Virus record (IMG/VR): IMGVR_UViG_3300018080_000104
Location: 131,454 to 195,453 of that record
Reading direction: 5' to 3' (one strand)
DNA length: 64,000 bases
From: a virus
Lineage: Duplodnaviria; Heunggongvirae; Uroviricota; Caudoviricetes
Shown: positions 1 to 64,000 of the stretch, one piece after another
Numbering within the stretch: position 1 is the first letter of the stretch
Layout: every line of letters starts with the position of its first letter
Notes under the pieces: generated by a model
What the model was told of the DNA's origin: nothing
Databases searched by the model: none
The model's input: the letters and a program-made list of their open reading frames with translations, nothing else
Program-made: the position numbers and the translations under genes

Positions 1-558
1 CTTGAAGGCCTCCTGGACGGTATCGCGAGTGATACCCCCGAAGATGGTTTCCCACTGGATCACGCCGCTGGCGGGTACAACAGTGTCGGCGCCGAGAAGA
101 GCCGTGTTGACCGCCGTGAGGAATTTGCTATCTTCCTCTGCTAGCATGTCCTTGATAGCATTATCTGACAGCACTTGGCGGATATCCATCTGCCAGGTGC
201 GGAGCTCCTCGATGTCCTTGACGAACCGGGGAGTGACAATGCGATCGAACTGGACGCGATAGCGCGGACCGCGGATGTACACGGAAATCGGCAATGTTGC
301 GAATGGAATGGAAATGGCGGCCGGGGAGCCTGGCTCCTTGTCAACGACAATGACAGGCTTGTCAGTGTCGACCTGGCGATCCAGTTCGTCGTTGGCGACC
401 TGGACGGCCGGGAGGATTTTCCGATAGAAGCCATCCTCGCGCACTCGCGTGCGGGTGAACTCGTTCACCGCGTCGAGCGCGTTTTTCACCATGCCCGGCG
501 TTTCCAGTTGCGAGTACAGATCCTCGTTGAGGACTTGTACACTTGCGGGGCTGGACAT
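1..558 (-). CDS. Major capsid protein, HK97-fold. 5'-complete; 3' end runs past the window start.
   Basis: Reverse-strand translation from ATG 558-556 gives MSSPASVQVLNEDLYSQLETPGMVKNALDAVNEF...PISVYIRGPRYRVQFDRIVTPRFVKDIEEL..., resembling phage HK97-type capsid proteins. Strong SD (caAGGAGGttatcaaATG). No stop before position 1. It lies downstream of a scaffold-like gene. Confidence 0.6.
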   Translation of the reverse strand, partial: MSSPASVQVLNEDLYSQLETPGMVKNALDAVNEFTRTRVREDGFYRKILPAVQVANDELDRQVDTDKPVIVVDKEPGSPAAISIPFATLPISVYIRGPRYRVQFDRIVTPRFVKDIEELRTWQMDIRQVLSDNAIKDMLAEEDSKFLTAVNTALLGADTVVPASGVIQWETIFGGITRDTVQEAFK

Positions 559-640
559 TTGATAACCTCCTTGCAAAGGTGTAAGTCCCGTTTCCGTGGG
601 ACATATTTAGTTACTAAACAAACGCGACCCTCTTTCGCCG

Positions 641-1237
641 TTAAGTCACGGCAGCGGGCAAGAAGTACGACCAAAACGTCAGCGTTTCCACGCCATGCGC
701 GTTGGTTCCGCGGGGGCCGACAGCAGCGTCGACAACACCCAGGCCTACAGACTGGTTGTCGGCGTTAACGTGCGTCGAGCACACGCCACAGATCCAGTCG
801 ACATACTGCGTAGCGCCGTTTTCGAGGATTCCGTTGGCGTCCGCAGTGAGCAAATCGTTCACCGCGTATGTCAACTCGTCATCGAACTCGGTGGTTTGCA
901 GCTCGAAGCCGCCGGTGGCGACCAGGCCATGCATTACGCCAGTGGGCGAAATGCCGATCCAGTGGACGGTACTAGTCGTGGGACTCGTCCCGTTGTTGTA
1001 CACGTCCGCATCGTTTTTGCCTTCCCACAGGAAGATCGGCATCTGGTGGCCAGAACCGCTGAGCTCGAACTCACCGGCAGCATTCAAGTGGGCCACACGG
1101 CCCGCCGGCACTGCAGTGAGTCCCGTCAACAGATCGTTGTCCAGTTTGGCAGCTTTGTCGAGCGCATGGAGGGCACCAGGCCATCCTTTTACGGCATCGA
1201 GAGCCTGCTCAAACATTTGTGAAACAGCAGCTGGCAT
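641..1237 (-). CDS. Hypothetical head-associated protein, 198 aa.
   Basis: Internal ATG at 1237 is preceded by AAGGAGG + 6 nt. The longer track ORF (to 1432) has no SD. Lies between the scaffold-like gene and the MCP gene. Confidence 0.5.
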   Translation of the reverse strand: MPAAVSQMFEQALDAVKGWPGALHALDKAAKLDNDLLTGLTAVPAGRVAHLNAAGEFELSGSGHQMPIFLWEGKNDADVYNNGTSPTTSTVHWIGISPTGVMHGLVATGGFELQTTEFDDELTYAVNDLLTADANGILENGATQYVDWICGVCSTHVNADNQSVGLGVVDAAVGPRGTNAHGVETLTFWSYFLPAAVT

Positions 1238-1301
1238 TTCAAACCTCCTTGTTGAGATCGGGATATGCCCGTCTAAACGTCCATGTGAAAACAAAACGGT
1301 G

Positions 1302-1703
1302 TTAAACGTGGCCGTTTTGTAGAATCTGCCGAAAGATCTGGCCGGACGGCCGTTCGTCATGGTCGCTGACCGGGGCGCCCGTATAGTATCCACGATCCCC
1401 GGCAGTTTTTTCCTGGCCGACCTGCGTACCAATTTGCTCTAACTCGCTGGCATTGCGATGCTTTGCCAGATCGCGAATCAGCTCGATGCAGGCGATGTGG
1501 CTCGAAGCGATCTTCGTGGCCACGTCGTCCTTTTGGTTTTCGTAAATTCGCTCGTTTGACAAGAGCGATTGAACCGCTTCGGGGACCAGAGCCGAAACAG
1601 CCTTTTTTTCCGCCGCAGTCTTTTCCTCGCGACTCTGGAACCGAGACATCAGTTCGCTGGTAACGCGGGCGAGCTGCAGCACTTTGTCTGCCGATGTGGC
1701 CAT
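1302..1703 (-). CDS. Hypothetical small protein, 133 aa.
   Basis: ATG at 1703 is preceded by GGAGG + 6 nt. The track start at 1709 is TTG. Confidence 0.5.
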   Translation of the reverse strand: MATSADKVLQLARVTSELMSRFQSREEKTAAEKKAVSALVPEAVQSLLSNERIYENQKDDVATKIASSHIACIELIRDLAKHRNASELEQIGTQVGQEKTAGDRGYYTGAPVSDHDERPSGQIFRQILQNGHV

Positions 1704-1771
1704 TTTCAACCTCCATGTATGATTTTCTACGACGAAAAATTTCGCCGGGAAAATTCTCTGGCGAGTTGTCG

Positions 1772-2965
1772 TTATCCGTTTCGACGCATTAGATCCAGCA
1801 CATAGCTCCGCATGTAGTCGCGGGCCTGCTTTTGGGTCTTGTTTTGCGGCACTTCGACTCTGAACTTGCCGGTTCGCTTGTGCTGCTGCACAAGGCTGGC
1901 CATCTTAGCGCCCGTATCCGATGCTGCGGCGGCCAACTCAGCAGGATCAATGCCTAGCTCCAGGAGAGCCATGGCCAGCTGCTGAATGCCCTCGTCGCCG
2001 TCCATTCCAGCCAGCGCCTCTTCCGGCATGCCGGCCAGTTCGCCGCCGACTTCCGGCGGCATTGCTTCTCCGCCGCCGCCCATGGCAGCCAGAAGCTCTT
2101 CAGCGCCTTCCCCGCCACCAGCCTCCGCAAGTTCCTCGCCTTCGACGGGGAGTTCTTCACCGGCGTCAGCAGGAATTTCCTCGGAGCCATTGTCCTCGCC
2201 TTCGGCAACGCCGCCCAGGGGATCCTCTTCCTCTTCTGCAGCCTTTTGCAGTTCGGAGAGCTCCCATGCGAGGTGGTTGGCGACCAAATCAGCCTGGTGG
2301 TGTGCCACCTTGATTTGGTGTGCGATAACTGCAGCCGCCAGTTGATCGGGCATGATCTCTTCGGCTGCTTTGGCAAGACCAGCACCCGCAGCGGCCGCCT
2401 GTTCAGGCGTTACATCTGCTTGCGCTGGCGAAAAATGGCCGTTGGCAAGATCGGCTGTAATCTCGTTGCCAAGATCAGCAGCCATCTTCAACAGCTCGTC
2501 GTCTTTGGCGCCTGCCAGTTTTTCGGCAGAATACTTCTCGCCGAAACTGCCGTCGGCCGGGTGCGACGTGCCACCCATGTCGCCTTCTTGCTTGTCGCCC
2601 GTCGGCTTGCCTTTATAATCCTCCTCGGTCGAAGGATCTTCGCCCGTAGGCTTGGCCTTATCGACGCCTTGGCCCAGCTGGGTGTCGTCGGTAGAAGGCA
2701 CATTACTTGGCGTTGCATCGGGCTGCTGATCGACGGAATCGGGAATTTCCTCTTTGACGATTTTAGTATTGTCGGCCGACTGCTCGCCTTCCGGCGCCGT
2801 CTCCAACTCATTGTCGTCACTCTTGGCAGAAGGATGATCTGACGGGCCTTCGTATCCGCCCGGATCCTTCATGCCCTGCTTTTCCCGCATTGCCGCCGTC
2901 TTTTCTTGCTGGATCTCCGCGACAAGGCTGGAGACGCGATCAAAAAACAGACCTTGGTCACTCAT
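1772..2965 (-). CDS. Highly acidic low-complexity protein (rich in E, D, G, A). Scaffolding-protein candidate.
   Basis: 397 aa with long runs of EE, GE and AE. SD GGAGGaagacaATG. Positioned between the protease-like gene and the MCP gene. Confidence 0.5.
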   Translation of the reverse strand: MSDQGLFFDRVSSLVAEIQQEKTAAMREKQGMKDPGGYEGPSDHPSAKSDDNELETAPEGEQSADNTKIVKEEIPDSVDQQPDATPSNVPSTDDTQLGQGVDKAKPTGEDPSTEEDYKGKPTGDKQEGDMGGTSHPADGSFGEKYSAEKLAGAKDDELLKMAADLGNEITADLANGHFSPAQADVTPEQAAAAGAGLAKAAEEIMPDQLAAAVIAHQIKVAHHQADLVANHLAWELSELQKAAEEEEDPLGGVAEGEDNGSEEIPADAGEELPVEGEELAEAGGGEGAEELLAAMGGGGEAMPPEVGGELAGMPEEALAGMDGDEGIQQLAMALLELGIDPAELAAAASDTGAKMASLVQQHKRTGKFRVEVPQNKTQKQARDYMRSYVLDLMRRNG

Positions 2966-3083
2966 TGTCTTCCTCCATGAATTGGGGAGCCTGCCAAAAA
3001 GCAGTGGCCTCCTGATTCAGCTATTGTGGAGTATTTCCGGCAAAGCAGTCAATGCCTTTTTTCCATTTTACCGGATACGGTTT

Positions 3084-5714
3084 TCATTGCTGCAGGAAAT
3101 TCGAACGCACGACCAGCTCATTTCGGAAATCCGAATCCGGCTGATCGGCCAAATGCTGCAGCAATCCTAGCTGATAAAGGGCGTATTCTTTGGCCAATTC
3201 GTCAGTTTTAGCGGCCGCGGCGACCTTTACCAGTTGCTGTCGTTGCTGGCATTGTTGCGGATTTCGCAATACTGCCAGTTGCAGCCTTTCTACGATCCTC
3301 GGGCGGTCTAATGACCACTCATTCGCGAATTTCATAGCCCAATGCCGCAATACTCGCGGCGCAGGGCCCTGTGGCAAATAAGGGTTCTGCCGCAGATTTT
3401 CTTCCATTCTGGGGTCTGCTGCCAGTCGATTATAGACTCCTGCCAGCCGCGGAGCAACTTTGGCGGCAACAGCCGCCGCCTTTTCCCGCGACTCTCCCGA
3501 CATAACGGCGATGAATGTCGACAGTGGCAGCATGCAACGCTCCCCAGCCAACGCTGTTACAATGTGCGCCAATTTATACTGGCCGGCATCTGAATCCCCC
3601 CTGGCGGGTTGCACGACGCTATCGAAAGCGCGATCGACGGGTGAAGGTGGAGCACTCTCCAGTTCGTCTTCCAGGCGAATCAGCTCTTGGGCAATTTTCA
3701 ACTGGCCGACAACCCTGGGATCTGACCAAGGCCCTTCGGTAAGCAGCCACAACGGAGGTGCAATACCCAACCGCTCGGCGATTGCGGCGCCTCCGATAGC
3801 TTCTCCGGTAGATATGCCGGCCGCCTTGCACATAGCATCCATCTCAGCCACTTTGCCCAGCGTAAATGCAATTCGGTCGGCGCGTCGGAACACTTTGCTG
3901 ATATCGAAGAAGGTCGGATCAGGATTGTCGGCATGCAACGTATGGCCGTCTTCGAATGTTTTGCCCATGTTATCCCGCAAGCCGCCATATTTCGTGCATG
4001 CATCCGGACCGCAATAATCGGCTCGCGTGCGTGCGTGGTTTCCACATCCGGAGCAGTTATGAACGGCAAAGCCGGCAATATATGTTTCATCTTGCGCTAC
4101 GGCCATGTTGAAGACGTCTGCTTCCTCGTATTCCTGTATAATTTGCTGGACAGGCAATAGCATATAGTCGTGCAACAAAAATGCTTTTGCATGCTGCTTT
4201 TTGGATGACGTAATATTGCGCGCTTTATAGCTGTACGTTGCAAGTCTTGCAACAGCCGTGCGCGAAATGAATACTACGTAGATATCTACAGGCTTATCGG
4301 AAAAGCCGTCGACTGTCGTTTCCTTATGTACAGTCGCGGGAATACCTAGTCCCCAAAAAAGTTTTTGGCAGTCGTCCGCAAGTTGTCTGGATACAGTACT
4401 AAATCGGCCGCGGCCGATATCATCGACATGACCGTCAGAATCTAGCCAACCTGCAAGTAACGCCAGCCGATCCTCTTCACACAAATCAAAAATTGCAGCG
4501 TTGCAGTGCTTTTTATGACTGCCAGTGCCAATCATTCGTTGGATGTCAGAGGCCAGGGGCACATTGTACAGGGTCACGCGCAGCGCCTTGCGATCCGCAC
4601 ATATAGAAGGTTTACGACCAAGTACGGCTGTCGCAGCATCCGTAATATATTGTAGACTAGGATCGTTGCCGCCTGCACTAATTGCAATACCCCGCGCATA
4701 TGGTGCGCCGTCTCGCTTGCGGCCGCGTTTTTGTATTAGCAAAAAGCCATCACCAGTATAACGACCAAGAAGATAAGCTTTAGAGGCGCCAACAACTTTT
4801 GTACCAGGCGATCGTACTGGATATGCTACATAGTCTCCGACGGTAACGTTGACAGCATTATACCATTGCAAATCTAACGAAACTTCCGTTTTGCACGTAA
4901 TGCAGGTCTTGCCATTGCGCACAGTATGTCGTCGTCTTTTATCGGCCGCAGAGCCATAGCATTGCCGTATATCAGCTTGCTTTAACACCCAAACAGGATG
5001 GTTATGTGTCATCGAAATTTGTTCAGGAATGCCAAATACATTAAATCGAACTACAGTGCCAGCGAACGGCCGACAAAATGTTCGGGATACTGTTTGCCAA
5101 TTCCCCTGCTGAGTACGAACGGTATTGCCAATTTGAATAGTTTCGATTGGTTGTAAACCATTTGCTGTTTCTATCAGCGAGCCGCTCAAAAGGCACACGT
5201 CGTGCGAGACCCGCGTGGCCATCGACACTTCGATGTCTTTTCCACGATTAAGCTGCTCCACCTCTTCATCGGCAACAAGCCCGCCATTGCGATCTGCGGC
5301 CTCTTTGGTTCCGTTGAGCGCTACAAGCAATTCGATGCGCCGCATCTTGTCATTGTAATCGGAAGCCTTGATGATACCGCGGCCTTTGGCGGGGTTTTTA
5401 TTGCAGTGGTCCCTGAACCACCTTGCATATTTTACAAACGTCGGATGATATTGCTTGCATACTACCTCACGGAAACCATCGCCGTTTCTATTCGGCCCGT
5501 ATCCCTCCGTAGATCCGAGCGCAATCAAATGTATAGGCACTTCGCCTGGTCCAAATTTGATGCTGGCGATCTTGTCGATGAACTGTACGCTGGCGCGTTT
5601 TACGAAATCATCCAAGTCGCTGCCGCGGAGCCCGCGGCTAGATACTTTGACTAGTTGGGCAACAGGCTCGCCGAGATCTTGCGAGCCGGGCGTAATGATT
5701 TTCGTAAAGGCCAT
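3084..5714 (-). CDS. Prohead-protease-like (HK97/S78-like) morphogenesis protein interrupted by an intein.
   Basis: N-extein carries WFRDH...KG and ...EVSMATRVSHDV, resembling the catalytic His and Ser blocks of phage prohead proteases. The intein follows at CLLSGSLIE..., then a roughly 320-aa C-terminal extension. Sits upstream of the scaffold and MCP genes. Confidence 0.5.
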   Translation of the reverse strand: MAFTKIITPGSQDLGEPVAQLVKVSSRGLRGSDLDDFVKRASVQFIDKIASIKFGPGEVPIHLIALGSTEGYGPNRNGDGFREVVCKQYHPTFVKYARWFRDHCNKNPAKGRGIIKASDYNDKMRRIELLVALNGTKEAADRNGGLVADEEVEQLNRGKDIEVSMATRVSHDVCLLSGSLIETANGLQPIETIQIGNTVRTQQGNWQTVSRTFCRPFAGTVVRFNVFGIPEQISMTHNHPVWVLKQADIRQCYGSAADKRRRHTVRNGKTCITCKTEVSLDLQWYNAVNVTVGDYVAYPVRSPGTKVVGASKAYLLGRYTGDGFLLIQKRGRKRDGAPYARGIAISAGGNDPSLQYITDAATAVLGRKPSICADRKALRVTLYNVPLASDIQRMIGTGSHKKHCNAAIFDLCEEDRLALLAGWLDSDGHVDDIGRGRFSTVSRQLADDCQKLFWGLGIPATVHKETTVDGFSDKPVDIYVVFISRTAVARLATYSYKARNITSSKKQHAKAFLLHDYMLLPVQQIIQEYEEADVFNMAVAQDETYIAGFAVHNCSGCGNHARTRADYCGPDACTKYGGLRDNMGKTFEDGHTLHADNPDPTFFDISKVFRRADRIAFTLGKVAEMDAMCKAAGISTGEAIGGAAIAERLGIAPPLWLLTEGPWSDPRVVGQLKIAQELIRLEDELESAPPSPVDRAFDSVVQPARGDSDAGQYKLAHIVTALAGERCMLPLSTFIAVMSGESREKAAAVAAKVAPRLAGVYNRLAADPRMEENLRQNPYLPQGPAPRVLRHWAMKFANEWSLDRPRIVERLQLAVLRNPQQCQQRQQLVKVAAAAKTDELAKEYALYQLGLLQHLADQPDSDFRNELVVRSNFLQQ
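4056..5195 (-). mobile_element. Intein of 380 aa (residues 174-553 of the host ORF) with a LAGLIDADG homing endonuclease.
   Basis: Splice-junction motifs: N-terminal C-L-L-S-G, C-terminal ...AGFAVHN followed by Cys +1 (CSGCGN). Two LAGLIDADG blocks (LLGRYTGDGFLL and LLAGWLDSDGHV). Confidence 0.85.
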
Positions 5715-5740
5715 TCGTCTGTTTTCCTATTTAATAGGTA

Positions 5741-7102
5741 CTAGGTCGCGTTGTACTCGGGCTTTTTCCAGAAATCTAGGCCGAGTATTGTTCGGGCTTT
5801 TTCCAGAAATCTTATGATATCCGGATTTTTCTTGAGTCGTGGCTGAACATCCCTAGCAAAAATTACTTTCTGCAAGACGTCTTTTATGTCACCCTTAAGA
5901 AAGTCTGCAGGCAGGTCTTTGCTCGGATCGGTACCTCTTACGCTGTAAAATGCGTCAAGCACATCGGCTATTGTCTGTTTTTTATGCGCTATGCTGGCAT
6001 TATACACGCGCGGGTCGGTATAGTAATCCAATACGTTGCCTGCAAGACCGCCAAGTACGCCTGTAACCGCAGGCACACCTATGCGAGCTTTCAAGCTATA
6101 ACCGGGCCGCGCGTTAGCGCTGCGAGGCATATTTGTTTGTGACCATAGGTTGGTATATCGGGGCGCAGTTGGTTTTCCTGGCCTACTAGGCAATATTTGA
6201 CGATATTCGAGATCTTTTGCCACTGATCCACGGAAAGGAGTCCACCACGGCAGTTTTGCCTTCCTGGCAGCAACGGCCTTTGCAAGGTCTTCTGCTATAG
6301 TCGGTGTTACTGTTGTTGTTGTCGGTGGCGTTAGGCCGGTATATGTAGTCGGAGGTTTTTGCGTTACCGTACTGGGCTTTTGTTTCTGCATCATGTCAGC
6401 GACAGCCGCATCAACGACACGAGCACGATGCGCTGCTGACATGCCAAGATGTCCGGCACCGGCGCCGAGCGTAGCTCCGCCTATAGTGGCTTTGCGGGCA
6501 AGCGGTCCTTTGTTGTAAAAACGCTCGGGTTTTTGGTAGTATGCAGCAGTTCCTTCTATATCGTCTGGCTTTGGACGGGTAAACCAGGCAAGCGGCGCTC
6601 CTGTATTTTTATAATCCTCCATGCCTTGCCTATATGTTTCCTCTGCCCGATTTGTGCTGGCATTTGGCAGCCCGCCCAACAATGCCTGCATCAATGCTGT
6701 TCCGGCGCCTCCAACAAGGCCGCCCGTCAACATCCGCGAAAGCGGTCTTCCGCGACCTTTGGGCTGTCCCATACCTGAGAAGCCGCCCAGGGCTGCGCCG
6801 CCCAGCGCACCGAGTGCCGGATATAAAACAGTCGGCGAAAGTGTTTTGGTTCCCGGCGTAGTTTTGCTGTCTTGCAGTGCCCATGCTGGCATTTGCTTTT
6901 TCAACTCTGCCCACCATTCTGGTGCCTTCGCCTGCAACTGCGCCCACCATTCTTTGATTTTGTCCCAGACTGCCTGTTTTTCCAGCGGCTGTCGAGACTG
7001 TCGCAATGCAGTTTGCGTTGCTATAACTTCTTGCCTGGCGGCTTTGACAAGTGTCAGGCCTTCGGCATAAGTCATCGTACTGATATTATACTGCGGGTGC
7101 AT
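5741..7102 (-). CDS. Hypothetical Gly/Thr-rich protein, 453 aa.
   Basis: Long ORF with G-rich and T/P-rich tracts. No clear SD. Its 3' end holds a 21-bp direct repeat. Confidence 0.5.
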   Translation of the reverse strand: MHPQYNISTMTYAEGLTLVKAARQEVIATQTALRQSRQPLEKQAVWDKIKEWWAQLQAKAPEWWAELKKQMPAWALQDSKTTPGTKTLSPTVLYPALGALGGAALGGFSGMGQPKGRGRPLSRMLTGGLVGGAGTALMQALLGGLPNASTNRAEETYRQGMEDYKNTGAPLAWFTRPKPDDIEGTAAYYQKPERFYNKGPLARKATIGGATLGAGAGHLGMSAAHRARVVDAAVADMMQKQKPSTVTQKPPTTYTGLTPPTTTTVTPTIAEDLAKAVAARKAKLPWWTPFRGSVAKDLEYRQILPSRPGKPTAPRYTNLWSQTNMPRSANARPGYSLKARIGVPAVTGVLGGLAGNVLDYYTDPRVYNASIAHKKQTIADVLDAFYSVRGTDPSKDLPADFLKGDIKDVLQKVIFARDVQPRLKKNPDIIRFLEKARTILGLDFWKKPEYNAT

Positions 7103-8444
7103 TGGACGGCGCCTTTATGTTTTCTTTGCTGCTTTCGTCTTCGCTGACATTGGTAAGCTGCTTTTCAATGTCCATTAACTGGCCCATGTCAAACGGGTCC
7201 AGTGCTTGGCCTTGTTCCAAATATTTTCGAAGCAGCGCTTGCGCCATTAGTCGTTTATTCGCTGCTCGCGGCGCAAATTGCGAAATCTGGTTATAGGCAT
7301 TCATGACTTGCTCAGGATCATACCCGCTGATGATTGGATCATTCATCATAAGATCCTGTAGCATAGTCTGGGCCTGAATGGCTCGCAGGTTTTGCTCGTG
7401 TTCGGTACTGCCAAGCTCTTTTAGTCTGTCTTGGATCAGTTCTTCTTTCGATTCCGGCTTAAATGCCTGGGCGATACGGCCGGCTCCGCCGCCTATTGCG
7501 GCGCCCAGTCCGATTCCAAGCGGCCCCACTGCCTGTTTTTCAGTCTGCGATCGATGCTCCCATACTGAGCCTGTAATCACGGACATCGTGGGGCATTGGA
7601 CAAAAGGGCGGAGGGTCTCCTGAATCTGCTCTTTGGCGGTTTTTTCGAAGCTTTCCATGTCGGCCCTGACTGCATTGAACTCATCAACACGATCGAGCGC
7701 CTGCTTAATTAGCGAATATGGCGGCTGTGTCCAGTCGCAATTGTGTGGCCTACCTACGCGCTTGGTAAATTGCGGATGCTCGTGCGAAAGCTTAGTCATC
7801 AGCCTATGTGCACGTTCGCCCAATACAGCCTTAGCGTTGTCGTGGACCGTAACAAACGGCAGACTGTCTGCAGCCCGAAAATAATCTGTGATTGCGTCGA
7901 CGGCATACGCAACGTCGTAAGCCAGTTTGATGGCCTTGTGTCGTTGCTGGTCGGCTTGCTTGCGAAGCTCGTTGGCATGCGATAGCGCTTGGCGGTCTCG
8001 GAGCAGTTTGGGATACTCTGCAACCTTTTCCAGCTGCCAGGCTTCTCGCAAATCGACGTGCTTTGCTGCCGCCTTCTCATGGCGGCTCCGCCACTGCGAA
8101 GGTGGCATAGAGTAATCGTCCGATACTGCTGTCTCATCCTCTTGTTCAGCCGCCGATTTGAATGTGCTCGGAAACATGCGTTCCAGAATGACAGCGTTAT
8201 CTGCCAAGTTGAATGCGGCAGCTTTTTCGGCTAAACTGTTGGCCGCTTTGAAATGGCCGATGCTGCGACCATTGTTGTATGCGCGCGCCATCAGCCCAAT
8301 ATGGCCGGCCGGCAGCCGCATTTCAGTGGCAATTTTGACGATAGCGTCGTTCGGATGTTCGCCTGCATTAACCAAATCAGCGATTTTGGTCAATGCATTG
8401 CTGATTAGCTTTTCGCTAGACGCTGTTAGTTTGGGCATGCTCAT
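7086..8444 (-). CDS. Hypothetical protein, 452 aa.
   Basis: Long ORF. GAGGA is upstream of ATG 8444. Confidence 0.55.
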   Translation of the reverse strand: MSMPKLTASSEKLISNALTKIADLVNAGEHPNDAIVKIATEMRLPAGHIGLMARAYNNGRSIGHFKAANSLAEKAAAFNLADNAVILERMFPSTFKSAAEQEDETAVSDDYSMPPSQWRSRHEKAAAKHVDLREAWQLEKVAEYPKLLRDRQALSHANELRKQADQQRHKAIKLAYDVAYAVDAITDYFRAADSLPFVTVHDNAKAVLGERAHRLMTKLSHEHPQFTKRVGRPHNCDWTQPPYSLIKQALDRVDEFNAVRADMESFEKTAKEQIQETLRPFVQCPTMSVITGSVWEHRSQTEKQAVGPLGIGLGAAIGGGAGRIAQAFKPESKEELIQDRLKELGSTEHEQNLRAIQAQTMLQDLMMNDPIISGYDPEQVMNAYNQISQFAPRAANKRLMAQALLRKYLEQGQALDPFDMGQLMDIEKQLTNVSEDESSKENIKAPSNAPAV

Positions 8445-9463
8445 TTTTTGCCGTCCTCAATTGTGGGATAAACAGCAGCATCCATCAGATGCTGGAATCC
8501 GGGCGGCGGACATCCGACGCCAAACATAGCAAGTTCGGCCGATCGCAGGCCAATTCCCCGCATTTCGATTCGCTCGATCTCTGTTTCTGCCTCTTCAGGC
8601 GATCTGATGCCCAGATCATATTTCTTCCAAGGCAGCCGTTCCATCATGGCACTGACATTTTCGAGGATTGCCTCAGTGCCGATACCGCCGCCACTGCCAG
8701 CATTACGTTCGATTTCTACCATGCGGAGGAACATATTGCCGATCTCGATTTGGCGCTCCCAATCGACCGGCTTCTGCCGCATTGCTATTGCGGTGTTCAT
8801 TCGCACCGTTTCCGAAATATCATCTGTCCAGAGCGCAGTTACGCTCTCTGCTGTTTCGGGCCGTGACGGATTGTTGAATTTGTAGATCAACATGTCCAAT
8901 ACTTTTGGACCGCACCAATAACCGTACATCTTCCAAAGTAAATCGTACTCGCGCTCCGCAAGGCCAGTCTGCACAGACCTTCCAAATACTTGATGCGTCA
9001 GATATCCCGGCGCATCCAGTCTGTCAGTTACATTGAAGAAGTACAGTTCGTACGCCGTCACGGCATCGCTCGTCAGCGCCATTTTACGGGCGATATCTTT
9101 GTATGGTTCCTGCGCTAAAATGCGCGCTTCAATTTCTCCTCGCCGTCCGCTGTCTGCATTATCCTGATAGATTGACCATGCCGTGTAGATGTCGGCATTT
9201 TTGTTTTGCAGGAATAGCAGTTTTTCCGGCGTGTTTGCTGCTTCTACCTGTTTTCTGAATCGAAATATGTCTACCATCCTGTTCTGATCGCGGTCTCTGC
9301 GAAGGCCGCGTTCGATACGAATGAGCTCGCCAGCCCGCCGCCATCTCCAGTCGGTCGGCCGATCGTACGCGTCGATCGCGTTATTTGTCAGCAGCGCACG
9401 TGTCAATTTGTTTCTCCGTAGACAGATCAGAACTTTGGCCGACAGCCTAATGCTACTTCCCAA
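8441..9463 (-). CDS. Hypothetical protein. Start is uncertain (TTG at 9463 or at about 9406).
   Basis: Long ORF. The first ATG is far inside. TTG at about 9406 is preceded by GGAGA. Confidence 0.45.
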   Translation of the reverse strand: MGSSIRLSAKVLICLRRNKLTRALLTNNAIDAYDRPTDWRWRRAGELIRIERGLRRDRDQNRMVDIFRFRKQVEAANTPEKLLFLQNKNADIYTAWSIYQDNADSGRRGEIEARILAQEPYKDIARKMALTSDAVTAYELYFFNVTDRLDAPGYLTHQVFGRSVQTGLAEREYDLLWKMYGYWCGPKVLDMLIYKFNNPSRPETAESVTALWTDDISETVRMNTAIAMRQKPVDWERQIEIGNMFLRMVEIERNAGSGGGIGTEAILENVSAMMERLPWKKYDLGIRSPEEAETEIERIEMRGIGLRSAELAMFGVGCPPPGFQHLMDAAVYPTIEDGKK

Positions 9464-9897
9464 GTGCTAGCATCGATAGCATTGTCAAGGATGATTTCCA
9501 GATAGATCTTCTTCATGGGTACCGTGAACGTACCCTCCATATTCTTGAACGTGTAGCCCTGCGGATGGAACAGCTCCATTACGGCACCGGGCACGTGCTG
9601 CTCTTGCGTGGGTATCACTTTCGCCATTTCGATGCATGTATCGCCTTCTGCGCTAGACGATGAAGACGATGAAGACGAGGAAGAGGAACCTCCGGTACCG
9701 GCCAGCGAACACACTTGGCGGTTATACAAGTTGACCGAAAACCCGACCGGCGTGCCAGCATCCTGCCGCACCAAAAGCTTTGTGATGTCGGCCGCGTGCG
9801 GATAATCGAGCGCAAAGCAAATTCGCGTGACGCCCGCCGGAATTTCCAGCGCATTCTCGTCGCAAAAATATCTTTCGTAGACGTGTTCGCTGATCAT
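9427..9897 (-). CDS. Hypothetical protein with a run of 12 Ser.
   Basis: SD GAGGAtcaaattATG. Poly-Ser is encoded by TCn repeats. Confidence 0.5.
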   Translation of the reverse strand: MISEHVYERYFCDENALEIPAGVTRICFALDYPHAADITKLLVRQDAGTPVGFSVNLYNRQVCSLAGTGGSSSSSSSSSSSSAEGDTCIEMAKVIPTQEQHVPGAVMELFHPQGYTFKNMEGTFTVPMKKIYLEIILDNAIDASTWEVALGCRPKF

Positions 9898-9908
9898 AAT
9901 TTGATCCT

Positions 9909-12281
9909 CTAAACTTCGGGCGAATCCAGGTCAATGTCGGCGCCTTCGCCGATATAGGGCTCGATTGCCTTTTGTTTCAGTTTGAGCGTCAGTTTGCCGA
10001 GGTTCTCGAATGAATTCCGCAATGCGTCTTCTAATTCCGGCAACTCGCCGGCGTCGAAACGGTCTTCGTAGTTGTCATGGTGCCAATAGAAATTGAATAG
10101 CAGCCGGCCGATCGAGTCGAGCCCCTTGACCAGATTAGGCAAATATTGGTCAATGAGCGTATCGTCGCGAGTGCCTTCAAGCAGATTGGATAGTACCGAA
10201 GTATCCAGGATTTCTTGCTGGCCAGATTGGGCCGCCTGCATGATCTGATTCATCATTTCGGGCTCTAGCGGCGCTGCGTAATCGGGTCTCCGGTTTGTCG
10301 TCTGCAGTCCCGGTATCGGTACTTCTTCTTCCAAATACGGCTGCAACGGTATCGAAGAGCCGAAAATGGTATCCTGAGCAGTCTGGTCCTGCCCCGGAAT
10401 TGTCGGCGCGTACGAACCTCCTTGCTGCAAAGCGTAAGGCACATTTTCTTGTCCGTATGGCTGTGCATACTTAATTCGATATGTTGCGCCTTTGTGCAAT
10501 TGTGATTCTGCCAAAATGTGCCGGGCTTGCTTTTCACGCAAACCGTAATCGCGTATCAGCGAAATCAATGCTGCGCGACTGGGCAATCGCGTGCCGTTAA
10601 GCCATGCTTCGCTGCCCGTGTTGATGACTTTCAGCTCGGCAGATGCTTTATAAATGCCAAGCTGCAAATCGATATGTGCGCCAGGTCGCAATGCTGGCGG
10701 ATCGCTGTTCTCTTCGTCGATGGGCCTAGGCGGCGGATACTCGTCGTTTTTCTTCGGCTTTCGCAGCCGCACCATTTTGGTGCCGGGCGGCACAAATAGT
10801 GTCTTCAGCCGATTGATGAATTTTGGACCCTTGATGCGATTTAGCGAAATCAGGTTGCAACAACTGTCGCTTTCGTAATCGTAAAATGATTCACGATTAG
10901 CTATCGGCGGCAAATAGTCAGGACGGTTATCGCCGTAACCGCCTTTCCACCATATCCGGTAACACTTCTCTTCGCCTTCTGCCGGCATGGTCTCCTTGAC
11001 TTCGAACGGGCACGTACCTTCGCCGCGCGGAGTTAGCAGAACATAAACGCTGCCTTGCTCTAGGCTATTGGCTTCGGGCAATCCTTCCCAGTAGTCCGCA
11101 TATTCTGCATCTGCCAGCTTATCCACGGCAAACACGTTGGCTGGATGCGTTTGCGTGTAAGCTTTATTGTCCTTATCGCCAATACGGACAAGCACGCAGC
11201 CAGGCTTTCTTCCGCGATCTCCTTGCGGAGTAGCAATGAACAAACATCTGTCGAATGAATCCGGCTTGGTCAGCACCTCGTAGATACCCGTAGCGTCAGG
11301 GTTTTGCATCGCCAGCGGCGGCTGGACGTTGAGTACCTGCGACGTGTTCTTCTCTTCGCGCATGTCGCGGATATAAACACCATCGCGTTTCAGCTCTGCC
11401 GCCTGCTTATCGGTCAGTTCTGCAGGTCGTTCACCGTCATAGATGTAGATTTGCAGATCGTCGTTCGGGTGATACGGCTTCTCGTCTTGCCAAATACTGC
11501 CACGGATGACCTTGGCCTGCTTTTGGCGGCGCAATTCGATCGGCTGGGCAGAGGCAATTGTGCGAGCGGTAGCAATCGCTGTTTTCAGCATTTCGGTGCC
11601 ATAGCACTGCGCAAATTTTTCAGCCAGTTTGGGTCTTGCATCGATCATCTGCAGTATGCGATGGGCCGCCCAAGCACTTGATTTGACAAGTTCGGGTATT
11701 GTCGGTTTAACTGGGACGTACCTGCCTTTAGCGTACACGAGTCCCGGCAATCCGGCTTGGAGCCATTCTGGCTGTGCCGAAGCATATTTGCCGGGAGAGT
11801 CACGGAAATCTTGCATTGCCGGCCGTGTGGCGCCTAGCGTATTCAGACTATCGCCGGTAATATCGCCAAGAACTACAGGCTTGCGGTTGAGAACGTAGTT
11901 AATCCACCCTTCTTCCATCGGCACGAACGTGTCGCTCTCCTTCAACCAGAGTAGTTCGTGTCCTTTGAGTTCTCCATTGATAAAGAAGACCGGGGCATAC
12001 ATCATCTGCGGACCGATTTTGAAGCCGAACACACCGACGGCTTTGTCGTTGTCCTCGTTTTTCTCGAGCAGCTGGAATCCGAGCTCATACGGAATCAGCT
12101 GCGGCGCACGTTCACGGAGAAACGAATGTGCCAGATTCGATAACGCCATTTCGAATGGTACATTTTCCGCTGCTATAGCGGCTCGCTTGATGAACGCAGA
12201 CCGCTTGCATTGCTGTGCAAGCTTTGTCCAGTGGGCGATTTCGGCACTGACCTGCCTAGACGGAGCAAGAGATGTGCTCAT
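9909..12281 (-). CDS. Large hypothetical protein, 790 aa. Possibly a virion or portal-region protein.
   Basis: Long ORF. SD AAGGAAGttgaataATG. Sits between the RNAP and head genes. No recognised motifs. Confidence 0.5.
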   Translation of the reverse strand: MSTSLAPSRQVSAEIAHWTKLAQQCKRSAFIKRAAIAAENVPFEMALSNLAHSFLRERAPQLIPYELGFQLLEKNEDNDKAVGVFGFKIGPQMMYAPVFFINGELKGHELLWLKESDTFVPMEEGWINYVLNRKPVVLGDITGDSLNTLGATRPAMQDFRDSPGKYASAQPEWLQAGLPGLVYAKGRYVPVKPTIPELVKSSAWAAHRILQMIDARPKLAEKFAQCYGTEMLKTAIATARTIASAQPIELRRQKQAKVIRGSIWQDEKPYHPNDDLQIYIYDGERPAELTDKQAAELKRDGVYIRDMREEKNTSQVLNVQPPLAMQNPDATGIYEVLTKPDSFDRCLFIATPQGDRGRKPGCVLVRIGDKDNKAYTQTHPANVFAVDKLADAEYADYWEGLPEANSLEQGSVYVLLTPRGEGTCPFEVKETMPAEGEEKCYRIWWKGGYGDNRPDYLPPIANRESFYDYESDSCCNLISLNRIKGPKFINRLKTLFVPPGTKMVRLRKPKKNDEYPPPRPIDEENSDPPALRPGAHIDLQLGIYKASAELKVINTGSEAWLNGTRLPSRAALISLIRDYGLREKQARHILAESQLHKGATYRIKYAQPYGQENVPYALQQGGSYAPTIPGQDQTAQDTIFGSSIPLQPYLEEEVPIPGLQTTNRRPDYAAPLEPEMMNQIMQAAQSGQQEILDTSVLSNLLEGTRDDTLIDQYLPNLVKGLDSIGRLLFNFYWHHDNYEDRFDAGELPELEDALRNSFENLGKLTLKLKQKAIEPYIGEGADIDLDSPEV

Positions 12282-12399
12282 TATTCAACTTCCTTGTTTG
12301 TGCGTGCATCTTCCGTAACGCATTGCCGCTGGCAGAGCTGGCCTGTCTGGCAGCGGAGTATGCCTAATATCTTAACGTATACTTATCGGGCCTCCAAGC

Positions 12400-14274
12400 C
12401 TAACCCCCGGTGGGCTTTAACACATTTTGCGGCCATTCCGTGCCAAATGTTTTCCCGGCAACCAGCGCCGGAACAAACGACGTCGACGCCGTATCGGACA
12501 CGCCGCCGCTGTATACGGCACCCAATAAACTGCGTTTTTGGCCCGAACCAATAAACCGCGTTAGCCAATCGGGGTCATGGCTCACTGTTTCCATAGCCCG
12601 AACCATCTTTGGCTCGAATGGGGGTTTCTCTGCGTGGACGTCCAACGTCTTGACGCCGAAATTGTCAAGATCCGCCAACATTGACGGCTTAACCTGTGTA
12701 CCTATCGTATAGTGCAACACCGGCCGCTCAAGGTATTTACCCACCGCTTGCTTGGGTGATGCTGATATCGTCCCGTCCCGGGGCACCCAATCACGTTCGA
12801 GCCGACTGTAGGACACTAGATCGCCGGGCAAATTGTCGTCGGTTTCATCGAGAATCTCGACGTTGTCGATCAGTCCCCTTGCAATCAATTCGACGTTTCG
12901 CCTGTTGACCCCCATGCCAGCATCCCTGTAGGCTTGCGTGAACGCTTGCACGAAGTACCGCCTACCTTCGCCGATGCCTTTGTATTTGACGATTTCTGCC
13001 GGATTGGGAATGCCGTCCGAGAGGACATCGCCTGCTTCCACCGTATCGCCCTTTTTGACTGTGACATCAAATCCAGGCGACACGTAGTGACGTTCTTCGT
13101 TGACCCATACATATTTGCCTCCGGCCGGTGCGTCATCCATCTTGGTTATGTGACCATCTATTTTGGCGTGTGAAGCGCCCGCCTTAAACGTTTTCGGTAC
13201 CTGTATCAGTTGGTTCAATCCCTGAAAACCCGACACGGATTTTGCTTCACCCTTAACACCGCCAGAATGTTTGGCCGACAACTGCCCCTGTGTGAGTTTT
13301 TCGCCCAGCGCCTGGGCTGCGCCCAATCCTACAGCATCGCCAAGATTCGGCAACGTGCCTCGTTCACGAATGCCGACATCCCGCGCATACACACCGCCGC
13401 CATCAGGGCCTCCGACAATCGGAGAACGGACAAGTAATCGCTTAAAGCCGCGGTTATCAAGATCGGCAAGAATCTTCGGTGTCAGAATAGTATTACGATC
13501 GTAGCCACCGATCGGCGACGCCAGCAGTGCGCCTACATTATCAGTATCATCCGTTGCAACCGGCAGCCCAGCTACGCGCGTCTTGTCCGTTTTGTCGTCG
13601 TCTTCAGCCGTAACAAGCAGACGATGGGCAAGCTGATTAAGCTGTTTTGAAAAAAAGCCGCTATCGGCAGTAGAGAATTTTGTAGCGATAAGACCTTTCC
13701 GGGCGCCAAACGTGCCTGCCCAGTACTCGGCAGGGCTTAGCCCTTCGGAATAGCTCTTCTGGACTGGAAACGGAATGATATTATCGTGGTGATCCATGTA
13801 CAGCATATCGCCGCCGATCAGCCTATTCAAATACATAGGACTGCCTCTGGCGCCGGACTGTACTTGCATGGCCAGCGGATTGGACATTTCCGAAGTCTCT
13901 TCGATGACTTCCTTCTTCAGCCGTGCATGCTCTGCATCGGTCGCCTCGATGATTTTCTCAGCTTGATAATCCTGTGGCCAGTTCTTTGCCATTATGTCCT
14001 GCAAACGGCGTCGCAGCCTAATTCGCGATGCCAATACCGCTGGCGGCGGTTGCAAATGCTCTAAGCCAAAAGAATTACCGCCCGTGCTATATGCAACATC
14101 GCGACCAACATCACTCAGATATTTGGCAATTTCGCTGTATTTGTCCGGATGCTTCTCCGCCACTTCTGCCAACAACGCATTGATACCCTTACGATCGAGC
14201 GAACGATTATAGTTCCGCATATCGTTCGGCAGGCCGCTATTGATCAAAATTTGTCCGACAGTCGTCTTAAGCAT
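12400..14274 (-). CDS. RNA polymerase beta' subunit, C-terminal half (trigger-loop region through the C-terminus).
   Basis: GQILINSGLP resembles beta' region F. GARKGLIATKFSTADSGFFSKQL resembles beta' region G ([23 protein letters not shown]). C-terminal GDTVEAGDVL block present. Confidence 0.8.
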   Translation of the reverse strand: MLKTTVGQILINSGLPNDMRNYNRSLDRKGINALLAEVAEKHPDKYSEIAKYLSDVGRDVAYSTGGNSFGLEHLQPPPAVLASRIRLRRRLQDIMAKNWPQDYQAEKIIEATDAEHARLKKEVIEETSEMSNPLAMQVQSGARGSPMYLNRLIGGDMLYMDHHDNIIPFPVQKSYSEGLSPAEYWAGTFGARKGLIATKFSTADSGFFSKQLNQLAHRLLVTAEDDDKTDKTRVAGLPVATDDTDNVGALLASPIGGYDRNTILTPKILADLDNRGFKRLLVRSPIVGGPDGGGVYARDVGIRERGTLPNLGDAVGLGAAQALGEKLTQGQLSAKHSGGVKGEAKSVSGFQGLNQLIQVPKTFKAGASHAKIDGHITKMDDAPAGGKYVWVNEERHYVSPGFDVTVKKGDTVEAGDVLSDGIPNPAEIVKYKGIGEGRRYFVQAFTQAYRDAGMGVNRRNVELIARGLIDNVEILDETDDNLPGDLVSYSRLERDWVPRDGTISASPKQAVGKYLERPVLHYTIGTQVKPSMLADLDNFGVKTLDVHAEKPPFEPKMVRAMETVSHDPDWLTRFIGSGQKRSLLGAVYSGGVSDTASTSFVPALVAGKTFGTEWPQNVLKPTGG

Positions 14275-14542
14275 CTGGTCGCATGTCTCCGGGTTTCCAC
14301 AGTTTACCTGGCGGTTGTGGTAATTGCTTCTTGTCGATGCGATCGATGATCGTAGTGCCTTTCACGCCCATTGCCTGCAGAGCATTCTCGAATCCTTCTT
14401 CGCCTGCATGCATAATAAAGATGTGCGACGGAGTCTGCTGCATTGCAACAGCGATTGGCGTTTCGTTACTGTCGTATATGACTAATCGGGTACATTCGAT
14501 ATTGTGCAATGCGCCCAATTGATTGTGTGTTTCAATGCGCAT
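14267..14542 (-). CDS. Hypothetical small protein, 91 aa, lying between the RNAP genes.
   Basis: ORF overlaps the flanking genes by a few nt at each end. No SD. Confidence 0.4.
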   Translation of the reverse strand: MRIETHNQLGALHNIECTRLVIYDSNETPIAVAMQQTPSHIFIMHAGEEGFENALQAMGVKGTTIIDRIDKKQLPQPPGKLWKPGDMRPDA

Positions 14543-15296
14543 TACTGTTCAGGCTGCGTGCCAGCGCGGCCAGCACGTCGAGATTCTTGCTTTGTTTCTG
14601 AAATGTTGCAGCACTGATAGGCTGTCCAACATCGTTCGCGCCGAGAATATTAGCGGCAGTCTTTGCCGGTTCTATGGGAGAAATTGGAGTTTGCCCTGCA
14701 ATACCGGGCAATGCAGCCGACGCTGCAGCGTCAGCTGGAGCGCTTGCCGCAGCATCTGTAGGCTGGCTTTGAGGCTGACTGCCCATAAGCGCCTGCGCTG
14801 TCGTCTGATCTTCGAGAATGTCATCAGGCAACGGCATGCCGGTTTGTTGGTACAAATTAGTAATGAGCTTGCGGATACGGCTTAACTCCATGTACATAAA
14901 TGCCGGATCGATCTTTTTCGTGCCGCCCCCGGGGCCTGCCGGCGCAGCCGCGCCTTGATTCGCCACAGCCGTTTGTACGGCCTGATCTATGGCCATCTGT
15001 ATTTCGGGAGGCATTGCCCCTGCCCCGCCGCCTGGCGGCATTCCTCCTGCCATTGGATCCATCGCTGATTCTGCACCACCGCCTGCCATCGGATCAACCG
15101 GCGGCGCTCCACCTGCTGCCATCGGATCCATTGGCGGCGCTGCAGCTCCCGCTGCCATCGGATCCATCGGTGGCGCTCCGCCCGCTGCCGGATCCCCCGG
15201 CGGCGCAAAAGCGACTTTTTGCCGGGCCGTCTCATTGTCGAGTCTCCAGGTCGCCATTTCGAGCAGCTGTGGATAAATCTGGTATTGCTGTGACAT
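14532..15296 (-). CDS. Low-complexity Pro/Ala/Gly/Met protein with four PPMDPMAAG repeats.
   Basis: 254 aa. AAGGA upstream. Repeats are visible in both DNA and protein. Confidence 0.5.
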   Translation of the reverse strand: MSQQYQIYPQLLEMATWRLDNETARQKVAFAPPGDPAAGGAPPMDPMAAGAAAPPMDPMAAGGAPPVDPMAGGGAESAMDPMAGGMPPGGGAGAMPPEIQMAIDQAVQTAVANQGAAAPAGPGGGTKKIDPAFMYMELSRIRKLITNLYQQTGMPLPDDILEDQTTAQALMGSQPQSQPTDAAASAPADAAASAALPGIAGQTPISPIEPAKTAANILGANDVGQPISAATFQKQSKNLDVLAALARSLNSNAH

Positions 15297-15351
15297 GTCC
15301 GAAGTCCTTTATTTGAGACGTGATTGCCATTTTGATAGCTTAGCTGTCTTT

Positions 15352-18300
15352 TTACGATTCCACAATCTCAACATGCTGTCCGACGCCTATTTCGCCGCGT
15401 CTGTAAGCATTGATAGCGTCCTGTTGTGTTCTGAACGTCCGAGTCGGTTTACCGTAATCTCGCTTGGCCGATGCTGCATAGATGCCGCCGACGTACTCGT
15501 TTGTCGGGGCATGTATTGGTTTGAATTCGCTGAGCGATAACAGGTTTTGCGACGGCATTAGCTTTGTTTTGGCCTCTTCGACGGCTTCATCGGAGCTGGG
15601 TACGTGAAACTGCATGGTATCGCCGTCAAAGTCGGCCCCGAAACCGCCCGTAATGAGTGGAGGAATTTCGAGCACTTGTGAAGACGTCAGTTGCGGCCAC
15701 GCTGCCAGTATACCGAATTTATGCAGTACCGGCGCCCGGGTAATTATCACCGGACGGGATGCCATTTCGGCCAGCAGCTCTCTTTTTGTCCTGTCAGTGC
15801 GGTCCTCGACTGCTCGGAGAGCCTGCAGCTTTGGCATACCTTTGCGAACCAGTCGCCGCACAAGAAACGGCTTGTATAGCGTCCATGCTTGTTTTTCCGG
15901 CAAGCCTACATGGTCCATATCGAGGTTCGGATCAGGCGAAATGGCCCCACGGCCGACCAAATCTACTGTCGACCCAAGCAATTTCCGCTGTACCATGCCA
16001 TGTTTGGGGCTCGATGCGAAAATTTGCTTCAAAATTCCCTTTACGTTGCATTCTCTGTTTTTTGGCGTGATCGGATTTCCCAGCCCCGTCACTGCTCGAA
16101 ATGCCTTATACAGTGCTAACCGCTCATCCGTAACGTCGTCGACTACCTCTTCCATGCTTTTCAGCGCCTTATTGGCGTCAAATAACTCTTTGTAGAGGTA
16201 GTTTGCGTCCGAAACCAGCGGTGTGCCGCTTTGCTGCATGACAGAAATGGGCCGAAAAATCGGCGGAAGCACTGGAACACGGCTCAAAAACCACTCTTTT
16301 GGGTGCTGTCCAAGCTTTTTAGCGCCTTGCAGGTACCGTAACCGCCGAATGGCCATGTCGCGGGCAGTTTTTCGGCCTAATTGCGCCTGATTTCTCGCTT
16401 GTTCGATCTCTTTATCGAGATTCATGCGGTCTAACGCGTTAAATAAGGCTTGCGGGCCCGTATTTTGTGTCTTATCCGCTGCCGGATCGTTGCCATACTG
16501 CTCTTTGCCGGCCAAAATAGCCTCATATTTGGCTTTGGTCAGCCCGAGAAGGTATCGAATCGGGTCTTCCATGACAGGATTTGGCATTTTTTCGTGGAGT
16601 TTGATGTAACTCCACCGTTTTCCGCCGTGCCCGCCAGTCATCGCTTCGTCAAAAAGCCCGCCACGGATCGGTGACAAGCGATCGACGCGCCAATCGACCG
16701 TATCTGCGTTCTTTAATTCCCTGTCGCCCGTCAGCGTCTTTGCATCTTTTTCCGTCATGGCCATAATGTTCAGCTTTGTGCCCTCTTTTACCGGATTTAT
16801 TCCGGCCGCACGCAGCGATTCAACAAATTTGGTGTAGACGAACGGTACTTCTGGCACCGGCGGCGAATATCCGCTCATGACTTGGCGCCAATAATCCGTA
16901 TTTTGTTGGCCGCGGATTAAACTAGAGTCGCGAATTGTGTTATAGGCCCCATGCGATAGTAGTGCATTCAGCTCAAGCATACCTACCCGCTTTGAACCTG
17001 TCGCGCCGCCCTTTGCCGGCGCGCCTTCGCTGGTATATGCGCCCGTTGCGCGGCCTTGGCTCTTCGCTTCTGCAGTGTGATGCAATTTCATCAGAAAGCG
17101 ATTGCCGGTTTGAATATTCTCGATGTTGCGCCCTGTATCTGGATCTTTGATAGTTTCAGTTGACGTCAAACCGTGTTTTTTCAATTCGGCCATCACCCAT
17201 TTACTTAGGCTTTGTTCCGTATCGAAATCCGGAAGCTTATAAGGCTGCCCCGTCTTCTCGACAATCTTTCCGAGCGCCGATTCGAGAATCTGTGCCGGAT
17301 TTCCTCGCGAAATGATGCCGAGCGGATTCAGCAGGACTTCGAATGGCCTGCCTTGTTGGTCTTGCGGCATGCGATTATCGGGAACAATTTTGGCTACGAT
17401 TCCTTTATCGCCCATGCGGCCGCTCATTTTATCTCCGACTTCCATCGGCTGCGCAGCTTTTACGATAACGTTGACGCCATTTTTTCCTTTGTACACATCT
17501 GTCACAGTGCCGTCAGCATGATGATCCCAAGTGACAGAAGCGTCAGCGTACGCGCGTTGTCGCCGGCCGATTTTCGGCCCTGTCCGACGTTCTCTTATCG
17601 CAAGGATCAACGGGTCATCGGCATGCACTGTCTCGCCGACCTTGATTACACCGTCGCTGTCGTACTTCTGGAGCAAATCCTTCGGATACTTGGCTGGAAA
17701 ACTGGCTATGAATGCGTTCTTACTGACTTTGGTCGCGTCGTCGAACTCCAGATTATTCTGATACATATGCTCGCTAGTTGCGCGCTTTGCAAAAGACTCG
17801 GAAACAACTATTGCGTCTTCGTAGTTGTATCCCTTGTACGGAATATAAGCCACTCGGGCATTCTTTCCGAGTGCTGTTGTACCTTGTTTATCTGTGAAGT
17901 TCGATGTTGCGAGTAATTGTCCGGGCTTAACTCTGTCACCAACGGCCACAACGGGTGTATTGTGCAAAAACGTTTTTCTGTTGTACGGCAACTGCTCGTA
18001 GATCTCGATATTATGCACTTTGCGATCTGTTCCACGGACCTTGATGTTCGATCCGGTAATATCGATGACCGTGCCTGCTACTTGACTGCGAACGGCACCC
18101 ATTTGTTCGCCGTACTTATCCTCGAACGATCTGTTTTCGCCAGGAATGCCGGCTTGTACAAACGGCGCTTCAGGATCTACTAGCGGCAGTGCCTGCGTCG
18201 CCATGCGGGATGCCATGGCTACTCGTTGCGGAAATGCGGCAGCTTTTAGCGGCACCAAATTAGCGAGCGGACCAAAAGCTTCTGTCATGTGTTTCAGCTG

Positions 18301-19728
18301 ATAATCAACTTTGTCTCGCGGAGCCATGACATGCTTTCCGCGTGAAATTGCACGTATGTTTGCCCGCCCGCTTTCCAGTTCGCCGGGAAATGCAACGGTA
18401 CTTTCTGCAAGTTGTTGTGGGGATCGCCAGACAGTTTTGCCGGTTCGCGGTTCTATATATTGTGCATATAGTGTGCCGTCTTTACCGTATCGTGTATTGA
18501 TAGCTACGCGGCCATCCACGCCAATGCGTGCGCTTTCCGGTGAATGCACAGGATCGATAAAGCCGAGGTGCGATGGCTGTACCGATCTGGCTTCGTCGGG
18601 AACAGCGTCCTGGGACGGAATCCCGCCTTCGCCCATCCGTGTGATACGATGTTGCTGATCGTACAATTCTGCCGGATTGATCTCTTCGAGTGCTCCTGCT
18701 AGTCCCGTGTCGAGCAATGCGCCTCGCATGCTTTTTTCGAATATGCTTGGCTGCATCCGCTGTAGAGATCCCGATACGGCTGCTTTCCAAAACATTCGGC
18801 GAACGTCTCCACTGCCCTTCCGGATGCGTTCTGCAAAAATATCTTCGGGGCCGAGTGTTCGCTGGAACATCAACGCGTCGCGATCGTCTGGAACGTCTTC
18901 ACCGCGATACACCCGCAGTAACTTAGCCGTAGCGGCCAGCATCGTGTCCAAGTCAACTTTATCGTACGGCTTACCTAACGTCCGTTTGGTCACTTCCGGA
19001 TCCAGCGTCATTTGCTGAAAAGCTTCTCGAAGTGCTTCTTCCTGTGTTCCAGCCGGCTTTTTATCCCGATAGAATTTGGCATACAGCTTTTTCAGGACTG
19101 CTGGGTTGTCCTTGCGCATATTGGCAGCAAATAATTCATTGCCCCAGGCCTCACGCAACTGTGTATCCGTAGCGCCCATCATTTTCATTGCGCTGATCAG
19201 CGGCAGTTTCGCCTGTGCGATAGCCAACCTAAATATGCCTGTCTCGGGATCTAATAGGTATCGATGCGCCCGCCCCTTAGCCACGTTGATGTGCGATTCC
19301 AGCTCTCCAGACTCCTTTTCGCGGGTGAAAATGCCCGGACGCAGCCGCATTTGCCGGGACATGCCGTAGTCGCTGCCGCGAAAAATAAACGTTCCGCGGG
19401 GAGTCATCCACGGTACAGTGGCTAGCGTTGCCCGCCGCGTATCGACTGGCGCATTTGTGGCTGTATCCAGCAGCTGCCATGTTCCTCGTAATCGGCGGCC
19501 AAGCGTTTTACCAGCTAACAGCGCTTCCTTTTCGTCTGCCCTTGTATACGATTCAGGGCCCTCATAGCCCACGTCTTTCAGCGCTAGTGTATATCGCTGG
19601 CCCACAATAGGCTCGAAGCGGTTGGCTGCATCCAATACGCTGGAGAATATGGCATCCCTAGTGACAGCCGGATTTCCAAATTCTCGCGCATCCGGCATGC
19701 CATCAAGCTGCATAAGAGGGATTGTCAT
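15352..19728 (-). CDS. RNA polymerase beta subunit fused in frame to the N-terminal half of beta' (includes the ADFDGD catalytic loop).
   Basis: Beta blocks: SHLGFIDPVHSPESARIG, NYEDAIVVSESFAKR, GSKRVGMLELNALLSHGAY. Beta' blocks: VPVLPPIFRPI, LLGSTVDLVGRGAISPDPNLDMDHVGLP, TRAPVLHKFGILAAWPQL...GGFGADFDGDTMQFHVP. Start chosen at ATG 19728 (MTIPLMQL); the track ORF extends to 19800. Confidence 0.85.
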   Translation of the reverse strand: MTIPLMQLDGMPDAREFGNPAVTRDAIFSSVLDAANRFEPIVGQRYTLALKDVGYEGPESYTRADEKEALLAGKTLGRRLRGTWQLLDTATNAPVDTRRATLATVPWMTPRGTFIFRGSDYGMSRQMRLRPGIFTREKESGELESHINVAKGRAHRYLLDPETGIFRLAIAQAKLPLISAMKMMGATDTQLREAWGNELFAANMRKDNPAVLKKLYAKFYRDKKPAGTQEEALREAFQQMTLDPEVTKRTLGKPYDKVDLDTMLAATAKLLRVYRGEDVPDDRDALMFQRTLGPEDIFAERIRKGSGDVRRMFWKAAVSGSLQRMQPSIFEKSMRGALLDTGLAGALEEINPAELYDQQHRITRMGEGGIPSQDAVPDEARSVQPSHLGFIDPVHSPESARIGVDGRVAINTRYGKDGTLYAQYIEPRTGKTVWRSPQQLAESTVAFPGELESGRANIRAISRGKHVMAPRDKVDYQLKHMTEAFGPLANLVPLKAAAFPQRVAMASRMATQALPLVDPEAPFVQAGIPGENRSFEDKYGEQMGAVRSQVAGTVIDITGSNIKVRGTDRKVHNIEIYEQLPYNRKTFLHNTPVVAVGDRVKPGQLLATSNFTDKQGTTALGKNARVAYIPYKGYNYEDAIVVSESFAKRATSEHMYQNNLEFDDATKVSKNAFIASFPAKYPKDLLQKYDSDGVIKVGETVHADDPLILAIRERRTGPKIGRRQRAYADASVTWDHHADGTVTDVYKGKNGVNVIVKAAQPMEVGDKMSGRMGDKGIVAKIVPDNRMPQDQQGRPFEVLLNPLGIISRGNPAQILESALGKIVEKTGQPYKLPDFDTEQSLSKWVMAELKKHGLTSTETIKDPDTGRNIENIQTGNRFLMKLHHTAEAKSQGRATGAYTSEGAPAKGGATGSKRVGMLELNALLSHGAYNTIRDSSLIRGQQNTDYWRQVMSGYSPPVPEVPFVYTKFVESLRAAGINPVKEGTKLNIMAMTEKDAKTLTGDRELKNADTVDWRVDRLSPIRGGLFDEAMTGGHGGKRWSYIKLHEKMPNPVMEDPIRYLLGLTKAKYEAILAGKEQYGNDPAADKTQNTGPQALFNALDRMNLDKEIEQARNQAQLGRKTARDMAIRRLRYLQGAKKLGQHPKEWFLSRVPVLPPIFRPISVMQQSGTPLVSDANYLYKELFDANKALKSMEEVVDDVTDERLALYKAFRAVTGLGNPITPKNRECNVKGILKQIFASSPKHGMVQRKLLGSTVDLVGRGAISPDPNLDMDHVGLPEKQAWTLYKPFLVRRLVRKGMPKLQALRAVEDRTDRTKRELLAEMASRPVIITRAPVLHKFGILAAWPQLTSSQVLEIPPLITGGFGADFDGDTMQFHVPSSDEAVEEAKTKLMPSQNLLSLSEFKPIHAPTNEYVGGIYAASAKRDYGKPTRTFRTQQDAINAYRRGEIGVGQHVEIVES

Positions 19729-20602
19729 GTCGATCTCGCGGAATGTTTGATTCTGCCGTAAAATGAATCGGCGGCACGCCGCCAGTGCGCTGCAAAGCAC
19801 GTCGTCGCATCGCTTCTTCAGTGATCGCAGGCTCGCTGCGTTTACGAATAAAATCGTAAGACAGCTTGCCCGATATCAGCGCTGCCAGAATTGCTGCGGC
19901 CGTAATTGCTCCGCCGGTATATTTAAGCCCGCGATCGGTGGCGTCAAATAATGATGCTTGCTTTTCCAGCTCGGGCATGACTGCCGCCGTTATCGTATCC
20001 AGGAGTTGATCATCGCTGCGCTTTTTCAGTCCAGTGGCTATCTCTTCTTGATACTGCTGTTTGATGTCTTCCAGCTCTTTTTCTTTTTCGGACCGACGTC
20101 GCCAGTCCATAAATGCATCAGTGCCTTTGTAGCCGGCAAGCGCTGCCATTCCGGCTGCAGGAATTCCCAGCCCCATTACGGCCGGTATGCCGAAATAGGT
20201 TCTAGCCTTTGTTCCGCCTTGCCACCAACCGGGGCCTTTCAGCAGATTTTCGTAAATCAGCTCTGCAAGCCTGCCGCTTATGCCACTGCGGAATTCCGGC
20301 GCCCTTTCAGCAGTCTTAAGCTGTCCCAGCTTCTCTTCTTCCTCTTCTTCTACGGGCTTTATCGAAGGCAACTGTACTCGCTGCGCATACGGTGAAGGCA
20401 GTTTCGGCAGTTTGCTGCCACGAAATGCGCGCCCTACGCCCATCGCGCCGCGAGTTAACACGCCAGCGCCCAATGCAGCTAGAATTAGATCGACCATGTA
20501 TTGCGAAGCTTCGCGCCGCAAGCCGGTCTGCACCGGCGTCAATTCGACTTTGCCAGCAAACTTAGTCAGGGCTTCGTAGCGTAAAGTAGTTGGGGCTTCC
20601 AT
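19703..20602 (-). CDS. Hypothetical protein, 299 aa, with a glycine-zipper-like hydrophobic segment.
   Basis: SD GGGAGtaacgggaATG. Poly-Glu run (EEEEEE). Confidence 0.5.
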   Translation of the reverse strand: MEAPTTLRYEALTKFAGKVELTPVQTGLRREASQYMVDLILAALGAGVLTRGAMGVGRAFRGSKLPKLPSPYAQRVQLPSIKPVEEEEEEKLGQLKTAERAPEFRSGISGRLAELIYENLLKGPGWWQGGTKARTYFGIPAVMGLGIPAAGMAALAGYKGTDAFMDWRRRSEKEKELEDIKQQYQEEIATGLKKRSDDQLLDTITAAVMPELEKQASLFDATDRGLKYTGGAITAAAILAALISGKLSYDFIRKRSEPAITEEAMRRRALQRTGGVPPIHFTAESNIPRDRHDNPSYAA

Positions 20603-20960
20603 TCCCGTTACTCCCTAATTCGATGTTATTCGGCAATTGTGTATACAGCTGCGACCATTCGATGTATACCCAATATTTTTTTGCTTCGATGTCCCAGTGA
20701 CGTTCTACGAAATCGCAGACAAATAATCCATTCTTGATGCGGTCTCGTACCCACGCATAAATCTTCGATTGCTCTTCGTCGCCCAGATCAAATAATCGAT
20801 GGTGCGCTGTTGCAACCGTTGGAAGTTGTGCCAGCTCCCTCTTCTTCAAATTCGGCGCAGCTTCTCCGCGGAATGGTAGTCCATTGACTCCGGGCCAATG
20901 TAATTTTCCTCCGTGACGATCGTCCTGCTCGCCGAAATATTTTGATGTAGCGTGTAGCAT
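20562..20960 (-). CDS. Hypothetical protein, 132 aa.
   Basis: ORF with the same gene polarity and spacing as its neighbours. Confidence 0.4.
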   Translation of the reverse strand: MLHATSKYFGEQDDRHGGKLHWPGVNGLPFRGEAAPNLKKRELAQLPTVATAHHRLFDLGDEEQSKIYAWVRDRIKNGLFVCDFVERHWDIEAKKYWVYIEWSQLYTQLPNNIELGSNGNGSPNYFTLRSPD

Positions 20961-20964
20961 CGTT

Positions 20965-21387
20965 TCAAGCTAGCGTCCGTTGCCGTCGAGATCGTTTAAG
21001 CTGATCAATAGCCCTTGCATATTCGGCAATCTCTTCGTCAGTCTTTGCCTCATCCTTATCATACGTGCTCTCTTGCAGTTTGGCTGCTGTCGCGCCCAGC
21101 CCTGCGCCGACCAGCGGCGGTCCGGCCAATAATGCGAGCAGCGAAGCGTTCAGCGCAAAAGGCGCGACTGCCTTAATTCCTGCGGCGGCTAGGCCCGCGC
21201 CGCCGCGAATTATTGGGCCGATAATAGGAATCTCTGCGTTTTTCACGAAGATAGATTTGCCAGATGCTGCAGCAACTTTCACCAAAGCGGCCGCTTTAGC
21301 CAGCCTCGCATGTGTAGCCTCCTCGGATAATCCTTCCTGTGCACATTGCATCAAGAACCCGAATTTGAACGCTTCCTGGCTCGTCAT
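20965..21387 (-). CDS. Hypothetical Gly/Ala-rich membrane-like protein, 140 aa.
   Basis: SD GGAGGtagtaATG. Confidence 0.5.
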   Translation of the reverse strand: MTSQEAFKFGFLMQCAQEGLSEEATHARLAKAAALVKVAAASGKSIFVKNAEIPIIGPIIRGGAGLAAAGIKAVAPFALNASLLALLAGPPLVGAGLGATAAKLQESTYDKDEAKTDEEIAEYARAIDQLKRSRRQRTLA

Positions 21388-21389
21388 TA

Positions 21390-21893
21390 CTACCTCCGTG
21401 CAGAAAAGGCTCGCCGTATCTGTTCGGCTGCCGCAGGGTCAAATGTCAGATCGGGCGTAACCTGTACACCATTGAGCAGCATGCTTCGTGGATCGTCCAT
21501 CTGTATTTTGTACTTCGGCCCACCGACCGGTCCCAATATGCTGTTGATTTCGCCTGGCGTGATGATAGAGCTGCGCCGTTTATGCTTTCGCAGATGTTCC
21601 AAAACTCCGGGATCTCCGGGATCGCCCTGTGCTTTGGCTATTTTACAGATTTCGGTGGCCTGCTCCAACAGACGATTGGCCTTAGAAGCTTCATCGGGAT
21701 ACTTGTCGCCGACAGCCTGGCGGATACTGATGGCCCGTTTCATGAATTCGCCGGGGCGGATCCGCTGAATTGCTCTATGCGGATCAGCCGTGTCGTCAGC
21801 AGCCATATCCTGGTCGATAATGGTTATCATCCCTCGCTGGGCATAGAATTCCAATCCTCTCCAGTGATAATGGCGGCTTTCTGTAGGGGGCAT
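21390..21893 (-). CDS. Hypothetical protein, 167 aa.
   Basis: Internal ATG at 21893 follows AAGGAGattgcc. The track ORF start at 21941 lacks an SD. Confidence 0.5.
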   Translation of the reverse strand: MPPTESRHYHWRGLEFYAQRGMITIIDQDMAADDTADPHRAIQRIRPGEFMKRAISIRQAVGDKYPDEASKANRLLEQATEICKIAKAQGDPGDPGVLEHLRKHKRRSSIITPGEINSILGPVGGPKYKIQMDDPRSMLLNGVQVTPDLTFDPAAAEQIRRAFSARR

Positions 21894-22011
21894 GGCAATC
21901 TCCTTGACTTTTATGGTACAGGATTTCCTGTGCCGTGTCATTCTCGATTGCTACATCATACCCCACCAACAGGCCATAGATCAAGATGTGCTCAGCCAAA
22001 TCTGTGATTTT

Positions 22012-22656
22012 TTACCTGCGGTATCCAGGTGGCTGCCGCAAACTGCATCGTTTTGCGGCCTTAGTATAGCTGCGATTACGGCGCCGCGCTGCGGACATAG
22101 TTTGCGGTTTTTGCGACTTGCCGTGCGTCGGTATGTAACGTCCGAGATATTTTTGGTAAATATCGTTGCCGAGCATTTCGCGGCACACGGCATGGCTTCT
22201 TATGATTTCCTGCTGCGTGGGCGCCCGTCTTATATACTTGACTCGCTTGTTCCTGTGGTATATGCGCAACCCACGATTGTACTCTTGGTCAAAATCGCTA
22301 AACGGCGTATATGGTGCTTCCAACCAGTCAAGGATTGCATATATGCCTGCTTCCGTGATCAGTTCCTCGAAGTAGACCATCTTTTTAGGATGCGAGCACG
22401 CATCGAAAAACTTGATATTTTGAATGTAAACTTGGAACGGGTGCTTAGTAGTATGCCGCCTCGCAAAACTCCAAGCCGGATCCCGCACTAACAATACTAG
22501 GCTATCAAACTGCCCAGTGAGGAAGCATTGTTTATGCTTTTTTGGGGCAATCCGGTGCAATTTTACTGGCGGCGGACAATGCGCAATTATATTGAATGCG
22601 CGGCCGAACCAAGTAATTCCGCTCCGAGGATAAGCGGCGACGAGTGCCTTTCGCAT
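22012..22656 (-). CDS. Sulfotransferase-family protein.
   Basis: AAYPRSGITW matches the 5'-PSB loop of sulfotransferases (PKSGTTW). This is the last minus-strand gene before the strand switch. Confidence 0.5.
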   Translation of the reverse strand: MRKALVAAYPRSGITWFGRAFNIIAHCPPPVKLHRIAPKKHKQCFLTGQFDSLVLLVRDPAWSFARRHTTKHPFQVYIQNIKFFDACSHPKKMVYFEELITEAGIYAILDWLEAPYTPFSDFDQEYNRGLRIYHRNKRVKYIRRAPTQQEIIRSHAVCREMLGNDIYQKYLGRYIPTHGKSQKPQTMSAARRRNRSYTKAAKRCSLRQPPGYRR

Positions 22657-22865
22657 GACATTCCCTTGTCAACGGGCCGATATTGCTACTACAGCCTTCC
22701 AGGCTGCCCGATGATACCATATATCGAATAGCGTGTCATTGTGAGTAATGTGCAGTATACCCACTTCTGGGCCGAATTTTTCAGGGTTTACCATTGCATT
22801 CTGCCGGCAATGTTGCTACTTTTAGCGTTAGATGCAGCAACTATGCCTTTTCCAGGAGATTGCCG

Positions 22866-23243
22866 ATGTCACGCGCCGCCGATGAGTTCTACGATACCAT
22901 CGTCATCGCATCCACCAGAAATAGTGATGTCTGCAAGTTCCGAGGCAAAATGCGGGACCGCGCCGCTAAATGCATCATGGCCGTCTGGCCGGCAACAGCA
23001 GCAGACCAGGACGAATTGCCTATCTCCAAGGACGATCTGATGGCACAGGCAAAAGCCAAATACAAACAGGTCTATGGCAATCCGCTATTCATATACTTTC
23101 TGACCATAATCATCCAAGTGCTCGCAGAAATGCTGCTCGAATGGTGGCGAAATCGACAGCAAATGCGCGGAGCGTTCTTGGAATGCGCGACGATTTGCCG
23201 CAACGCCGACGAGCTGGATAAATGCTTTGCTAACAGGAGCTAA
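22866..23243 (+). CDS. Hypothetical protein, 125 aa.
   Basis: ATG 22866 follows AGGAGattgccg. First gene of the plus-strand block. Confidence 0.45.
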   Translation: MSRAADEFYDTIVIASTRNSDVCKFRGKMRDRAAKCIMAVWPATAADQDELPISKDDLMAQAKAKYKQVYGNPLFIYFLTIIIQVLAEMLLEWWRNRQQMRGAFLECATICRNADELDKCFANRS

Positions 23244-23246
23244 ACA

Positions 23247-24035
23247 ATGCCAACTAGAAAACTTTTGCCGATTTTGTTGCTCTGTTTCGCAGGAATTGTC
23301 GGATGTACTACAAGCAACACACCGACAGTGAAACCGGTTGCTCTAATAACCGGCGATGATTACTGTGCCGCGGGTGACGCTGCCAAGATTTCGTTCAAAG
23401 GCTCGTCCGGTGCCAAAATTCTGTGGAAGGCAATGCCCGAAAAAGAAGAACTTCGCATGTTCGAGCTTCGTGACGGCGATCTGCTGTATTTGCCCAACCA
23501 GTGCGGAGTTACCAACATCGTGCTAGTCGCTATAAGCGATAACGACGGAGCGATGGCAACACACGAAATCATCGTCGGGCCCGGCCCGAAGCCCGATCCG
23601 AATCCGAATCCGAATCCGAATCCGAATCCTGGTCCGGCGACAGGTCTGAAAAAGCTGGCCATAGACCTGGCAAATACGCACATCACGACCGATCGAGTTG
23701 CCGATGGAAACAAGCTCGGCGATGCCATTGCAAAAGTTTGCGCAAACGCCAATAACTACAGCACCCCCCAGCTATTTCGCGAAGGCGTCCGGCAAGCCTG
23801 CCATGATGCTCTCGATATCAAGGTTTACGACTGGGAACCTGTTAGTGCCGGCATCGCCAACGCGATCAACAACATGGTACAACAGGGCAAAATCACAACG
23901 GTGGCGGACTATGCTAAAGCGTGGGCAGAAGTCGCCGAGGGTTTCAAAAGTCTTCAACATCAAATCCAACAAAAGGTGACCTACAATGGACGGAATCGAA
24001 CGTCTTTGCGGCTGGCAATACAAAATTGCGGGTGA
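23247..24035 (+). CDS. Putative lipoprotein with a PDPNPNPNPNPNP linker.
   Basis: Signal peptide plus Cys (LLLCFAGIVGC). SD AGGAGctaaacaATG. Confidence 0.6.
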   Translation: MPTRKLLPILLLCFAGIVGCTTSNTPTVKPVALITGDDYCAAGDAAKISFKGSSGAKILWKAMPEKEELRMFELRDGDLLYLPNQCGVTNIVLVAISDNDGAMATHEIIVGPGPKPDPNPNPNPNPNPGPATGLKKLAIDLANTHITTDRVADGNKLGDAIAKVCANANNYSTPQLFREGVRQACHDALDIKVYDWEPVSAGIANAINNMVQQGKITTVADYAKAWAEVAEGFKSLQHQIQQKVTYNGRNRTSLRLAIQNCG

Positions 24036-24885
24036 AGAATTTGCTCGTCTTGCTAGTCTGTTCCTGCCGTTTGTTTTTCAGGGCGATGCGCGTAATACGC
24101 CCGGCACGCCAATCTGGGATATTGCCAGAAAAGTGCTTGGCGGCAAACTGCCGCCGACGTGGCACCAGCAATCTGGCGACTGTGTGAGCACTGGCGCAGT
24201 CCAGGCTGGCCAATACGTACAGCTATTCGAAATGTCACGGCTTGGACAAGAAGAATTGTTCAAGCTGTGGTTTCCGCCGTATATCTACGCGACTAGTCGT
24301 GTAGATATCGGCGGCGGTCGCCTAGGACGGGATGCGGGCTCCACCGGGGCCTGGGCAGCACAAGCCATGCAACGCCTTGGCGTGCTGTTCATGGACGACC
24401 CAGGCGTTCCCCAGTACAGCGGCAGTCTCGCCGATGAATGGGGTTACCGGGGAGCCCCCGACCAATTTAAGCGGCTGGCAGCCGACAACCCGGTCAAAGG
24501 CGCTGCAGCACTATCGACAGTTGATGAAATCCGCCTAGCATTGTGCAACTATAAAATCTGCACGTATGCCATCATGTGGCCGTATGACACGAACCCGTAC
24601 ACCGCCAAAGGCAAATCGGGTAAAGAGTATCCAGTGATGAGGCGGTCACGCGAAGTAGGCGGGCATCAAGTCTGTCTGCTACACTGGAACGACGATATCG
24701 ACGGTGCTTTTTGCCTGAACTCCTGGAGTGACCGCGTCCACGGGCCCAGCCTGAATGGAGAGCCCAAAGGCGGCGCTTATATCCTGCGCAGAGACATCCA
24801 GCGGGACTTGGGTGGCTATTCCGAAGTCTATGCTTTGTCCGGTTTCCAGGGATTCAAGGGAGAAGCCGACTACGGCTTTGTATGA
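23986..24885 (+). CDS. Cysteine peptidase (papain / NlpC-P60 / CHAP-like). Candidate endolysin or virion lysin.
   Basis: Cys block QQSGDCVSTGAVQ and His block GGHQVCLLHW at the spacing typical of Cys/His peptidases. It is followed by two small 2-TM proteins. Confidence 0.45.
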   Translation: MDGIERLCGWQYKIAGEEFARLASLFLPFVFQGDARNTPGTPIWDIARKVLGGKLPPTWHQQSGDCVSTGAVQAGQYVQLFEMSRLGQEELFKLWFPPYIYATSRVDIGGGRLGRDAGSTGAWAAQAMQRLGVLFMDDPGVPQYSGSLADEWGYRGAPDQFKRLAADNPVKGAAALSTVDEIRLALCNYKICTYAIMWPYDTNPYTAKGKSGKEYPVMRRSREVGGHQVCLLHWNDDIDGAFCLNSWSDRVHGPSLNGEPKGGAYILRRDIQRDLGGYSEVYALSGFQGFKGEADYGFV

Positions 24886-25112
24886 TGATCCATAAGACAC
24901 TCAAACATGGCTGCTTTTGGTTAGGCATTGTCATGGTCGCTATCTGGACGCTCTTTGCGCTCGCAACGATCTGGTTCAATGGCGTCAATGATACGATGTA
25001 TCGTATCGGAATGTCCGCTATTGCGATCTTCGTCAGCTCGCTCGGCGTACTGATGCTGGAAAGTTTCATATTCGGTGAATCCAAGCCGGAAGACAAAAAG
25101 GCGGAAGAATAG
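24882..25112 (+). CDS. Small membrane protein with two TM helices (holin-like candidate).
   Basis: 76 aa. Paralogous to the next ORF (shared CxWLGI...W...A.IW.N....T..RIG motif). Confidence 0.5.
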   Translation: MMIHKTLKHGCFWLGIVMVAIWTLFALATIWFNGVNDTMYRIGMSAIAIFVSSLGVLMLESFIFGESKPEDKKAEE

Positions 25113-25126
25113 CTACCGCGTATACG

Positions 25127-25336
25127 ATGGTCATACAAAAGCTGATTCAGTACATCTGCCCTTGGCTCGGCATCGCTGTAACTGTTGTCTGGCTGTATCG
25201 CGCAATTGCAGCAATTTGGACTAATAGCAGCTACAACACGTCGTCCCGCATTGGATTGATTGTTTTTGCAGGATTTATCGGCACGATCGGCATATGGATG
25301 CTGAGCGGCATTATGCGGAACGAAACAGAAGACTGA
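25127..25336 (+). CDS. Small membrane protein with two TM helices, paralog of the preceding ORF.
   Basis: 69 aa. Tandem duplicate. Confidence 0.5.
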   Translation: MVIQKLIQYICPWLGIAVTVVWLYRAIAAIWTNSSYNTSSRIGLIVFAGFIGTIGIWMLSGIMRNETED

Positions 25337-25510
25337 AAATTAGCGTGCGAACCGATCCAAACCAGCCGTCCTAGCTTTACTAACAACGGTTTAACCAAAA
25401 GGGGGAAACCTTTTGTCCCGTATTGCGATACGGAGATCCATGAAAAGAACTGTAGATAGTAATCTGTCCTACAACAGATGCTGGGACGGCTGCAAATCAG
25501 GGAGGAGATA

Positions 25511-25585
25511 ATGACTGCAGAAGAACTGTTATTGTGCTCCATTCATAATGCCGCAAGCAGCCGCCAAACCAGGTGCCTCGCGTAG
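25511..25585 (+). CDS. Candidate 24-aa leader or mini-ORF (MTAEELLLCSIHNAASSRQTRCLA).
   Basis: Perfect SD GGGAGGAGataATG inside a 296-bp intergenic region. A CGCGT-agc-ACGCG hairpin overlaps its stop. Confidence 0.25.
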   Translation: MTAEELLLCSIHNAASSRQTRCLA

Positions 25586-25632
25586 CACGCGGCCAAAACG
25601 ACTATGTCGGGGCATCAGGATAGGGCCAGACA

Positions 25633-25887
25633 ATGAAACATAATTTCAAATTTTACCAATGCACGCTAGAAAAGCACGGATGTAACAACGTACGAATAGA
25701 AACAGCGTGGATCTGTGCCAAATATGCGCATGTCGGAAACGTCGTACGTATTTGCGGCATTGATGGCTGGAAAATTAAAGCGGTCGGCGCAGGTGCTGAT
25801 AAGTTACCCGATTGGCGTAAAGCAATCCGCATACACGAAACTGCAACAGGAGACAATTTGCCGAAAGCCGTGCCATGCATAAAATAA
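25633..25887 (+). CDS. Hypothetical Cys-containing small protein, 84 aa.
   Basis: ORF follows the long intergenic region. Weak SD. Confidence 0.4.
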   Translation: MKHNFKFYQCTLEKHGCNNVRIETAWICAKYAHVGNVVRICGIDGWKIKAVGAGADKLPDWRKAIRIHETATGDNLPKAVPCIK

Positions 25888-26057
25888 CGAGACGCGAAGC
25901 AATCCGGCTAGCAATTGCTGCCGCTGTCACTACAGCGGTCGGTAAACTGCCAACACCGCAGCCGCGGCCCTATTGTCTTGAATTCTATTGTTATGAGACA
26001 GTTGGCGCAGCTATCGGTCACACAGCGTCACGAGATGTGTTTATCAATCCCAAATGA
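25875..26057 (+). CDS. Small hypothetical protein, 60 aa, with an RR-containing N-terminus (TAT-like: TRREAIRLAIAAAV).
   Basis: Fills the gap before the methyltransferase gene. Weak SD. Confidence 0.3.
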   Translation: MHKITRREAIRLAIAAAVTTAVGKLPTPQPRPYCLEFYCYETVGAAIGHTASRDVFINPK

Positions 26058-26070
26058 GAGGAGTATTCCG

Positions 26071-27060
26071 ATGAAATTACGACTGTGGTTCTTACGTCCT
26101 GCATTGCTTTCGCGTATTCTGCTCTTTGCATTTATCGTTACGGTCATGCTTATGACTGTTGTGTTCTTTGCAAACGGGATTGCCGCCGGCGCAGAATCCT
26201 GGTCATGGCCGGGCTATCCCGACAAGGGCGCTCTCGGCACATATTTGATGAGCCGACATAATTACAAACAAGCCCAACTCGAACAATGGACATTCAATCA
26301 ATGGCGGGAAGTCCACGACAAGATCCAGAACCAGAACAGGACTAAAGGCTACGTCATCGAACATGTTCCCGGCTTAGTGGACATGGGTCTTTCACGCGGC
26401 TGCGGCAATCCCGCCTGCGTTATGTGTTACGGCTACGATCGCCGAGTGCCAGCCTGGGATACCAGCTTGCAGCAAGTAGCACCGCCCGTACAACCGCCGC
26501 CGGTACAAAAATTGCCTAGAGAGCCAGTACTAATCCAAACTGAATCTGCCCACAAGCCGGCCGCACAAGCGCCCACACCGCAATGGGTTGTTGACGAAGC
26601 GCTGAAATTTGCCGATGTTAAGAAAACCGATCACGTCTGCGATCTTGGCAGCGGCGACGGGCGCGTTATTGTTACAGCAGCTAAAACATACGGGTGTCGA
26701 GCAACCGGCGTAGAGCGAGATGCCGCTCAGTACATCGCTTCGAAAGATGCTGCCAAAGGGTTACCAGTGCATGTCATCCATGGCGATATACTGGATGCTA
26801 AAGATCTCAGTGAAATCGACGTCGTGTATATGTATCTGTATCCGGAATTGATCAAGAAGCTCATTCCATTACTAAGTACGCTGAAAGAAGGTTCGCGGAT
26901 CGTAACCTATTTCCATGAAATTCCCGATTTACTGGCAGATAGATCTCTGACCATCCAAGCCGAAGACGGCAAACATACGCTATACCTTCTTACCGTTAAG
27001 CACGATACATTCGATGCGATCATGCATGACACTAAATCCGACGACGACAAACAGCAATAG
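26071..27060 (+). CDS. Membrane-anchored class I SAM-dependent methyltransferase.
   Basis: ATG 26071 follows GAGAGGAGtattccg. N-terminal TM helix. Motif I VCDLGSGDGRV and a downstream acidic loop (VERD). Confidence 0.65.
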   Translation: MKLRLWFLRPALLSRILLFAFIVTVMLMTVVFFANGIAAGAESWSWPGYPDKGALGTYLMSRHNYKQAQLEQWTFNQWREVHDKIQNQNRTKGYVIEHVPGLVDMGLSRGCGNPACVMCYGYDRRVPAWDTSLQQVAPPVQPPPVQKLPREPVLIQTESAHKPAAQAPTPQWVVDEALKFADVKKTDHVCDLGSGDGRVIVTAAKTYGCRATGVERDAAQYIASKDAAKGLPVHVIHGDILDAKDLSEIDVVYMYLYPELIKKLIPLLSTLKEGSRIVTYFHEIPDLLADRSLTIQAEDGKHTLYLLTVKHDTFDAIMHDTKSDDDKQQ

Positions 27061-27079
27061 TTTTAGCGAAAGGGATACT

Positions 27080-27439
27080 ATGCCGCAGATTCGCAGATAC
27101 CATCTGGGAGACTCGGGCTGCCAGCCGCAAGAAGTAACAAGCTATGTGCTAGTCGACCCAGATGAATTGGACAGACTTGAAGCCGAAACTGCCCAGCTGC
27201 GACAAGCAATTGGCAAATGGCAGGAGTGCGTCGTTCAATCGGCAGAATTGGAAGAATCGCTGAAAGAGCAGATTGTTCGGTTGGAAACTGCGGCAGAGGA
27301 CAAAAACAGCTGCCGCGAACTGCTGCTGGCCAGACTCGCAATCAGAATAGCCAACGCAATTGTGCCGACCCCCGATTTTCGCTATGACGCAGTGTCCCAT
27401 ATTCAACAAATTTTGGCAGAAGAGCTGTACAACGAATGA
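27080..27439 (+). CDS. Hypothetical coiled-coil protein, 119 aa.
   Basis: ATG follows AAGGGAtact. Confidence 0.45.
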   Translation: MPQIRRYHLGDSGCQPQEVTSYVLVDPDELDRLEAETAQLRQAIGKWQECVVQSAELEESLKEQIVRLETAAEDKNSCRELLLARLAIRIANAIVPTPDFRYDAVSHIQQILAEELYNE

Positions 27440-27448
27440 GGTAGAACT

Positions 27449-27667
27449 ATGATCCAGTACATTGGTGGCATCGTTGTCTTACTGTGGATTGCTGCCGGTA
27501 GCGTACTCGGCCAACGCTATTACCGGCAGCTTCGCGACGAGCAGGGCTATTCGCCGTGGCCTGCAATGCTGCGGGCAGTTATTCTGGGCTTTAGCCGTCC
27601 GCCCTGGTTACTTGTCAAAGGCGCCTGGGGCATCCTTTCGCTGGGCTTCATCAGAAAGAAGAAATAA
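27449..27667 (+). CDS. Small membrane protein, 72 aa.
   Basis: SD GAGGTagaactATG. Hydrophobic N-terminus. Confidence 0.45.
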   Translation: MIQYIGGIVVLLWIAAGSVLGQRYYRQLRDEQGYSPWPAMLRAVILGFSRPPWLLVKGAWGILSLGFIRKKK

Positions 27668-27669
27668 CA

Positions 27670-28257
27670 ATGCGAATCATTCAATGGCTGCTAAAACTGC
27701 TCGGTAGCAAAATCTGGAGCTGGCTAGCTCCGTTCCTGGTCTGGATTGCCGTTGCCGGCGGTGCCGTACTATTCATGGTCTTCGCACAATCCGTTACGGC
27801 CATGAAAGCCATCGGCAGCGTGTTGTGGTACAGTCTATGGCTGCTCGGACTTCCGCTGGCAGCCGTCGTCAGCATTGTCGAAAAACTGGCTGCCTGGCGG
27901 GCAGAAGTGTCCGGCACGCCTATAGCCAAGACCAGGCCGATCGTATCTGGCTGGATTACACTGGCCCTGTTGTTCGGTTTTGTAGTACTATCAATACGGG
28001 GATGCATGCTGACTCCAGGGCCGAATCCCGGCCCGCCGCCTGGCCCCAATCCCGGACCGCAGCCCGGACCCGAACCACAACCGTGGGATCCTGTTCCAGT
28101 TCCATCAGAATGGGAAATTTGGTTTAACAACCACAAACGTAACTGCAAACAATGCTCTCGGCCGTGGACGCCAATGTGCCGGGAAGCTCGGGAAATGCGA
28201 CGGAAACTGACCGGATCTATAAACGAATGGATACCAGCACAGGAGCAAGACCAATGA
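27670..28257 (+). CDS. Membrane protein with a PGPNPGPPPGPNPGPQPGPEPQP linker.
   Basis: Three to four TM segments. The stop overlaps the next start (ATGA). Confidence 0.5.
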   Translation: MRIIQWLLKLLGSKIWSWLAPFLVWIAVAGGAVLFMVFAQSVTAMKAIGSVLWYSLWLLGLPLAAVVSIVEKLAAWRAEVSGTPIAKTRPIVSGWITLALLFGFVVLSIRGCMLTPGPNPGPPPGPNPGPQPGPEPQPWDPVPVPSEWEIWFNNHKRNCKQCSRPWTPMCREAREMRRKLTGSINEWIPAQEQDQ

Positions 28258-29159
28258 AACAGCTAATTCTTGCCGCCATGGCATTGCTGCTCATGGCAGC
28301 CGCTGCAATGTCGCAGCCTATTGAAACAGCAGAATTGATTGACTATGGTTTCGTACTCAAGCGGCTCGAAGCACCCGCCCCGGAGCCTGAAACTGTGCCA
28401 ATCGATTCAGTACCGGCACCCGACACGCCGCCCGAGCCCGAACAAGAGCCTGCAGCGGCGCCGACCACACAGTTGGGCATTCCGGACGACTACGAACCCG
28501 AACCGCAACCATACAAGCCCGAAGACCGCATTATCCCCGGACCACCTATCGACGACAATTCGACAACGCCGCCGCGAGAGCCTTCGCCTGGCAAGTGGTG
28601 GATCAAATCGAAACTAACCGGGAAATGGTATGAAGTCAGTAGAAAGTTGAAATGGCATGAATTTCCAAACGGCGATCTTTGGGGCTGCCCGCCGGACAAA
28701 CAAATCATATTTTCCAAGACGCTGCAGAAATACCTACAAGTCGATCCCGGTTTCACCTATTGGGATACTGCCGACGGGCTTATTGCCACACTGAAACAGA
28801 ACAAGCTGGTACAGGGCCCGATTACCGGCAACTACTACGAAATTTCACGCCGCAACACGCTGCACGAATCCTTGACCACCCATACGTCGTCCAATCTGGC
28901 GGCTGTACGACGGCCTGCCTTGCTATCCCGTAATCGTTGGATCGCTCTTCCGCTGACTAAAAGCAAAACTGGCGTTAGCGCCTGGATGACCGGCCCGGAT
29001 GTACCAAATACGAATGCTGGTAATATATCGGATGCGTGGCAGGCCAAAAGTAATTGTCCGTCCGGCAACTGCTCTAGCGGCTGCTGCGGAGGTTGCTGCG
29101 GAGGCTGCTCCAGCGGCAATTGCGGAAGTTGTTGTGGCGGTCGCTGTTCTACTTGGTAA
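28254..29159 (+). CDS. Secreted Pro-rich protein with a C-terminal Cys/Gly-rich tail.
   Basis: ATG 28254 follows AGGAGcaagacca. Signal peptide MKQLILAAMALLLMAAAAMS. Tail is CPSGNCSSGCCGGCCGGCSSGNCGSCCGGRCSTW. Confidence 0.55.
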   Translation: MKQLILAAMALLLMAAAAMSQPIETAELIDYGFVLKRLEAPAPEPETVPIDSVPAPDTPPEPEQEPAAAPTTQLGIPDDYEPEPQPYKPEDRIIPGPPIDDNSTTPPREPSPGKWWIKSKLTGKWYEVSRKLKWHEFPNGDLWGCPPDKQIIFSKTLQKYLQVDPGFTYWDTADGLIATLKQNKLVQGPITGNYYEISRRNTLHESLTTHTSSNLAAVRRPALLSRNRWIALPLTKSKTGVSAWMTGPDVPNTNAGNISDAWQAKSNCPSGNCSSGCCGGCCGGCSSGNCGSCCGGRCSTW

Positions 29160-29173
29160 AAAGGAGCTATCTG

Positions 29174-29590
29174 ATGGCTAAAAAAAAGGAAAAGGAAACG
29201 GAGTTGCCGCCGCTGCCTCCGCCTATCTTGCCAGAACAAGAGCAGGCGCCCGAGCCTAAAGCCCAGGCTGCCGGCGAACCCGTCAAGAGCCCAGTGAAAA
29301 GCAAAACATTCTGGACTGGATTGCTGGTAGCTGCGCTGGGCTTCCTGGGATTTATTCAGGCAATTCCGTACGTAGCCAACAACCAGATAATCTCGTCACT
29401 GTTGCTGATGGCTGTCGGCATCATTATGATCGTACTGCGGCTGCTCACGAGCCAGCCGGTTGCGCCGGTATTCAATATCCCGCACATCGGCAACATGAAA
29501 CCGCATCCGGCACCGCAGCCGAGTAGCCCAGACGACGATACGTGGCAGGATTGGCAGCAAGCCAGTACAACCACTTTCAAACAACCGTAG
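29174..29590 (+). CDS. Membrane protein, 138 aa, with a Lys- and Pro-rich N-terminus.
   Basis: ATG 29174 follows AAAGGAGctatctg. Two TM helices. Confidence 0.5.
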   Translation: MAKKKEKETELPPLPPPILPEQEQAPEPKAQAAGEPVKSPVKSKTFWTGLLVAALGFLGFIQAIPYVANNQIISSLLLMAVGIIMIVLRLLTSQPVAPVFNIPHIGNMKPHPAPQPSSPDDDTWQDWQQASTTTFKQP

Positions 29591-29593
29591 TTG

Positions 29594-30163
29594 TTACGGC
29601 GTTTCTTCAGCCGGCGGTGTAGCAAACACGGGCGTCGGATCGGCCTCTGCGGGCTCGGTGCCACGAATGCCGGCTTTGACACTGCCTGCTTCCTGCGAGC
29701 CCCAAATCGTCGGATCTGCCATGATCAGTACGTGGAGCAGCCTACGTTTATTCCTGCCTGTTTGTTGGCACAGCACCTGCCATTCTTGATAGATGGCAAC
29801 GTATTCCCGCCGTGAAACCTTGAAATCGGCCCAGATGGCTCGAGTTACTTTACCAGCTAACTCCGGATACTCTTCGACCATGTCGACAATTTTGCCATAT
29901 TCCACGTTGGAAATTTCAGTATCGGCATAATAGGGTCGGCATTCTGGCACAGCCGCTTCTACAACTGGCAACGTAGCTGGCTGCGCTGTCGGCGCTTCCG
30001 CGGCAGCTACGGGCAAATCTGCCTGGGAAGCCGGCAGCTTTGCAATCTCTGGATCAATCGGCTTGCAGCCCGGAATCATTGACTGTACTGCTATTGTACA
30101 GCACACAATAAATGCAACGATTGCACTGCCGAGGCCGGCAGCTCCTGCTTTGTTGGCTACCAT
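29594..30163 (-). CDS. Putative lipoprotein or secreted protein, 189 aa.
   Basis: SD AAAGGAGtactaactATG. N-terminal hydrophobic segment with Cys. Convergent with the plus-strand block. Confidence 0.5.
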   Translation of the reverse strand: MVANKAGAAGLGSAIVAFIVCCTIAVQSMIPGCKPIDPEIAKLPASQADLPVAAAEAPTAQPATLPVVEAAVPECRPYYADTEISNVEYGKIVDMVEEYPELAGKVTRAIWADFKVSRREYVAIYQEWQVLCQQTGRNKRRLLHVLIMADPTIWGSQEAGSVKAGIRGTEPAEADPTPVFATPPAEETP

Positions 30164-30223
30164 AGTTAGTACTCCTTTATAAGGTCTTGAAGTGCATAGA
30201 TGATCCCGAAATGAGTTTCGGGA

Positions 30224-30808
30224 TCATCGAAACAGCCTACACTGCCGAAGCATATCGAGCGGACAGTCGTCCATTTGATTGTGTTCTTCAATCGGTTCAT
30301 ATATCATTTGGCCGAACTGGCCTTCCGTAACACGATATGCAGGCGATGTTTTATTCAAATGATCTTCGAGCGTTGGGTATTTGCCGGTTTCCTGCTGTAT
30401 CAGCATGGCCGACGAACACGAAATTCGCATGTCGTCGGGCAGAGGTCGAAATTTCTGTCGTTGTGGCAGTTTATGGACATCTTTGATCACTATATCTGCA
30501 TCATCCAGCTTATCTTGCGTACACGGACCCTTGCCTGGCGATAATACAATCTGTTTTCCTTCGGCCAAAGTTGCCAAGCTCTCTGCAGCGACGGCAACAT
30601 CATTATGTGTAATGTTGCATTCAGGTCGAGTGGTACGCCCGCAAAGTACACGAAATGCGGCATTATCTGCAACTAATTGACGCTTCCGCGCTGCAAGTTC
30701 AGCAGCCATTCGCTGGTATTCTTCGCCAGATATTGTTCCAGTCGGCCTGGGATCAGGCAGAGCTTGCGGCGCAATGTGAATGCGGCGCAGATTGCGTAAG
30801 ATTGTCAT
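30224..30808 (-). CDS. Hypothetical protein, 194 aa.
   Basis: ORF with coherent gene spacing. Confidence 0.45.
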   Translation of the reverse strand: MTILRNLRRIHIAPQALPDPRPTGTISGEEYQRMAAELAARKRQLVADNAAFRVLCGRTTRPECNITHNDVAVAAESLATLAEGKQIVLSPGKGPCTQDKLDDADIVIKDVHKLPQRQKFRPLPDDMRISCSSAMLIQQETGKYPTLEDHLNKTSPAYRVTEGQFGQMIYEPIEEHNQMDDCPLDMLRQCRLFR

Positions 30809-30813
30809 CGGGC

Positions 30814-31797
30814 TTACATCATTCCAAAGGTCTTAAATACTCCGGCAAGCATGCCAGCTCTCTGGATATCATTTCTGGCTTCCGGAGTCAAGCGCAGCAC
30901 CGGGCCTGCTACCCGCCCGATCACACTGCCGACCATGCCGCCCAGCCCGGCATTGGCTGCAACGCGTGTGACGTCCATGGGTGACACCCAACGGGAACCC
31001 TTTGCTACGGCAGCCCCCATCGGCAGTCCGCCTACAATTGCTTTAGTCGGCGGCGACATGATCGGATCACTTTTTACAACGTCCAACCAGTAAGGCACAT
31101 CAATATCGGGAAGGTAGTCCTGGCCTGCCCTCGCAGCCTGGATAGCCGCATTGTCCTTATCGTACATCAGCCCAGTGCCTCTTTCTACGCGATCGAGGAT
31201 TCCCGGCAGCGCAGAAAAGCCCGGGCTTGCCCATTTTTCCATGGCAATGGCTTCCATGCCTTCCGGCATTTCGCAGGCCAGTTTTTGCTCTTGGATTGGC
31301 GACGGATGGAAAAATCCCGTCGGACCCTTTTGAAGTACATTTGGCAGGCCATGCAAACCAAGGGCTCCCACACCACCCAAAATGGCTCCAAGTGGCATTC
31401 CCAGCCGCCAGCTAACGTCTTTCTTGATTTTCTCCGGATACAGCATGTGCATCAGCTTCCCGGTGCCCCAGCCCAGACCGGCTCCCAGCGTCCCGTACAG
31501 CAACGCTGACGTCAATGGATTGGGACCGCCCAGCAAAGACTGCAGTGATGCCGAAGTCCTCGCAAGAGGCCGTAGCGGCGTCGTAGAGCGTGCTCCTGCT
31601 TTGGCTGCTGCCCAGGCTTTGGCAAGTGCATCAGCTATACTGGCATCGGCCTGCTTCAAAATACCCACTTCTGGGGTATCTATGACCCAGGCATCCTCGT
31701 TTTCCGGGAAATCCTCCATCAGCTGCCGCATCTCGCCGGCATACTTGACGTACAGATTTTTGATGCGGTAAGGCACCGCCAGCCATTGCTCATCCAT
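30814..31797 (-). CDS. Hypothetical Gly-rich protein, 327 aa.
   Basis: ORF with G-rich segments (GTLGAGLGWGTG). Confidence 0.45.
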   Translation of the reverse strand: MDEQWLAVPYRIKNLYVKYAGEMRQLMEDFPENEDAWVIDTPEVGILKQADASIADALAKAWAAAKAGARSTTPLRPLARTSASLQSLLGGPNPLTSALLYGTLGAGLGWGTGKLMHMLYPEKIKKDVSWRLGMPLGAILGGVGALGLHGLPNVLQKGPTGFFHPSPIQEQKLACEMPEGMEAIAMEKWASPGFSALPGILDRVERGTGLMYDKDNAAIQAARAGQDYLPDIDVPYWLDVVKSDPIMSPPTKAIVGGLPMGAAVAKGSRWVSPMDVTRVAANAGLGGMVGSVIGRVAGPVLRLTPEARNDIQRAGMLAGVFKTFGMM

Positions 31798-31804
31798 GAT
31801 TTGT

Positions 31805-32362
31805 CTATCCGCAGACAGATTTGATTATGTCGGGTGTTTTTCGGACCCACCACGAAGGGCACGATTCTGCTGTCTTCTGTACCGGAATATCACCAAAGAA
31901 CGTGTGCACGGCTTCGACTACGCCGTTGCGTTTCCACGGTCGAAAATCGTGTCCCGAAAAAATGCCATTTTCGCGCAGCTTCGACCACCATGCCCGCATA
32001 TCTGCCAACACAGCGGACTCGGAATGACAGGCATCGATGAAGATCCAATCGAAAAAGCTGTCCGGAAAGAGCCTAGCGCCGATCGGCGAAGATCCGACGA
32101 CAATATGCACATTGGGCCTGTCTTTGAATTTGCTTTCAACGGTTTTGCGACGCTGTCGCTGTGACTTACGTACCTTTGGTTTAAGATTGTCGCCGCTGTC
32201 CCACATATCCAGCAAGTAAATCTGGCTATCCTTCGGCAACTTCGGAATATATTTCTCGGCAAACTGACCCTTAAGCACGCCGATTTCGATCGTTGTCGGG
32301 CACTGTATGTCACACAGCAGCTTCGGAAAAGCTTCTCGGCATTTAATCGTAGTAATGGGCAT
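31805..32362 (-). CDS. Class I SAM-dependent methyltransferase (O-MTase family-3-like).
   Basis: Internal ATG at 32362 (MPITTIK). Motif ...WIFIDACHSESAVLADMRAWWSKL. Confidence 0.5.
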   Translation of the reverse strand: MPITTIKCREAFPKLLCDIQCPTTIEIGVLKGQFAEKYIPKLPKDSQIYLLDMWDSGDNLKPKVRKSQRQRRKTVESKFKDRPNVHIVVGSSPIGARLFPDSFFDWIFIDACHSESAVLADMRAWWSKLRENGIFSGHDFRPWKRNGVVEAVHTFFGDIPVQKTAESCPSWWVRKTPDIIKSVCG

Positions 32363-32384
32363 AACAAAACCTAGGCAGTTGCAT

Positions 32385-34163
32385 TTACGGTAGCTGCGGC
32401 TGCGGCGGCTGTTGTGGTTGTTGTGGTTGTTGCGCTGCGGACTCGGGCCCGAACACTGGCGGCGCCGGAGTAGCTGGCGGCGCGGGAGCCGCTGGGCCTT
32501 GTGTCCCCCGCTGTCCAATCATGGCCAACGGCTGTACGCCGGGTATTTGATGTGTCGTACCGCCGGGATTCAATTCTCGCAATTCTCGCTTGGTCGGGAT
32601 TCCTGCCAAACGGAAAATGGCCTCTGCAGCGTCGATAGGCTGCTTTCCTCGCCGCTGCAATGTCGTTACGAACCTTCGCGGAAAATGTTCCTGCGCAATA
32701 CCCGTCCATCCGGCTTCTTGTCTGGCTCTATTTGCGTATTCGCGCATCTTTTGTACGGATTGTGGTCCATATCGCAATACTTCCTGCAGTTTCTCGTAAG
32801 CCGACATATCCGGGTCGGACATCAATGATTTAACGCCGGCCCGCTGCGCAAGCCGCTCTGCCATGAGATTCAATGCATGTTGTCGTTGCATCTGTATTTT
32901 CGGAGAATTCCCGGCATAGCTCCCGCGGATATTGGTGACTTGCGGCATCCACACGCTAGCAGCCTGCGACATTATTGCATTCTGCAGTGCCGGATTGTTT
33001 GCCAGATACGTTTGCTTGTTGAATCGTGATTGGTTGAAGATATTATCGATCGTAATGCCTTTGGCATTGATCGACTTATTCATCATGTTTTTCCATTCCC
33101 TAAACGACAGTGGTACAGGCCCTCGTGGCGTTTGTTTTATGAATCCTTGTCCTTGGTTCAGGGCCTGAGCAAATCGTTCGCCGGGTGATCCAGGCTTAAA
33201 GCCGCCAATCAGAGGGTCATTGATGATTCTAGCGGTTGCCGCGGCTGCGCTGGCTCGCCAATCCCGTTGCAATAATCGCCAGATTCCAGAACGAGCTTCG
33301 GCAATGTCTGTCGGGGACAATCGCAATGGCTGTCCGGCGGCGCTCGCAGCTGCGCCGTATAGGCCCGCTTTACCGCCTTGCTCTGTAGCATAATTAGCGA
33401 TACGGGCTAATTCGGCATACCGCTCCGGATTCTGAATACCTCCGCCCTGTTCAAATGCGTTCCACACAGACTGTGCATCTGTCGGAAATCCCATCGTTCG
33501 CATTTGATCCTTGGTCACGGCTAGCGACATGGTCAGCCGCCGTAAATTGTTTTTGAACTGCACGGGATCCGTTGTTGGCAGTTGCCCCGCCTGCGCCGCC
33601 TGCATAATAATTTCGGCCATGTCATTGGCTCGGAAGCCAGCACTCAAACTGGGATCCTCATTGAAAGCCTGCGCAACTGCATCAGCAAACGGTTTTGTCT
33701 GCGTCGGATTCATTCCGCGATTCTGCATCGCCCGCTGTACAGCGCCCCCGATAGCGGAAGCTCCGCCGAAAGCGCCGTTGGTCAGTTGATCGAGCCATGG
33801 GCCCAAAAATTGTCCAACGGGGCCGGCTAAAATGGTGCCAAGCTGCTGCTGCACTTTGGGCGTCCAGTCTACGCCCATGAATGCCAATAGCCCGCGGATA
33901 GCGCTCATGACTTCCTGCTGCGTAGTGCTGCTCCATTGCGATCCTTGCGCTGCCAGCACGTTCTGCTGCATGGCCTGTTCTTGGAGCCTGCGAGTCAGCG
34001 GAACGTCCGGACTCCCGCCGATTGCAACACGCTCAGGGCCGGCTATCGATTGAAGCAACGACTGCCCAACAGGCACGCCTACCATGCTGCCAGCTTGCTG
34101 CGCAAACTGCCCAAAGGGTATATTCGGTGACATGTCGGCTTGTTTTTCAGGCATAGCAGCCAT
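32385..34163 (-). CDS. Gln-rich hypothetical protein, 592 aa (possibly a virion-internal protein).
   Basis: ATG 34163 follows GGAGGGccacgga. C-terminal QQPQQPQQPPQPQLP tail. Confidence 0.5.
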   Translation of the reverse strand: MAAMPEKQADMSPNIPFGQFAQQAGSMVGVPVGQSLLQSIAGPERVAIGGSPDVPLTRRLQEQAMQQNVLAAQGSQWSSTTQQEVMSAIRGLLAFMGVDWTPKVQQQLGTILAGPVGQFLGPWLDQLTNGAFGGASAIGGAVQRAMQNRGMNPTQTKPFADAVAQAFNEDPSLSAGFRANDMAEIIMQAAQAGQLPTTDPVQFKNNLRRLTMSLAVTKDQMRTMGFPTDAQSVWNAFEQGGGIQNPERYAELARIANYATEQGGKAGLYGAAASAAGQPLRLSPTDIAEARSGIWRLLQRDWRASAAAATARIINDPLIGGFKPGSPGERFAQALNQGQGFIKQTPRGPVPLSFREWKNMMNKSINAKGITIDNIFNQSRFNKQTYLANNPALQNAIMSQAASVWMPQVTNIRGSYAGNSPKIQMQRQHALNLMAERLAQRAGVKSLMSDPDMSAYEKLQEVLRYGPQSVQKMREYANRARQEAGWTGIAQEHFPRRFVTTLQRRGKQPIDAAEAIFRLAGIPTKRELRELNPGGTTHQIPGVQPLAMIGQRGTQGPAAPAPPATPAPPVFGPESAAQQPQQPQQPPQPQLP

Positions 34164-34179
34164 TCCGTGGCCCTCCAGC

Positions 34180-37014
34180 CTACATCTTAGTGGGTTGCCC
34201 CGGTTTCTCCAAGACAACGTTCGCCGCTTTTGATTGGAATAGCTGCGATGCGACAGCCCGCAGCTGCGAGCCTTCGGCCAGCCAATCCTTAAACTGATCT
34301 AGTGTCAACCCCGTAATATTGCCAAAGCCTGCCCAGCCTTTCTCGTAATTGGCCATGTAGGCAGCTTTGGCGGCCTCCTTAGTGTCAAATCCGAGCATTA
34401 CTTTGTGCTCGTCGAACCGTTTGGTCTGCGGGTCGACCTGATCGACCACGAAAATGAGCTCAGTATCCGGATTGGGCCCAAGGAAAACATCGACATGGTC
34501 TCCGTCCTTATCTTCGGTTCGGCGGATGTAGCCGTAGTGGTTCTTCATCGCGATCGACCACTTTTTGCCGTCCCGCGAAACACCGGATCGCGTACTGCCT
34601 TTGGCGTTCTCGATAGTGACGTCGAAGCCGTGCATGCGCACATGCCCCTTGCGGTAATTGCCGGCTTCGGCCTGCGCTTCCGTGGGTTCTTGTACTTTCC
34701 GCGATTCGGCGGCGATCAACTGCGGCAGTGTCATTGCTTCCTTGACTCGCCCGCTTCGTTTCATGTCGGACCAGCCGCAGACCATGCAATGCGGATGCAG
34801 ATATTCGTCGTCGACGTGCGGCGCCCAGTATGTTTTGTGGCCGCACTCGCCGCAGATCATATCATCGTCGGACGCCGCCTTACTCTCTTGCAGCGGATAA
34901 TCCTCGTGCAGTGCGTGCAAAGCTGGCGCCCTCAATGCTCCTGACGGGAACGCTCCCTGACTCTTGATGCGGGCCATACGACCGATAAAGGCATCAGGGT
35001 CTGTTTGAAGCTCACGACGCAGTTCGTCCGACAGTCCAGTGCCGACACGTCCAATTGTCGGCCCATCCGGTCCTCGCGAATAAGTAAAACCACCTGCTCC
35101 GGTATCGCGGTACTTACCTTCACCGGGAAAGACTCCTGTAATCCATACATCGTGTTCGTCTAGTAGTTTGATTTTTTTCGGTTTGCCCGGTGGATCGTGA
35201 ATCACGATCCCTTCTTCGGTAAGCGGGTGGCGGCCTTCTGCAATTTCCCGCCAAAGCGATTTAGCTCCTTCCGGAGTTGTTGCCTCCTCCGGCGCGTGGA
35301 AGACATCTTCCGGCAGGTGAGACAAAACCTTGCGCAACATGGCCAGCCGCTCGGCATAGGGAGTCTCCTTGGCTATCGGTTCTTTTCCGAGTTGTTGAAT
35401 GTCATAGAGCATTTGCTTCAGCTTGACTCGCTGGTCTCGCTGCTTGGCAATGCTGTTGGCAACAGTGGCGTTGAGGATTCCTCCGAGTTCTTGCGGCGGA
35501 ATAGTTAGGCGTCCTGTTTGTGCCGGAGTGCGTGTGCCGTAGATTTCTCCCTTCAAAACTGTACCGACGAGCTCTTTTGGTATTTGTAGTTCAGGGCGTC
35601 CGTGGAGTATTCGCTCCGTGTGAACTAGCGGCCGCCCTGTCTCTTTGGCCACCCGATACGACATGATTTCGACGCCGTTTTCGAGTAGACGCGTAAGGCT
35701 TGCGGCCCCGTCGATTTTAGCCTGTACGGATGCGCCTGGCTTCAATTTAGCCAGCACGTCTTCGACCTGCTCTTGCGGAATCTTGGTATAGTGTACCTTA
35801 TTGTACGGTGTAACTTCCACCGGCGTTGTATTGACCAGCAGCCACGCTTTATCCTTGAAGCTGCGCGGCTTGATCAGCGCAAAGCGTTCGGGATGCCGCT
35901 GTCCGGCCATTGTGAAGCTGATCTTATCCGGTGTAGCCTTGGTGATAAGGATCTTTCCCTTCCGATGGGTTCGCACTGTGCCAGCACCGTAGCCGCCTCT
36001 AAGCGCGCCTTCGAACGGCATGTATCCGTGGTGATGAAGCGGCTGCCGGTAGATCGAAATTTTCTTTTTGGCATCGGGAAGCTCCTTTCTGGTGGCCCAA
36101 CTGAAGGCCCCCATAGCAGGATCGCCAAACCGGATATCGAAATGTTCGCCGGCACGCCGTGCATTGTGTTTCTGTATGACGAAATCCAGCAGCTGCCCGG
36201 CGCGGACTTTAGAAAGATCTCCCATGTTTTTGATGTCGGGAATTCCGGGAATTGCTACAGCACATTTCATAAGACCCAACAGATTAGCCCAGTCATTATC
36301 ACCGCCATGAGGATCAGCATCGGCCAACGGACCTCCCGCCAAGTCTCGTCCCAACGCTCCGTCTGTTCCCGCCGCTTTTGTATGCGGCCGTAGTAGTATC
36401 TGGCTAGCAGCCTTCGCTTGACCAATTCGCCCAAGGTAGGCGCTTCCTGTCGCAGGCGCTCCAGTATATTGTCCCGAGACGCCCTGTCGTAGTTCGCTAT
36501 TGTCTTTGCTATTCGTTCCGCTTCCTCTCGCGTTTCCGTGCGCGTTAGATATCGTCGCCCCATTGCCTTTCCCCTTGTCATTCTGGTAAAGGATGCCCTT
36601 ACGCCGTACCGCAACAGTAATGTGAAAAGGATATTTTGGCTGCGGAGGCAAGCCATACGTCCTGCGAAATCGCTCTAATTCGACGCTCTTGACCGGAATG
36701 ATCCACGCCTTAGACATCTCTTCCCAGCCGGCCGGCTCGATAATCTTCATTTTACCGACTATGTAATGAAAATCACGCCCTCTTTCCGAAACAGCTCGAG
36801 CTCCGCCTATCTGCGCAAGTTCTTCGGGACGGACAACAGAGATATGGGCATTCAGCTGCCCAGTCTCGTTTGTGGGCAGTTCGATTCCCGGCTCGTCGAG
36901 CGCGTCGAAGTAACCGCGTACTATGGCATTCGGCACGGCGAGCAATAACCAGCCGGATTTGGAGAAGTACAATTTCCCCACTTGCTGTGAATCTGTCGCG
37001 ACTTTTTCATTCAT
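34180..37014 (-). CDS. Multidomain nucleic-acid end-healing and sealing protein: 2H phosphoesterase + LigD-type 3'-phosphoesterase + ATP-dependent ligase + Zn ribbon + inorganic-pyrophosphatase-like domain.
   Basis: Two HxT/S motifs (AHISVV, FHITVA). PE block FVIQKHNARRAGEHFDIRFGD. Ligase motif I KIDGAAS, motif IV EGIVIH, motif V KIKLLDEHDVWITGV. Zn ribbon CGECGH...CMVCGW. PPase-like NHYGYIRRTEDKDGDHVDVFLGP...NYEKGW. Its start overlaps the stop of the PAS gene (ATGAATGA). Confidence 0.7.
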   Translation of the reverse strand: MNEKVATDSQQVGKLYFSKSGWLLLAVPNAIVRGYFDALDEPGIELPTNETGQLNAHISVVRPEELAQIGGARAVSERGRDFHYIVGKMKIIEPAGWEEMSKAWIIPVKSVELERFRRTYGLPPQPKYPFHITVAVRRKGILYQNDKGKGNGATISNAHGNARGSGTNSKDNSELRQGVSGQYTGAPATGSAYLGRIGQAKAASQILLRPHTKAAGTDGALGRDLAGGPLADADPHGGDNDWANLLGLMKCAVAIPGIPDIKNMGDLSKVRAGQLLDFVIQKHNARRAGEHFDIRFGDPAMGAFSWATRKELPDAKKKISIYRQPLHHHGYMPFEGALRGGYGAGTVRTHRKGKILITKATPDKISFTMAGQRHPERFALIKPRSFKDKAWLLVNTTPVEVTPYNKVHYTKIPQEQVEDVLAKLKPGASVQAKIDGAASLTRLLENGVEIMSYRVAKETGRPLVHTERILHGRPELQIPKELVGTVLKGEIYGTRTPAQTGRLTIPPQELGGILNATVANSIAKQRDQRVKLKQMLYDIQQLGKEPIAKETPYAERLAMLRKVLSHLPEDVFHAPEEATTPEGAKSLWREIAEGRHPLTEEGIVIHDPPGKPKKIKLLDEHDVWITGVFPGEGKYRDTGAGGFTYSRGPDGPTIGRVGTGLSDELRRELQTDPDAFIGRMARIKSQGAFPSGALRAPALHALHEDYPLQESKAASDDDMICGECGHKTYWAPHVDDEYLHPHCMVCGWSDMKRSGRVKEAMTLPQLIAAESRKVQEPTEAQAEAGNYRKGHVRMHGFDVTIENAKGSTRSGVSRDGKKWSIAMKNHYGYIRRTEDKDGDHVDVFLGPNPDTELIFVVDQVDPQTKRFDEHKVMLGFDTKEAAKAAYMANYEKGWAGFGNITGLTLDQFKDWLAEGSQLRAVASQLFQSKAANVVLEKPGQPTKM

Positions 37015-37618
37015 ATCGCTTCAGTTCTATGTGCTTTGGCTCCGGCTGCACTTGGCTGACGTCGCCCGAGATATACAGTTTCTTCTCTGCGCCGTACTTG
37101 TCTGGATAGAACAGCAGCACAAAACTCTTATGGGCATTTTGCGCGCCGGTTACTTTTCCTTTAACGCGGATCGTAGTGCCGTCTTTGCACATTGCATCGG
37201 TCGCCATTTCGAGTACGTCGCCCTCGAACAGCCCATTGCGCAGTTCTTCGTCCGCCCAAAGCTTACGATGTATATCTCGCAATTCGTCACTTGGCATAAG
37301 AAATGCGGTCGACGATCCCACAATCTCTTTTTCTTCCCAGCCAAATAACTTTGTGGCGCCGTTATTCCAGGCAATAATGTCGCCCTCTTCATTTGTCGCG
37401 ACGATCGCGGTAGGAATGTGTTCGATCACATTTTGCCATAACCGCGCTTTGGCAGCCGCTGCTTCGGACCTGTCCTGCGCTTTTTGCAGCCCGTATGCGA
37501 GCGCCGTAACGGCTACAAGCAGTCCGCAAAATATGATCGTAGAGATCAGCTTCCGGCATTTCCAGCCAGCATGCTGAATTTCAGTCATCGGCGTTTCCAG
37601 TCGCTGCAACGTAATCAT
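37007..37618 (-). CDS. Membrane-anchored PAS-domain protein.
   Basis: SD AAGGAGGacaagaaATG. One TM helix, then a PAS-like fold (IEHIPTAIVATNEEGDIIAWNNGATKLFGWEEKEIVGSSTAFLMP...DGTTIRVKGKV). Confidence 0.6.
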   Translation of the reverse strand: MITLQRLETPMTEIQHAGWKCRKLISTIIFCGLLVAVTALAYGLQKAQDRSEAAAAKARLWQNVIEHIPTAIVATNEEGDIIAWNNGATKLFGWEEKEIVGSSTAFLMPSDELRDIHRKLWADEELRNGLFEGDVLEMATDAMCKDGTTIRVKGKVTGAQNAHKSFVLLFYPDKYGAEKKLYISGDVSQVQPEPKHIELKRYE

Positions 37619-38025
37619 TTCTTGTCCTCCTTTGACCTCTTACGACGCGATTTCGTCGTTTTGATTTCCTTATCTTCCGGCGGACTGGGCGCTTCTTCCC
37701 GTTTAACATCGGGCATTGCCTCGGCATGCAAGACCAGTTTGAGTTTGCCGCCAAGGAGCAGCATGGTCAAATCCACTACGTTGGCGCCGCCGATTCCTGT
37801 AAGTCCGCTGATAGCTAACAAAAGGAAAATATTGTCTTTGGCATCAAAGTAATTATACAACGCCAAGCAAATAAGCAGACCAACAATGCCGGAAAATAGA
37901 AAGGCGACTGTAATGCTCCGCAATGTTATTTGTTCCTTGGACCGCAAATGGGCAGCGGTACCGCCAAAAGCGGCAATGCCGAATGCAGAAAAGAACACCC
38001 AAATTGGTTCAAATTCTGCTGGCAT
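37615..38025 (-). CDS. Small membrane protein (3-4 TM) with a Lys-rich C-terminus.
   Basis: SD GGAGAcgcggaATG. Its stop overlaps the PAS gene start (ATGA). Confidence 0.55.
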   Translation of the reverse strand: MPAEFEPIWVFFSAFGIAAFGGTAAHLRSKEQITLRSITVAFLFSGIVGLLICLALYNYFDAKDNIFLLLAISGLTGIGGANVVDLTMLLLGGKLKLVLHAEAMPDVKREEAPSPPEDKEIKTTKSRRKRSKEDKK

Positions 38026-38314
38026 TCCGCGTCTCCGTACTGCCCAGTTTATCGGCAGCCCCCTTTGACATCCCCTCGATCGTTATTTACGACGGCCAAA
38101 GGTCCAGGGCTCTTTTGAGCCTTGCGACGGTTCTTACTGCCGCGTCCGCCGCTCCTCCTACCGCGCCTCAGTACGCTCTATGGCACGGGTGCCTGAGCCC
38201 GGCCACCGCGTCCGTGGTAGTTGCCGGACTCTCCTAACCAGTCAGCGGCTTGACCAAGCCACCGACAAACTGTTATCCGACAACATACAGTATCTAGGCA
38301 CATTACAAAAGTGC

Positions 38315-38351
38315 AGGTGTTGTGCCAAACTTCATGTCTGACACAACACCT
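38315..38351. promoter_or_regulatory. Perfect 10-bp inverted repeat with a 17-nt loop (AGGTGTTGTG...CACAACACCT). Operator or terminator candidate.
   Basis: Seen directly in the 400-bp intergenic region between the RHH gene and the membrane/PAS/ligase operon. More GC hairpins lie at about 38376-38415. Confidence 0.4.
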
Positions 38352-38428
38352 TGTAGTGTACTTGGATTTTGGCCTGGCAACGTTTGTTGCCGCCCCACTC
38401 CAAGGGGGTAGCCAGCAAGCACGGGCTG

Positions 38429-38662
38429 TCATCGTTTCGGAATGCTGATTTTGGCCGCTTTCAACGCATTATCCAGCAGCGCGCCTGTAACCCGTAGTTT
38501 AGCAATTGCCAGTTTGTTTACAGATGTCTGCCTTGCCCGGGCTTCCGCGTTCAGTGCCGCATGCAATTCTGCAGGCAATCGGATCGTAATTACGCGTACG
38601 CTCTTTCCGTCCGCTCCTCCGACAGGATGCAACAGTTTATCGAGAAAATCTGGGTTGTCCAT
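38429..38662 (-). CDS. Ribbon-helix-helix (CopG/Arc-like) DNA-binding protein.
   Basis: VITIRLPAELHAALNAEARARQTSVNKLAIAKL fits the beta-strand plus two-helix RHH pattern. Confidence 0.55.
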   Translation of the reverse strand: MDNPDFLDKLLHPVGGADGKSVRVITIRLPAELHAALNAEARARQTSVNKLAIAKLRVTGALLDNALKAAKISIPKR

Positions 38663-38702
38663 CGGACTCTCCTTGCTGGCTTGACTGCCTTATTATGGCA
38701 GT

Positions 38703-39344
38703 TTAGTTGGCATTAAGCAATTCTTCGGCAACTACCAGCTGGTTTGTAGCCCCGACTAAGAATTTGTCTTCTACGGCCCGAATAATGTTTATGCAGCCGT
38801 ACGTTTGATCCAGATCCCTGGCTCGTTGCAGCGGTACGCCAGCAATACCGGCAATAGCTGCCCGGATGACGGCCTGGTGTGTCACCACCACAATTTGCTG
38901 CCTCGGATGTGACTTTACGCACTTTTGCATAAACTGCAATGCCCGCGCTTGCACAGCGCCGAGCGTTTCGCCACCGCCTAATGCATTATCGCGCGGATCC
39001 CGCAAATACGCGCTAAAGGCATTCCCGTCACCGGCAGCCGCCTGCTGCCATGTCTGTCCTTCCCAGCTGCCGTAGTCGACAGCATTCAATTCTCCGGCGA
39101 TTCTAAACATTGTCGTGTCGCAGGCATTCATCAGTATTCTTGCTGTTTCGGTAGCCCTGTAGGCGGGACTAGTATAGATTGTGTGCAAATTCCGCCGACA
39201 TAGCGTCTTTGCTAATTGCTGTATTTGTTGTTTGCCGTCGGCCGCCAATCCGGCGTCCAACGTACGGCCCAGAATGATAGGCACAGGCAAAGCGTCGTTG
39301 ACGGTCTTGCCACAACAAAGCAAATACAGCACACAATCTGTCAT
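38703..39344 (-). CDS. Histidine-phosphatase / phosphoglycerate-mutase-family protein with a degenerate active site (RHGET replaced by CCGKT).
   Basis: ATG 39344 follows GGAGccaaaa. Blocks LYLLCCGKTVND, YTSPAYRATETARI, GSWEG, GGETL, VVVTHQAVIRA. Confidence 0.65.
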   Translation of the reverse strand: MTDCVLYLLCCGKTVNDALPVPIILGRTLDAGLAADGKQQIQQLAKTLCRRNLHTIYTSPAYRATETARILMNACDTTMFRIAGELNAVDYGSWEGQTWQQAAAGDGNAFSAYLRDPRDNALGGGETLGAVQARALQFMQKCVKSHPRQQIVVVTHQAVIRAAIAGIAGVPLQRARDLDQTYGCINIIRAVEDKFLVGATNQLVVAEELLNAN

Positions 39345-40090
39345 TTTTGGCTCCATTGCAATTTGGCTAGCTCTTTGGCTACCATATCCGCACACCATTC
39401 CGCATCGTGGCCGATCAGTTCCATGGCGAGAATGGCATGTGCAGCGCCAGCAAGCATTACTTCATATGGCCCCGGCTGGCTTTGCTCTTCGGGGCTAATG
39501 GCCACCTCGTAGCTTTCGACCCGTCTGCGTATGTTCACCAACAGTGGAAGGTCTGGACATACACGTTTGACGTGCGGAATATCCTCGTATTCGACGATCA
39601 TCGCATGCACTCCAGCGGAATGGCAAATAATAGCCTGCTGGCATACGAAATCGAATCGCGTTTTTAAGTCGATTCGCGACTGTCGCATTACGGCGGCATT
39701 GAATGCCGCTGGAACTGCAGCGCCGATTATTTTGGGCGTGTTAATACGCTGCGAGTAGTCACGGCTTTTGTCGGCTGCTTCTACGGCCAGCGTAAGCAAT
39801 TCAGTGCCGCATATCGATTGTACGACGATACCTGCTATGCCCGGTAACTTAGCCGCTTCTGTGACAGCTGTCCAAATTTCTTGGTGATGGCCGAACAGCC
39901 GGGCATCCAAGATGATGTCTCGCATACCCAATTCACCAAGACCGCGCACACCGTAAAGGCCCCAGGTTAAGAGAAAAGCAGGGCCCAATTTGATCGTAGT
40001 AGTGCATCCGCGGAAATCGCGGGCTACTCGCTGTACGCGTTCAAAATCAGCTCCGTCTACAGCGAGACAGAGATTATCCCGAAACAGCAT
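39341..40090 (-). CDS. OMP-decarboxylase-suprafamily (ribulose-phosphate-binding barrel)-like protein with degenerate DxKxxD (DARLFG).
   Basis: ATG 40090 follows GGAGGctagg. Blocks LAVDGAD, TIKLGPAF, ILDARLF. Its stop overlaps the next start (ATGA). Confidence 0.35.
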   Translation of the reverse strand: MLFRDNLCLAVDGADFERVQRVARDFRGCTTTIKLGPAFLLTWGLYGVRGLGELGMRDIILDARLFGHHQEIWTAVTEAAKLPGIAGIVVQSICGTELLTLAVEAADKSRDYSQRINTPKIIGAAVPAAFNAAVMRQSRIDLKTRFDFVCQQAIICHSAGVHAMIVEYEDIPHVKRVCPDLPLLVNIRRRVESYEVAISPEEQSQPGPYEVMLAGAAHAILAMELIGHDAEWCADMVAKELAKLQWSQK

Positions 40091-40103
40091 CCTAGCCTCC
40101 AAG

Positions 40104-40790
40104 CTAGTCTATTGTCCCTTTCAACCGCTTTATGAACTCGTCACGAAGTTTTTGCGCGATTATCTCTTGCTGCTCTGGCGTGCAGACTTCCAAGATAGCT
40201 TGCTCCATTGCCAGCCGAAAATAGTCGCCAGCAGTAATCGCAAGAACGTTATGAAGCGAAACTATTTCTTGGCAACTGAGATTTTTTGACGCCGCAATAC
40301 AAATAGCAGCAGGGGCAGCCTCTTTAGAGTCGGCATCTTGCGCGGACAGTTTTTCCGTTTGCATTTCGAGTTTCCGCCGGTGCAGTTCCCAGGCTGCTTC
40401 TAGTGCAGCATCGCATAGATCGAACGGATCTGCCGAGCGTATAACTTGCATTGGATCCTCTGCATTGATACGCACTTTCCAGTGATCATCATGCGGCTCC
40501 AGGATAATGCAGTCTGCGCCGGCAATCAGCTGTACTTCACGCCGATCTATTGCCCCTTGTAGTATTGCCGACGTGCGGGTGGCTGCCATCTGTACGGCTT
40601 GATTATCGGCAGAGCCCATTGTACGATGCTGAAAATTTTTAGCAGTGTCGCCCAAATAGCCGATGGCGATCTTTGCCGGCCATGCGCCGGCATTCATGCT
40701 GCTGGGCGAGGATTCAGCTCTTTCTACCCATACCCATACCCATTGTGCAGCGGCGTAATGCCCCTCTGGCCCGCGTTTTAGCTTTTCCAT
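40104..40790 (-). CDS. Hypothetical protein, 228 aa.
   Basis: SD AGGAGcgaaaaATG. Confidence 0.5.
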   Translation of the reverse strand: MEKLKRGPEGHYAAAQWVWVWVERAESSPSSMNAGAWPAKIAIGYLGDTAKNFQHRTMGSADNQAVQMAATRTSAILQGAIDRREVQLIAGADCIILEPHDDHWKVRINAEDPMQVIRSADPFDLCDAALEAAWELHRRKLEMQTEKLSAQDADSKEAAPAAICIAASKNLSCQEIVSLHNVLAITAGDYFRLAMEQAILEVCTPEQQEIIAQKLRDEFIKRLKGTID

Positions 40791-40906
40791 TTTTCGCTCC
40801 TGCTCATTTACACGATTGTACTGCTTTTTTTGCTGTCATCAATAGCAAATCCCCTTTTTTGGTGGTATTCAGTGCTAAAAATAACACGATATTCGGATTT
40901 TGCCCG

Positions 40907-41596
40907 CTAGTCTTGGTCATTTTTGGTAATTCGTATGCCTCGCAACAGCCGTTCATGCGCGCTGACCTGCCCCTGATCAGATTCTGCAGGTCGCGTTTTA
41001 GCATACAAATAAAGGCCAGGCGTTATTACGGGAGTAGTGGCCAAATATGATGCGTTGGAGGCTAAATATGCCACGTCGGCTTCAGGAATCTGACGGCATC
41101 CTGGTAAATCTTGATTGGGCCCAAAAATAGCAACAACATGTCTATTCGGCGGAACCGTGATACGTTGTATGCTTGCTCTGCCATAGCTATGTCGCAGGCG
41201 GCGAACACAAGCTATTGCAGCGGTTTCGGACAGATATGCGCTATAACGCACCCATTGCTCGGTCCATTTCTCGACGGTATACGGCATAGACGTACAGCAA
41301 CCGTTACAAGGACATACGACCACGTCGCCGCCTGCTATACGACCATCCGCATCTACGACATGCACTTCGCACGCAGGCCTGCCAGTTTGTTTGGCTATGC
41401 GCAATGTAATACGTTCATCGTACCATGGCGATACAATCACTGCGTGCTGCCGTTCGCGTGTCAAGTAAACGACGTGCCCGGCATCCTGCCAAGACAACCA
41501 TGGGCCTGCAGGCACCGGAATCAAAGGATACATAGTATCAAATGACACTGATAATCCCCCTTCTTCTTTTTCATGCCAATACAACAGTGTAATCAT
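40907..41596 (-). CDS. Hypothetical protein, 229 aa.
   Basis: Its start overlaps the stop of the upstream sulfotransferase gene (ATGA). Confidence 0.5.
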   Translation of the reverse strand: MITLLYWHEKEEGGLSVSFDTMYPLIPVPAGPWLSWQDAGHVVYLTRERQHAVIVSPWYDERITLRIAKQTGRPACEVHVVDADGRIAGGDVVVCPCNGCCTSMPYTVEKWTEQWVRYSAYLSETAAIACVRRLRHSYGRASIQRITVPPNRHVVAIFGPNQDLPGCRQIPEADVAYLASNASYLATTPVITPGLYLYAKTRPAESDQGQVSAHERLLRGIRITKNDQD

Positions 41597-42207
41597 TTGC
41601 CAAACTCAAAGCCCCATGTCATGATGTCATCCTTAAATTTCTCAGCAACTATTTGCCTAGATTCTGCGTCATAATATGCTGTATACGGAAGCCCGTGCCT
41701 AGCAGCATCTTTGTGTATGTGGGGTAATTTCGACGTAGGAATCTTCAACAGCCTACACAGGTTATTCCAGTCTTCTAGCAAATGCTCAAACCTGATAATG
41801 AAGTCAGCTTGAAATGCTCCATCTACGGTAAGGAAGTCTATCTGCTGACGCCGATGAGCTAATCTTTCGTGCGGATTCCCTCCGTTTCGTGGCCATTCCT
41901 CCCCTTTCGTCATCAAGTCTTGCTTGAACGCCTCTGCCGATGCCCTGTGCTTTGCGTGTGAATGATAACTAGATACTGCTCGCGACCATGAGTTCCTAAT
42001 CGGCGCTACTATCAAGTATTGTTGTAGCCATTCTGGTTGCACAAACCCGTTGTCCGATAATTCCTGTATGCTCAAATGTTGTCTACAAAAATCCTTCGTT
42101 CCAACTTCATGTGCGTCACTATCTATGCGCCGTATGGCCTGCGTCAAGCTGCCACCGGCGCACTTGGGAATATGGACGAATATCAGTTTGAGTTTGTGCG
42201 AAATCAT
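41593..42207 (-). CDS. Sulfotransferase (Sulfotransfer_2-like; HIPKCAGGS resembles the PAPS-binding HIPKTGGT).
   Basis: N-terminal LIFVHIPKCAGGSLTQAI motif. Confidence 0.55.
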   Translation of the reverse strand: MISHKLKLIFVHIPKCAGGSLTQAIRRIDSDAHEVGTKDFCRQHLSIQELSDNGFVQPEWLQQYLIVAPIRNSWSRAVSSYHSHAKHRASAEAFKQDLMTKGEEWPRNGGNPHERLAHRRQQIDFLTVDGAFQADFIIRFEHLLEDWNNLCRLLKIPTSKLPHIHKDAARHGLPYTAYYDAESRQIVAEKFKDDIMTWGFEFGK

Positions 42208-42246
42208 AGAAAGCTCTAATCAGGAACAATCCAAACTCCACCTCTC

Positions 42247-42912
42247 TCATACCAATACGAGCTTCTCTTTAAGCAGAAATTCGTTGATGCAGATTCTGGA
42301 CCAAGTTTCAAATTGCGCTTCGCGTTGTTTCAGCTCCGAAGCCGTATACCAATGCGCATCGTGCATGCTGTTCTCTTTCTTTAATACAACAAACCTGGAA
42401 GCATGCCCTAGAAAGACGACGCCTAAATGCACTTTGCCAACAGCATTGGAATCGTCGTTGATGAATCCCATGCAATCTATACGGGCCGTACAGACCGGCG
42501 CTGACTCGTCTTCGTCCAGTCTGCGCATGGGCAAAAGCGTGATTTCTTCTCCAAGTTCTCGCCACATGCCGGCCGTAAATGGATCTTTGGCATCGTCGTT
42601 CTGGTTTACATGCCCGCCGATGCCAATGCTGTATTTGTTATGCAGCCTGGCCTCGCTCTGCGCTCGACTACGAGAATACGAGAAAAAGAGCGGCGCAGTC
42701 TGTGCCGCGTCCGCTGGTAAATGTTTGCCTAGAATAACATACGGTATCAATTGCTTCCAATCAGGATCGTTTTCAACGGCGTCTCGCGGTTGAAACGTAA
42801 TTACTTCTGCAGATAGCAGTTTGCTATAGTGCACAACGTCCGGACTGAATCCTTCAAAATAGCCGTATGATTTGAATAACTCCGTAGGCACGCAAGCGAC
42901 GTTTTCGGTCAT
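42247..42912 (-). CDS. Hypothetical protein with a Nudix-like segment (weak).
   Basis: SD GGGAGctagtATG. GGHVNQNDDAKDPFTAGMWRELGEEITL is only loosely Nudix-box-like. Confidence 0.3.
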   Translation of the reverse strand: MTENVACVPTELFKSYGYFEGFSPDVVHYSKLLSAEVITFQPRDAVENDPDWKQLIPYVILGKHLPADAAQTAPLFFSYSRSRAQSEARLHNKYSIGIGGHVNQNDDAKDPFTAGMWRELGEEITLLPMRRLDEDESAPVCTARIDCMGFINDDSNAVGKVHLGVVFLGHASRFVVLKKENSMHDAHWYTASELKQREAQFETWSRICINEFLLKEKLVLV

Positions 42913-43025
42913 ACTAGCTCCCTGATTGTTCCTGGTTTAGCGGGCCACACAATTCACCGTGTTCTGCCTTCGACAGCTGTGCATCCCCTATTCCTGCGAG
43001 ATGCACAGCTGTCTCGGCATGCGCT

Positions 43026-43496
43026 TCAGCAAGCGGGCTCCTGCTGTTTCTGTTCTTCCGCTTTGTCGGTCTTATCCAGGACGCCATACTTATCAGCCAG
43101 CACTAAAATAGCCTCAGCGCGGTTTGCGTGCTCCTGCACATGTTGCAGCATCTCCGCAATTGCTGCAAGAAAAGCGGCCTCGCGTGTACGATAGCAATGA
43201 TCGTGCGCTGGCTCTGCAAACACATGAAGCCCCCGCGCTTTGTGGAACATTTCCATTGTTGCGCCCTCGTGTGTCTGCGTCGTGCGATAATAAAGTAGAC
43301 GCGGTGCGGCGCCTTCAAGCGGAACGAGCGCAATGGAATCGCCGCACCGTACAGCAACTACGCACTCTACCTTCGGCTCACAGCGCGGCATGTCATAATA
43401 GGTATCCTCGTGTGTAACCCAGTAGAGCTTGCCAGGTTCCAACAGCGAAATTGGAACTGCTTTAGGCGCAGTACATTTAATTTCAGTTGGCATCAT
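43026..43496 (-). CDS. Hypothetical protein, 156 aa.
   Basis: ATG 43496 follows AAAGGAcagca. The longer track ORF would overlap the upstream gene by 110 nt. Confidence 0.4.
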   Translation of the reverse strand: MMPTEIKCTAPKAVPISLLEPGKLYWVTHEDTYYDMPRCEPKVECVVAVRCGDSIALVPLEGAAPRLLYYRTTQTHEGATMEMFHKARGLHVFAEPAHDHCYRTREAAFLAAIAEMLQHVQEHANRAEAILVLADKYGVLDKTDKAEEQKQQEPAC

Positions 43497-44037
43497 TGCT
43501 GTCCTTTCCCAGTGATTCGCCGTCCAGCCATACCCATGCCTGGACCCAAATACCAGTATCAGTGACACTAGTAAGAGCGTCATCGTCAATTGCAATGTTA
43601 TCGTCGCTGTCTGTCACATACCGCGTACGCGCCAGTTCAAGCATCGCTGGAGTGGCTGGCGGCCTATATGGGCCGGAGCCGGCCTTGTCGGCTCTCGCCC
43701 ATTCTTCCAGCTTGTACCACACTTTATTGCACTCTATTAGCACATCCATGCTGTTTGCAATGTCAGTGGGCGTATCACCCCAGGACATGCCACCGCTGAA
43801 TACCATATCGTAGGGCCAATCCGTAAAGCCCATAACCATCGCTTCTCGGCCGTTGACGCTGTCGAGATAGTCGTCGAACGAGGTCTCGAGTAATTCTCGC
43901 GGCTGCGGTGGATCATTGATGTTGTCTTCGGGTAACTCTTTTTCATCCAGCTCTTTAATCAATTGCTTCATTTCGGTTATCCGCGCGTCGTCGAAACGGC
44001 ACGCGGGTAAAGCGTAGAGAATAAAATCGGCTCCCAC
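43483..44037 (-). CDS. Hypothetical acidic protein, 184 aa. GTG start.
   Basis: Track ORF. The start codon reads GTG on the sequence. Confidence 0.4.
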   Translation of the reverse strand: MGADFILYALPACRFDDARITEMKQLIKELDEKELPEDNINDPPQPRELLETSFDDYLDSVNGREAMVMGFTDWPYDMVFSGGMSWGDTPTDIANSMDVLIECNKVWYKLEEWARADKAGSGPYRPPATPAMLELARTRYVTDSDDNIAIDDDALTSVTDTGIWVQAWVWLDGESLGKDSNDAN

Positions 44038-44041
44038 AGGC

Positions 44042-45049
44042 CTATCCTTTCTGGAATTCCGTAAAGCTGGCTTCTGGATCTACCGTTTTACCCGTAGCAG
44101 GATCGAAGCCCAGCAATTCAATTACAATAGCCGGATCGGAAGATATTGCTTCGGCCTGTTCTTGTGTGGTCATTGTGTCCAGGTAGCTTTTGATAATGCC
44201 TTTAAGGTAGTCCCAATTTTGGAGACAGTCTTCATATATACAACTGTAAGCTGTATCGTAGATGCTGTCTTTCTGTTCGTCGGTAAGCACGTTGGCTTCA
44301 TTTGAGGACATCTGAACCCCTATCGCGGACGCGTTGGCGAACCTTGCCGTCGTAGCAAAGTATTCTCGCAAGCAGTTTCCGCAGTTTTTACACGCGGATC
44401 CGCCAGGAACGTTTTCGGTTCCACACGAATGCACTAGCGGTTCTTTTTCATAGGCTGCCATGACGCTTTTCCAGGCTGCATGCGTAATCGCCCAGTATGG
44501 ATTCAGTGTTCGTTTTCGGAAACTATAGCCGTCGCGATAGTGGTGCGGAATGCTTTCGAGTTCGTGGTATGCCATGAACGTCAAAACAACAGGCACCTGC
44601 TGCTTGCAATAATGGGCAACTACTGCATCGCATTGTCTGCAGTTCCACATATTCGCGCGGAACCGCACATACATCAGATTCGGCGGAATTTCCTTAAGCA
44701 ACACAGGCGACGCGTCGGTTTGGTCTCCCGGATTTACCGTCAATACGACAGGCGCCGGAAATTCTTCCAAGTGTTTTGGAATTGCTGTGTTGAAAAACCT
44801 GTGAGGATACTGGGCCGTATCAGCGATGACTTTCTCACGGTTAACGTTGGAATCGTTGCCATCATTTACCCGCACTACGCAATTCGTATCTACGGGTGGC
44901 ATGTTTGGCAAGTTTTCGGAAAGCGGTTCGAGGTAGCTTCGGCCCGATTGGAAGAAACAATCTTTGCATCGGTTTGGACATTCACCCGTTTGGGGAATGC
45001 AGCATACGATTCCGCTTCCTCTAGTCTTTGGATTTTCGATATACGCCAT
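44042..45049 (-). CDS. Radical-SAM-like protein (CX3CX2C).
   Basis: N-terminal GECPNRCKDCFFQSG cluster. Extra Cys pairs near the C-terminus (CKNCGNC). Confidence 0.35.
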   Translation of the reverse strand: MAYIENPKTRGSGIVCCIPQTGECPNRCKDCFFQSGRSYLEPLSENLPNMPPVDTNCVVRVNDGNDSNVNREKVIADTAQYPHRFFNTAIPKHLEEFPAPVVLTVNPGDQTDASPVLLKEIPPNLMYVRFRANMWNCRQCDAVVAHYCKQQVPVVLTFMAYHELESIPHHYRDGYSFRKRTLNPYWAITHAAWKSVMAAYEKEPLVHSCGTENVPGGSACKNCGNCLREYFATTARFANASAIGVQMSSNEANVLTDEQKDSIYDTAYSCIYEDCLQNWDYLKGIIKSYLDTMTTQEQAEAISSDPAIVIELLGFDPATGKTVDPEASFTEFQKG

Positions 45050-45075
45050 TAAATTGCGCCTTAATTTTGTTGTTG

Positions 45076-45342
45076 TTAACGTATTGTGGGGAAACCCAGC
45101 TCGTCGCCGTCGGGGCTCTGTCCAAACAAAGCGCCGGCGTCGTTTCCTTCGTCGTCTCTCACCGGAAATAGCAGCGTTCCGTCTTCAAGAACGAGGACAG
45201 GACAACTCTGGGCGAATCCCAAAGTTTCCACTTCTGCAGGATCCAGATAACGACAATCGACGATCTTTTTGCCCACTAGCCACCTTTTCAGTTCACGCGT
45301 CCACCGTGTTTTACACTCCGTAACAGTCTCTACCTTTTCCAT
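45076..45342 (-). CDS. Hypothetical small protein, 88 aa.
   Basis: SD AAGGAGGcaaaagccaATG. Confidence 0.5.
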   Translation of the reverse strand: MEKVETVTECKTRWTRELKRWLVGKKIVDCRYLDPAEVETLGFAQSCPVLVLEDGTLLFPVRDDEGNDAGALFGQSPDGDELGFPTIR

Positions 45343-45443
45343 TGGCTTTTGCCTCCTTGTTTTTGGTAGTTACCATAATGATACCCAATCCTAGCGCTTC
45401 AACGTATTTCGAGGCCCCACGATCGTTGGGTCTCAGTTATAAG

Positions 45444-45499
45444 CCGTAATATATTGTGAGTCATATCTTGATTTCCAAGATAAAGCGACGTATATTACG
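45444..45499. promoter_or_regulatory. Nested palindrome CGTAATATAT...ATCTTG-attcc-CAAGAT...ATATATTACG in an AT-rich intergenic segment, flanked by 45-bp direct repeats.
   Basis: Seen directly. Flanking repeats are at 45381-45425 and 45506-45551 (cccaatYctagcgcttcaacgtatttcgaRgcccc). Confidence 0.45.
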
Positions 45500-45523
45500 A
45501 TATAGATGCCCAATTCTAGCGCT

Positions 45524-45736
45524 TCAACGTATTTCGAAGCCCCCGCAATCGCGTAGAAACTCGACGAATTCCCGGACATTTTCCGTAGAGAACGGATAAT
45601 GGGCAGCTAACGATTTTCGCTTGCCGGTGCCATCGCATCCGTTGCACTCCTGATCCCCGGGGCCCGTTTGCGGAGGTGGCAGCCGTTTTCCGGTACCGCC
45701 ACAAATCGGACATGGTTCCTCGGGCAACATATCCAT
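45524..45736 (-). CDS. DnaJ-type zinc-finger small protein (two CxxCxGxG repeats).
   Basis: CPICGGTG and CNGCDGTG. Overlaps the upstream ORF by about 130 nt in another frame. Confidence 0.4.
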   Translation of the reverse strand: MDMLPEEPCPICGGTGKRLPPPQTGPGDQECNGCDGTGKRKSLAAHYPFSTENVREFVEFLRDCGGFEIR

Positions 45737-45984
45737 CGCGCGCTTATATGCTTTGCATACGCATCACAGTTGCCGCTATCGAGCTCTCCCTGCAGGATTT
45801 CGGCCAATTGCATGGCATCTTCGGCGTCTAAACCGCAGCCATCGTTGCTATGCCAATACTGGCAAGCTTCACAGATATCGCTAGCAACGTGAACACAGTA
45901 ATCTGCCAAAGGGTGCCACCACCAAACGTTATTTCGAAAGTACTCGCCTTTTTCAGACATGGGTTTTTTGCCGTATACGTCCAT
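45607..45984 (-). CDS. Cys-rich hypothetical protein, 125 aa from ATG 45984.
   Basis: CEACQYWHSNDGCG motif. Its 3' third overlaps the Zn-finger ORF. Confidence 0.35.
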   Translation of the reverse strand: MDVYGKKPMSEKGEYFRNNVWWWHPLADYCVHVASDICEACQYWHSNDGCGLDAEDAMQLAEILQGELDSGNCDAYAKHISARWICCPRNHVRFVAVPENGCHLRKRAPGIRSATDAMAPASENR

Positions 45985-46003
45985 ACCCACTGTTTCTTTT
46001 CTC

Positions 46004-46279
46004 CTATTTTTTCGGATCAATTACAATGCGACGACACGTCCGTTTGGTTGTAGCAACCGGGACCGACGAAATACCTAAAATCGCACATTTCTGCGATTCA
46101 GTAAGTTCGACATTGAACCTTCTCAGCCGTCGTTGCATATCATCCAGCGCTTCCTGTCTGTATTTGCGGATCCGCCGCTCGTCTAGCCAGGCTAGGTGAC
46201 GTGCGTAAGCCACATTACTTATAGCCTCTAGTGTTATTAGCGCTCCCAATATTTTTTCAATCAAACAGTGACACTTCAT
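46004..46279 (-). CDS. Small basic hypothetical protein, 91 aa from ATG 46279.
   Basis: No SD. Track ORF trimmed to the first ATG. Confidence 0.3.
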   Translation of the reverse strand: MKCHCLIEKILGALITLEAISNVAYARHLAWLDERRIRKYRQEALDDMQRRLRRFNVELTESQKCAILGISSVPVATTKRTCRRIVIDPKK

Positions 46280-46504
46280 TTGGTAATCGCCGTTATAATG
46301 TATATTGCCTCTTTCGGACCATCCGCCGAAATAGAGATGACCTCTCGGAGATCTCCAAAGCCACCGCGGACGACCGGCAAGCCAGGACGCCACGCAACAT
46401 TGCCGGAGCCCCGTTTCCGGGCTGCAGACGGTGATATTCTTCGCAAGCGTAGGGCTGCAATAGATTCAGACGGCGACTCAATTCTCATCGTCGCAGCCAT
46501 AGGT

Positions 46505-47506
46505 CTACGCTCCGCTCCTTCCGGCACGGTACTCTCTTTCAATCCATGCATAGGTTTTGCGGAGTCCTTCGCTGAACGGTGTACTTGGCTCCCAGCCCAA
46601 TATCTGCCGGATCATCGTATTGTCGCTGTTGCGTCCGGCAACACCGCGAGGTGCATCAGGTTCGTATTCCTTGGTAAGCTCGACTTCGCCGATTTCACAG
46701 GCCAAATCGACCAGGGAGTTGACCGATATCAGCTCCGAAGAGCCAAGATTGATCGGCGTAGCGATCAAAGCCTTGCAATGCATAATTTTGTTGATGCCGT
46801 TGATGCAGTCATCGATGTACATATAGCTGCGATTCTGCGTACCGTCGCCCCAAACTTTAACGGTATGGTCACCGGTCGCTTTGGCATGAATCACCTTACG
46901 GCAAATCGCCGCCGGCGCTTTTTCTCTGCCGCCATCCCAAGTACCGCGTGGTCCGTACACGTTGTGGAAACGGGCGATGTGTGTTTCCAGCCCGCGCTCT
47001 TTCCAGTATTCTTGGCACATGATCTCGGAAAATAGCTTTTCCCAGCCGTAGCCTCGTTCGGCATTGGCAGGATAGGCGTCGGATTCCTTTAACGCTCTGC
47101 AGTTAGGATCTTGTTGCAGATCGATATTGTAAGCGCAGGCCGACGACGAATAGAAATACCGCTGTACGCCGGCCTTGTACGCGGCTTCCAGCATGTGGGT
47201 ATTGATCAGCACACTTTGCATGCACGCACAGCGGAATCGCTCGATAAAGCCCATCCCGCCCATATCGCAAGCAAGCTGATAGACTTCAGTTGCATTGCGG
47301 CAGGCATATTCACACGCCGCGCGGTTTGCCAGATCCATGCAAATCGCTTCGACGCCGTTCGTCCGTTGATACCACTGGCAGAGTGGTTTTTTGTCGACAG
47401 CCCGTATTTTAGTCAATGGTCCGTATTGCTGCTGCAACCATTTCACTAGATGCCCACCGATAAAACCGCCAGCGCCACACACTACAATAGTTTTTGCTAA
47501 TGGCAT
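46505..47506 (-). CDS. NAD-dependent sugar-nucleotide epimerase (GDP-mannose-3,5-epimerase-like SDR).
   Basis: Rossmann motif VVCGAGGFIGGHL, catalytic-region block ACDMGGMGFI, and SSSACAY, FHNVYGPRGTW, GGREKAPAAICRK blocks. SD AAAGGAGtaacaattATG. Confidence 0.75.
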   Translation of the reverse strand: MPLAKTIVVCGAGGFIGGHLVKWLQQQYGPLTKIRAVDKKPLCQWYQRTNGVEAICMDLANRAACEYACRNATEVYQLACDMGGMGFIERFRCACMQSVLINTHMLEAAYKAGVQRYFYSSSACAYNIDLQQDPNCRALKESDAYPANAERGYGWEKLFSEIMCQEYWKERGLETHIARFHNVYGPRGTWDGGREKAPAAICRKVIHAKATGDHTVKVWGDGTQNRSYMYIDDCINGINKIMHCKALIATPINLGSSELISVNSLVDLACEIGEVELTKEYEPDAPRGVAGRNSDNTMIRQILGWEPSTPFSEGLRKTYAWIEREYRAGRSGA

Positions 47507-47551
47507 AATTGTTACTCCTTTTCTATAAAAACTGTGAATGGAACGGCTACG

Positions 47552-48013
47552 TTATTGCAGCCATTTGTCGACGGCATTGCGCCAATTGAGGATTGCTTGT
47601 TCCTGTTTTGGCGTCCACCGATTCAGCTTGATTACCGTCTGACCGACCGACTGTGCAGATTCGGCCACATCCTCCAGGAACGCAGCGCCGGCCGGTTTCG
47701 CTGCCGCTGCCCCCGTGGCATCATCGACCAGCATATCGATAAACGACACAATCTCGTCAATGTTTTTGAACTCCGGCAGCTCCTTTTGCTGGCCCAGCAA
47801 ACTCAGCGATTGTTGTGCCGCCGGCGGTTGCTGCGACGGTGCCTGCGGAACAGCCACAGTCTCGTCTGCCGCTGCAAGCAGGCCTGCTCTTTCCAGCGCT
47901 GCCGCAATTTCGCTAGATATCTCCGGCACGTCTGCGCTGATAAGCGTGATTTTATGCAGCATTCTGTTAGCTATTGCCTGCTGGATGACCTCTATCGTCC
48001 GCGTATTTGGCAT
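47552..48013 (-). CDS. Hypothetical protein, 153 aa.
   Basis: SD GGGAGcataaataATG. Confidence 0.45.
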   Translation of the reverse strand: MPNTRTIEVIQQAIANRMLHKITLISADVPEISSEIAAALERAGLLAAADETVAVPQAPSQQPPAAQQSLSLLGQQKELPEFKNIDEIVSFIDMLVDDATGAAAAKPAGAAFLEDVAESAQSVGQTVIKLNRWTPKQEQAILNWRNAVDKWLQ

Positions 48014-48070
48014 TATTTATGCTCCCAGTTCTGTGAATTGTCTGTCGGCAGACAAATACTGCCCAGCGCA

Positions 48071-48328
48071 TCATTGTTCAGCAGCTGTAGATTGGCGCCT
48101 CCACGTTAGAGTACGTCGATGCTGATCGTATTCCCACCGTCCGGGAACCTGTAGATGATCGTGGGCCACTCCCAGGCAGTCCACACTATATTCGAGCCCG
48201 TTTTCCTGCAACGCCTCCCGCAGAGCATTGCCGTTGGAATGCTCCGATAGGCGATCCATCAGCTCGACGGTATGATCAATCCAGTGGCTAATTTGCCGTA
48301 TGAGTTTGATTAGTTCGCCGTCCGTCAT
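48071..48328 (-). CDS. Hypothetical protein, 85 aa.
   Basis: SD AAGGTGGAGaatagtaATG. Confidence 0.45.
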   Translation of the reverse strand: MTDGELIKLIRQISHWIDHTVELMDRLSEHSNGNALREALQENGLEYSVDCLGVAHDHLQVPGRWEYDQHRRTLTWRRQSTAAEQ

Positions 48329-48685
48329 TACTATTCTCCACCTTTATTTTGCGTATCTTCCCATACGGCAGCCCCAACACTTACAGGCAAACATATCCCC
48401 AGGGCTATGTCCCGTTTGTCAGTCATCTGATTCCTGGCAGTGGTATAGGGCAACAATGATTTACTAGTCTGTCGCATCGTCTTCTCTTTTCCTGTTTGCG
48501 TAATGTTGATATGCCCGGCAATCTAGAGTTGAACGAACGGCGTCCGGACCCCGCAGAAAGCTTGACGGCGCATCTGAGAATTCTGCCGTACAAACAGCGA
48601 ATTTGATGCTAGATATGCTATTCATCGGACTCTCCTAGCAGTCCGAAGTATAGCAGGCGCGACTGTTGCAGTCAACGCGCCGGAG

Positions 48686-49549
48686 TCAACTGGCTCTGTG
48701 CCGAATATATTCGGCAACCCGCCTGTGCAATGAAGGCTTTTTGCTGCTCCATCGCAGACCCTCGCCGGCCACGACTTTGACGTCTTTGCTAGGATTATAA
48801 TCCCGTAGAAGCAAATGCCGCGTACCGCATCCGCGGCCGTCACGGCGTCCGTGCGACTGAAAAATTGCCGTACATTGTACATAATCTATTCGTTTGGCAA
48901 CCGCTTTCTGCCACCTTTTGGCCCATAGCATCAGATTCTGCTGCATCTCCAACGAATAGCCCCAATCACGGTATGTTTCGACCATTGATTGGGGATCAAA
49001 CATGCCTGCATAATGCACAGCATCTCCGCTACCCACAATACACCGTTGATATAGTCCGGGCTTCTTGATGATGTCGGCATGGTAACCCCAGACACCGCCG
49101 CTGGTAACGCGTTTGAGTTTGCCGTCGCGTTTCCATGCAGCCACGGCGCCTGTGCCGACTAACGTTCGCTCGTCGCCGATGGATCGCAGACGACCAAAGC
49201 ATTGGATTGCCTTATTGACGTTCAACAGCATGGATGCCCGCTGTAACCACCCTTTGCGGCGAATCAGACAATCGCCGTCCATGCAAACGATCTTTTTGTA
49301 GCCGCGCTTGATGAGCATTTCGCAACCGATTTGCATCAGCCGCTCTTTCTGCCACAAGACGTCGCCGGGCACAATATGCGAAATGCTGCCAAGATCGGCC
49401 GTACAGACGTGCCCCATATCACACTCGACGATCAACACTTGTTTTGCATCGCAGCTGCCCAGCTCGTCAAGTGTTTTTCGCAGATTCTCGTTTCGCCGCG
49501 GCGATGGCCCGGCGGCGAAGAAAGGGATACAAACGCCAACGTCTTTCAT
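48686..49549 (-). CDS. Glycosyltransferase-like protein (GT-A-like, DxD-type CMDGDC).
   Basis: SD AAGGAAGccatacATG. Assignment is weak; based on motif and neighbouring genes. Confidence 0.35.
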   Translation of the reverse strand: MKDVGVCIPFFAAGPSPRRNENLRKTLDELGSCDAKQVLIVECDMGHVCTADLGSISHIVPGDVLWQKERLMQIGCEMLIKRGYKKIVCMDGDCLIRRKGWLQRASMLLNVNKAIQCFGRLRSIGDERTLVGTGAVAAWKRDGKLKRVTSGGVWGYHADIIKKPGLYQRCIVGSGDAVHYAGMFDPQSMVETYRDWGYSLEMQQNLMLWAKRWQKAVAKRIDYVQCTAIFQSHGRRDGRGCGTRHLLLRDYNPSKDVKVVAGEGLRWSSKKPSLHRRVAEYIRHRAS

Positions 49550-49572
49550 GGTATGGCTTCCTTACCAAATAA

Positions 49573-50148
49573 TTACTTCTTGCCAGGGCTCCTCCTGGTA
49601 TTGTGCTTCGTTTTGAACGTCCTCATAGCCTCAGCAAAATTGCCTTGGCAGCCGGCCCATTTCCAAAATTGCGCAAAATGCTCCGGATGGTCGATATCGA
49701 CCGTCATGTATTGTCTTGCGCTGCCGTCCAATTTTGGCGACCGCAAAAAGATTTTGATCAGCCCGTTGGATGCCGCAACATATTCGCGGCAGTCGAGCAT
49801 AACATCGCGATCCGGGGATTTAGGCCGCTTCCAGCCCATCCGCATGCTGTTTCGCCAGGCAGAGATGATTTTGGCCGGTTGGTTTACGCAATGCTTGGCG
49901 TGCGACACTGCAACAGCCTCCGGATCCCGGATTAGATGCACATAACGTGCATCTGGATATTTCTCGTCGAGGATGCCGAGAAACCAGGTCAAACGATTGT
50001 TGACTTCGATGTGATTGTCCGGATACCACAGATCATTTCGTAAGCTGGCAGATTCATGCCTTGCCGTATAGTTTGTCGCGTGGCTACATGCTCGTGCCAT
50101 AGTCATCGAGCCACAGCGACCAGTACACAATACGAAAATGTTGTTCAT
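49573..50148 (-). CDS. Stf0-type sulfotransferase.
   Basis: FVLCTGRCGSMTM resembles the Stf0 PAPS loop (CTQRSGST). ATG 50148 follows AAAGGAttgaac. Confidence 0.5.
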   Translation of the reverse strand: MNNIFVLCTGRCGSMTMARACSHATNYTARHESASLRNDLWYPDNHIEVNNRLTWFLGILDEKYPDARYVHLIRDPEAVAVSHAKHCVNQPAKIISAWRNSMRMGWKRPKSPDRDVMLDCREYVAASNGLIKIFLRSPKLDGSARQYMTVDIDHPEHFAQFWKWAGCQGNFAEAMRTFKTKHNTRRSPGKK

Positions 50149-50150
50149 GT

Positions 50151-50822
50151 TCAATCCTTTCTGGCAGGGTCGTCCTTGCGCTTCTGTACTTTGGCACGCA
50201 CAGCTGCCAGCATTTTCATTTTGTTGCCGACTCCCAATGTCCAGTTGGCATGATGCATCACGATATCATCGGGCACATGCAACGGCTGACCTGGCGCCCA
50301 TTTCCGTCGTGGCGACCAAAAGCGATTATCGAGAGTATTGCAGCGGAATTGCCTGCGGATTTTCTTGCGATTAAGTAACTGCTGCTCATTTGTTGTTGCT
50401 GTAACGCGGGCTGCAATCTGCGACCACACATCGTACATAAGGTCGGACGCGCGGCAAATAAAAAAGCCACCACTAAGCCGCGGGCCGTCTCCCCTCCAAC
50501 TTTTTGCCGATTCCGCCACCAAATCATTGCCGTCGATTGCGTTTAACAGTATTTCTACTGTACGACCAAAAAATTGTATGTCGCAGTCCGTCTGTACAAA
50601 AAATTCTTCGCCCTCTTGCTGTGCTACTCGTACAGCTTGCGCCGTCAGCAACGCCCGCTCTCGCATTGTTTCATTGAAACCCTTTGTGCGAAAACGGCCG
50701 CGGGGATCCCGCTGTGGCAGTTGGCCGATAGTCAACGTATATTCCCCGGGTATCAAGGATGGCAGGAAATATTCATCCAGCATCCGTTTGTGGGAGTCGG
50801 TGAAATATACGTAGAGTCGCAT
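50151..50822 (-). CDS. Glycosyltransferase-like protein (TDCDI DxD-like motif).
   Basis: Its start overlaps the stop of the upstream gene (TAATG). Weak assignment. Confidence 0.3.
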   Translation of the reverse strand: MRLYVYFTDSHKRMLDEYFLPSLIPGEYTLTIGQLPQRDPRGRFRTKGFNETMRERALLTAQAVRVAQQEGEEFFVQTDCDIQFFGRTVEILLNAIDGNDLVAESAKSWRGDGPRLSGGFFICRASDLMYDVWSQIAARVTATTNEQQLLNRKKIRRQFRCNTLDNRFWSPRRKWAPGQPLHVPDDIVMHHANWTLGVGNKMKMLAAVRAKVQKRKDDPARKD

Positions 50823-51682
50823 TAGTCTTCAGCCAACTGGTATAAGTGCCCGTATATGTCTTCGGCCGGCATGTCTGGATTCAGACATCGCACGAAATTC
50901 GTCACGTTGGAGTTGCCATGGACAAACACGTCCGACTTGGCCAATAGCCACGCGTCTTTGATGATATCGACGCCCAGAATATACGGATTGAACTTCTTGG
51001 CAAGATGCGGTTCGCCTTTCGCTGGCGTAAATTCGCTCGCGCACACAACGCGGGTGCCATATCGCCTGTTCACTTTATCGATGACTTCGCCGGCATCTGT
51101 AGCTAACAGAATTACGCTGTTCTCTGTTAAATGCTTTTCAACCCGCGCGAAATAAGCCGGATAGCTCGGATGCCCCACTCCGAGCTGATCGCTAAAGTAA
51201 ATAGCGCCGCCGTGGAAACGCAGCGGGCCGCGGAGATGCAGCCCAATGACGTGATGGCCTTCCAAATGCTCTCTGTAGAACATGTCAATGAGCATCACAA
51301 TGTCCTGCCGCAGCTGAATGTGCTCTTTGATCAGGACATGAGCATGCCACGGATCGGTCGGCGGCATCAGGACGTCCGGGCATTTGTATTTTTCACGGTA
51401 CTCCTTCGGCAGCACAGCGCCTCGTGGCGCCACAATTGCCACTTTTGGTTTGCGGAGCAGTTCCATCGACCGATCGCCACGCTTGACAATCTGCCCTTCC
51501 TGTTCTTCCCGCACAAAGAACTGCGGCCAGGCATCCTTGCCTGGTGCCGAATAAAGCCCGCCCTGCCACTTGGGCCATATTCGCCATTCCCGCTGTTCGG
51601 CCAATGCACAGGCATGTACGTAATGGTTTAGATTACAGAACATGCCACTCTTCCCGAGCCTGTAAATGAATAAGCCCGCCAT
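50822..51682 (-). CDS. Fucosyltransferase / GT23-like glycosyltransferase candidate.
   Basis: ATG 51682 (MAGLFIYRLGKSGMFCN...). Weak similarity to the NodZ / O-FucT families. Confidence 0.3.
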   Translation of the reverse strand: MAGLFIYRLGKSGMFCNLNHYVHACALAEQREWRIWPKWQGGLYSAPGKDAWPQFFVREEQEGQIVKRGDRSMELLRKPKVAIVAPRGAVLPKEYREKYKCPDVLMPPTDPWHAHVLIKEHIQLRQDIVMLIDMFYREHLEGHHVIGLHLRGPLRFHGGAIYFSDQLGVGHPSYPAYFARVEKHLTENSVILLATDAGEVIDKVNRRYGTRVVCASEFTPAKGEPHLAKKFNPYILGVDIIKDAWLLAKSDVFVHGNSNVTNFVRCLNPDMPAEDIYGHLYQLAED

Positions 51683-51928
51683 CGTATTTCTCTTTGACAA
51701 GGGGTTGTAGAGTTACGGAATTTCTACAGTCAATGTTACCTGTTTTGGCTGCGGCATGACAATATCACCTTTGATCAATACGGCTGTTTTGAACGGAAAA
51801 GTGTCATATCGATGCATAATAGCCGCATTTTCGACGAATGTAAAGCCGTCTCGCAGCATTTCGGCGACCGTTTTTCGAGCACATCTTTGTCGCTGGTTGC
51901 AAATATTTCGGTATACGGGCCGTCTTCA

Positions 51929-52570
51929 TTATTGCATATCAAGAAATACATTCTTATCTCTCAGCGTCCTGATTGTTTCTACCGCCGCTTCGAGGCTTTG
52001 CACCATGATATCGCTCCGGTTTTTCAGCCAAGGGCTGGGCTTATCGCCTGAAAAGACCGTCACGATCGTTTTATTCAGCATGTATGCCATTTCCACCGCT
52101 ATTGCAGTGCCCCAGCCTGGCCGTGTTGCCATTACCAAAACGATATCGCTTGCTGCGATGCCGGCCTCGTCAAAACTGACGAGTTCTGCTTCCATTTCCG
52201 CTTCGCGACCCCGACAATCCAAATCCATTGGATTGTGATAGTCGTAGTCGTCGCCTAATAGGCACATCGCTTCTTTGCGCCAATCGATGCACTCGGCATC
52301 AGTACATCCTTGGATCGGGCCTTCCAGCGCTATTTGTATCCGTTGCTTGGTTTTATACGGGAATCCATATTTATCCCACTCTGCCAGCCAGCACTGCGCG
52401 CTGTGTACGAGCTTTTCTCTGTCACGCCGCGGGGCTTTGACACGCGTTAGATATCGCAGTATTTGCGATTGCCAATAACCGAAATTATGGTCGCGAGCAT
52501 ATTCGCACGGCTGAATTTTGCCTTGCAAATAGTGCTGCCCGTCTACTTGGCTCTTAAACGGATCGTTCAT
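51929..52570 (-). CDS. DUF3310-like N-terminal domain fused to a nucleoside-2'-deoxyribosyltransferase-like C-terminal domain.
   Basis: SD AGGAGaacagtATG. N-terminal GQHYLQGKIQPCEY...ILRYLTR. C-terminal DIVLVMATRPGWGTAIAVEMAYMLNKTIVTVFSG. Confidence 0.4.
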   Translation of the reverse strand: MNDPFKSQVDGQHYLQGKIQPCEYARDHNFGYWQSQILRYLTRVKAPRRDREKLVHSAQCWLAEWDKYGFPYKTKQRIQIALEGPIQGCTDAECIDWRKEAMCLLGDDYDYHNPMDLDCRGREAEMEAELVSFDEAGIAASDIVLVMATRPGWGTAIAVEMAYMLNKTIVTVFSGDKPSPWLKNRSDIMVQSLEAAVETIRTLRDKNVFLDMQ

Positions 52571-52654
52571 ACTGTTCTCCTAAAGTGTGTTATACCCTGC
52601 TTCGTTTAGCCGCACTACATCGCGCTGTGCCAGCTGCGCAGAGCTAAACGGGGA

Positions 52655-53329
52655 CTATTTCTCCAACTCCCAGACTGCCAAATCGGCCGTGCCGAATGCT
52701 GGACGGAACGCGCCCAGACCGATCGTCGGCGCTCCGGCTTCAAAGAAGCCTTCCATCATGTCTGGCGTGATTACGCTTGCGCGCAGTCTGATCAGCACCT
52801 TAAACACGATGCTCCACGGCAACGGCAAGACCGGGCGGAACAGCTCGACGGGAATGAGACTCCCGCCCTTCTGCACGCGGCCGGCACCGTGATGCACCCA
52901 GATACCGCTTTCCGGATCATGCTTTACACCATCGTCGCGCGTTTTCCAGCCGTGCCATACGACTTGCTTGCCGGCGGAAAGGATCGGAATCTCGGTCGGC
53001 TCGATCTTGACGAATGACAGGATATTCTCTGCGAGCTCCTGTCGCGCGCCCGCCTTCATCCTGCCTTGCGGCCCCCAGCGGTTTACGCAACTGGCGCCTT
53101 TCTGCTTCGCCAAAAATGACAAAATGTTAATATTGGGAATAAACAGCTTCTTGCCGATACCGTCGGCTTCGTCGTGTGCATAAAACCGCCGCTCTGGGTG
53201 TCGGTTGTGCTCCTCTGCAATTTTGGTATCCGTTCCTGCAAACCTGTCGAACATGAGCGGCGAAATACCGCTTAATTCGCATCGATAGGTTTTAATCGTG
53301 TCCTTCGGCTGTCGTCTCTTTGCAGCCAT
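52655..53329 (-). CDS. Hypothetical protein, 224 aa, abutting the repeat array.
   Basis: SD AAAGGAGaaaagATG. Has a truncated paralog inside the array. Confidence 0.55.
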   Translation of the reverse strand: MAAKRRQPKDTIKTYRCELSGISPLMFDRFAGTDTKIAEEHNRHPERRFYAHDEADGIGKKLFIPNINILSFLAKQKGASCVNRWGPQGRMKAGARQELAENILSFVKIEPTEIPILSAGKQVVWHGWKTRDDGVKHDPESGIWVHHGAGRVQKGGSLIPVELFRPVLPLPWSIVFKVLIRLRASVITPDMMEGFFEAGAPTIGLGAFRPAFGTADLAVWELEK

Positions 53330-53681
53330 CTTTTCTCCTTTTTCCTGTTAGTGAAAAACTCGCTCAGAAAAAACTTGCTTTACTTTGCTGTGTTTTTGCT
53401 GTGCTGCACAGTGCTGAGCGCTGCTACGCGCCGCTGCGCTGAACTATGCTAGGCCTAGCTTCGATTTTATTCTATGGTTTTGGCGGTAAAGTATGCTTTG
53501 CATTGCACTGCATTGCATTGCAGCGCTGCGCACGGCTCTGCCTAGCCCGGCTACGATTTCATTCTATGGTTTTGGCGGTAAAGTGTGCTTTGCTTTGCAT
53601 CGCTATGCTTTGCACGGCGTTGCAGAGCTGCACAAGGCTATGCACAGCACAGCTCAGCAGCTGATTCAACTGAATTCTACT

Positions 53682-53918
53682 CTATTGACGTCTTGGCAGC
53701 AACTTTGCCAAAAACGACAAAACGTTAGTACTGAATGTAAGCAGCTTTTTGCCGATACCGCCAGCATCGTTGGCATTGTTGTCGGCCAGAAGGCGCCCCA
53801 GGTGCTTCAGGCGATCCAATTCCCAAAGGTATTCCCATTCAGCAAACCTGTCGTACATGATCGGTGAAATACCGGGTAATTCGCATTGATAGGTTTTATT
53901 GTACGACCCCGTTGGCAT
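53682..53918 (-). pseudogene. Decayed N-terminal paralog of the 52655..53329 gene, embedded in the repeat array.
   Basis: KTYQCELPGISPIMYDRFAE and GIGKKLLTFSTNVLSFLAKL match KTYRCELSGISPLMFDRFAG and GIGKKLFIPNINILSFLAKQ. The same SD context is present, but ATG is changed to ATA with an indel. Truncated at 78 aa. Confidence 0.6.
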
Positions 53919-54913
53919 CTCTTTGCCACTATCTTTTCTCCTTTTGTTAATGCAAGCGCGTTCGAGAAAATATAGTAAAAGTGTGCTTTGCATTGCGCTG
54001 CATCGCCTCGCTGAACTGGGCCGCGCAATGTTGCGATCTGTTTGGTTGTATCCGAACTCTATGCTATTGGTCTCCTGCCAATAAAATGCGCTTTACCATG
54101 CTTTACATTGCACCGCTGGACCAAGCAGTGCTTCATCTCGCTGAGTTGCATTGAACTATAATTCTGTTGGTCGCGATAGTAAAGTACGCTTTGCTTTGCA
54201 TTGCATCGCAGCGCTATGCTTTGCCGCGCCGCGCCGCGCAGAGCCTTGATTATGTTCTGTCGGTCTTGGTAGTAAAGTGTGCTTTGCATTGCTGAGCTTC
54301 GCACGGCTGAGCTAGGCTGAGCCCCGCCGAGCCTCGATTATATTCTGTTGGTCTTGGTAGTAAGTGTGCTTTGCTATGCATTGCTGTGCTGAGCAAAGCA
54401 GTACTCTGCTGGGCTAAGCCTTGCCCGGCAACGATTATGTCCTGTTGGTCTCGGTAGTAAAGTATGCTTCGCTGGGCTTAGCTTTGCTGAGCCCTGCTTT
54501 GCGCAGCGATGCTATGCAGAGCGCAGCCTGGCATTGATTATGTTCTGCTGGTCTTGGTAGTAAAGTGCGCTTCGCTTTGCTGCGCCGAGCTCGGCTGCGC
54601 CTAGCTGGGCTGAGCTAGGCCCAGCTCTTGTTCTGTTGGTCTTGATATAGAGTGTGCTTTGCTTTGCTCTGCATCGCAGCGCATAGCTCTGCGATGCCCT
54701 GCCGGGCCCCGATTATGTTCTGTTGGTCTTGGCAGTAAAGTGTGCTTTGCTTCGCTGAGCATCGCTAGGCAATGCACTGCTATGCTATGCTGAGCCAGAC
54801 TAAGCCGCGATTATGTTCTGTTGATTTTGCAATGGAGTATGCTGCGCTTTGCATTGCTTTGCTTAGCCGGACTCTCTGCCGCGCTCACACCGCGGCAGGT
54901 GGGGAGAAGTCGC

Positions 54914-55099
54914 TTAGGTGTCTGAGATTCGCCGAACTAATTGATCGAGGCTGGTCGCGTGATTCACGAGTCGTCCAATCGCCTTCTTGACAGCCTCGGC
55001 CGATAGACCACTTTCCTCGACGGCTTCGCTACGGAGAAACGTGTAGCGACCACTAGATTGTCGGTCGTCGATCCACTTTTCCAGGGTTGCAGCTGCCAT
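54914..55099 (-). CDS. 61-aa ORF on a unique island inside the array.
   Basis: SD GGAGAcggtgaaATG. Protein MAAATLEKWIDDRQSSGRYTFLRSEAVEESGLSAEAVKKAIGRLVNHATSLDQLVRRISDT. Confidence 0.35.
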   Translation of the reverse strand: MAAATLEKWIDDRQSSGRYTFLRSEAVEESGLSAEAVKKAIGRLVNHATSLDQLVRRISDT

Positions 55100-56716
55100 T
55101 TCACCGTCTCCATGTAGTCTGCACAAAGGGACAGAAAGTATCCCGCTATGCAGACTATTGTACGATATGGATCGATCCGGCGCCGCTTTGCTATGCTATG
55201 CTCTACTAAGCCACGATTATGTTCTGTTGGTCTTGGTAGTAAGTATGCTTTGCTTCGCTGTGCAGCGCTTTGCTGGGCTGAACAGAGCCTAGCCGTGCCG
55301 GGCGCCGATTATGTTCTGTTGGTCTTGGCAGTAAAGTGTGCTTTGCTGCGCTTTGCTGTGCTGTGCTGAGCAGGGCAGTACTTTGCTTCGCTAAGCCCAG
55401 CCCCGATTATGTTCTGTTGGTCTCGGCAGTAAAATATGCTTCGCTGCGCCGAGCCGAGTTGGGCTCCGCCGGGCTCTGCCATGCTGAGCCTGGCCCCGAT
55501 TATGTTCTGTTGGTCTTGGTAGTAAGTGTGCTTTGCTTTGCTGAGCATGGCTAAGCTATACACGGCAATGCTGCGCTACGCTGCGCTTTGCTAGGCCGGG
55601 CAAAGCCTCGCTGCAATTATGTTCTGCTGGTCTTGGTAATAGAGTATGCTTTGCTATGCTTTGCTTCGCTGGGCCCAGCTGGACTATGCAGTGCTGTGCC
55701 TCGCACGGCCTGGCAGCGATTATGTTCTGTTGGTCTTGATAGTAAGTGTGCTTTGCTTTGCTTTGCAGCGCTCTGCTCTGCCACGCCGAGCTACGCGGGG
55801 CTCTGCTGCGCCTAGCCCGGATTATGTTCTGTTGTTTTGGCAGTAGAGTGTGCTCTGCTTTGCAGCGCTGCGCTGGGCCTGGCCGCACTGTGCCTAGCCC
55901 TGATTATGTTCTGCTGGTCTTGGTAGTAAGTATGCTTTGCTACGCTGCGCCACGCTAGACTACGCTAAGCTCGGCTTAGCCAAGCCTCGCCCCGATTATA
56001 TTCTGTTGGTCTTGGTAGTAAAGTGTGCTTTGCTTTGCTGGGCTATGCCTAGCTAGACTACGCTAAGCTCGGCTTAGCCGAGCCGCGCCCCGATTATGTT
56101 CTGTTGGTCTTGGTAGTAAGTGTGCTTTGCTGCGCTGGGCATCGCTCGGCTATGCTGTGCTCTGCTGGGCCCGGCAAAGCCTGGCAGCGATTATGTTCTG
56201 CTGGTCTTGGTAATAAAGTGTGCTTTGTTATGCTTTGCTTCGCTGGGCCCAGCTGGACTACGCAGTGCTGCGCCTCTCGCAGCATGGCAGCGATTATGTT
56301 CTGTTGGTCTTGATAGTAAGTGTGCTTTGCTGCGCTGAGCCAGGCAACGCTACGCTGAGCCGGGCGTTGCTGCGCGGGGCCAAGCTGCGATTATATTCTA
56401 TTGGTCTTGGTTCGCAGCGCTCTGTATGGCTTTGCTGCGCTGAGCGGCGCTCTGCCTGGCACTGATTATGTTCTGTTGGTCTTGGTAATAAAGTGTGCTT
56501 TGCTTCGCTGCGCTGAGCTGAGCATTGCCCTGCTTAGCTATGCCGGGCCCCGATTATGTTCTATTGGTCTTGGTAGTAAAGTATGCTTTGCTTTGCGGCG
56601 CTACGCACGGCTACGCTCCGCCGCGCTCAGCTGAGCCATGCAGCGATTATGTTCTGTTGGTCTTGGTAGTAAGTGTGATTTGCTTTGTCCTGCTTTTGCT
56701 GCCGCTTAACTGGACA

Positions 56717-57622
56717 CTATGCGCAAGGGTCGGTCTGCTTGTCGATCTCGACCTGCTTAGCTCGCATCTTGGCCAGTTGCTTATCATACGCTTTGCCGAT
56801 TGGATGATTGAGACACATCAACGGAGCGTGAGCAACACCATTATCCCTCACTACAACGTGATTATCTCTTCTTGCCTCGCGGAGGATCTCTTGGGCTTTG
56901 TCGATCTGTTCGTCCGAGTGCGGACCCTTACTGTGGCAATCGAATGCTCGTGCCATTCTCTCGGCCATCAACTGGATCAGCTCGCTCTTGGTGCCGATCT
57001 GGATCTCGGGGACCAAGCAGAACTGCCTGGTACGCGGCCAAAGTGGAGCATCCTTGGGGATCTTGCCCTCTTCCTTGTTCTTCTCGTAACCTTTGGTTGT
57101 TTCATTCTCGATTGTCGGCACTTGTTCGAGCCACATGCAACGGTGGCGGTCGTTCTTATCCGGAGGATCGCTCGCCGGCCTGACATTGAACGGGTAGAAA
57201 TCCTCATTGGGCATGGTCGGTATCACGCCGGCCATCACAATACAGTAGAGCTTTTCTGCTTCTTTGACAGGCTTATTCGTTTTGACTACGCGAGTACGCG
57301 CGACTCCCAGGTCATCGAGTTCAACGCACTCCGGACGAACCTCGATGATCTTTTGTTTCAATTCGTTCCAGATAAACAGGTTGCCATGTATGCCCGTGTC
57401 AAGCACAAAGCCATATTCGTTCGGCTGGAAGGCCGGGTCGCGAGAGTCCTTCCTCGGTCTGACCCAAGTTCCTCGCGGGAAGCACTTGCCGATCTCGGCG
57501 TGCATGCCACACGTTGCTTCAATCCCCTTGGTCTTGGCAACACCCTTGGCGGCTAAGAACCAAGCGAACATACCGGCGACAGTGGCAGCACAACTGCCCA
57601 TGAAACCTCTACGATTCGACAT
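56717..57622 (-). CDS. Lipoprotein-like or secreted hypothetical protein, 301 aa, on a unique island inside the array.
   Basis: ATG 57622 follows AAGGAGAGtagtg. Signal-like N-terminus MSNRRGFMGSCAATVAGMFAWFLAA. Confidence 0.55.
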   Translation of the reverse strand: MSNRRGFMGSCAATVAGMFAWFLAAKGVAKTKGIEATCGMHAEIGKCFPRGTWVRPRKDSRDPAFQPNEYGFVLDTGIHGNLFIWNELKQKIIEVRPECVELDDLGVARTRVVKTNKPVKEAEKLYCIVMAGVIPTMPNEDFYPFNVRPASDPPDKNDRHRCMWLEQVPTIENETTKGYEKNKEEGKIPKDAPLWPRTRQFCLVPEIQIGTKSELIQLMAERMARAFDCHSKGPHSDEQIDKAQEILREARRDNHVVVRDNGVAHAPLMCLNHPIGKAYDKQLAKMRAKQVEIDKQTDPCA

Positions 57623-58031
57623 CACTACTCTCCTTCTTGATAACGACGAGGACACTGCCTCTTGGATGATCGCGGCCGAGCCTCGCCCTGTCACGATTTT
57701 GTTCTGCTGTTCTTGGTAGTAAAGTGTGCTTTGCTTTGCGGTGCTGCGCCGGGCTGTGCAGTGCTCCGCATCGCTGAGCACGGCCACGCCGCGATTATGT
57801 TCTGTTGGTCTTAGTGTAAAGTGTGCTTTGCTTTGCTGGGCTAAGCGCCGCTACACCGGGCTCCGCTGGACTTTGCTTGGCCCCGCTAGGATTATGTTCT
57901 ATTGGCCTCGGCAGTAAAGTGTGCTTTGCTGTGCTTTGCTGGGCCCAGCTGGGCTATGCAGTGCTGTGCCTTGCGTTGCCGCGCTCCGATTATGCTCTGT
58001 TGGTCTGGAAAAGAATTGAAGCACAAAAGGC

Positions 58032-58214
58032 TGTCCTAAATGTGGCCATGTTTCCAAATCCAACCGAAACGGATTAGTGTTTCGGTGCGAAGTCTGTGGT
58101 TATGCAGACAACGCAGATCGTATTGGCGCTACTAACGTAGCACTTCGGTCCTTGGACATAGGGGACCGTAGCGGATCGCGTCTTGACACACGTTCATTCC
58201 AGCATCCCCTCTAG
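58032..58214 (+). pseudogene. tnpB: IS200/IS605-family TnpB (OrfB) 3' remnant: the zinc-finger C-terminus only.
   Basis: Translates to CPKCGHVSKSNRNGLVFRCEVCGYADNADRIGATNVALRS, the typical TnpB C-terminal Zn-finger region. An in-frame stop lies immediately upstream. The preceding sequence is a truncated repeat unit. Confidence 0.7.
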
Positions 58215-58335
58215 TTCTGCAACGTATTCGTCCAGACCTTTTCGCCTTAGCTTTACCTCTTTCAACTCCTTTTCAATAAATTCCTTTGGGGGGTTTCTCA
58301 ATAGGCTCCCAATCAAATCCTCGCCAAAGGTCTGA

Positions 58336-58470
58336 TCACGGCACGCCACAGCCTAAATCTATCAGATAATCACCAACATTATACTCTTCAGTAATAATGT
58401 CTTTAGGAATTTTAATGAATTGCCAGCTACCATGCATAGCAGCATCATTTGACCTAAATCTGTACCACAT
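58336..58470 (-). pseudogene. Possible 5' fragment of a SAM-methyltransferase gene (motif I VGDYLIDLGCG), ending in a premature stop.
   Basis: ORF ends right after the Gly-rich motif. It lies between the TnpB remnant and more repeat units. Confidence 0.25.
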
Positions 58471-58811
58471 TATTTGTCCTCGAACTTGTGAAGTTTTATG
58501 GGGAAGGATGCCATGCCCAACAACTTCCACTATTGATCTTGGGAGTAAGTGTGCTTTGCTTCGCATTGCATTGCTGAGCATCGCTGAGCTATACAGCGCC
58601 TTGCCTGGCCCGGATTATATCCTGTTGATTTTGGCAGTAAAGTGTGCTTTGCTTTGCATCGCAGGGCGCCGCTTCGCAGTGCTGTGCTGAACTTAGCAGC
58701 GCTTTGCCAAGCCCCGATTATGTTCTGTTGGTCTTAGTAGTAAAGTGTGCTTTGCACTGCAGGGCTGCGCCCTGCGCAGCTAGGCCGTGCATTGCCCGGA
58801 TGATCTCGGCT

Positions 58812-59633
58812 TTACCTGGTCTCTACCACGCCAAACCGCTGCCGGTTGAACGGCTGTAACGGTATTCTGGGCGAGCCCAGCGGAACGGGATCGTATCCCC
58901 GCTTTTCCGCATAGGTCGTAGTACCTTCGGCGTAAGTGGCCAAATAGCTGCCGGTCATCACGCCCAGCCGTTCTCTCTCCACTATCTTGCCGTCCTGCGG
59001 GACCAACTGAATGTCGGGATACACGAGCTTGTCGTGTAAATGGCCCATCAGCGTAATATCTGCATTGGTCTGATCGACGAACTTTTTCAGTCGCTGCATC
59101 TTACCGCCGCGGGTCTGAGCATATCCGCTGCCGTGGTGCGCCCTGATAGTAAACGTATCAGTCTTTTTTCCGCGCTTGAATACGATTGAGGCAAAACACG
59201 AATAGCCCAGGTTTTGCACTTTCAAACGATCACAGAGTTCCCGATGTAAATGCTGCTGCTCTTGATGGAGCTGATAAGCATCTTCGTGATTGCCGTAAAG
59301 CAGCCCCATGCACTTGTCTGCAATTGGTGCAAACCATTCGGCAATAGTGTCATTTCCTTTTTGTCCCATTGCACCGAGATCGGAGACCCGGAGCATCTTA
59401 TCGACCACAGTCGGGTCAAACCGACTGTCTTTGTAGCCGATGAAATCACAGTAGTCGCCCATCCCGATCCATAGGCACCGTTCTTGCCTCTTGATCCAGT
59501 CGATAGTCTCTTGCGCTCGGTCCTTTGCACAAGCTTCATTCAAGAGATGAATATCGCCTAGCGGTACAAGGTAAAACGGACAATCCAAATCCTTTTTTCG
59601 TAGCGTAACATTCCATGGTTTTGCAGCGTACAT
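58812..59633 (-). CDS. Calcineurin-like metallophosphoesterase (Ser/Thr phosphatase-like).
   Basis: Motifs GDIHL, GMGDYCD, GNHE and GHLH in canonical order. Confidence 0.75.
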   Translation of the reverse strand: MYAAKPWNVTLRKKDLDCPFYLVPLGDIHLLNEACAKDRAQETIDWIKRQERCLWIGMGDYCDFIGYKDSRFDPTVVDKMLRVSDLGAMGQKGNDTIAEWFAPIADKCMGLLYGNHEDAYQLHQEQQHLHRELCDRLKVQNLGYSCFASIVFKRGKKTDTFTIRAHHGSGYAQTRGGKMQRLKKFVDQTNADITLMGHLHDKLVYPDIQLVPQDGKIVERERLGVMTGSYLATYAEGTTTYAEKRGYDPVPLGSPRIPLQPFNRQRFGVVETR

Positions 59634-59836
59634 GGCTCCCTTTCTACAACTAGGAGTGAAAATACTGCGACACGCTGTGCCTTACAGAACAACGTTCAGT
59701 AAGGCAGCGCTACAACGATTATATTTTACCGGACATAAAAATGCCCGTATATTTTCCCTGCGCTAAAGAGATTAAAGTATGCCCTGCTACACACCGCCCG
59801 CATTGCGGGACTGCGCTGGGCTTCGCCCGGCTTGGA

Positions 59837-60385
59837 TTATTCTTCGCCGTATGATTGCGGGAAATTCCCGACATGATTCAGGACTATGGAAGGAGCAAAG
59901 TCGGTGAGTTGGGCTTTCGCCGCCTCGACGCCGTACGCTTTTAGCGCCGAACCTATCTTGCGTGTGATATCGTTGTTCACTTTGGAGCGATCCAGTTGAA
60001 TGTCTTCGAGCCGCTTCCTGGTGACATACTGGCACAGAACTGCCAATGATTCGTCTATCACGGCTGTCTCTACGTCGTGCGTCTCGACTAACGCCTGGAT
60101 TGCGTTTGTCACTGTATACCTGACCATACCGCCAACAACTACTCGTTGGCCGTCTTTGGTTATCAGCGACTGCGACGGCAAACTCTTTGTCTGCCGTTTG
60201 CGCGCCAGAGTATAGATGCTCGACCAGAAAGGCCAATAGAAATAGATTCCGGGTTTTAGCTCCCGGACGCGATTCCCGCGCTTGATCAGCACAGCAACAT
60301 CGGTACATTCCACGTGTTTCCACGCCGGGAAGAAACTCCCCAGCGTAGTCATCAACTGGCCGAGCCAGGCGAATGCCGCTTCCAT
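59837..60385 (-). CDS. SPFH / band-7 domain protein.
   Basis: Pattern ...ITKDGQRVVVGGMVRYTVTNAIQALVETHDVETAVIDESLAVL...DITRKIGSALKAYGVE... fits the SPFH fold. Confidence 0.55.
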   Translation of the reverse strand: MEAAFAWLGQLMTTLGSFFPAWKHVECTDVAVLIKRGNRVRELKPGIYFYWPFWSSIYTLARKRQTKSLPSQSLITKDGQRVVVGGMVRYTVTNAIQALVETHDVETAVIDESLAVLCQYVTRKRLEDIQLDRSKVNNDITRKIGSALKAYGVEAAKAQLTDFAPSIVLNHVGNFPQSYGEE

Positions 60386-60467
60386 GGCCCCGCTCCCATA
60401 TTGCCGGCTGAATTTCCGCAGTTCTCACGCTAATCACAATTGCTACCAAATCGACGATCGAAACAAG

Positions 60468-60677
60468 TTATTGTGGCACGACCTTGCTGGCCCTAGTTTT
60501 ACCTTCATCGGTCGTGATCGTCTCGTACTCTACTGCCGTGCCTTCAGTCAATCCGTCGATGTCGCTTTTATTCGGCAATGCCGTGCAGTGAAAAAACACA
60601 TCGGTCTTCCCGCTGTCTGGCATAATAAAGCCAAATCCACGATCAACAATCACTTTTTTAATGGTACCGCGTAACAT
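60468..60677 (-). CDS. Cold-shock protein (CspA family).
   Basis: MLRGTIKKVIVDRGFGFIMPDSGKTDVFFHCTAL carries RNP1-like GFGFI and the FFH motif. ATG 60677 follows GGAGAgcgag. Confidence 0.8.
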   Translation of the reverse strand: MLRGTIKKVIVDRGFGFIMPDSGKTDVFFHCTALPNKSDIDGLTEGTAVEYETITTDEGKTRASKVVPQ

Positions 60678-60770
60678 CTCGCTCTCCATCATCGTTCAGG
60701 GTAATTGCAAAGAATGCAGGACATCTACCCTTTGAATGTCTCACATATCAGTAAATCGCGTTCGCTGGTT

Positions 60771-61079
60771 TCAGTCGCGTGTTCGCAGGATTGCCAGGAT
60801 ATCTTCCTCGCGGGCCATAACATATTCCTGGCCGTCGAACCTAAATACATCGCCGGCAAAATTGGACAAGACTACACGATCGCCTTCGCCGATCTGGCCG
60901 GAAACGTATGTGCCGTCGGGCTGCAGCCTTCCTGGCCCTACCGCAATAACAGTGCCAAGCCGCGGACGATCTTGCGACGCATCGGGAATGACTACGCCGC
61001 CCGGCGACATTTCTTCTGCTGAATCTCGTTCTACGACAATTCGGGTGCCGATTGGCTCAAACACAATCTTCGCTGACAT
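60771..61079 (-). CDS. groES: Co-chaperonin GroES (Cpn10).
   Basis: MSAKIVFEPIGTRIVVERDSAEEMSPGGVVIPDAS...GTVIAVGPGR...DGTYV...GDRVVLSNFAG...DGQEYVMAREEDILAIL. ATG 61079 follows GGGAGagaaag. Confidence 0.85.
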   Translation of the reverse strand: MSAKIVFEPIGTRIVVERDSAEEMSPGGVVIPDASQDRPRLGTVIAVGPGRLQPDGTYVSGQIGEGDRVVLSNFAGDVFRFDGQEYVMAREEDILAILRTRD

Positions 61080-61362
61080 CTTTCTCTCCCTGTACTTGTA
61101 TTGGACGAAAAGCCTCACACTCCCAGACCGGCGTAACTACCATCATATCGTCGATCTTCCCGCAGCAGATCTCATACAGTGCCGCTGCAATTCGGCAGTT
61201 GTCTATCTGACCTGGATGAAAATGATCGCACCGGCAGCATAGACAGTGGTCCCGATGCCGACCTCGCAGATCCGTCTGCACGCTCACAGTGTGCCCGTGA
61301 TGTTCGTACTGTTCGATCATCGCATTATTCCTTACCCTATCTAGGGTAGCGTAACCGCCCCA

Positions 61363-62199
61363 TCATTGCAATATGTTGCATACCTGCCGGAAAACCGCGT
61401 CCAGTGTAAAATAGGCCGGAACGACCTCCCGGAGCCTTGCTTGCATGGCAGGAACCGCCCCAGATGCCTCCAGCGTCCGCAGGCAGCCCGCCAAGCCGTC
61501 CAAATCGTCTACGTGGCAAAGGACACTAAATTCCTCCCAACGCAGCCTATCGGCGTACGGGAGCCATAATTCGTCATAGATGTAGACCGGGATTGCCCCG
61601 TAGGTCATAGCCTCGTACAGCCGAAAGGACGTCTTACCATATCCGCGGGGACATAACGCGAATATACAGCGGGATAACCCCCCTGCAGCGGGTCGCCATA
61701 GTCTGCTTTGCCTATAAGTGTCATGGATTACGAATCCTGGCTCTTTGGCCAGCCGATTCCGCATCCTGGTGCGTACGCGGTGAGTGTTGCAACTCTTACT
61801 GGTAATTCTGCCGGAAAAATAGGCAAAATGCTTTCTTTCTACTCCAGCAACAGCAGGCAGAAAATCGTATACCAGCGGAACCGCAATATCGCCGACGCCG
61901 CCGGCCGCGAACGTCAACAGATTGGCCGGCACTTCATTGCGAAAGGCGCCGCTGTCATGCTGTACGATCGTGAATGCCGGCGCCTTGACGCGATCCAGCG
62001 CCGCCTGTATCTGCGCTGTGCGCGACTTCTTTGCTGTGTACAGATGCGTCCAGAATATGGGCAGGTACTGTCGGCTCAATCCTTTTGGCTGCTCCTGTTT
62101 CCACCTCGCATAGAAATAGTCTTCCAGCTTCGGTCCAGGAAACGGATAGGCCCAGCATCTGGTCCGTATTTTTCGCAAGCTTTCGGGCACATCAATCAT
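61363..62199 (-). CDS. Exostosin-like (GT47) glycosyltransferase.
   Basis: C-terminal block FALCPRGYGKTSFRLYEAMTYGAIPVYIYDE typical of the exostosin family. Confidence 0.5.
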   Translation of the reverse strand: MIDVPESLRKIRTRCWAYPFPGPKLEDYFYARWKQEQPKGLSRQYLPIFWTHLYTAKKSRTAQIQAALDRVKAPAFTIVQHDSGAFRNEVPANLLTFAAGGVGDIAVPLVYDFLPAVAGVERKHFAYFSGRITSKSCNTHRVRTRMRNRLAKEPGFVIHDTYRQSRLWRPAAGGLSRCIFALCPRGYGKTSFRLYEAMTYGAIPVYIYDELWLPYADRLRWEEFSVLCHVDDLDGLAGCLRTLEASGAVPAMQARLREVVPAYFTLDAVFRQVCNILQ

Positions 62200-62947
62200 G
62201 GAAATGGAATCCTTTCGGTAACGATGCCAATACGCCGCGGCTCGGCATTGCATTAGTGACGTTGCGCTCGTGGCACACAGCTATGCAGCATTGATCGCCG
62301 ACGAATTCATCTACAGTCCATATATTATGGCTTCGACACATTACCGTAGTAAGTTTATCGCGCCAGGGCTCCAAATAGGATACGAACGGCGATGCTTGCC
62401 TTGCCGACAATTGCTTTGTTACGCCACTATTCGCCTCCATGCGGAAAAACGTCCTGAAATCCAATGTCCGCGGTTTTGTGTTTCGATAGCAAGCATCCTG
62501 CAGCAGCTGTACGAAATCTTCACGCACAGCGTCGTCGTTGTCCACCCTGGATGTGAGTAAGTGCGAATACTTCGTAGCCGTCTCGGCAACAATCGTCTTG
62601 ATTGCCGCTTTGTAGTCGACCCCGTGGCCGCCGCGCGCTGCCCGGAACGCTGTCATGACCAGTCGTACCGGACATTTGGCGGCCGCAACTATCGCTTTGA
62701 TGTCTGCCGCCGGCGTACGGCTGTCCATAGCGAGCACCCAAAAGAAATCCTTGTTGAGCTGATACTGTATGCTGGGCGCACAGAATCGCCGGAAGAGGAC
62801 AAACCGCTGTTTCATCCATCGTTCCGGCGATCCAATGCGCCGATGCCGCCTTTTCACATTTGCCCGCCGCCTATCTGAGGCTTTCCGCCAATCGTCGTAC
62901 AGGCCAACGTTGTAGCGAGTAAAGATGAAATGGGCGATCTTCGGCAT
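62192..62947 (-). CDS. Putative glycosyltransferase-like protein, 251 aa.
   Basis: Adjacent to and overlapping the GT47 gene. No strong motif. Weak assignment. Confidence 0.3.
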   Translation of the reverse strand: MPKIAHFIFTRYNVGLYDDWRKASDRRRANVKRRHRRIGSPERWMKQRFVLFRRFCAPSIQYQLNKDFFWVLAMDSRTPAADIKAIVAAAKCPVRLVMTAFRAARGGHGVDYKAAIKTIVAETATKYSHLLTSRVDNDDAVREDFVQLLQDACYRNTKPRTLDFRTFFRMEANSGVTKQLSARQASPFVSYLEPWRDKLTTVMCRSHNIWTVDEFVGDQCCIAVCHERNVTNAMPSRGVLASLPKGFHFHD

Positions 62948-63579
62948 TATTCCAGATCCTTGCGATCCTCGTCCGTGTACGTCGTATCTACAGGCTCAGA
63001 AGTCGATGTACATTTCCGTGCGCTGGTAACCTTTTCCGACATCTTTCGGTAGGCGGCACCGGGCTTACACAGATTATATTGCACAACACACGGAGCCCGA
63101 ATACCAATATTGGTGGCCTGGTCGAACACATCGGCATTCGCACCGAGGAAGTTGAAGTGCCAGGAATACTTGTCCCGCTGTTCTTCGATCATCGCCTTAA
63201 CCTGCTGCAGCGTGTATTCCCTGGAAGCGTTTTCCTTGCCGTCCGTAACAATGACGCAGATTACGGTTGCGGGTCTGTCGGCCTCGGTCATCGCTGCCAG
63301 TCGCTCGCCTGTCTCGGAGATGGCGCGCCCGACGGCATCCAGCAGCGCTGTCATGCCGGCTGGTCGCAACCGATATGGTGTTACATCTCCGATCGGCGTA
63401 CCTTTGTAGACGAAGTCATACCTCGTATCGAATTGTACCAGTGTCAAGTTGGCTTCGCCGACGCCTTTCTTTTGCTCTTCGATAAACGTGTTGATCCCGC
63501 CTTCGGCATCTTCTTGGCAGGCACTCATCGATCCCGACCGATCCACGATCAGGATAATTTCTGTCAAATCTTGTCGCAT
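62947..63579 (-). CDS. von Willebrand factor A (vWA) domain protein.
   Basis: MIDAS motif DRSGSMS. Thr in GMTALLDAV. VTDGKEN block. Confidence 0.65.
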   Translation of the reverse strand: MRQDLTEIILIVDRSGSMSACQEDAEGGINTFIEEQKKGVGEANLTLVQFDTRYDFVYKGTPIGDVTPYRLRPAGMTALLDAVGRAISETGERLAAMTEADRPATVICVIVTDGKENASREYTLQQVKAMIEEQRDKYSWHFNFLGANADVFDQATNIGIRAPCVVQYNLCKPGAAYRKMSEKVTSARKCTSTSEPVDTTYTDEDRKDLE

Positions 63580-63606
63580 AATAATTCTCCTTTGTAAAAA
63601 GTGCTG

Positions 63607-63936
63607 TTACTGCTGCACCACAAACTCATCTGGATGATGTCCGTGATTGCACCACGTTATCGCTTGCTCCGCCGTTTTGACGTCAGGCGGAACCCTAAGC
63701 ATATGAATATCGCCTGTCGACGGGCAGGTCATTTTCAGTACGTTGTACTTGACCGGCATGTTGGACATTGGAACGTTGAGTAATTCGTACTCTCGCCAAG
63801 TATCCAAGATTTTACAGCCAAGCTGTAAAACCATTCGCTCGTATCCGATCTCTCTGATCAGAATGCGGCGTACTTCGGCATTATCTTCATCCAGAATCCA
63901 TTCTGGCCTCCAATGCTCGCAATTTACCGCACCCAT
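63607..63936 (-). CDS. Hypothetical protein, 109 aa.
   Basis: ORF with the same polarity as its neighbours. Confidence 0.4.
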   Translation of the reverse strand: MGAVNCEHWRPEWILDEDNAEVRRILIREIGYERMVLQLGCKILDTWREYELLNVPMSNMPVKYNVLKMTCPSTGDIHMLRVPPDVKTAEQAITWCNHGHHPDEFVVQQ

Positions 63937-64000
63937 TCTTTCTGGAATCTTGACATTATGCCAGTGATACAGATTGAACCCCCAGTACTCTACACTAGGC

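Follow-up and report, generated by a model that had tools for sequence, protein, structure and literature searches.

A probable VIPR locus with a 35-unit pentamer-repeat array in a jumbo phage

Introduction

VIPR (Viral Interference Programmable Repeat) systems are phage-borne relatives of CRISPR that were first described in 2026 (bioRxiv 10.64898/2026.04.26.720920). Examples are those of Escherichia phage SUSP1 and, as type II, of a Pseudomonas fulva prophage (bioRxiv 10.64898/2026.04.26.720920, 10.64898/2026.04.26.720927; PDB 36pp). The published vrRNAs comprise 9-16 pentamers, and YNNNG is given as an alternative consensus (bioRxiv 10.64898/2026.04.26.720920). Here we describe an array (53398-58798) and the gene that borders it in a 64-kb stretch of jumbo phage DNA (the window), which together are most likely a VIPR locus, a reading to which we assign a probability of about 0.85. 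Systems of this kind are already known; the present member is set apart by its size, its relaxed motif and a neighbouring metallophosphoesterase.

The window shares with the SUSP1 system the location in a phage genome, a small Cas7-like RAMP with a G-loop encoded right beside the tracts, tracts of tandem pentamers (9-16) that combine a conserved trinucleotide with a hypervariable NN, a conserved element after each tract, apparent placement of the tracts on the vipr strand, and the apparent absence of self-targeting. The trinucleotide is D-G-Y in the window and G-G-Y in VIPR, the YNNNG alternative coming nearest; Ala occupies the G1-reading position of the G-loop, where SUSP1 has Asp and most relatives have Thr; and the 33-nt element between the tracts is promoter-like and has no predicted structure, in contrast to the pseudoknot tail of SUSP1. 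Furthermore, the neighbouring gene encodes a metallophosphoesterase and not a described vap product, and only the C-terminal ~65 residues show sequence similarity to SUSP1 Vipr. In VIPR, vrRNAs of ~100 nt are expressed and co-purify with Vipr; the units predicted in the window are 75-117 nt long.

The backbone of class 1 CRISPR-Cas complexes, in which Cas7, Csm3 or Cmr4 form filaments on the crRNA, resembles the window in adopting the RAMP fold (lowest Foldseek E 3e-5), in a succession of guide units that each have a conserved and a variable part and, presumably, in the binding of one protomer per RNA segment of fixed length with periodic base flipping. The window differs from class 1 systems in its period (5 nt, compared with 6 nt) and in guide information that would be spread over 2 of every 5 nt instead of being contiguous. 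Its variable parts, moreover, do not represent captured protospacers, and the scan of flanking ORFs revealed no cas1/cas2, Cas6 or large subunit.

Results

Anatomy of the array

Phase-aware parsing resolves the array into 35 units in one orientation, each consisting of a conserved core of 32 or 33 nt and a variable stretch (Table 1). This anatomy, which is directly observed, agrees with the first-pass annotation of about 35 composite units with a ~95-bp period: the units are 75-117 nt long, mostly 88-103, and Tandem Repeats Finder, proposed there as a check, yields periods of 88-97 and ~200. The 40-mer that had been taken as the repeat has ~33 same-strand copies between 53486 and 58755 in a BLAST search of the 64-kb window, the remainder of which contains just chance matches of 9-11 nt; with at most 3 mismatches, there are 10 copies, compared with 0 in 100 shuffles. 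The multiple alignment that the annotation called for, made with 26 cores, shows nearly every core position to be 80-100% conserved.

The variable stretches had been described as low-complexity tails under relaxed constraint, loosely composed of short GC-framed words, a description that overlooked their 5-nt phase. In fact, all 35 are gap-free, strictly in-phase runs of 6-17 pentamers (mode 12-13) that read GCNNN on the plus strand, and the phase is never broken by indels inside the tracts; a search of the window for (GCNNN)10GC gives 32 occurrences, compared with 0 in shuffles. Across the 424 pentamers, G is kept in 99% and C in 94%; where C is replaced, T takes its place in 23 of 24 cases, so that this position behaves as Y, with 99.8% conservation (C 94%, T 5.4%). 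The two NN positions, by contrast, are close to maximal entropy (1.93-1.98 bits, that is, ~1.95). Core and tail do differ in constraint, as originally suggested, but the tail is not relaxed throughout, 2 of every 5 of its positions being almost invariant. On the minus strand, the pentamer is 5'-NN-D-G-Y-3', where D is A in 55%, G in ~21-22% and T in 19%, and each run, typically of 10-15 pentamers, ends in AAAGC AAAGC and is followed by the 33-nt core. The array consists of tandem pentamers with a trinucleotide related to the GGY of VIPR tracts and a hypervariable NN, with position 1 relaxed as in the YNNNG variant and in two of the related loci (L229 and L230). The predicted guides are diverse: 29 of the 33 compared have no other guide at 70% NN identity or above, and near-duplicate pairs occur in block C (55648/56222 and 55934/56027).

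Table 1. Features of the array and its surroundings, with positions in the window
Feature	Position	Strand	Remarks
vipr gene	52655-53329	-	224-aa Cas7-like RAMP, predicted protein partner of the array (profile, AF2, Foldseek, flanking tracts)
vrRNA block A	53398-53661	-	Immediately upstream of vipr; 3 units of 13, 12 and 15 pentamers
Decayed N-terminal vipr paralog	53682-53993	-	Aligns at 43% identity for ~90 N-terminal residues and breaks off there; in duplicated vrRNA-vipr segment
vrRNA block B	53985-54870	-	10 tracts; the last (54841-54870, 6 pentamers) cut by an insertion
Example 33-nt core	54248-54280	-	ACACTTTACTACCAAGACCGACAGAACATAATC (minus strand); putative vrRNA 3' tail and promoter of the next unit
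Winged-helix (wHTH) ORF, 70 aa	54914-55126	-	PADLOC AbiEi N-terminal domain, 6.5e-7
vrRNA block C	55180-56683	-	16 tracts and terminal core (56645-56683)
ORF inserted in array, 301 aa	56717-57622	-	N-terminus resembles twin-arginine signal
vrRNA block D	57695-58006	-	3 units and a core truncated at 58006
TnpB C-terminal remnant, 64 aa	58020-58211	+	Pfam Cas12f1-like_TNB 3.9e-8; PHROG transposase 4.5e-10
vrRNA block E	58522-58798	-	3 units at the upstream limit of the array
Metallophosphoesterase gene	58812-59633	-	Candidate Vap-like accessory, directly upstream of the array; Pfam Metallophos 3.6e-4 (just under the family cut-off); PHROG 'DNA repair exonuclease' 3.5e-19

The bordering gene and its relatives

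The array ends 69 nt from the start of the bordering gene, on its upstream side. By profile comparison and structure modelling, which demonstrate homology and fold, the product is a Vipr homolog and a Cas7-like RAMP, so the earlier remark that no cas gene is present was misleading. A profile of 70 homologs matches PDB 36pp_D ('SUSP1 Vipr protein') with E=5.1e-9 over the G-loop region, and both the G-loop (GxGxxRPxFG) and the thumb Arg have aligned counterparts in SUSP1 Vipr. The AF2 model (pLDDT 95.7) retrieves as top Foldseek matches exclusively Cas7-family proteins (Cmr4, Csm3, type VII Cas7 and Cas7-11; E down to 3e-5), among them 6ifn_E, the Cas7 query of the VIPR discoverers. The predicted protein is a minimal RAMP (RRM core, glycine-rich loop and thumb) homologous to SUSP1 Vipr. 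The decayed paralog reported inside the array indeed aligns to the N-terminus of this protein, and the decayed and intact genes have parallel upstream regions; both genes proved relevant to the array, one as the Vipr homolog beside the tracts and the other as part of a duplicated vrRNA-vipr segment.

Sequence comparison demonstrates that the association of gene and tracts, and their common strand, extend across the family: pentamer tracts flank the gene in all 80 of the 80 IMG/VR loci that encode relatives, and in 78 of these it is the coding strand that carries them as GG(C)NN. The nearest relatives, L220 (47% identity) and L221 (43%), have the same arrangement as the window. With 35 units and 424 pentamers, the window array has about double the pentamer number of any of the 80 comparison loci, where tracts number 1-8 and pentamers no more than 193. 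Among GenBank phage records, a homolog of the window Vipr was detected in one alone, that of Burkholderia phage vB_E436 (PQ789831.1), in which the hypothetical protein vBE436_00039 (32% identity, E=9e-17) is preceded by a GG[C/A]NN tract; in contrast to the window, this is a 45-kb phage with a single canonical tract and a protein annotated as hypothetical.

In SUSP1 Vipr, D177 reads G1. The equivalent residue is Ala in the window Vipr and Thr in 82 of 82 other loci whose G-loop motif can be detected; in the 64 of these Thr loci with at least 15 pentamers, G1 is present in 61-100% (median ~96%), compared with ~21-22% in the window. Among other Ala-bearing loci, four of five have relaxed or AGC-type tracts. 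Because L227 combines Ala at this position with strict GGC tracts, the link between residue and motif is imperfect. In the window, conservation of the canonical GGY does not extend to its first G, so that guide read-out by the window Vipr is putative.

Strand and putative promoters

We infer a minus-strand reading of the array, with guides of the form (NN-DGY)n. This reading is based on the position of the AGC-type tracts of L229 and L230 on the vipr coding strand, the listing of YNNNG among the consensus variants, the exceptions at the last fixed position, which are pyrimidine-only and fit a purine-excluding Y3 pocket, and the location of all neighbouring genes on the minus strand. As in VIPR, the tracts flank vipr on its own strand, which in the window is judged from motif asymmetry.

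Minus-strand promoter-like sites were called in 13 cores, 12 of the form TTTACT-N16-CATAAT/TATAAT and the 13th with a 17-nt spacer and TATAGT; the region contains 15 such sites, compared with 3.8 expected from shuffles, and none was found on the plus strand of the cores. A TATAAT box also precedes each unit of the canonical array in L158. The TTTACT-N16-CATAAT sites are placed such that the initial pentamers of the following tract would contain the transcription start. The position of the site within the core suggests that each guide probably has its own putative promoter, the 3' tail of one vrRNA overlapping the promoter of the next. A match to the sigma-70 consensus is weak evidence because the phage encodes its own RNA polymerase, and this consensus may not be that of the host. 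The tails of the relatives could not be aligned to the 33-nt core of the window, and the proposed Rfam search of the units returned no family at E<=1 and no CRISPR-DR match at threshold.

The same VIPR array could instead be transcribed from the plus strand, yielding (G-C-Y-N-N)n guides with the core GATTATGTTCTG... as the 3' tail, antisense to the neighbouring genes. G-C-Y-NN is formally parallel to G-G-Y-NN, with T/C at 77% in position 3, and the plus-strand core with the first pentamers is predicted to form a small hairpin (-7.2 kcal/mol, z=-2.05), whereas no stable structure is predicted for the minus-strand core (z=-0.17). However, this polarity would run against the vipr coding strand that carries the tracts in 78 of 80 relatives, as well as the AGC-type tracts, and would leave the cores without promoter-like sites. 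It would also turn the exceptions into G-to-A changes at the strictly read G1 next to an invariant C at G2, in conflict with the published contacts, and YNNGC is absent from the described consensus variants. We consider plus-strand transcription improbable.

Insertions, targets and the question of decay

The array apparently expanded through duplication of segments, after which the NN positions diversified, and would have been invaded later by small gene cassettes and an IS remnant. An inserted segment of ~310 bp (54871-55179), which carries the 70-aa ORF, splits one tract into 6 and 7 pentamers (54841-54870 and 55180-55214). The 301-aa ORF, identical in other samples, has no Pfam, PHROG or PADLOC match. 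A foreign segment of ~515 bp (58007-58521) holds the TnpB remnant and splits a core; the remnant is real, as annotated, but belongs to an unrelated insertion and is no partner of the array. IS200/IS605 ends or a TnpB omega-RNA were considered and rejected: TnpB is represented by a C-terminal fragment on the opposite strand in a core-interrupting segment, and the units have no Rfam match at E<=1. With several units truncated or degenerate and a pseudogene in place of the second vipr copy, the array may in part be decaying.

A search for protospacer-like matches to the tails had been proposed. Seven exact NNx patterns of 9-11 dinucleotides, drawn from 6 of the 35 guides (57728 was used twice) and allowing no mismatches, were scanned against viral, metagenome and genome collections and yielded no credible natural target, only nothing or chance-level seeds that fail to extend. 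A local search at 20% mismatch equalled shuffled controls, and scores for self-targets were no higher than in such controls. The suggested comparison of array length revealed no differences between samples.

The lack of targets in these scans and of length differences between samples, together with the truncated tracts, the vipr pseudogene, the IS/TnpB remnant and the inserted ORFs, would fit a largely defunct remnant, that is, a former vrRNA array expanded by duplication and slippage that is now decaying satellite DNA without guide function. However, G (99%) and the Y position (94%) are retained over 424 pentamers beside positions of near-maximal entropy, no indel breaks the phase inside the tracts, core positions are nearly all 80-100% conserved and an intact vipr adjoins the array. 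The retention, the unbroken phase and the conserved cores require ongoing purifying selection, and the remnant is somewhat less probable still than plus-strand transcription.

Readings outside VIPR

Short-period DNA arrays can be bound cooperatively, as are the heptads of the omega-protein and the hexamers of Fur. The conserved, promoter-like core and the small wHTH ORF inside the array could likewise point to a DNA-level element, namely iterons, a centromere-like site, a protein-binding array with the pentamers as sites, or a promoter bank for downstream genes. But the wHTH ORF lies on the insertion that splits a tract, no partition or replication-initiator gene (Rep or ParB/ParR-type) was found among the ten flanking ORFs scanned, and vrRNAs explain exactly the pentamer architecture, tract length and adjacency of a Vipr homolog. 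Given the VIPR assignment, an iteron or partition reading is unnecessary, and a DNA-level element of any of these kinds is very unlikely; the phage-RNAP promoter proposed earlier is not supported either.

In the complex of TRAP with trp leader RNA, 11 (G/U)AG-NN repeats are wrapped round an 11-mer ring, which recalls the window in the 5-nt period, the protein-read triplet with 2 spacer nucleotides and the blocks of ~11 repeats (~11-13 here), although the proteins are unrelated and TRAP acts as a regulatory switch, not as a guide complex. Neither an RNA sponge for a TRAP-like ring protein nor, despite the similar alternation of repeat and variable part, a canonical CRISPR array with unusually long spacers is seriously tenable, because the flanking ORFs scanned include no TRAP-like gene and no Cas adaptation protein, the partner that was identified belongs to the RAMPs, the 'spacers' contain an invariant GC every 5 nt, a frame unexpected of captured protospacers, and no Rfam CRISPR-DR family matches above threshold. 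The first-pass annotation had already set canonical CRISPR aside, and its suggestion that a guide-array-like function was worth testing is borne out by the match to the vrRNAs of VIPR systems.

Discussion

Transcription, RNP assembly, targets and biological role of the VIPR array are what we infer in the following scheme. The 5.4-kb array would encode ~35 minus-strand vrRNAs. By extension from the published SUSP1 work, one Vipr protomer would bind each pentamer, flip out the conserved trinucleotide and present the NN dinucleotides, which may pair with double-stranded DNA that reads NNx NNx ..., with one base skipped. The complex might then silence a competing phage, satellite or prophage or, alternatively, mark the target for a nuclease, provided that the metallophosphoesterase encoded next to the array acts as an accessory enzyme.

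Homologs of this metallophosphoesterase adjoin vipr or the tracts in L220, L221 and L060, and a second Metallophos family is encoded directly upstream of vipr in 19 of the 80 loci. The VIPR paper makes no mention of phosphoesterases or Mre11 (bioRxiv 10.64898/2026.04.26.720920). The candidate accessory vap genes in the window are that of the metallophosphoesterase and the 70-aa wHTH ORF, neither of which is a described vap.

We tentatively raise the possibility, itself rather doubtful, that the locus represents a distinct VIPR subtype that jointly combines a D-G-Y/NN code lacking recognition of the first G (tied to the Thr/Asp-to-Ala change in the G-loop), a promoter for each guide inside the tail of the preceding one, and an Mre11-like metallophosphoesterase as effector. 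In the published VIPR work, nucleases are assigned only to host-domesticated types. If the subtype reading is correct, the embedded promoters would permit independent expression of ~35 guides, and a phage-borne VIPR system would destroy its targets instead of merely repressing them.

Identification of a VIPR locus

The repeat array and the gene that borders it form a VIPR (Viral Interference Programmable Repeat) locus, an exceptionally large member of a kind first described in 2026 (bioRxiv 10.64898/2026.04.26.720920), with a relaxed scaffold motif and with predicted guide RNAs (vrRNAs). The published systems consist of the phage-encoded Vipr, an ancestral Cas7-like RAMP, and a vap accessory gene, together with vrRNAs of ~100 nt, in which 9-16 pentamers, with a conserved GGY alternating with a hypervariable NN, precede an invariant 3' tail; the NN pairs with double-stranded DNA reading NNx, one base being skipped, and as a result competing phages, satellites, and prophages are repressed at the level of transcription (10.64898/2026.04.26.720920). 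Alternative repeat consensus sequences (NNNGG, YNNNG, NNNNG) and several array architectures have been reported as well (10.64898/2026.04.26.720920). According to the companion structural paper (10.64898/2026.04.26.720927), each pentamer is bound by one Vipr protomer and, in Vipr of Escherichia phage SUSP1, H17 and the G-loop residue D177 recognize the first base of the trinucleotide (G1), the thumb residue R138 and W178 recognize the second (G2), and the pocket for the third (Y3) keeps purines out.

The 224-aa product of the bordering gene has no Pfam or PADLOC match. A word-index homology search started with this protein found two proteins only, and an exhaustive search was needed to delineate its family of ~190-220-aa members, comprising 153 clusters at E below 1e-3. 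A profile of 70 family members matches PDB 36pp, 'SUSP1 Vipr protein' (E=5.1e-9), in an alignment that spans the thumb Arg and the G-loop GxGxxRPxFGrF. The AlphaFold model of the 224-aa protein (pLDDT 95.7) has its best PDB matches exclusively in the Cas7 family (Cmr4, Csm3, type VII Cas7, Cas7-11), including 6ifn_E, the Cas7 chain that the discoverers of VIPR used as the query. Judged by the profile match and the modeled fold, this protein is a Vipr. Among GenBank phages, a homolog is detectable only in Burkholderia phage vB_E436, where the protein is annotated as hypothetical and a GG[C/A]NN tract precedes the gene.

Anatomy of the array

The first-pass annotation described a conserved 40-mer core and a hypervariable tail of GC-framed words. 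The core holds, with ~33 copies, all on the plus strand and all within 53.4-58.8 kb, and nothing similar elsewhere in the 64-kb window. The tail is indeed variable; the loose words, however, resolve into a run of pentamers in strict phase, GCNNN GCNNN on the plus strand, which became visible when the units were cut at the core and the remainder was printed in blocks of five. Phase-aware parsing yields 35 tracts of 6-17 pentamers each (mode 12-13), 424 pentamers altogether, with zero indels inside any tract when the phase is read on the plus strand; the window has 32 matches to the pattern (GCNNN)10GC, and shuffles have none. Among 80 comparison loci in IMG/VR that encode relatives of this Vipr, the maximum is 8 tracts and 193 pentamers. 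The core between the tracts is 32/33 nt long and 80-100% conserved at nearly every position.

Several other readings of the array were considered and dropped: a sponge for a TRAP-like ring protein, Rho or CsrA sites, and Chi-site or restriction decoys. G-quadruplexes do not fit because the AGC/TGC-type units lack GG, and pentapeptide-repeat coding is precluded by stops in all frames. In an Rfam search at E<=1 across 52-60 kb, the only match was a sub-threshold CRISPR-DR25 (58259-58299, plus strand; 23.5 bits, below the gathering score of 36; E=0.42), which lies outside the units, on an inserted foreign segment, and is probably due to chance. No GenBank phage matched the whole array in blastn, and the core 18-mer had nothing but single chance matches in IMG/VR (L001-L016).

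Strand of the guides and the pentamer code

In all 80 IMG/VR loci encoding Vipr relatives, tracts in phase abut the gene, and in 78 of these GG(C)NN tracts are on the vipr coding strand; any opposite-strand tract is found in three loci only. L220, whose Vipr is 47% identical to that of the window, has its vipr gene flanked on either side by strict GGC tracts, and the tract of L221 (43% identity) includes several TGC/CGC pentamers; in L229 and L230, the vipr strand bears AGC-NN tracts whose terminal sequence, AAAGC AAAG-, resembles that of the window. An earlier attempt at orientation with a crude ORF caller on loci matching the pentamer pattern gave only a 2:1 bias and was superseded by this vipr-anchored analysis.

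Read on the minus strand as NN-D-G-Y, the pentamers of the window show 1.93-1.98 bits of entropy at the NN positions; D is A in 55%, G in about 21-22%, T in 19%, and C in 5%; the following position is G in 99%; and Y is C in 94% and T in 5.4%. Of the 24 exceptions to C at this last position, 23 are pyrimidines, as the Y3 pocket predicts. If the array were read on the plus strand, the same exceptions would become G-to-A changes at the strictly read G1. The guides are thus very probably read from the minus, that is, the vipr strand, given the strand of the tracts in the relatives, the fit of the motif to the reported YNNNG variant, the restriction of the exceptions at Y to pyrimidines, and the minus orientation of every neighboring gene.

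On this strand, G1 is a G in about 21-22% of the pentamers, compared to 61-100% (median ~96%) in the 64 loci that have enough pentamers and a Thr at the position equivalent to SUSP1 D177. The window has Ala at this position, and all other loci of the comparison in which the motif was found have Thr, L221 excepted. Of five other Ala-bearing loci, four are relaxed or AGC-type (L221, L226, L229, L230) and one, L227, is strict GGC. These sequence correlations are suggestive of a link between the G-loop Ala and the relaxed G1.

The relaxation at D varies along the tract: counted from the 5' end, the second pentamer carries GGC in 28 of the 33 guides, AGC/TGC predominates in the interior, and 27/33 guides finish with AAAGC; the NN of the penultimate pentamer is AA in 15/33. 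This position dependence suggests nucleation or capping roles for the tract ends.

The core as putative promoter and 3' tail

The minus-strand core, ACACT(T)TACTACCAAGACCAACAGAACATAATC, contains TTTACT-N16-CATAAT. In a consensus scan, 13 cores have a promoter-like site on the minus strand, and none has one on the plus strand; the region contains 15 such sites, against 3.8 expected from shuffles. With a start 5-9 nt past CATAAT, transcripts would begin within the opening pentamers of the tract that follows. Similarly, in the canonical array of L158, a TATAAT box lies ahead of each unit. Probably, then, each guide has its own putative promoter. Because the whole core is conserved, beyond the two hexamers, it probably doubles as the 3' tail at the RNA level, and we infer this dual role. 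The minus-strand core has no predicted stable fold, and its alignment to the inter-tract sequences of relatives detected no reliable similarity.

Guide content and target searches

Among the full-length guides, 29 of 33 have no other guide at >=70% NN identity; the similar pairs are 55648/56222 (88%) and 55934/56027 (70%). There are no self-targets above shuffled controls, as in the systems of the VIPR paper (10.64898/2026.04.26.720920). A local 2-Mb search for 1-nt skip targets at 20% mismatch gave results equal to shuffled controls at all skip lengths, and seven exact NNx scans with 6 of the 35 guides, across viral, metagenome, and genome collections, recovered nothing or chance-frequency seeds without flank extension. 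The searches thus yielded no natural target, but the collection scans are a weak test, being limited to exact matches and to these 6 guides.

Insertions and neighboring genes

The decayed paralog noted in the first-pass annotation is a truncated vipr, duplicated together with its upstream region, and the TnpB remnant is likewise borne out, as a 64-aa C-terminal fragment. The latter lies on a ~515-bp foreign segment that splits one core. Another insertion, of ~310 bp, carries a winged-helix ORF and splits one vrRNA tract into 6+7 pentamers. The 301-aa ORF inside the array has a twin-arginine-like N-terminus (MSNRRGFMGSCAATVAGMFAWFLAA); contigs from three other samples carry it unchanged. Array contigs from other samples are 99.9-100% identical and hence uninformative on array-length polymorphism.

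Coordinates of features in the window and in comparison loci
Feature	Sequence	Position (strand)	Observation
RNA polymerase-like ORFs	window	12403-14274 and 15355-19800 (-)	large; match phage multisubunit beta/beta' PHROGs
Tandem repeat, 33/69 nt	window	15043-15189	2-3 copies, ~80% identity; within 254-aa ORF 14532-15296
944-aa protein	window	34183-37014 (-)	DNA-ligase-like region
Glycosyltransferase-like, Cpn10, cold-shock, SPFH/Band 7 genes	window	48686-51700 and 61363-62947 (-); 60468-61118 (-)	
vipr	window	52655-53329 (-)	224-aa product
vrRNA array	window	53398-58798	
Truncated vipr paralog	window	53682-53993	
70-aa ORF	window	54914-55126 (-)	resembles AbiEi antitoxin N-terminal winged-helix domain (PADLOC 6.5e-7)
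301-aa ORF	window	56717-57622 (-)	interrupts units; no Pfam, PHROG or PADLOC match
Foreign segment	window	58007-58521	
TnpB remnant	window	58020-58211 (+)	
81-aa ORF	window	58336-58581 (-)	on foreign segment; no family
Metallophosphoesterase gene	window	58812-59633 (-)	beside vrRNA/vipr unit
Metallophosphoesterase gene	L220	1722-2534	beside vrRNA/vipr unit
Metallophosphoesterase gene	L060	1113-1943 (-)	beside vrRNA/vipr unit
Metallophosphoesterase gene	L182	5188-5985	beside vipr/vrRNA unit

Metallophosphoesterase genes (Mre11/SbcD-like; PHROG 'DNA repair exonuclease') are found repeatedly as immediate neighbors of vipr/vrRNA units. The family present in the window was found in four loci (the window, L220, L221, and L060), and a second, divergent Metallophos family is encoded directly upstream of vipr in 19 of the 80 IMG/VR loci. 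The VIPR paper makes no mention of a metallophosphoesterase accessory (10.64898/2026.04.26.720920). The adjacency could be mere synteny because Vipr is often encoded within phage recombination modules (exonuclease, annealing protein, SSB). The metallophosphoesterase may be either an undescribed accessory gene or just a syntenic member of such modules; its recurrence suggests an undescribed accessory activity.

The array resides in a 183-kb contig (JGI 3300029267), and this length, together with the RNA polymerase ORFs, suggests a jumbo phage that encodes an RNA polymerase of its own. The flanks of the locus encode glycosyltransferase-like proteins (NodZ-like, Rhamno_transf, Exostosin_GT47, Nucleotid_trans), and Cpn10 (GroES), cold-shock-domain, and SPFH/Band 7 genes lie just past the array. 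In the 944-aa protein, an ATP-dependent DNA-ligase-like region (residues ~411-705) is accompanied by a domain of ~160 aa at the C-terminus that is common to DarB-like antirestriction, endolysin-annotated, and virion proteins in PHROGs. The tandem repeat in the 254-aa ORF is probably a proline-rich coding repeat.

Pentamer arrays in other viral contigs

At least 120 IMG/VR contigs match (GCNNN)10GC, most with several tracts. Among the matches listed, the inspected loci are intergenic arrays in blocks of ~9-15 pentamers, mostly GGC-NN, that end just upstream of a gene start and have locus-specific punctuation, from a 1-nt phase slip to ~30 nt. Also among the matches listed are CGC-NN arrays (L045, L124, L066, L076, L084, L123), TGC-NN arrays (L033, L056), and GCA-NN / NN-TGC arrays (L100, L077), each array with its own punctuation, such as 'AACGTATTTTACACATTTACCCCGA' in L124 and 'AATGGCAGGAG' in L100. 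In the canonical arrays of L046 (5699-6005) and L028 (1991-2351), guides are separated only by a 1-nt phase slip, with GCs spaced by 4 or 9 rather than 5 or 10, matching the 'staggered arrays' of the VIPR paper (10.64898/2026.04.26.720920). A region of L161 (6716-7000) would mislead simple vrRNA detectors: it scores as a GC-period-5 tract but is a false positive, a pentapeptide-repeat coding sequence with a 15-nt period, (GAGCGGGGCAAACCT)n. A homolog of the window Vipr is detectable by tblastn in the stored flank of 12 of the 120 listed loci; the others may represent other Vipr clades or something else.

Implications

The (GCNNN)10 pattern could allow annotation pipelines to flag vrRNA arrays without structure searches. 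With ~35 mostly unique guides, compared to one to few in characterized loci, the array would say more than any other single record found here about what a phage directs its VIPR against. By keeping G2 and Y3 and relaxing G1, along with a change in the G-loop, the locus amounts to a natural experiment on the pentamer code, so that residue and motif swaps could test directly what determines recognition of the scaffold.
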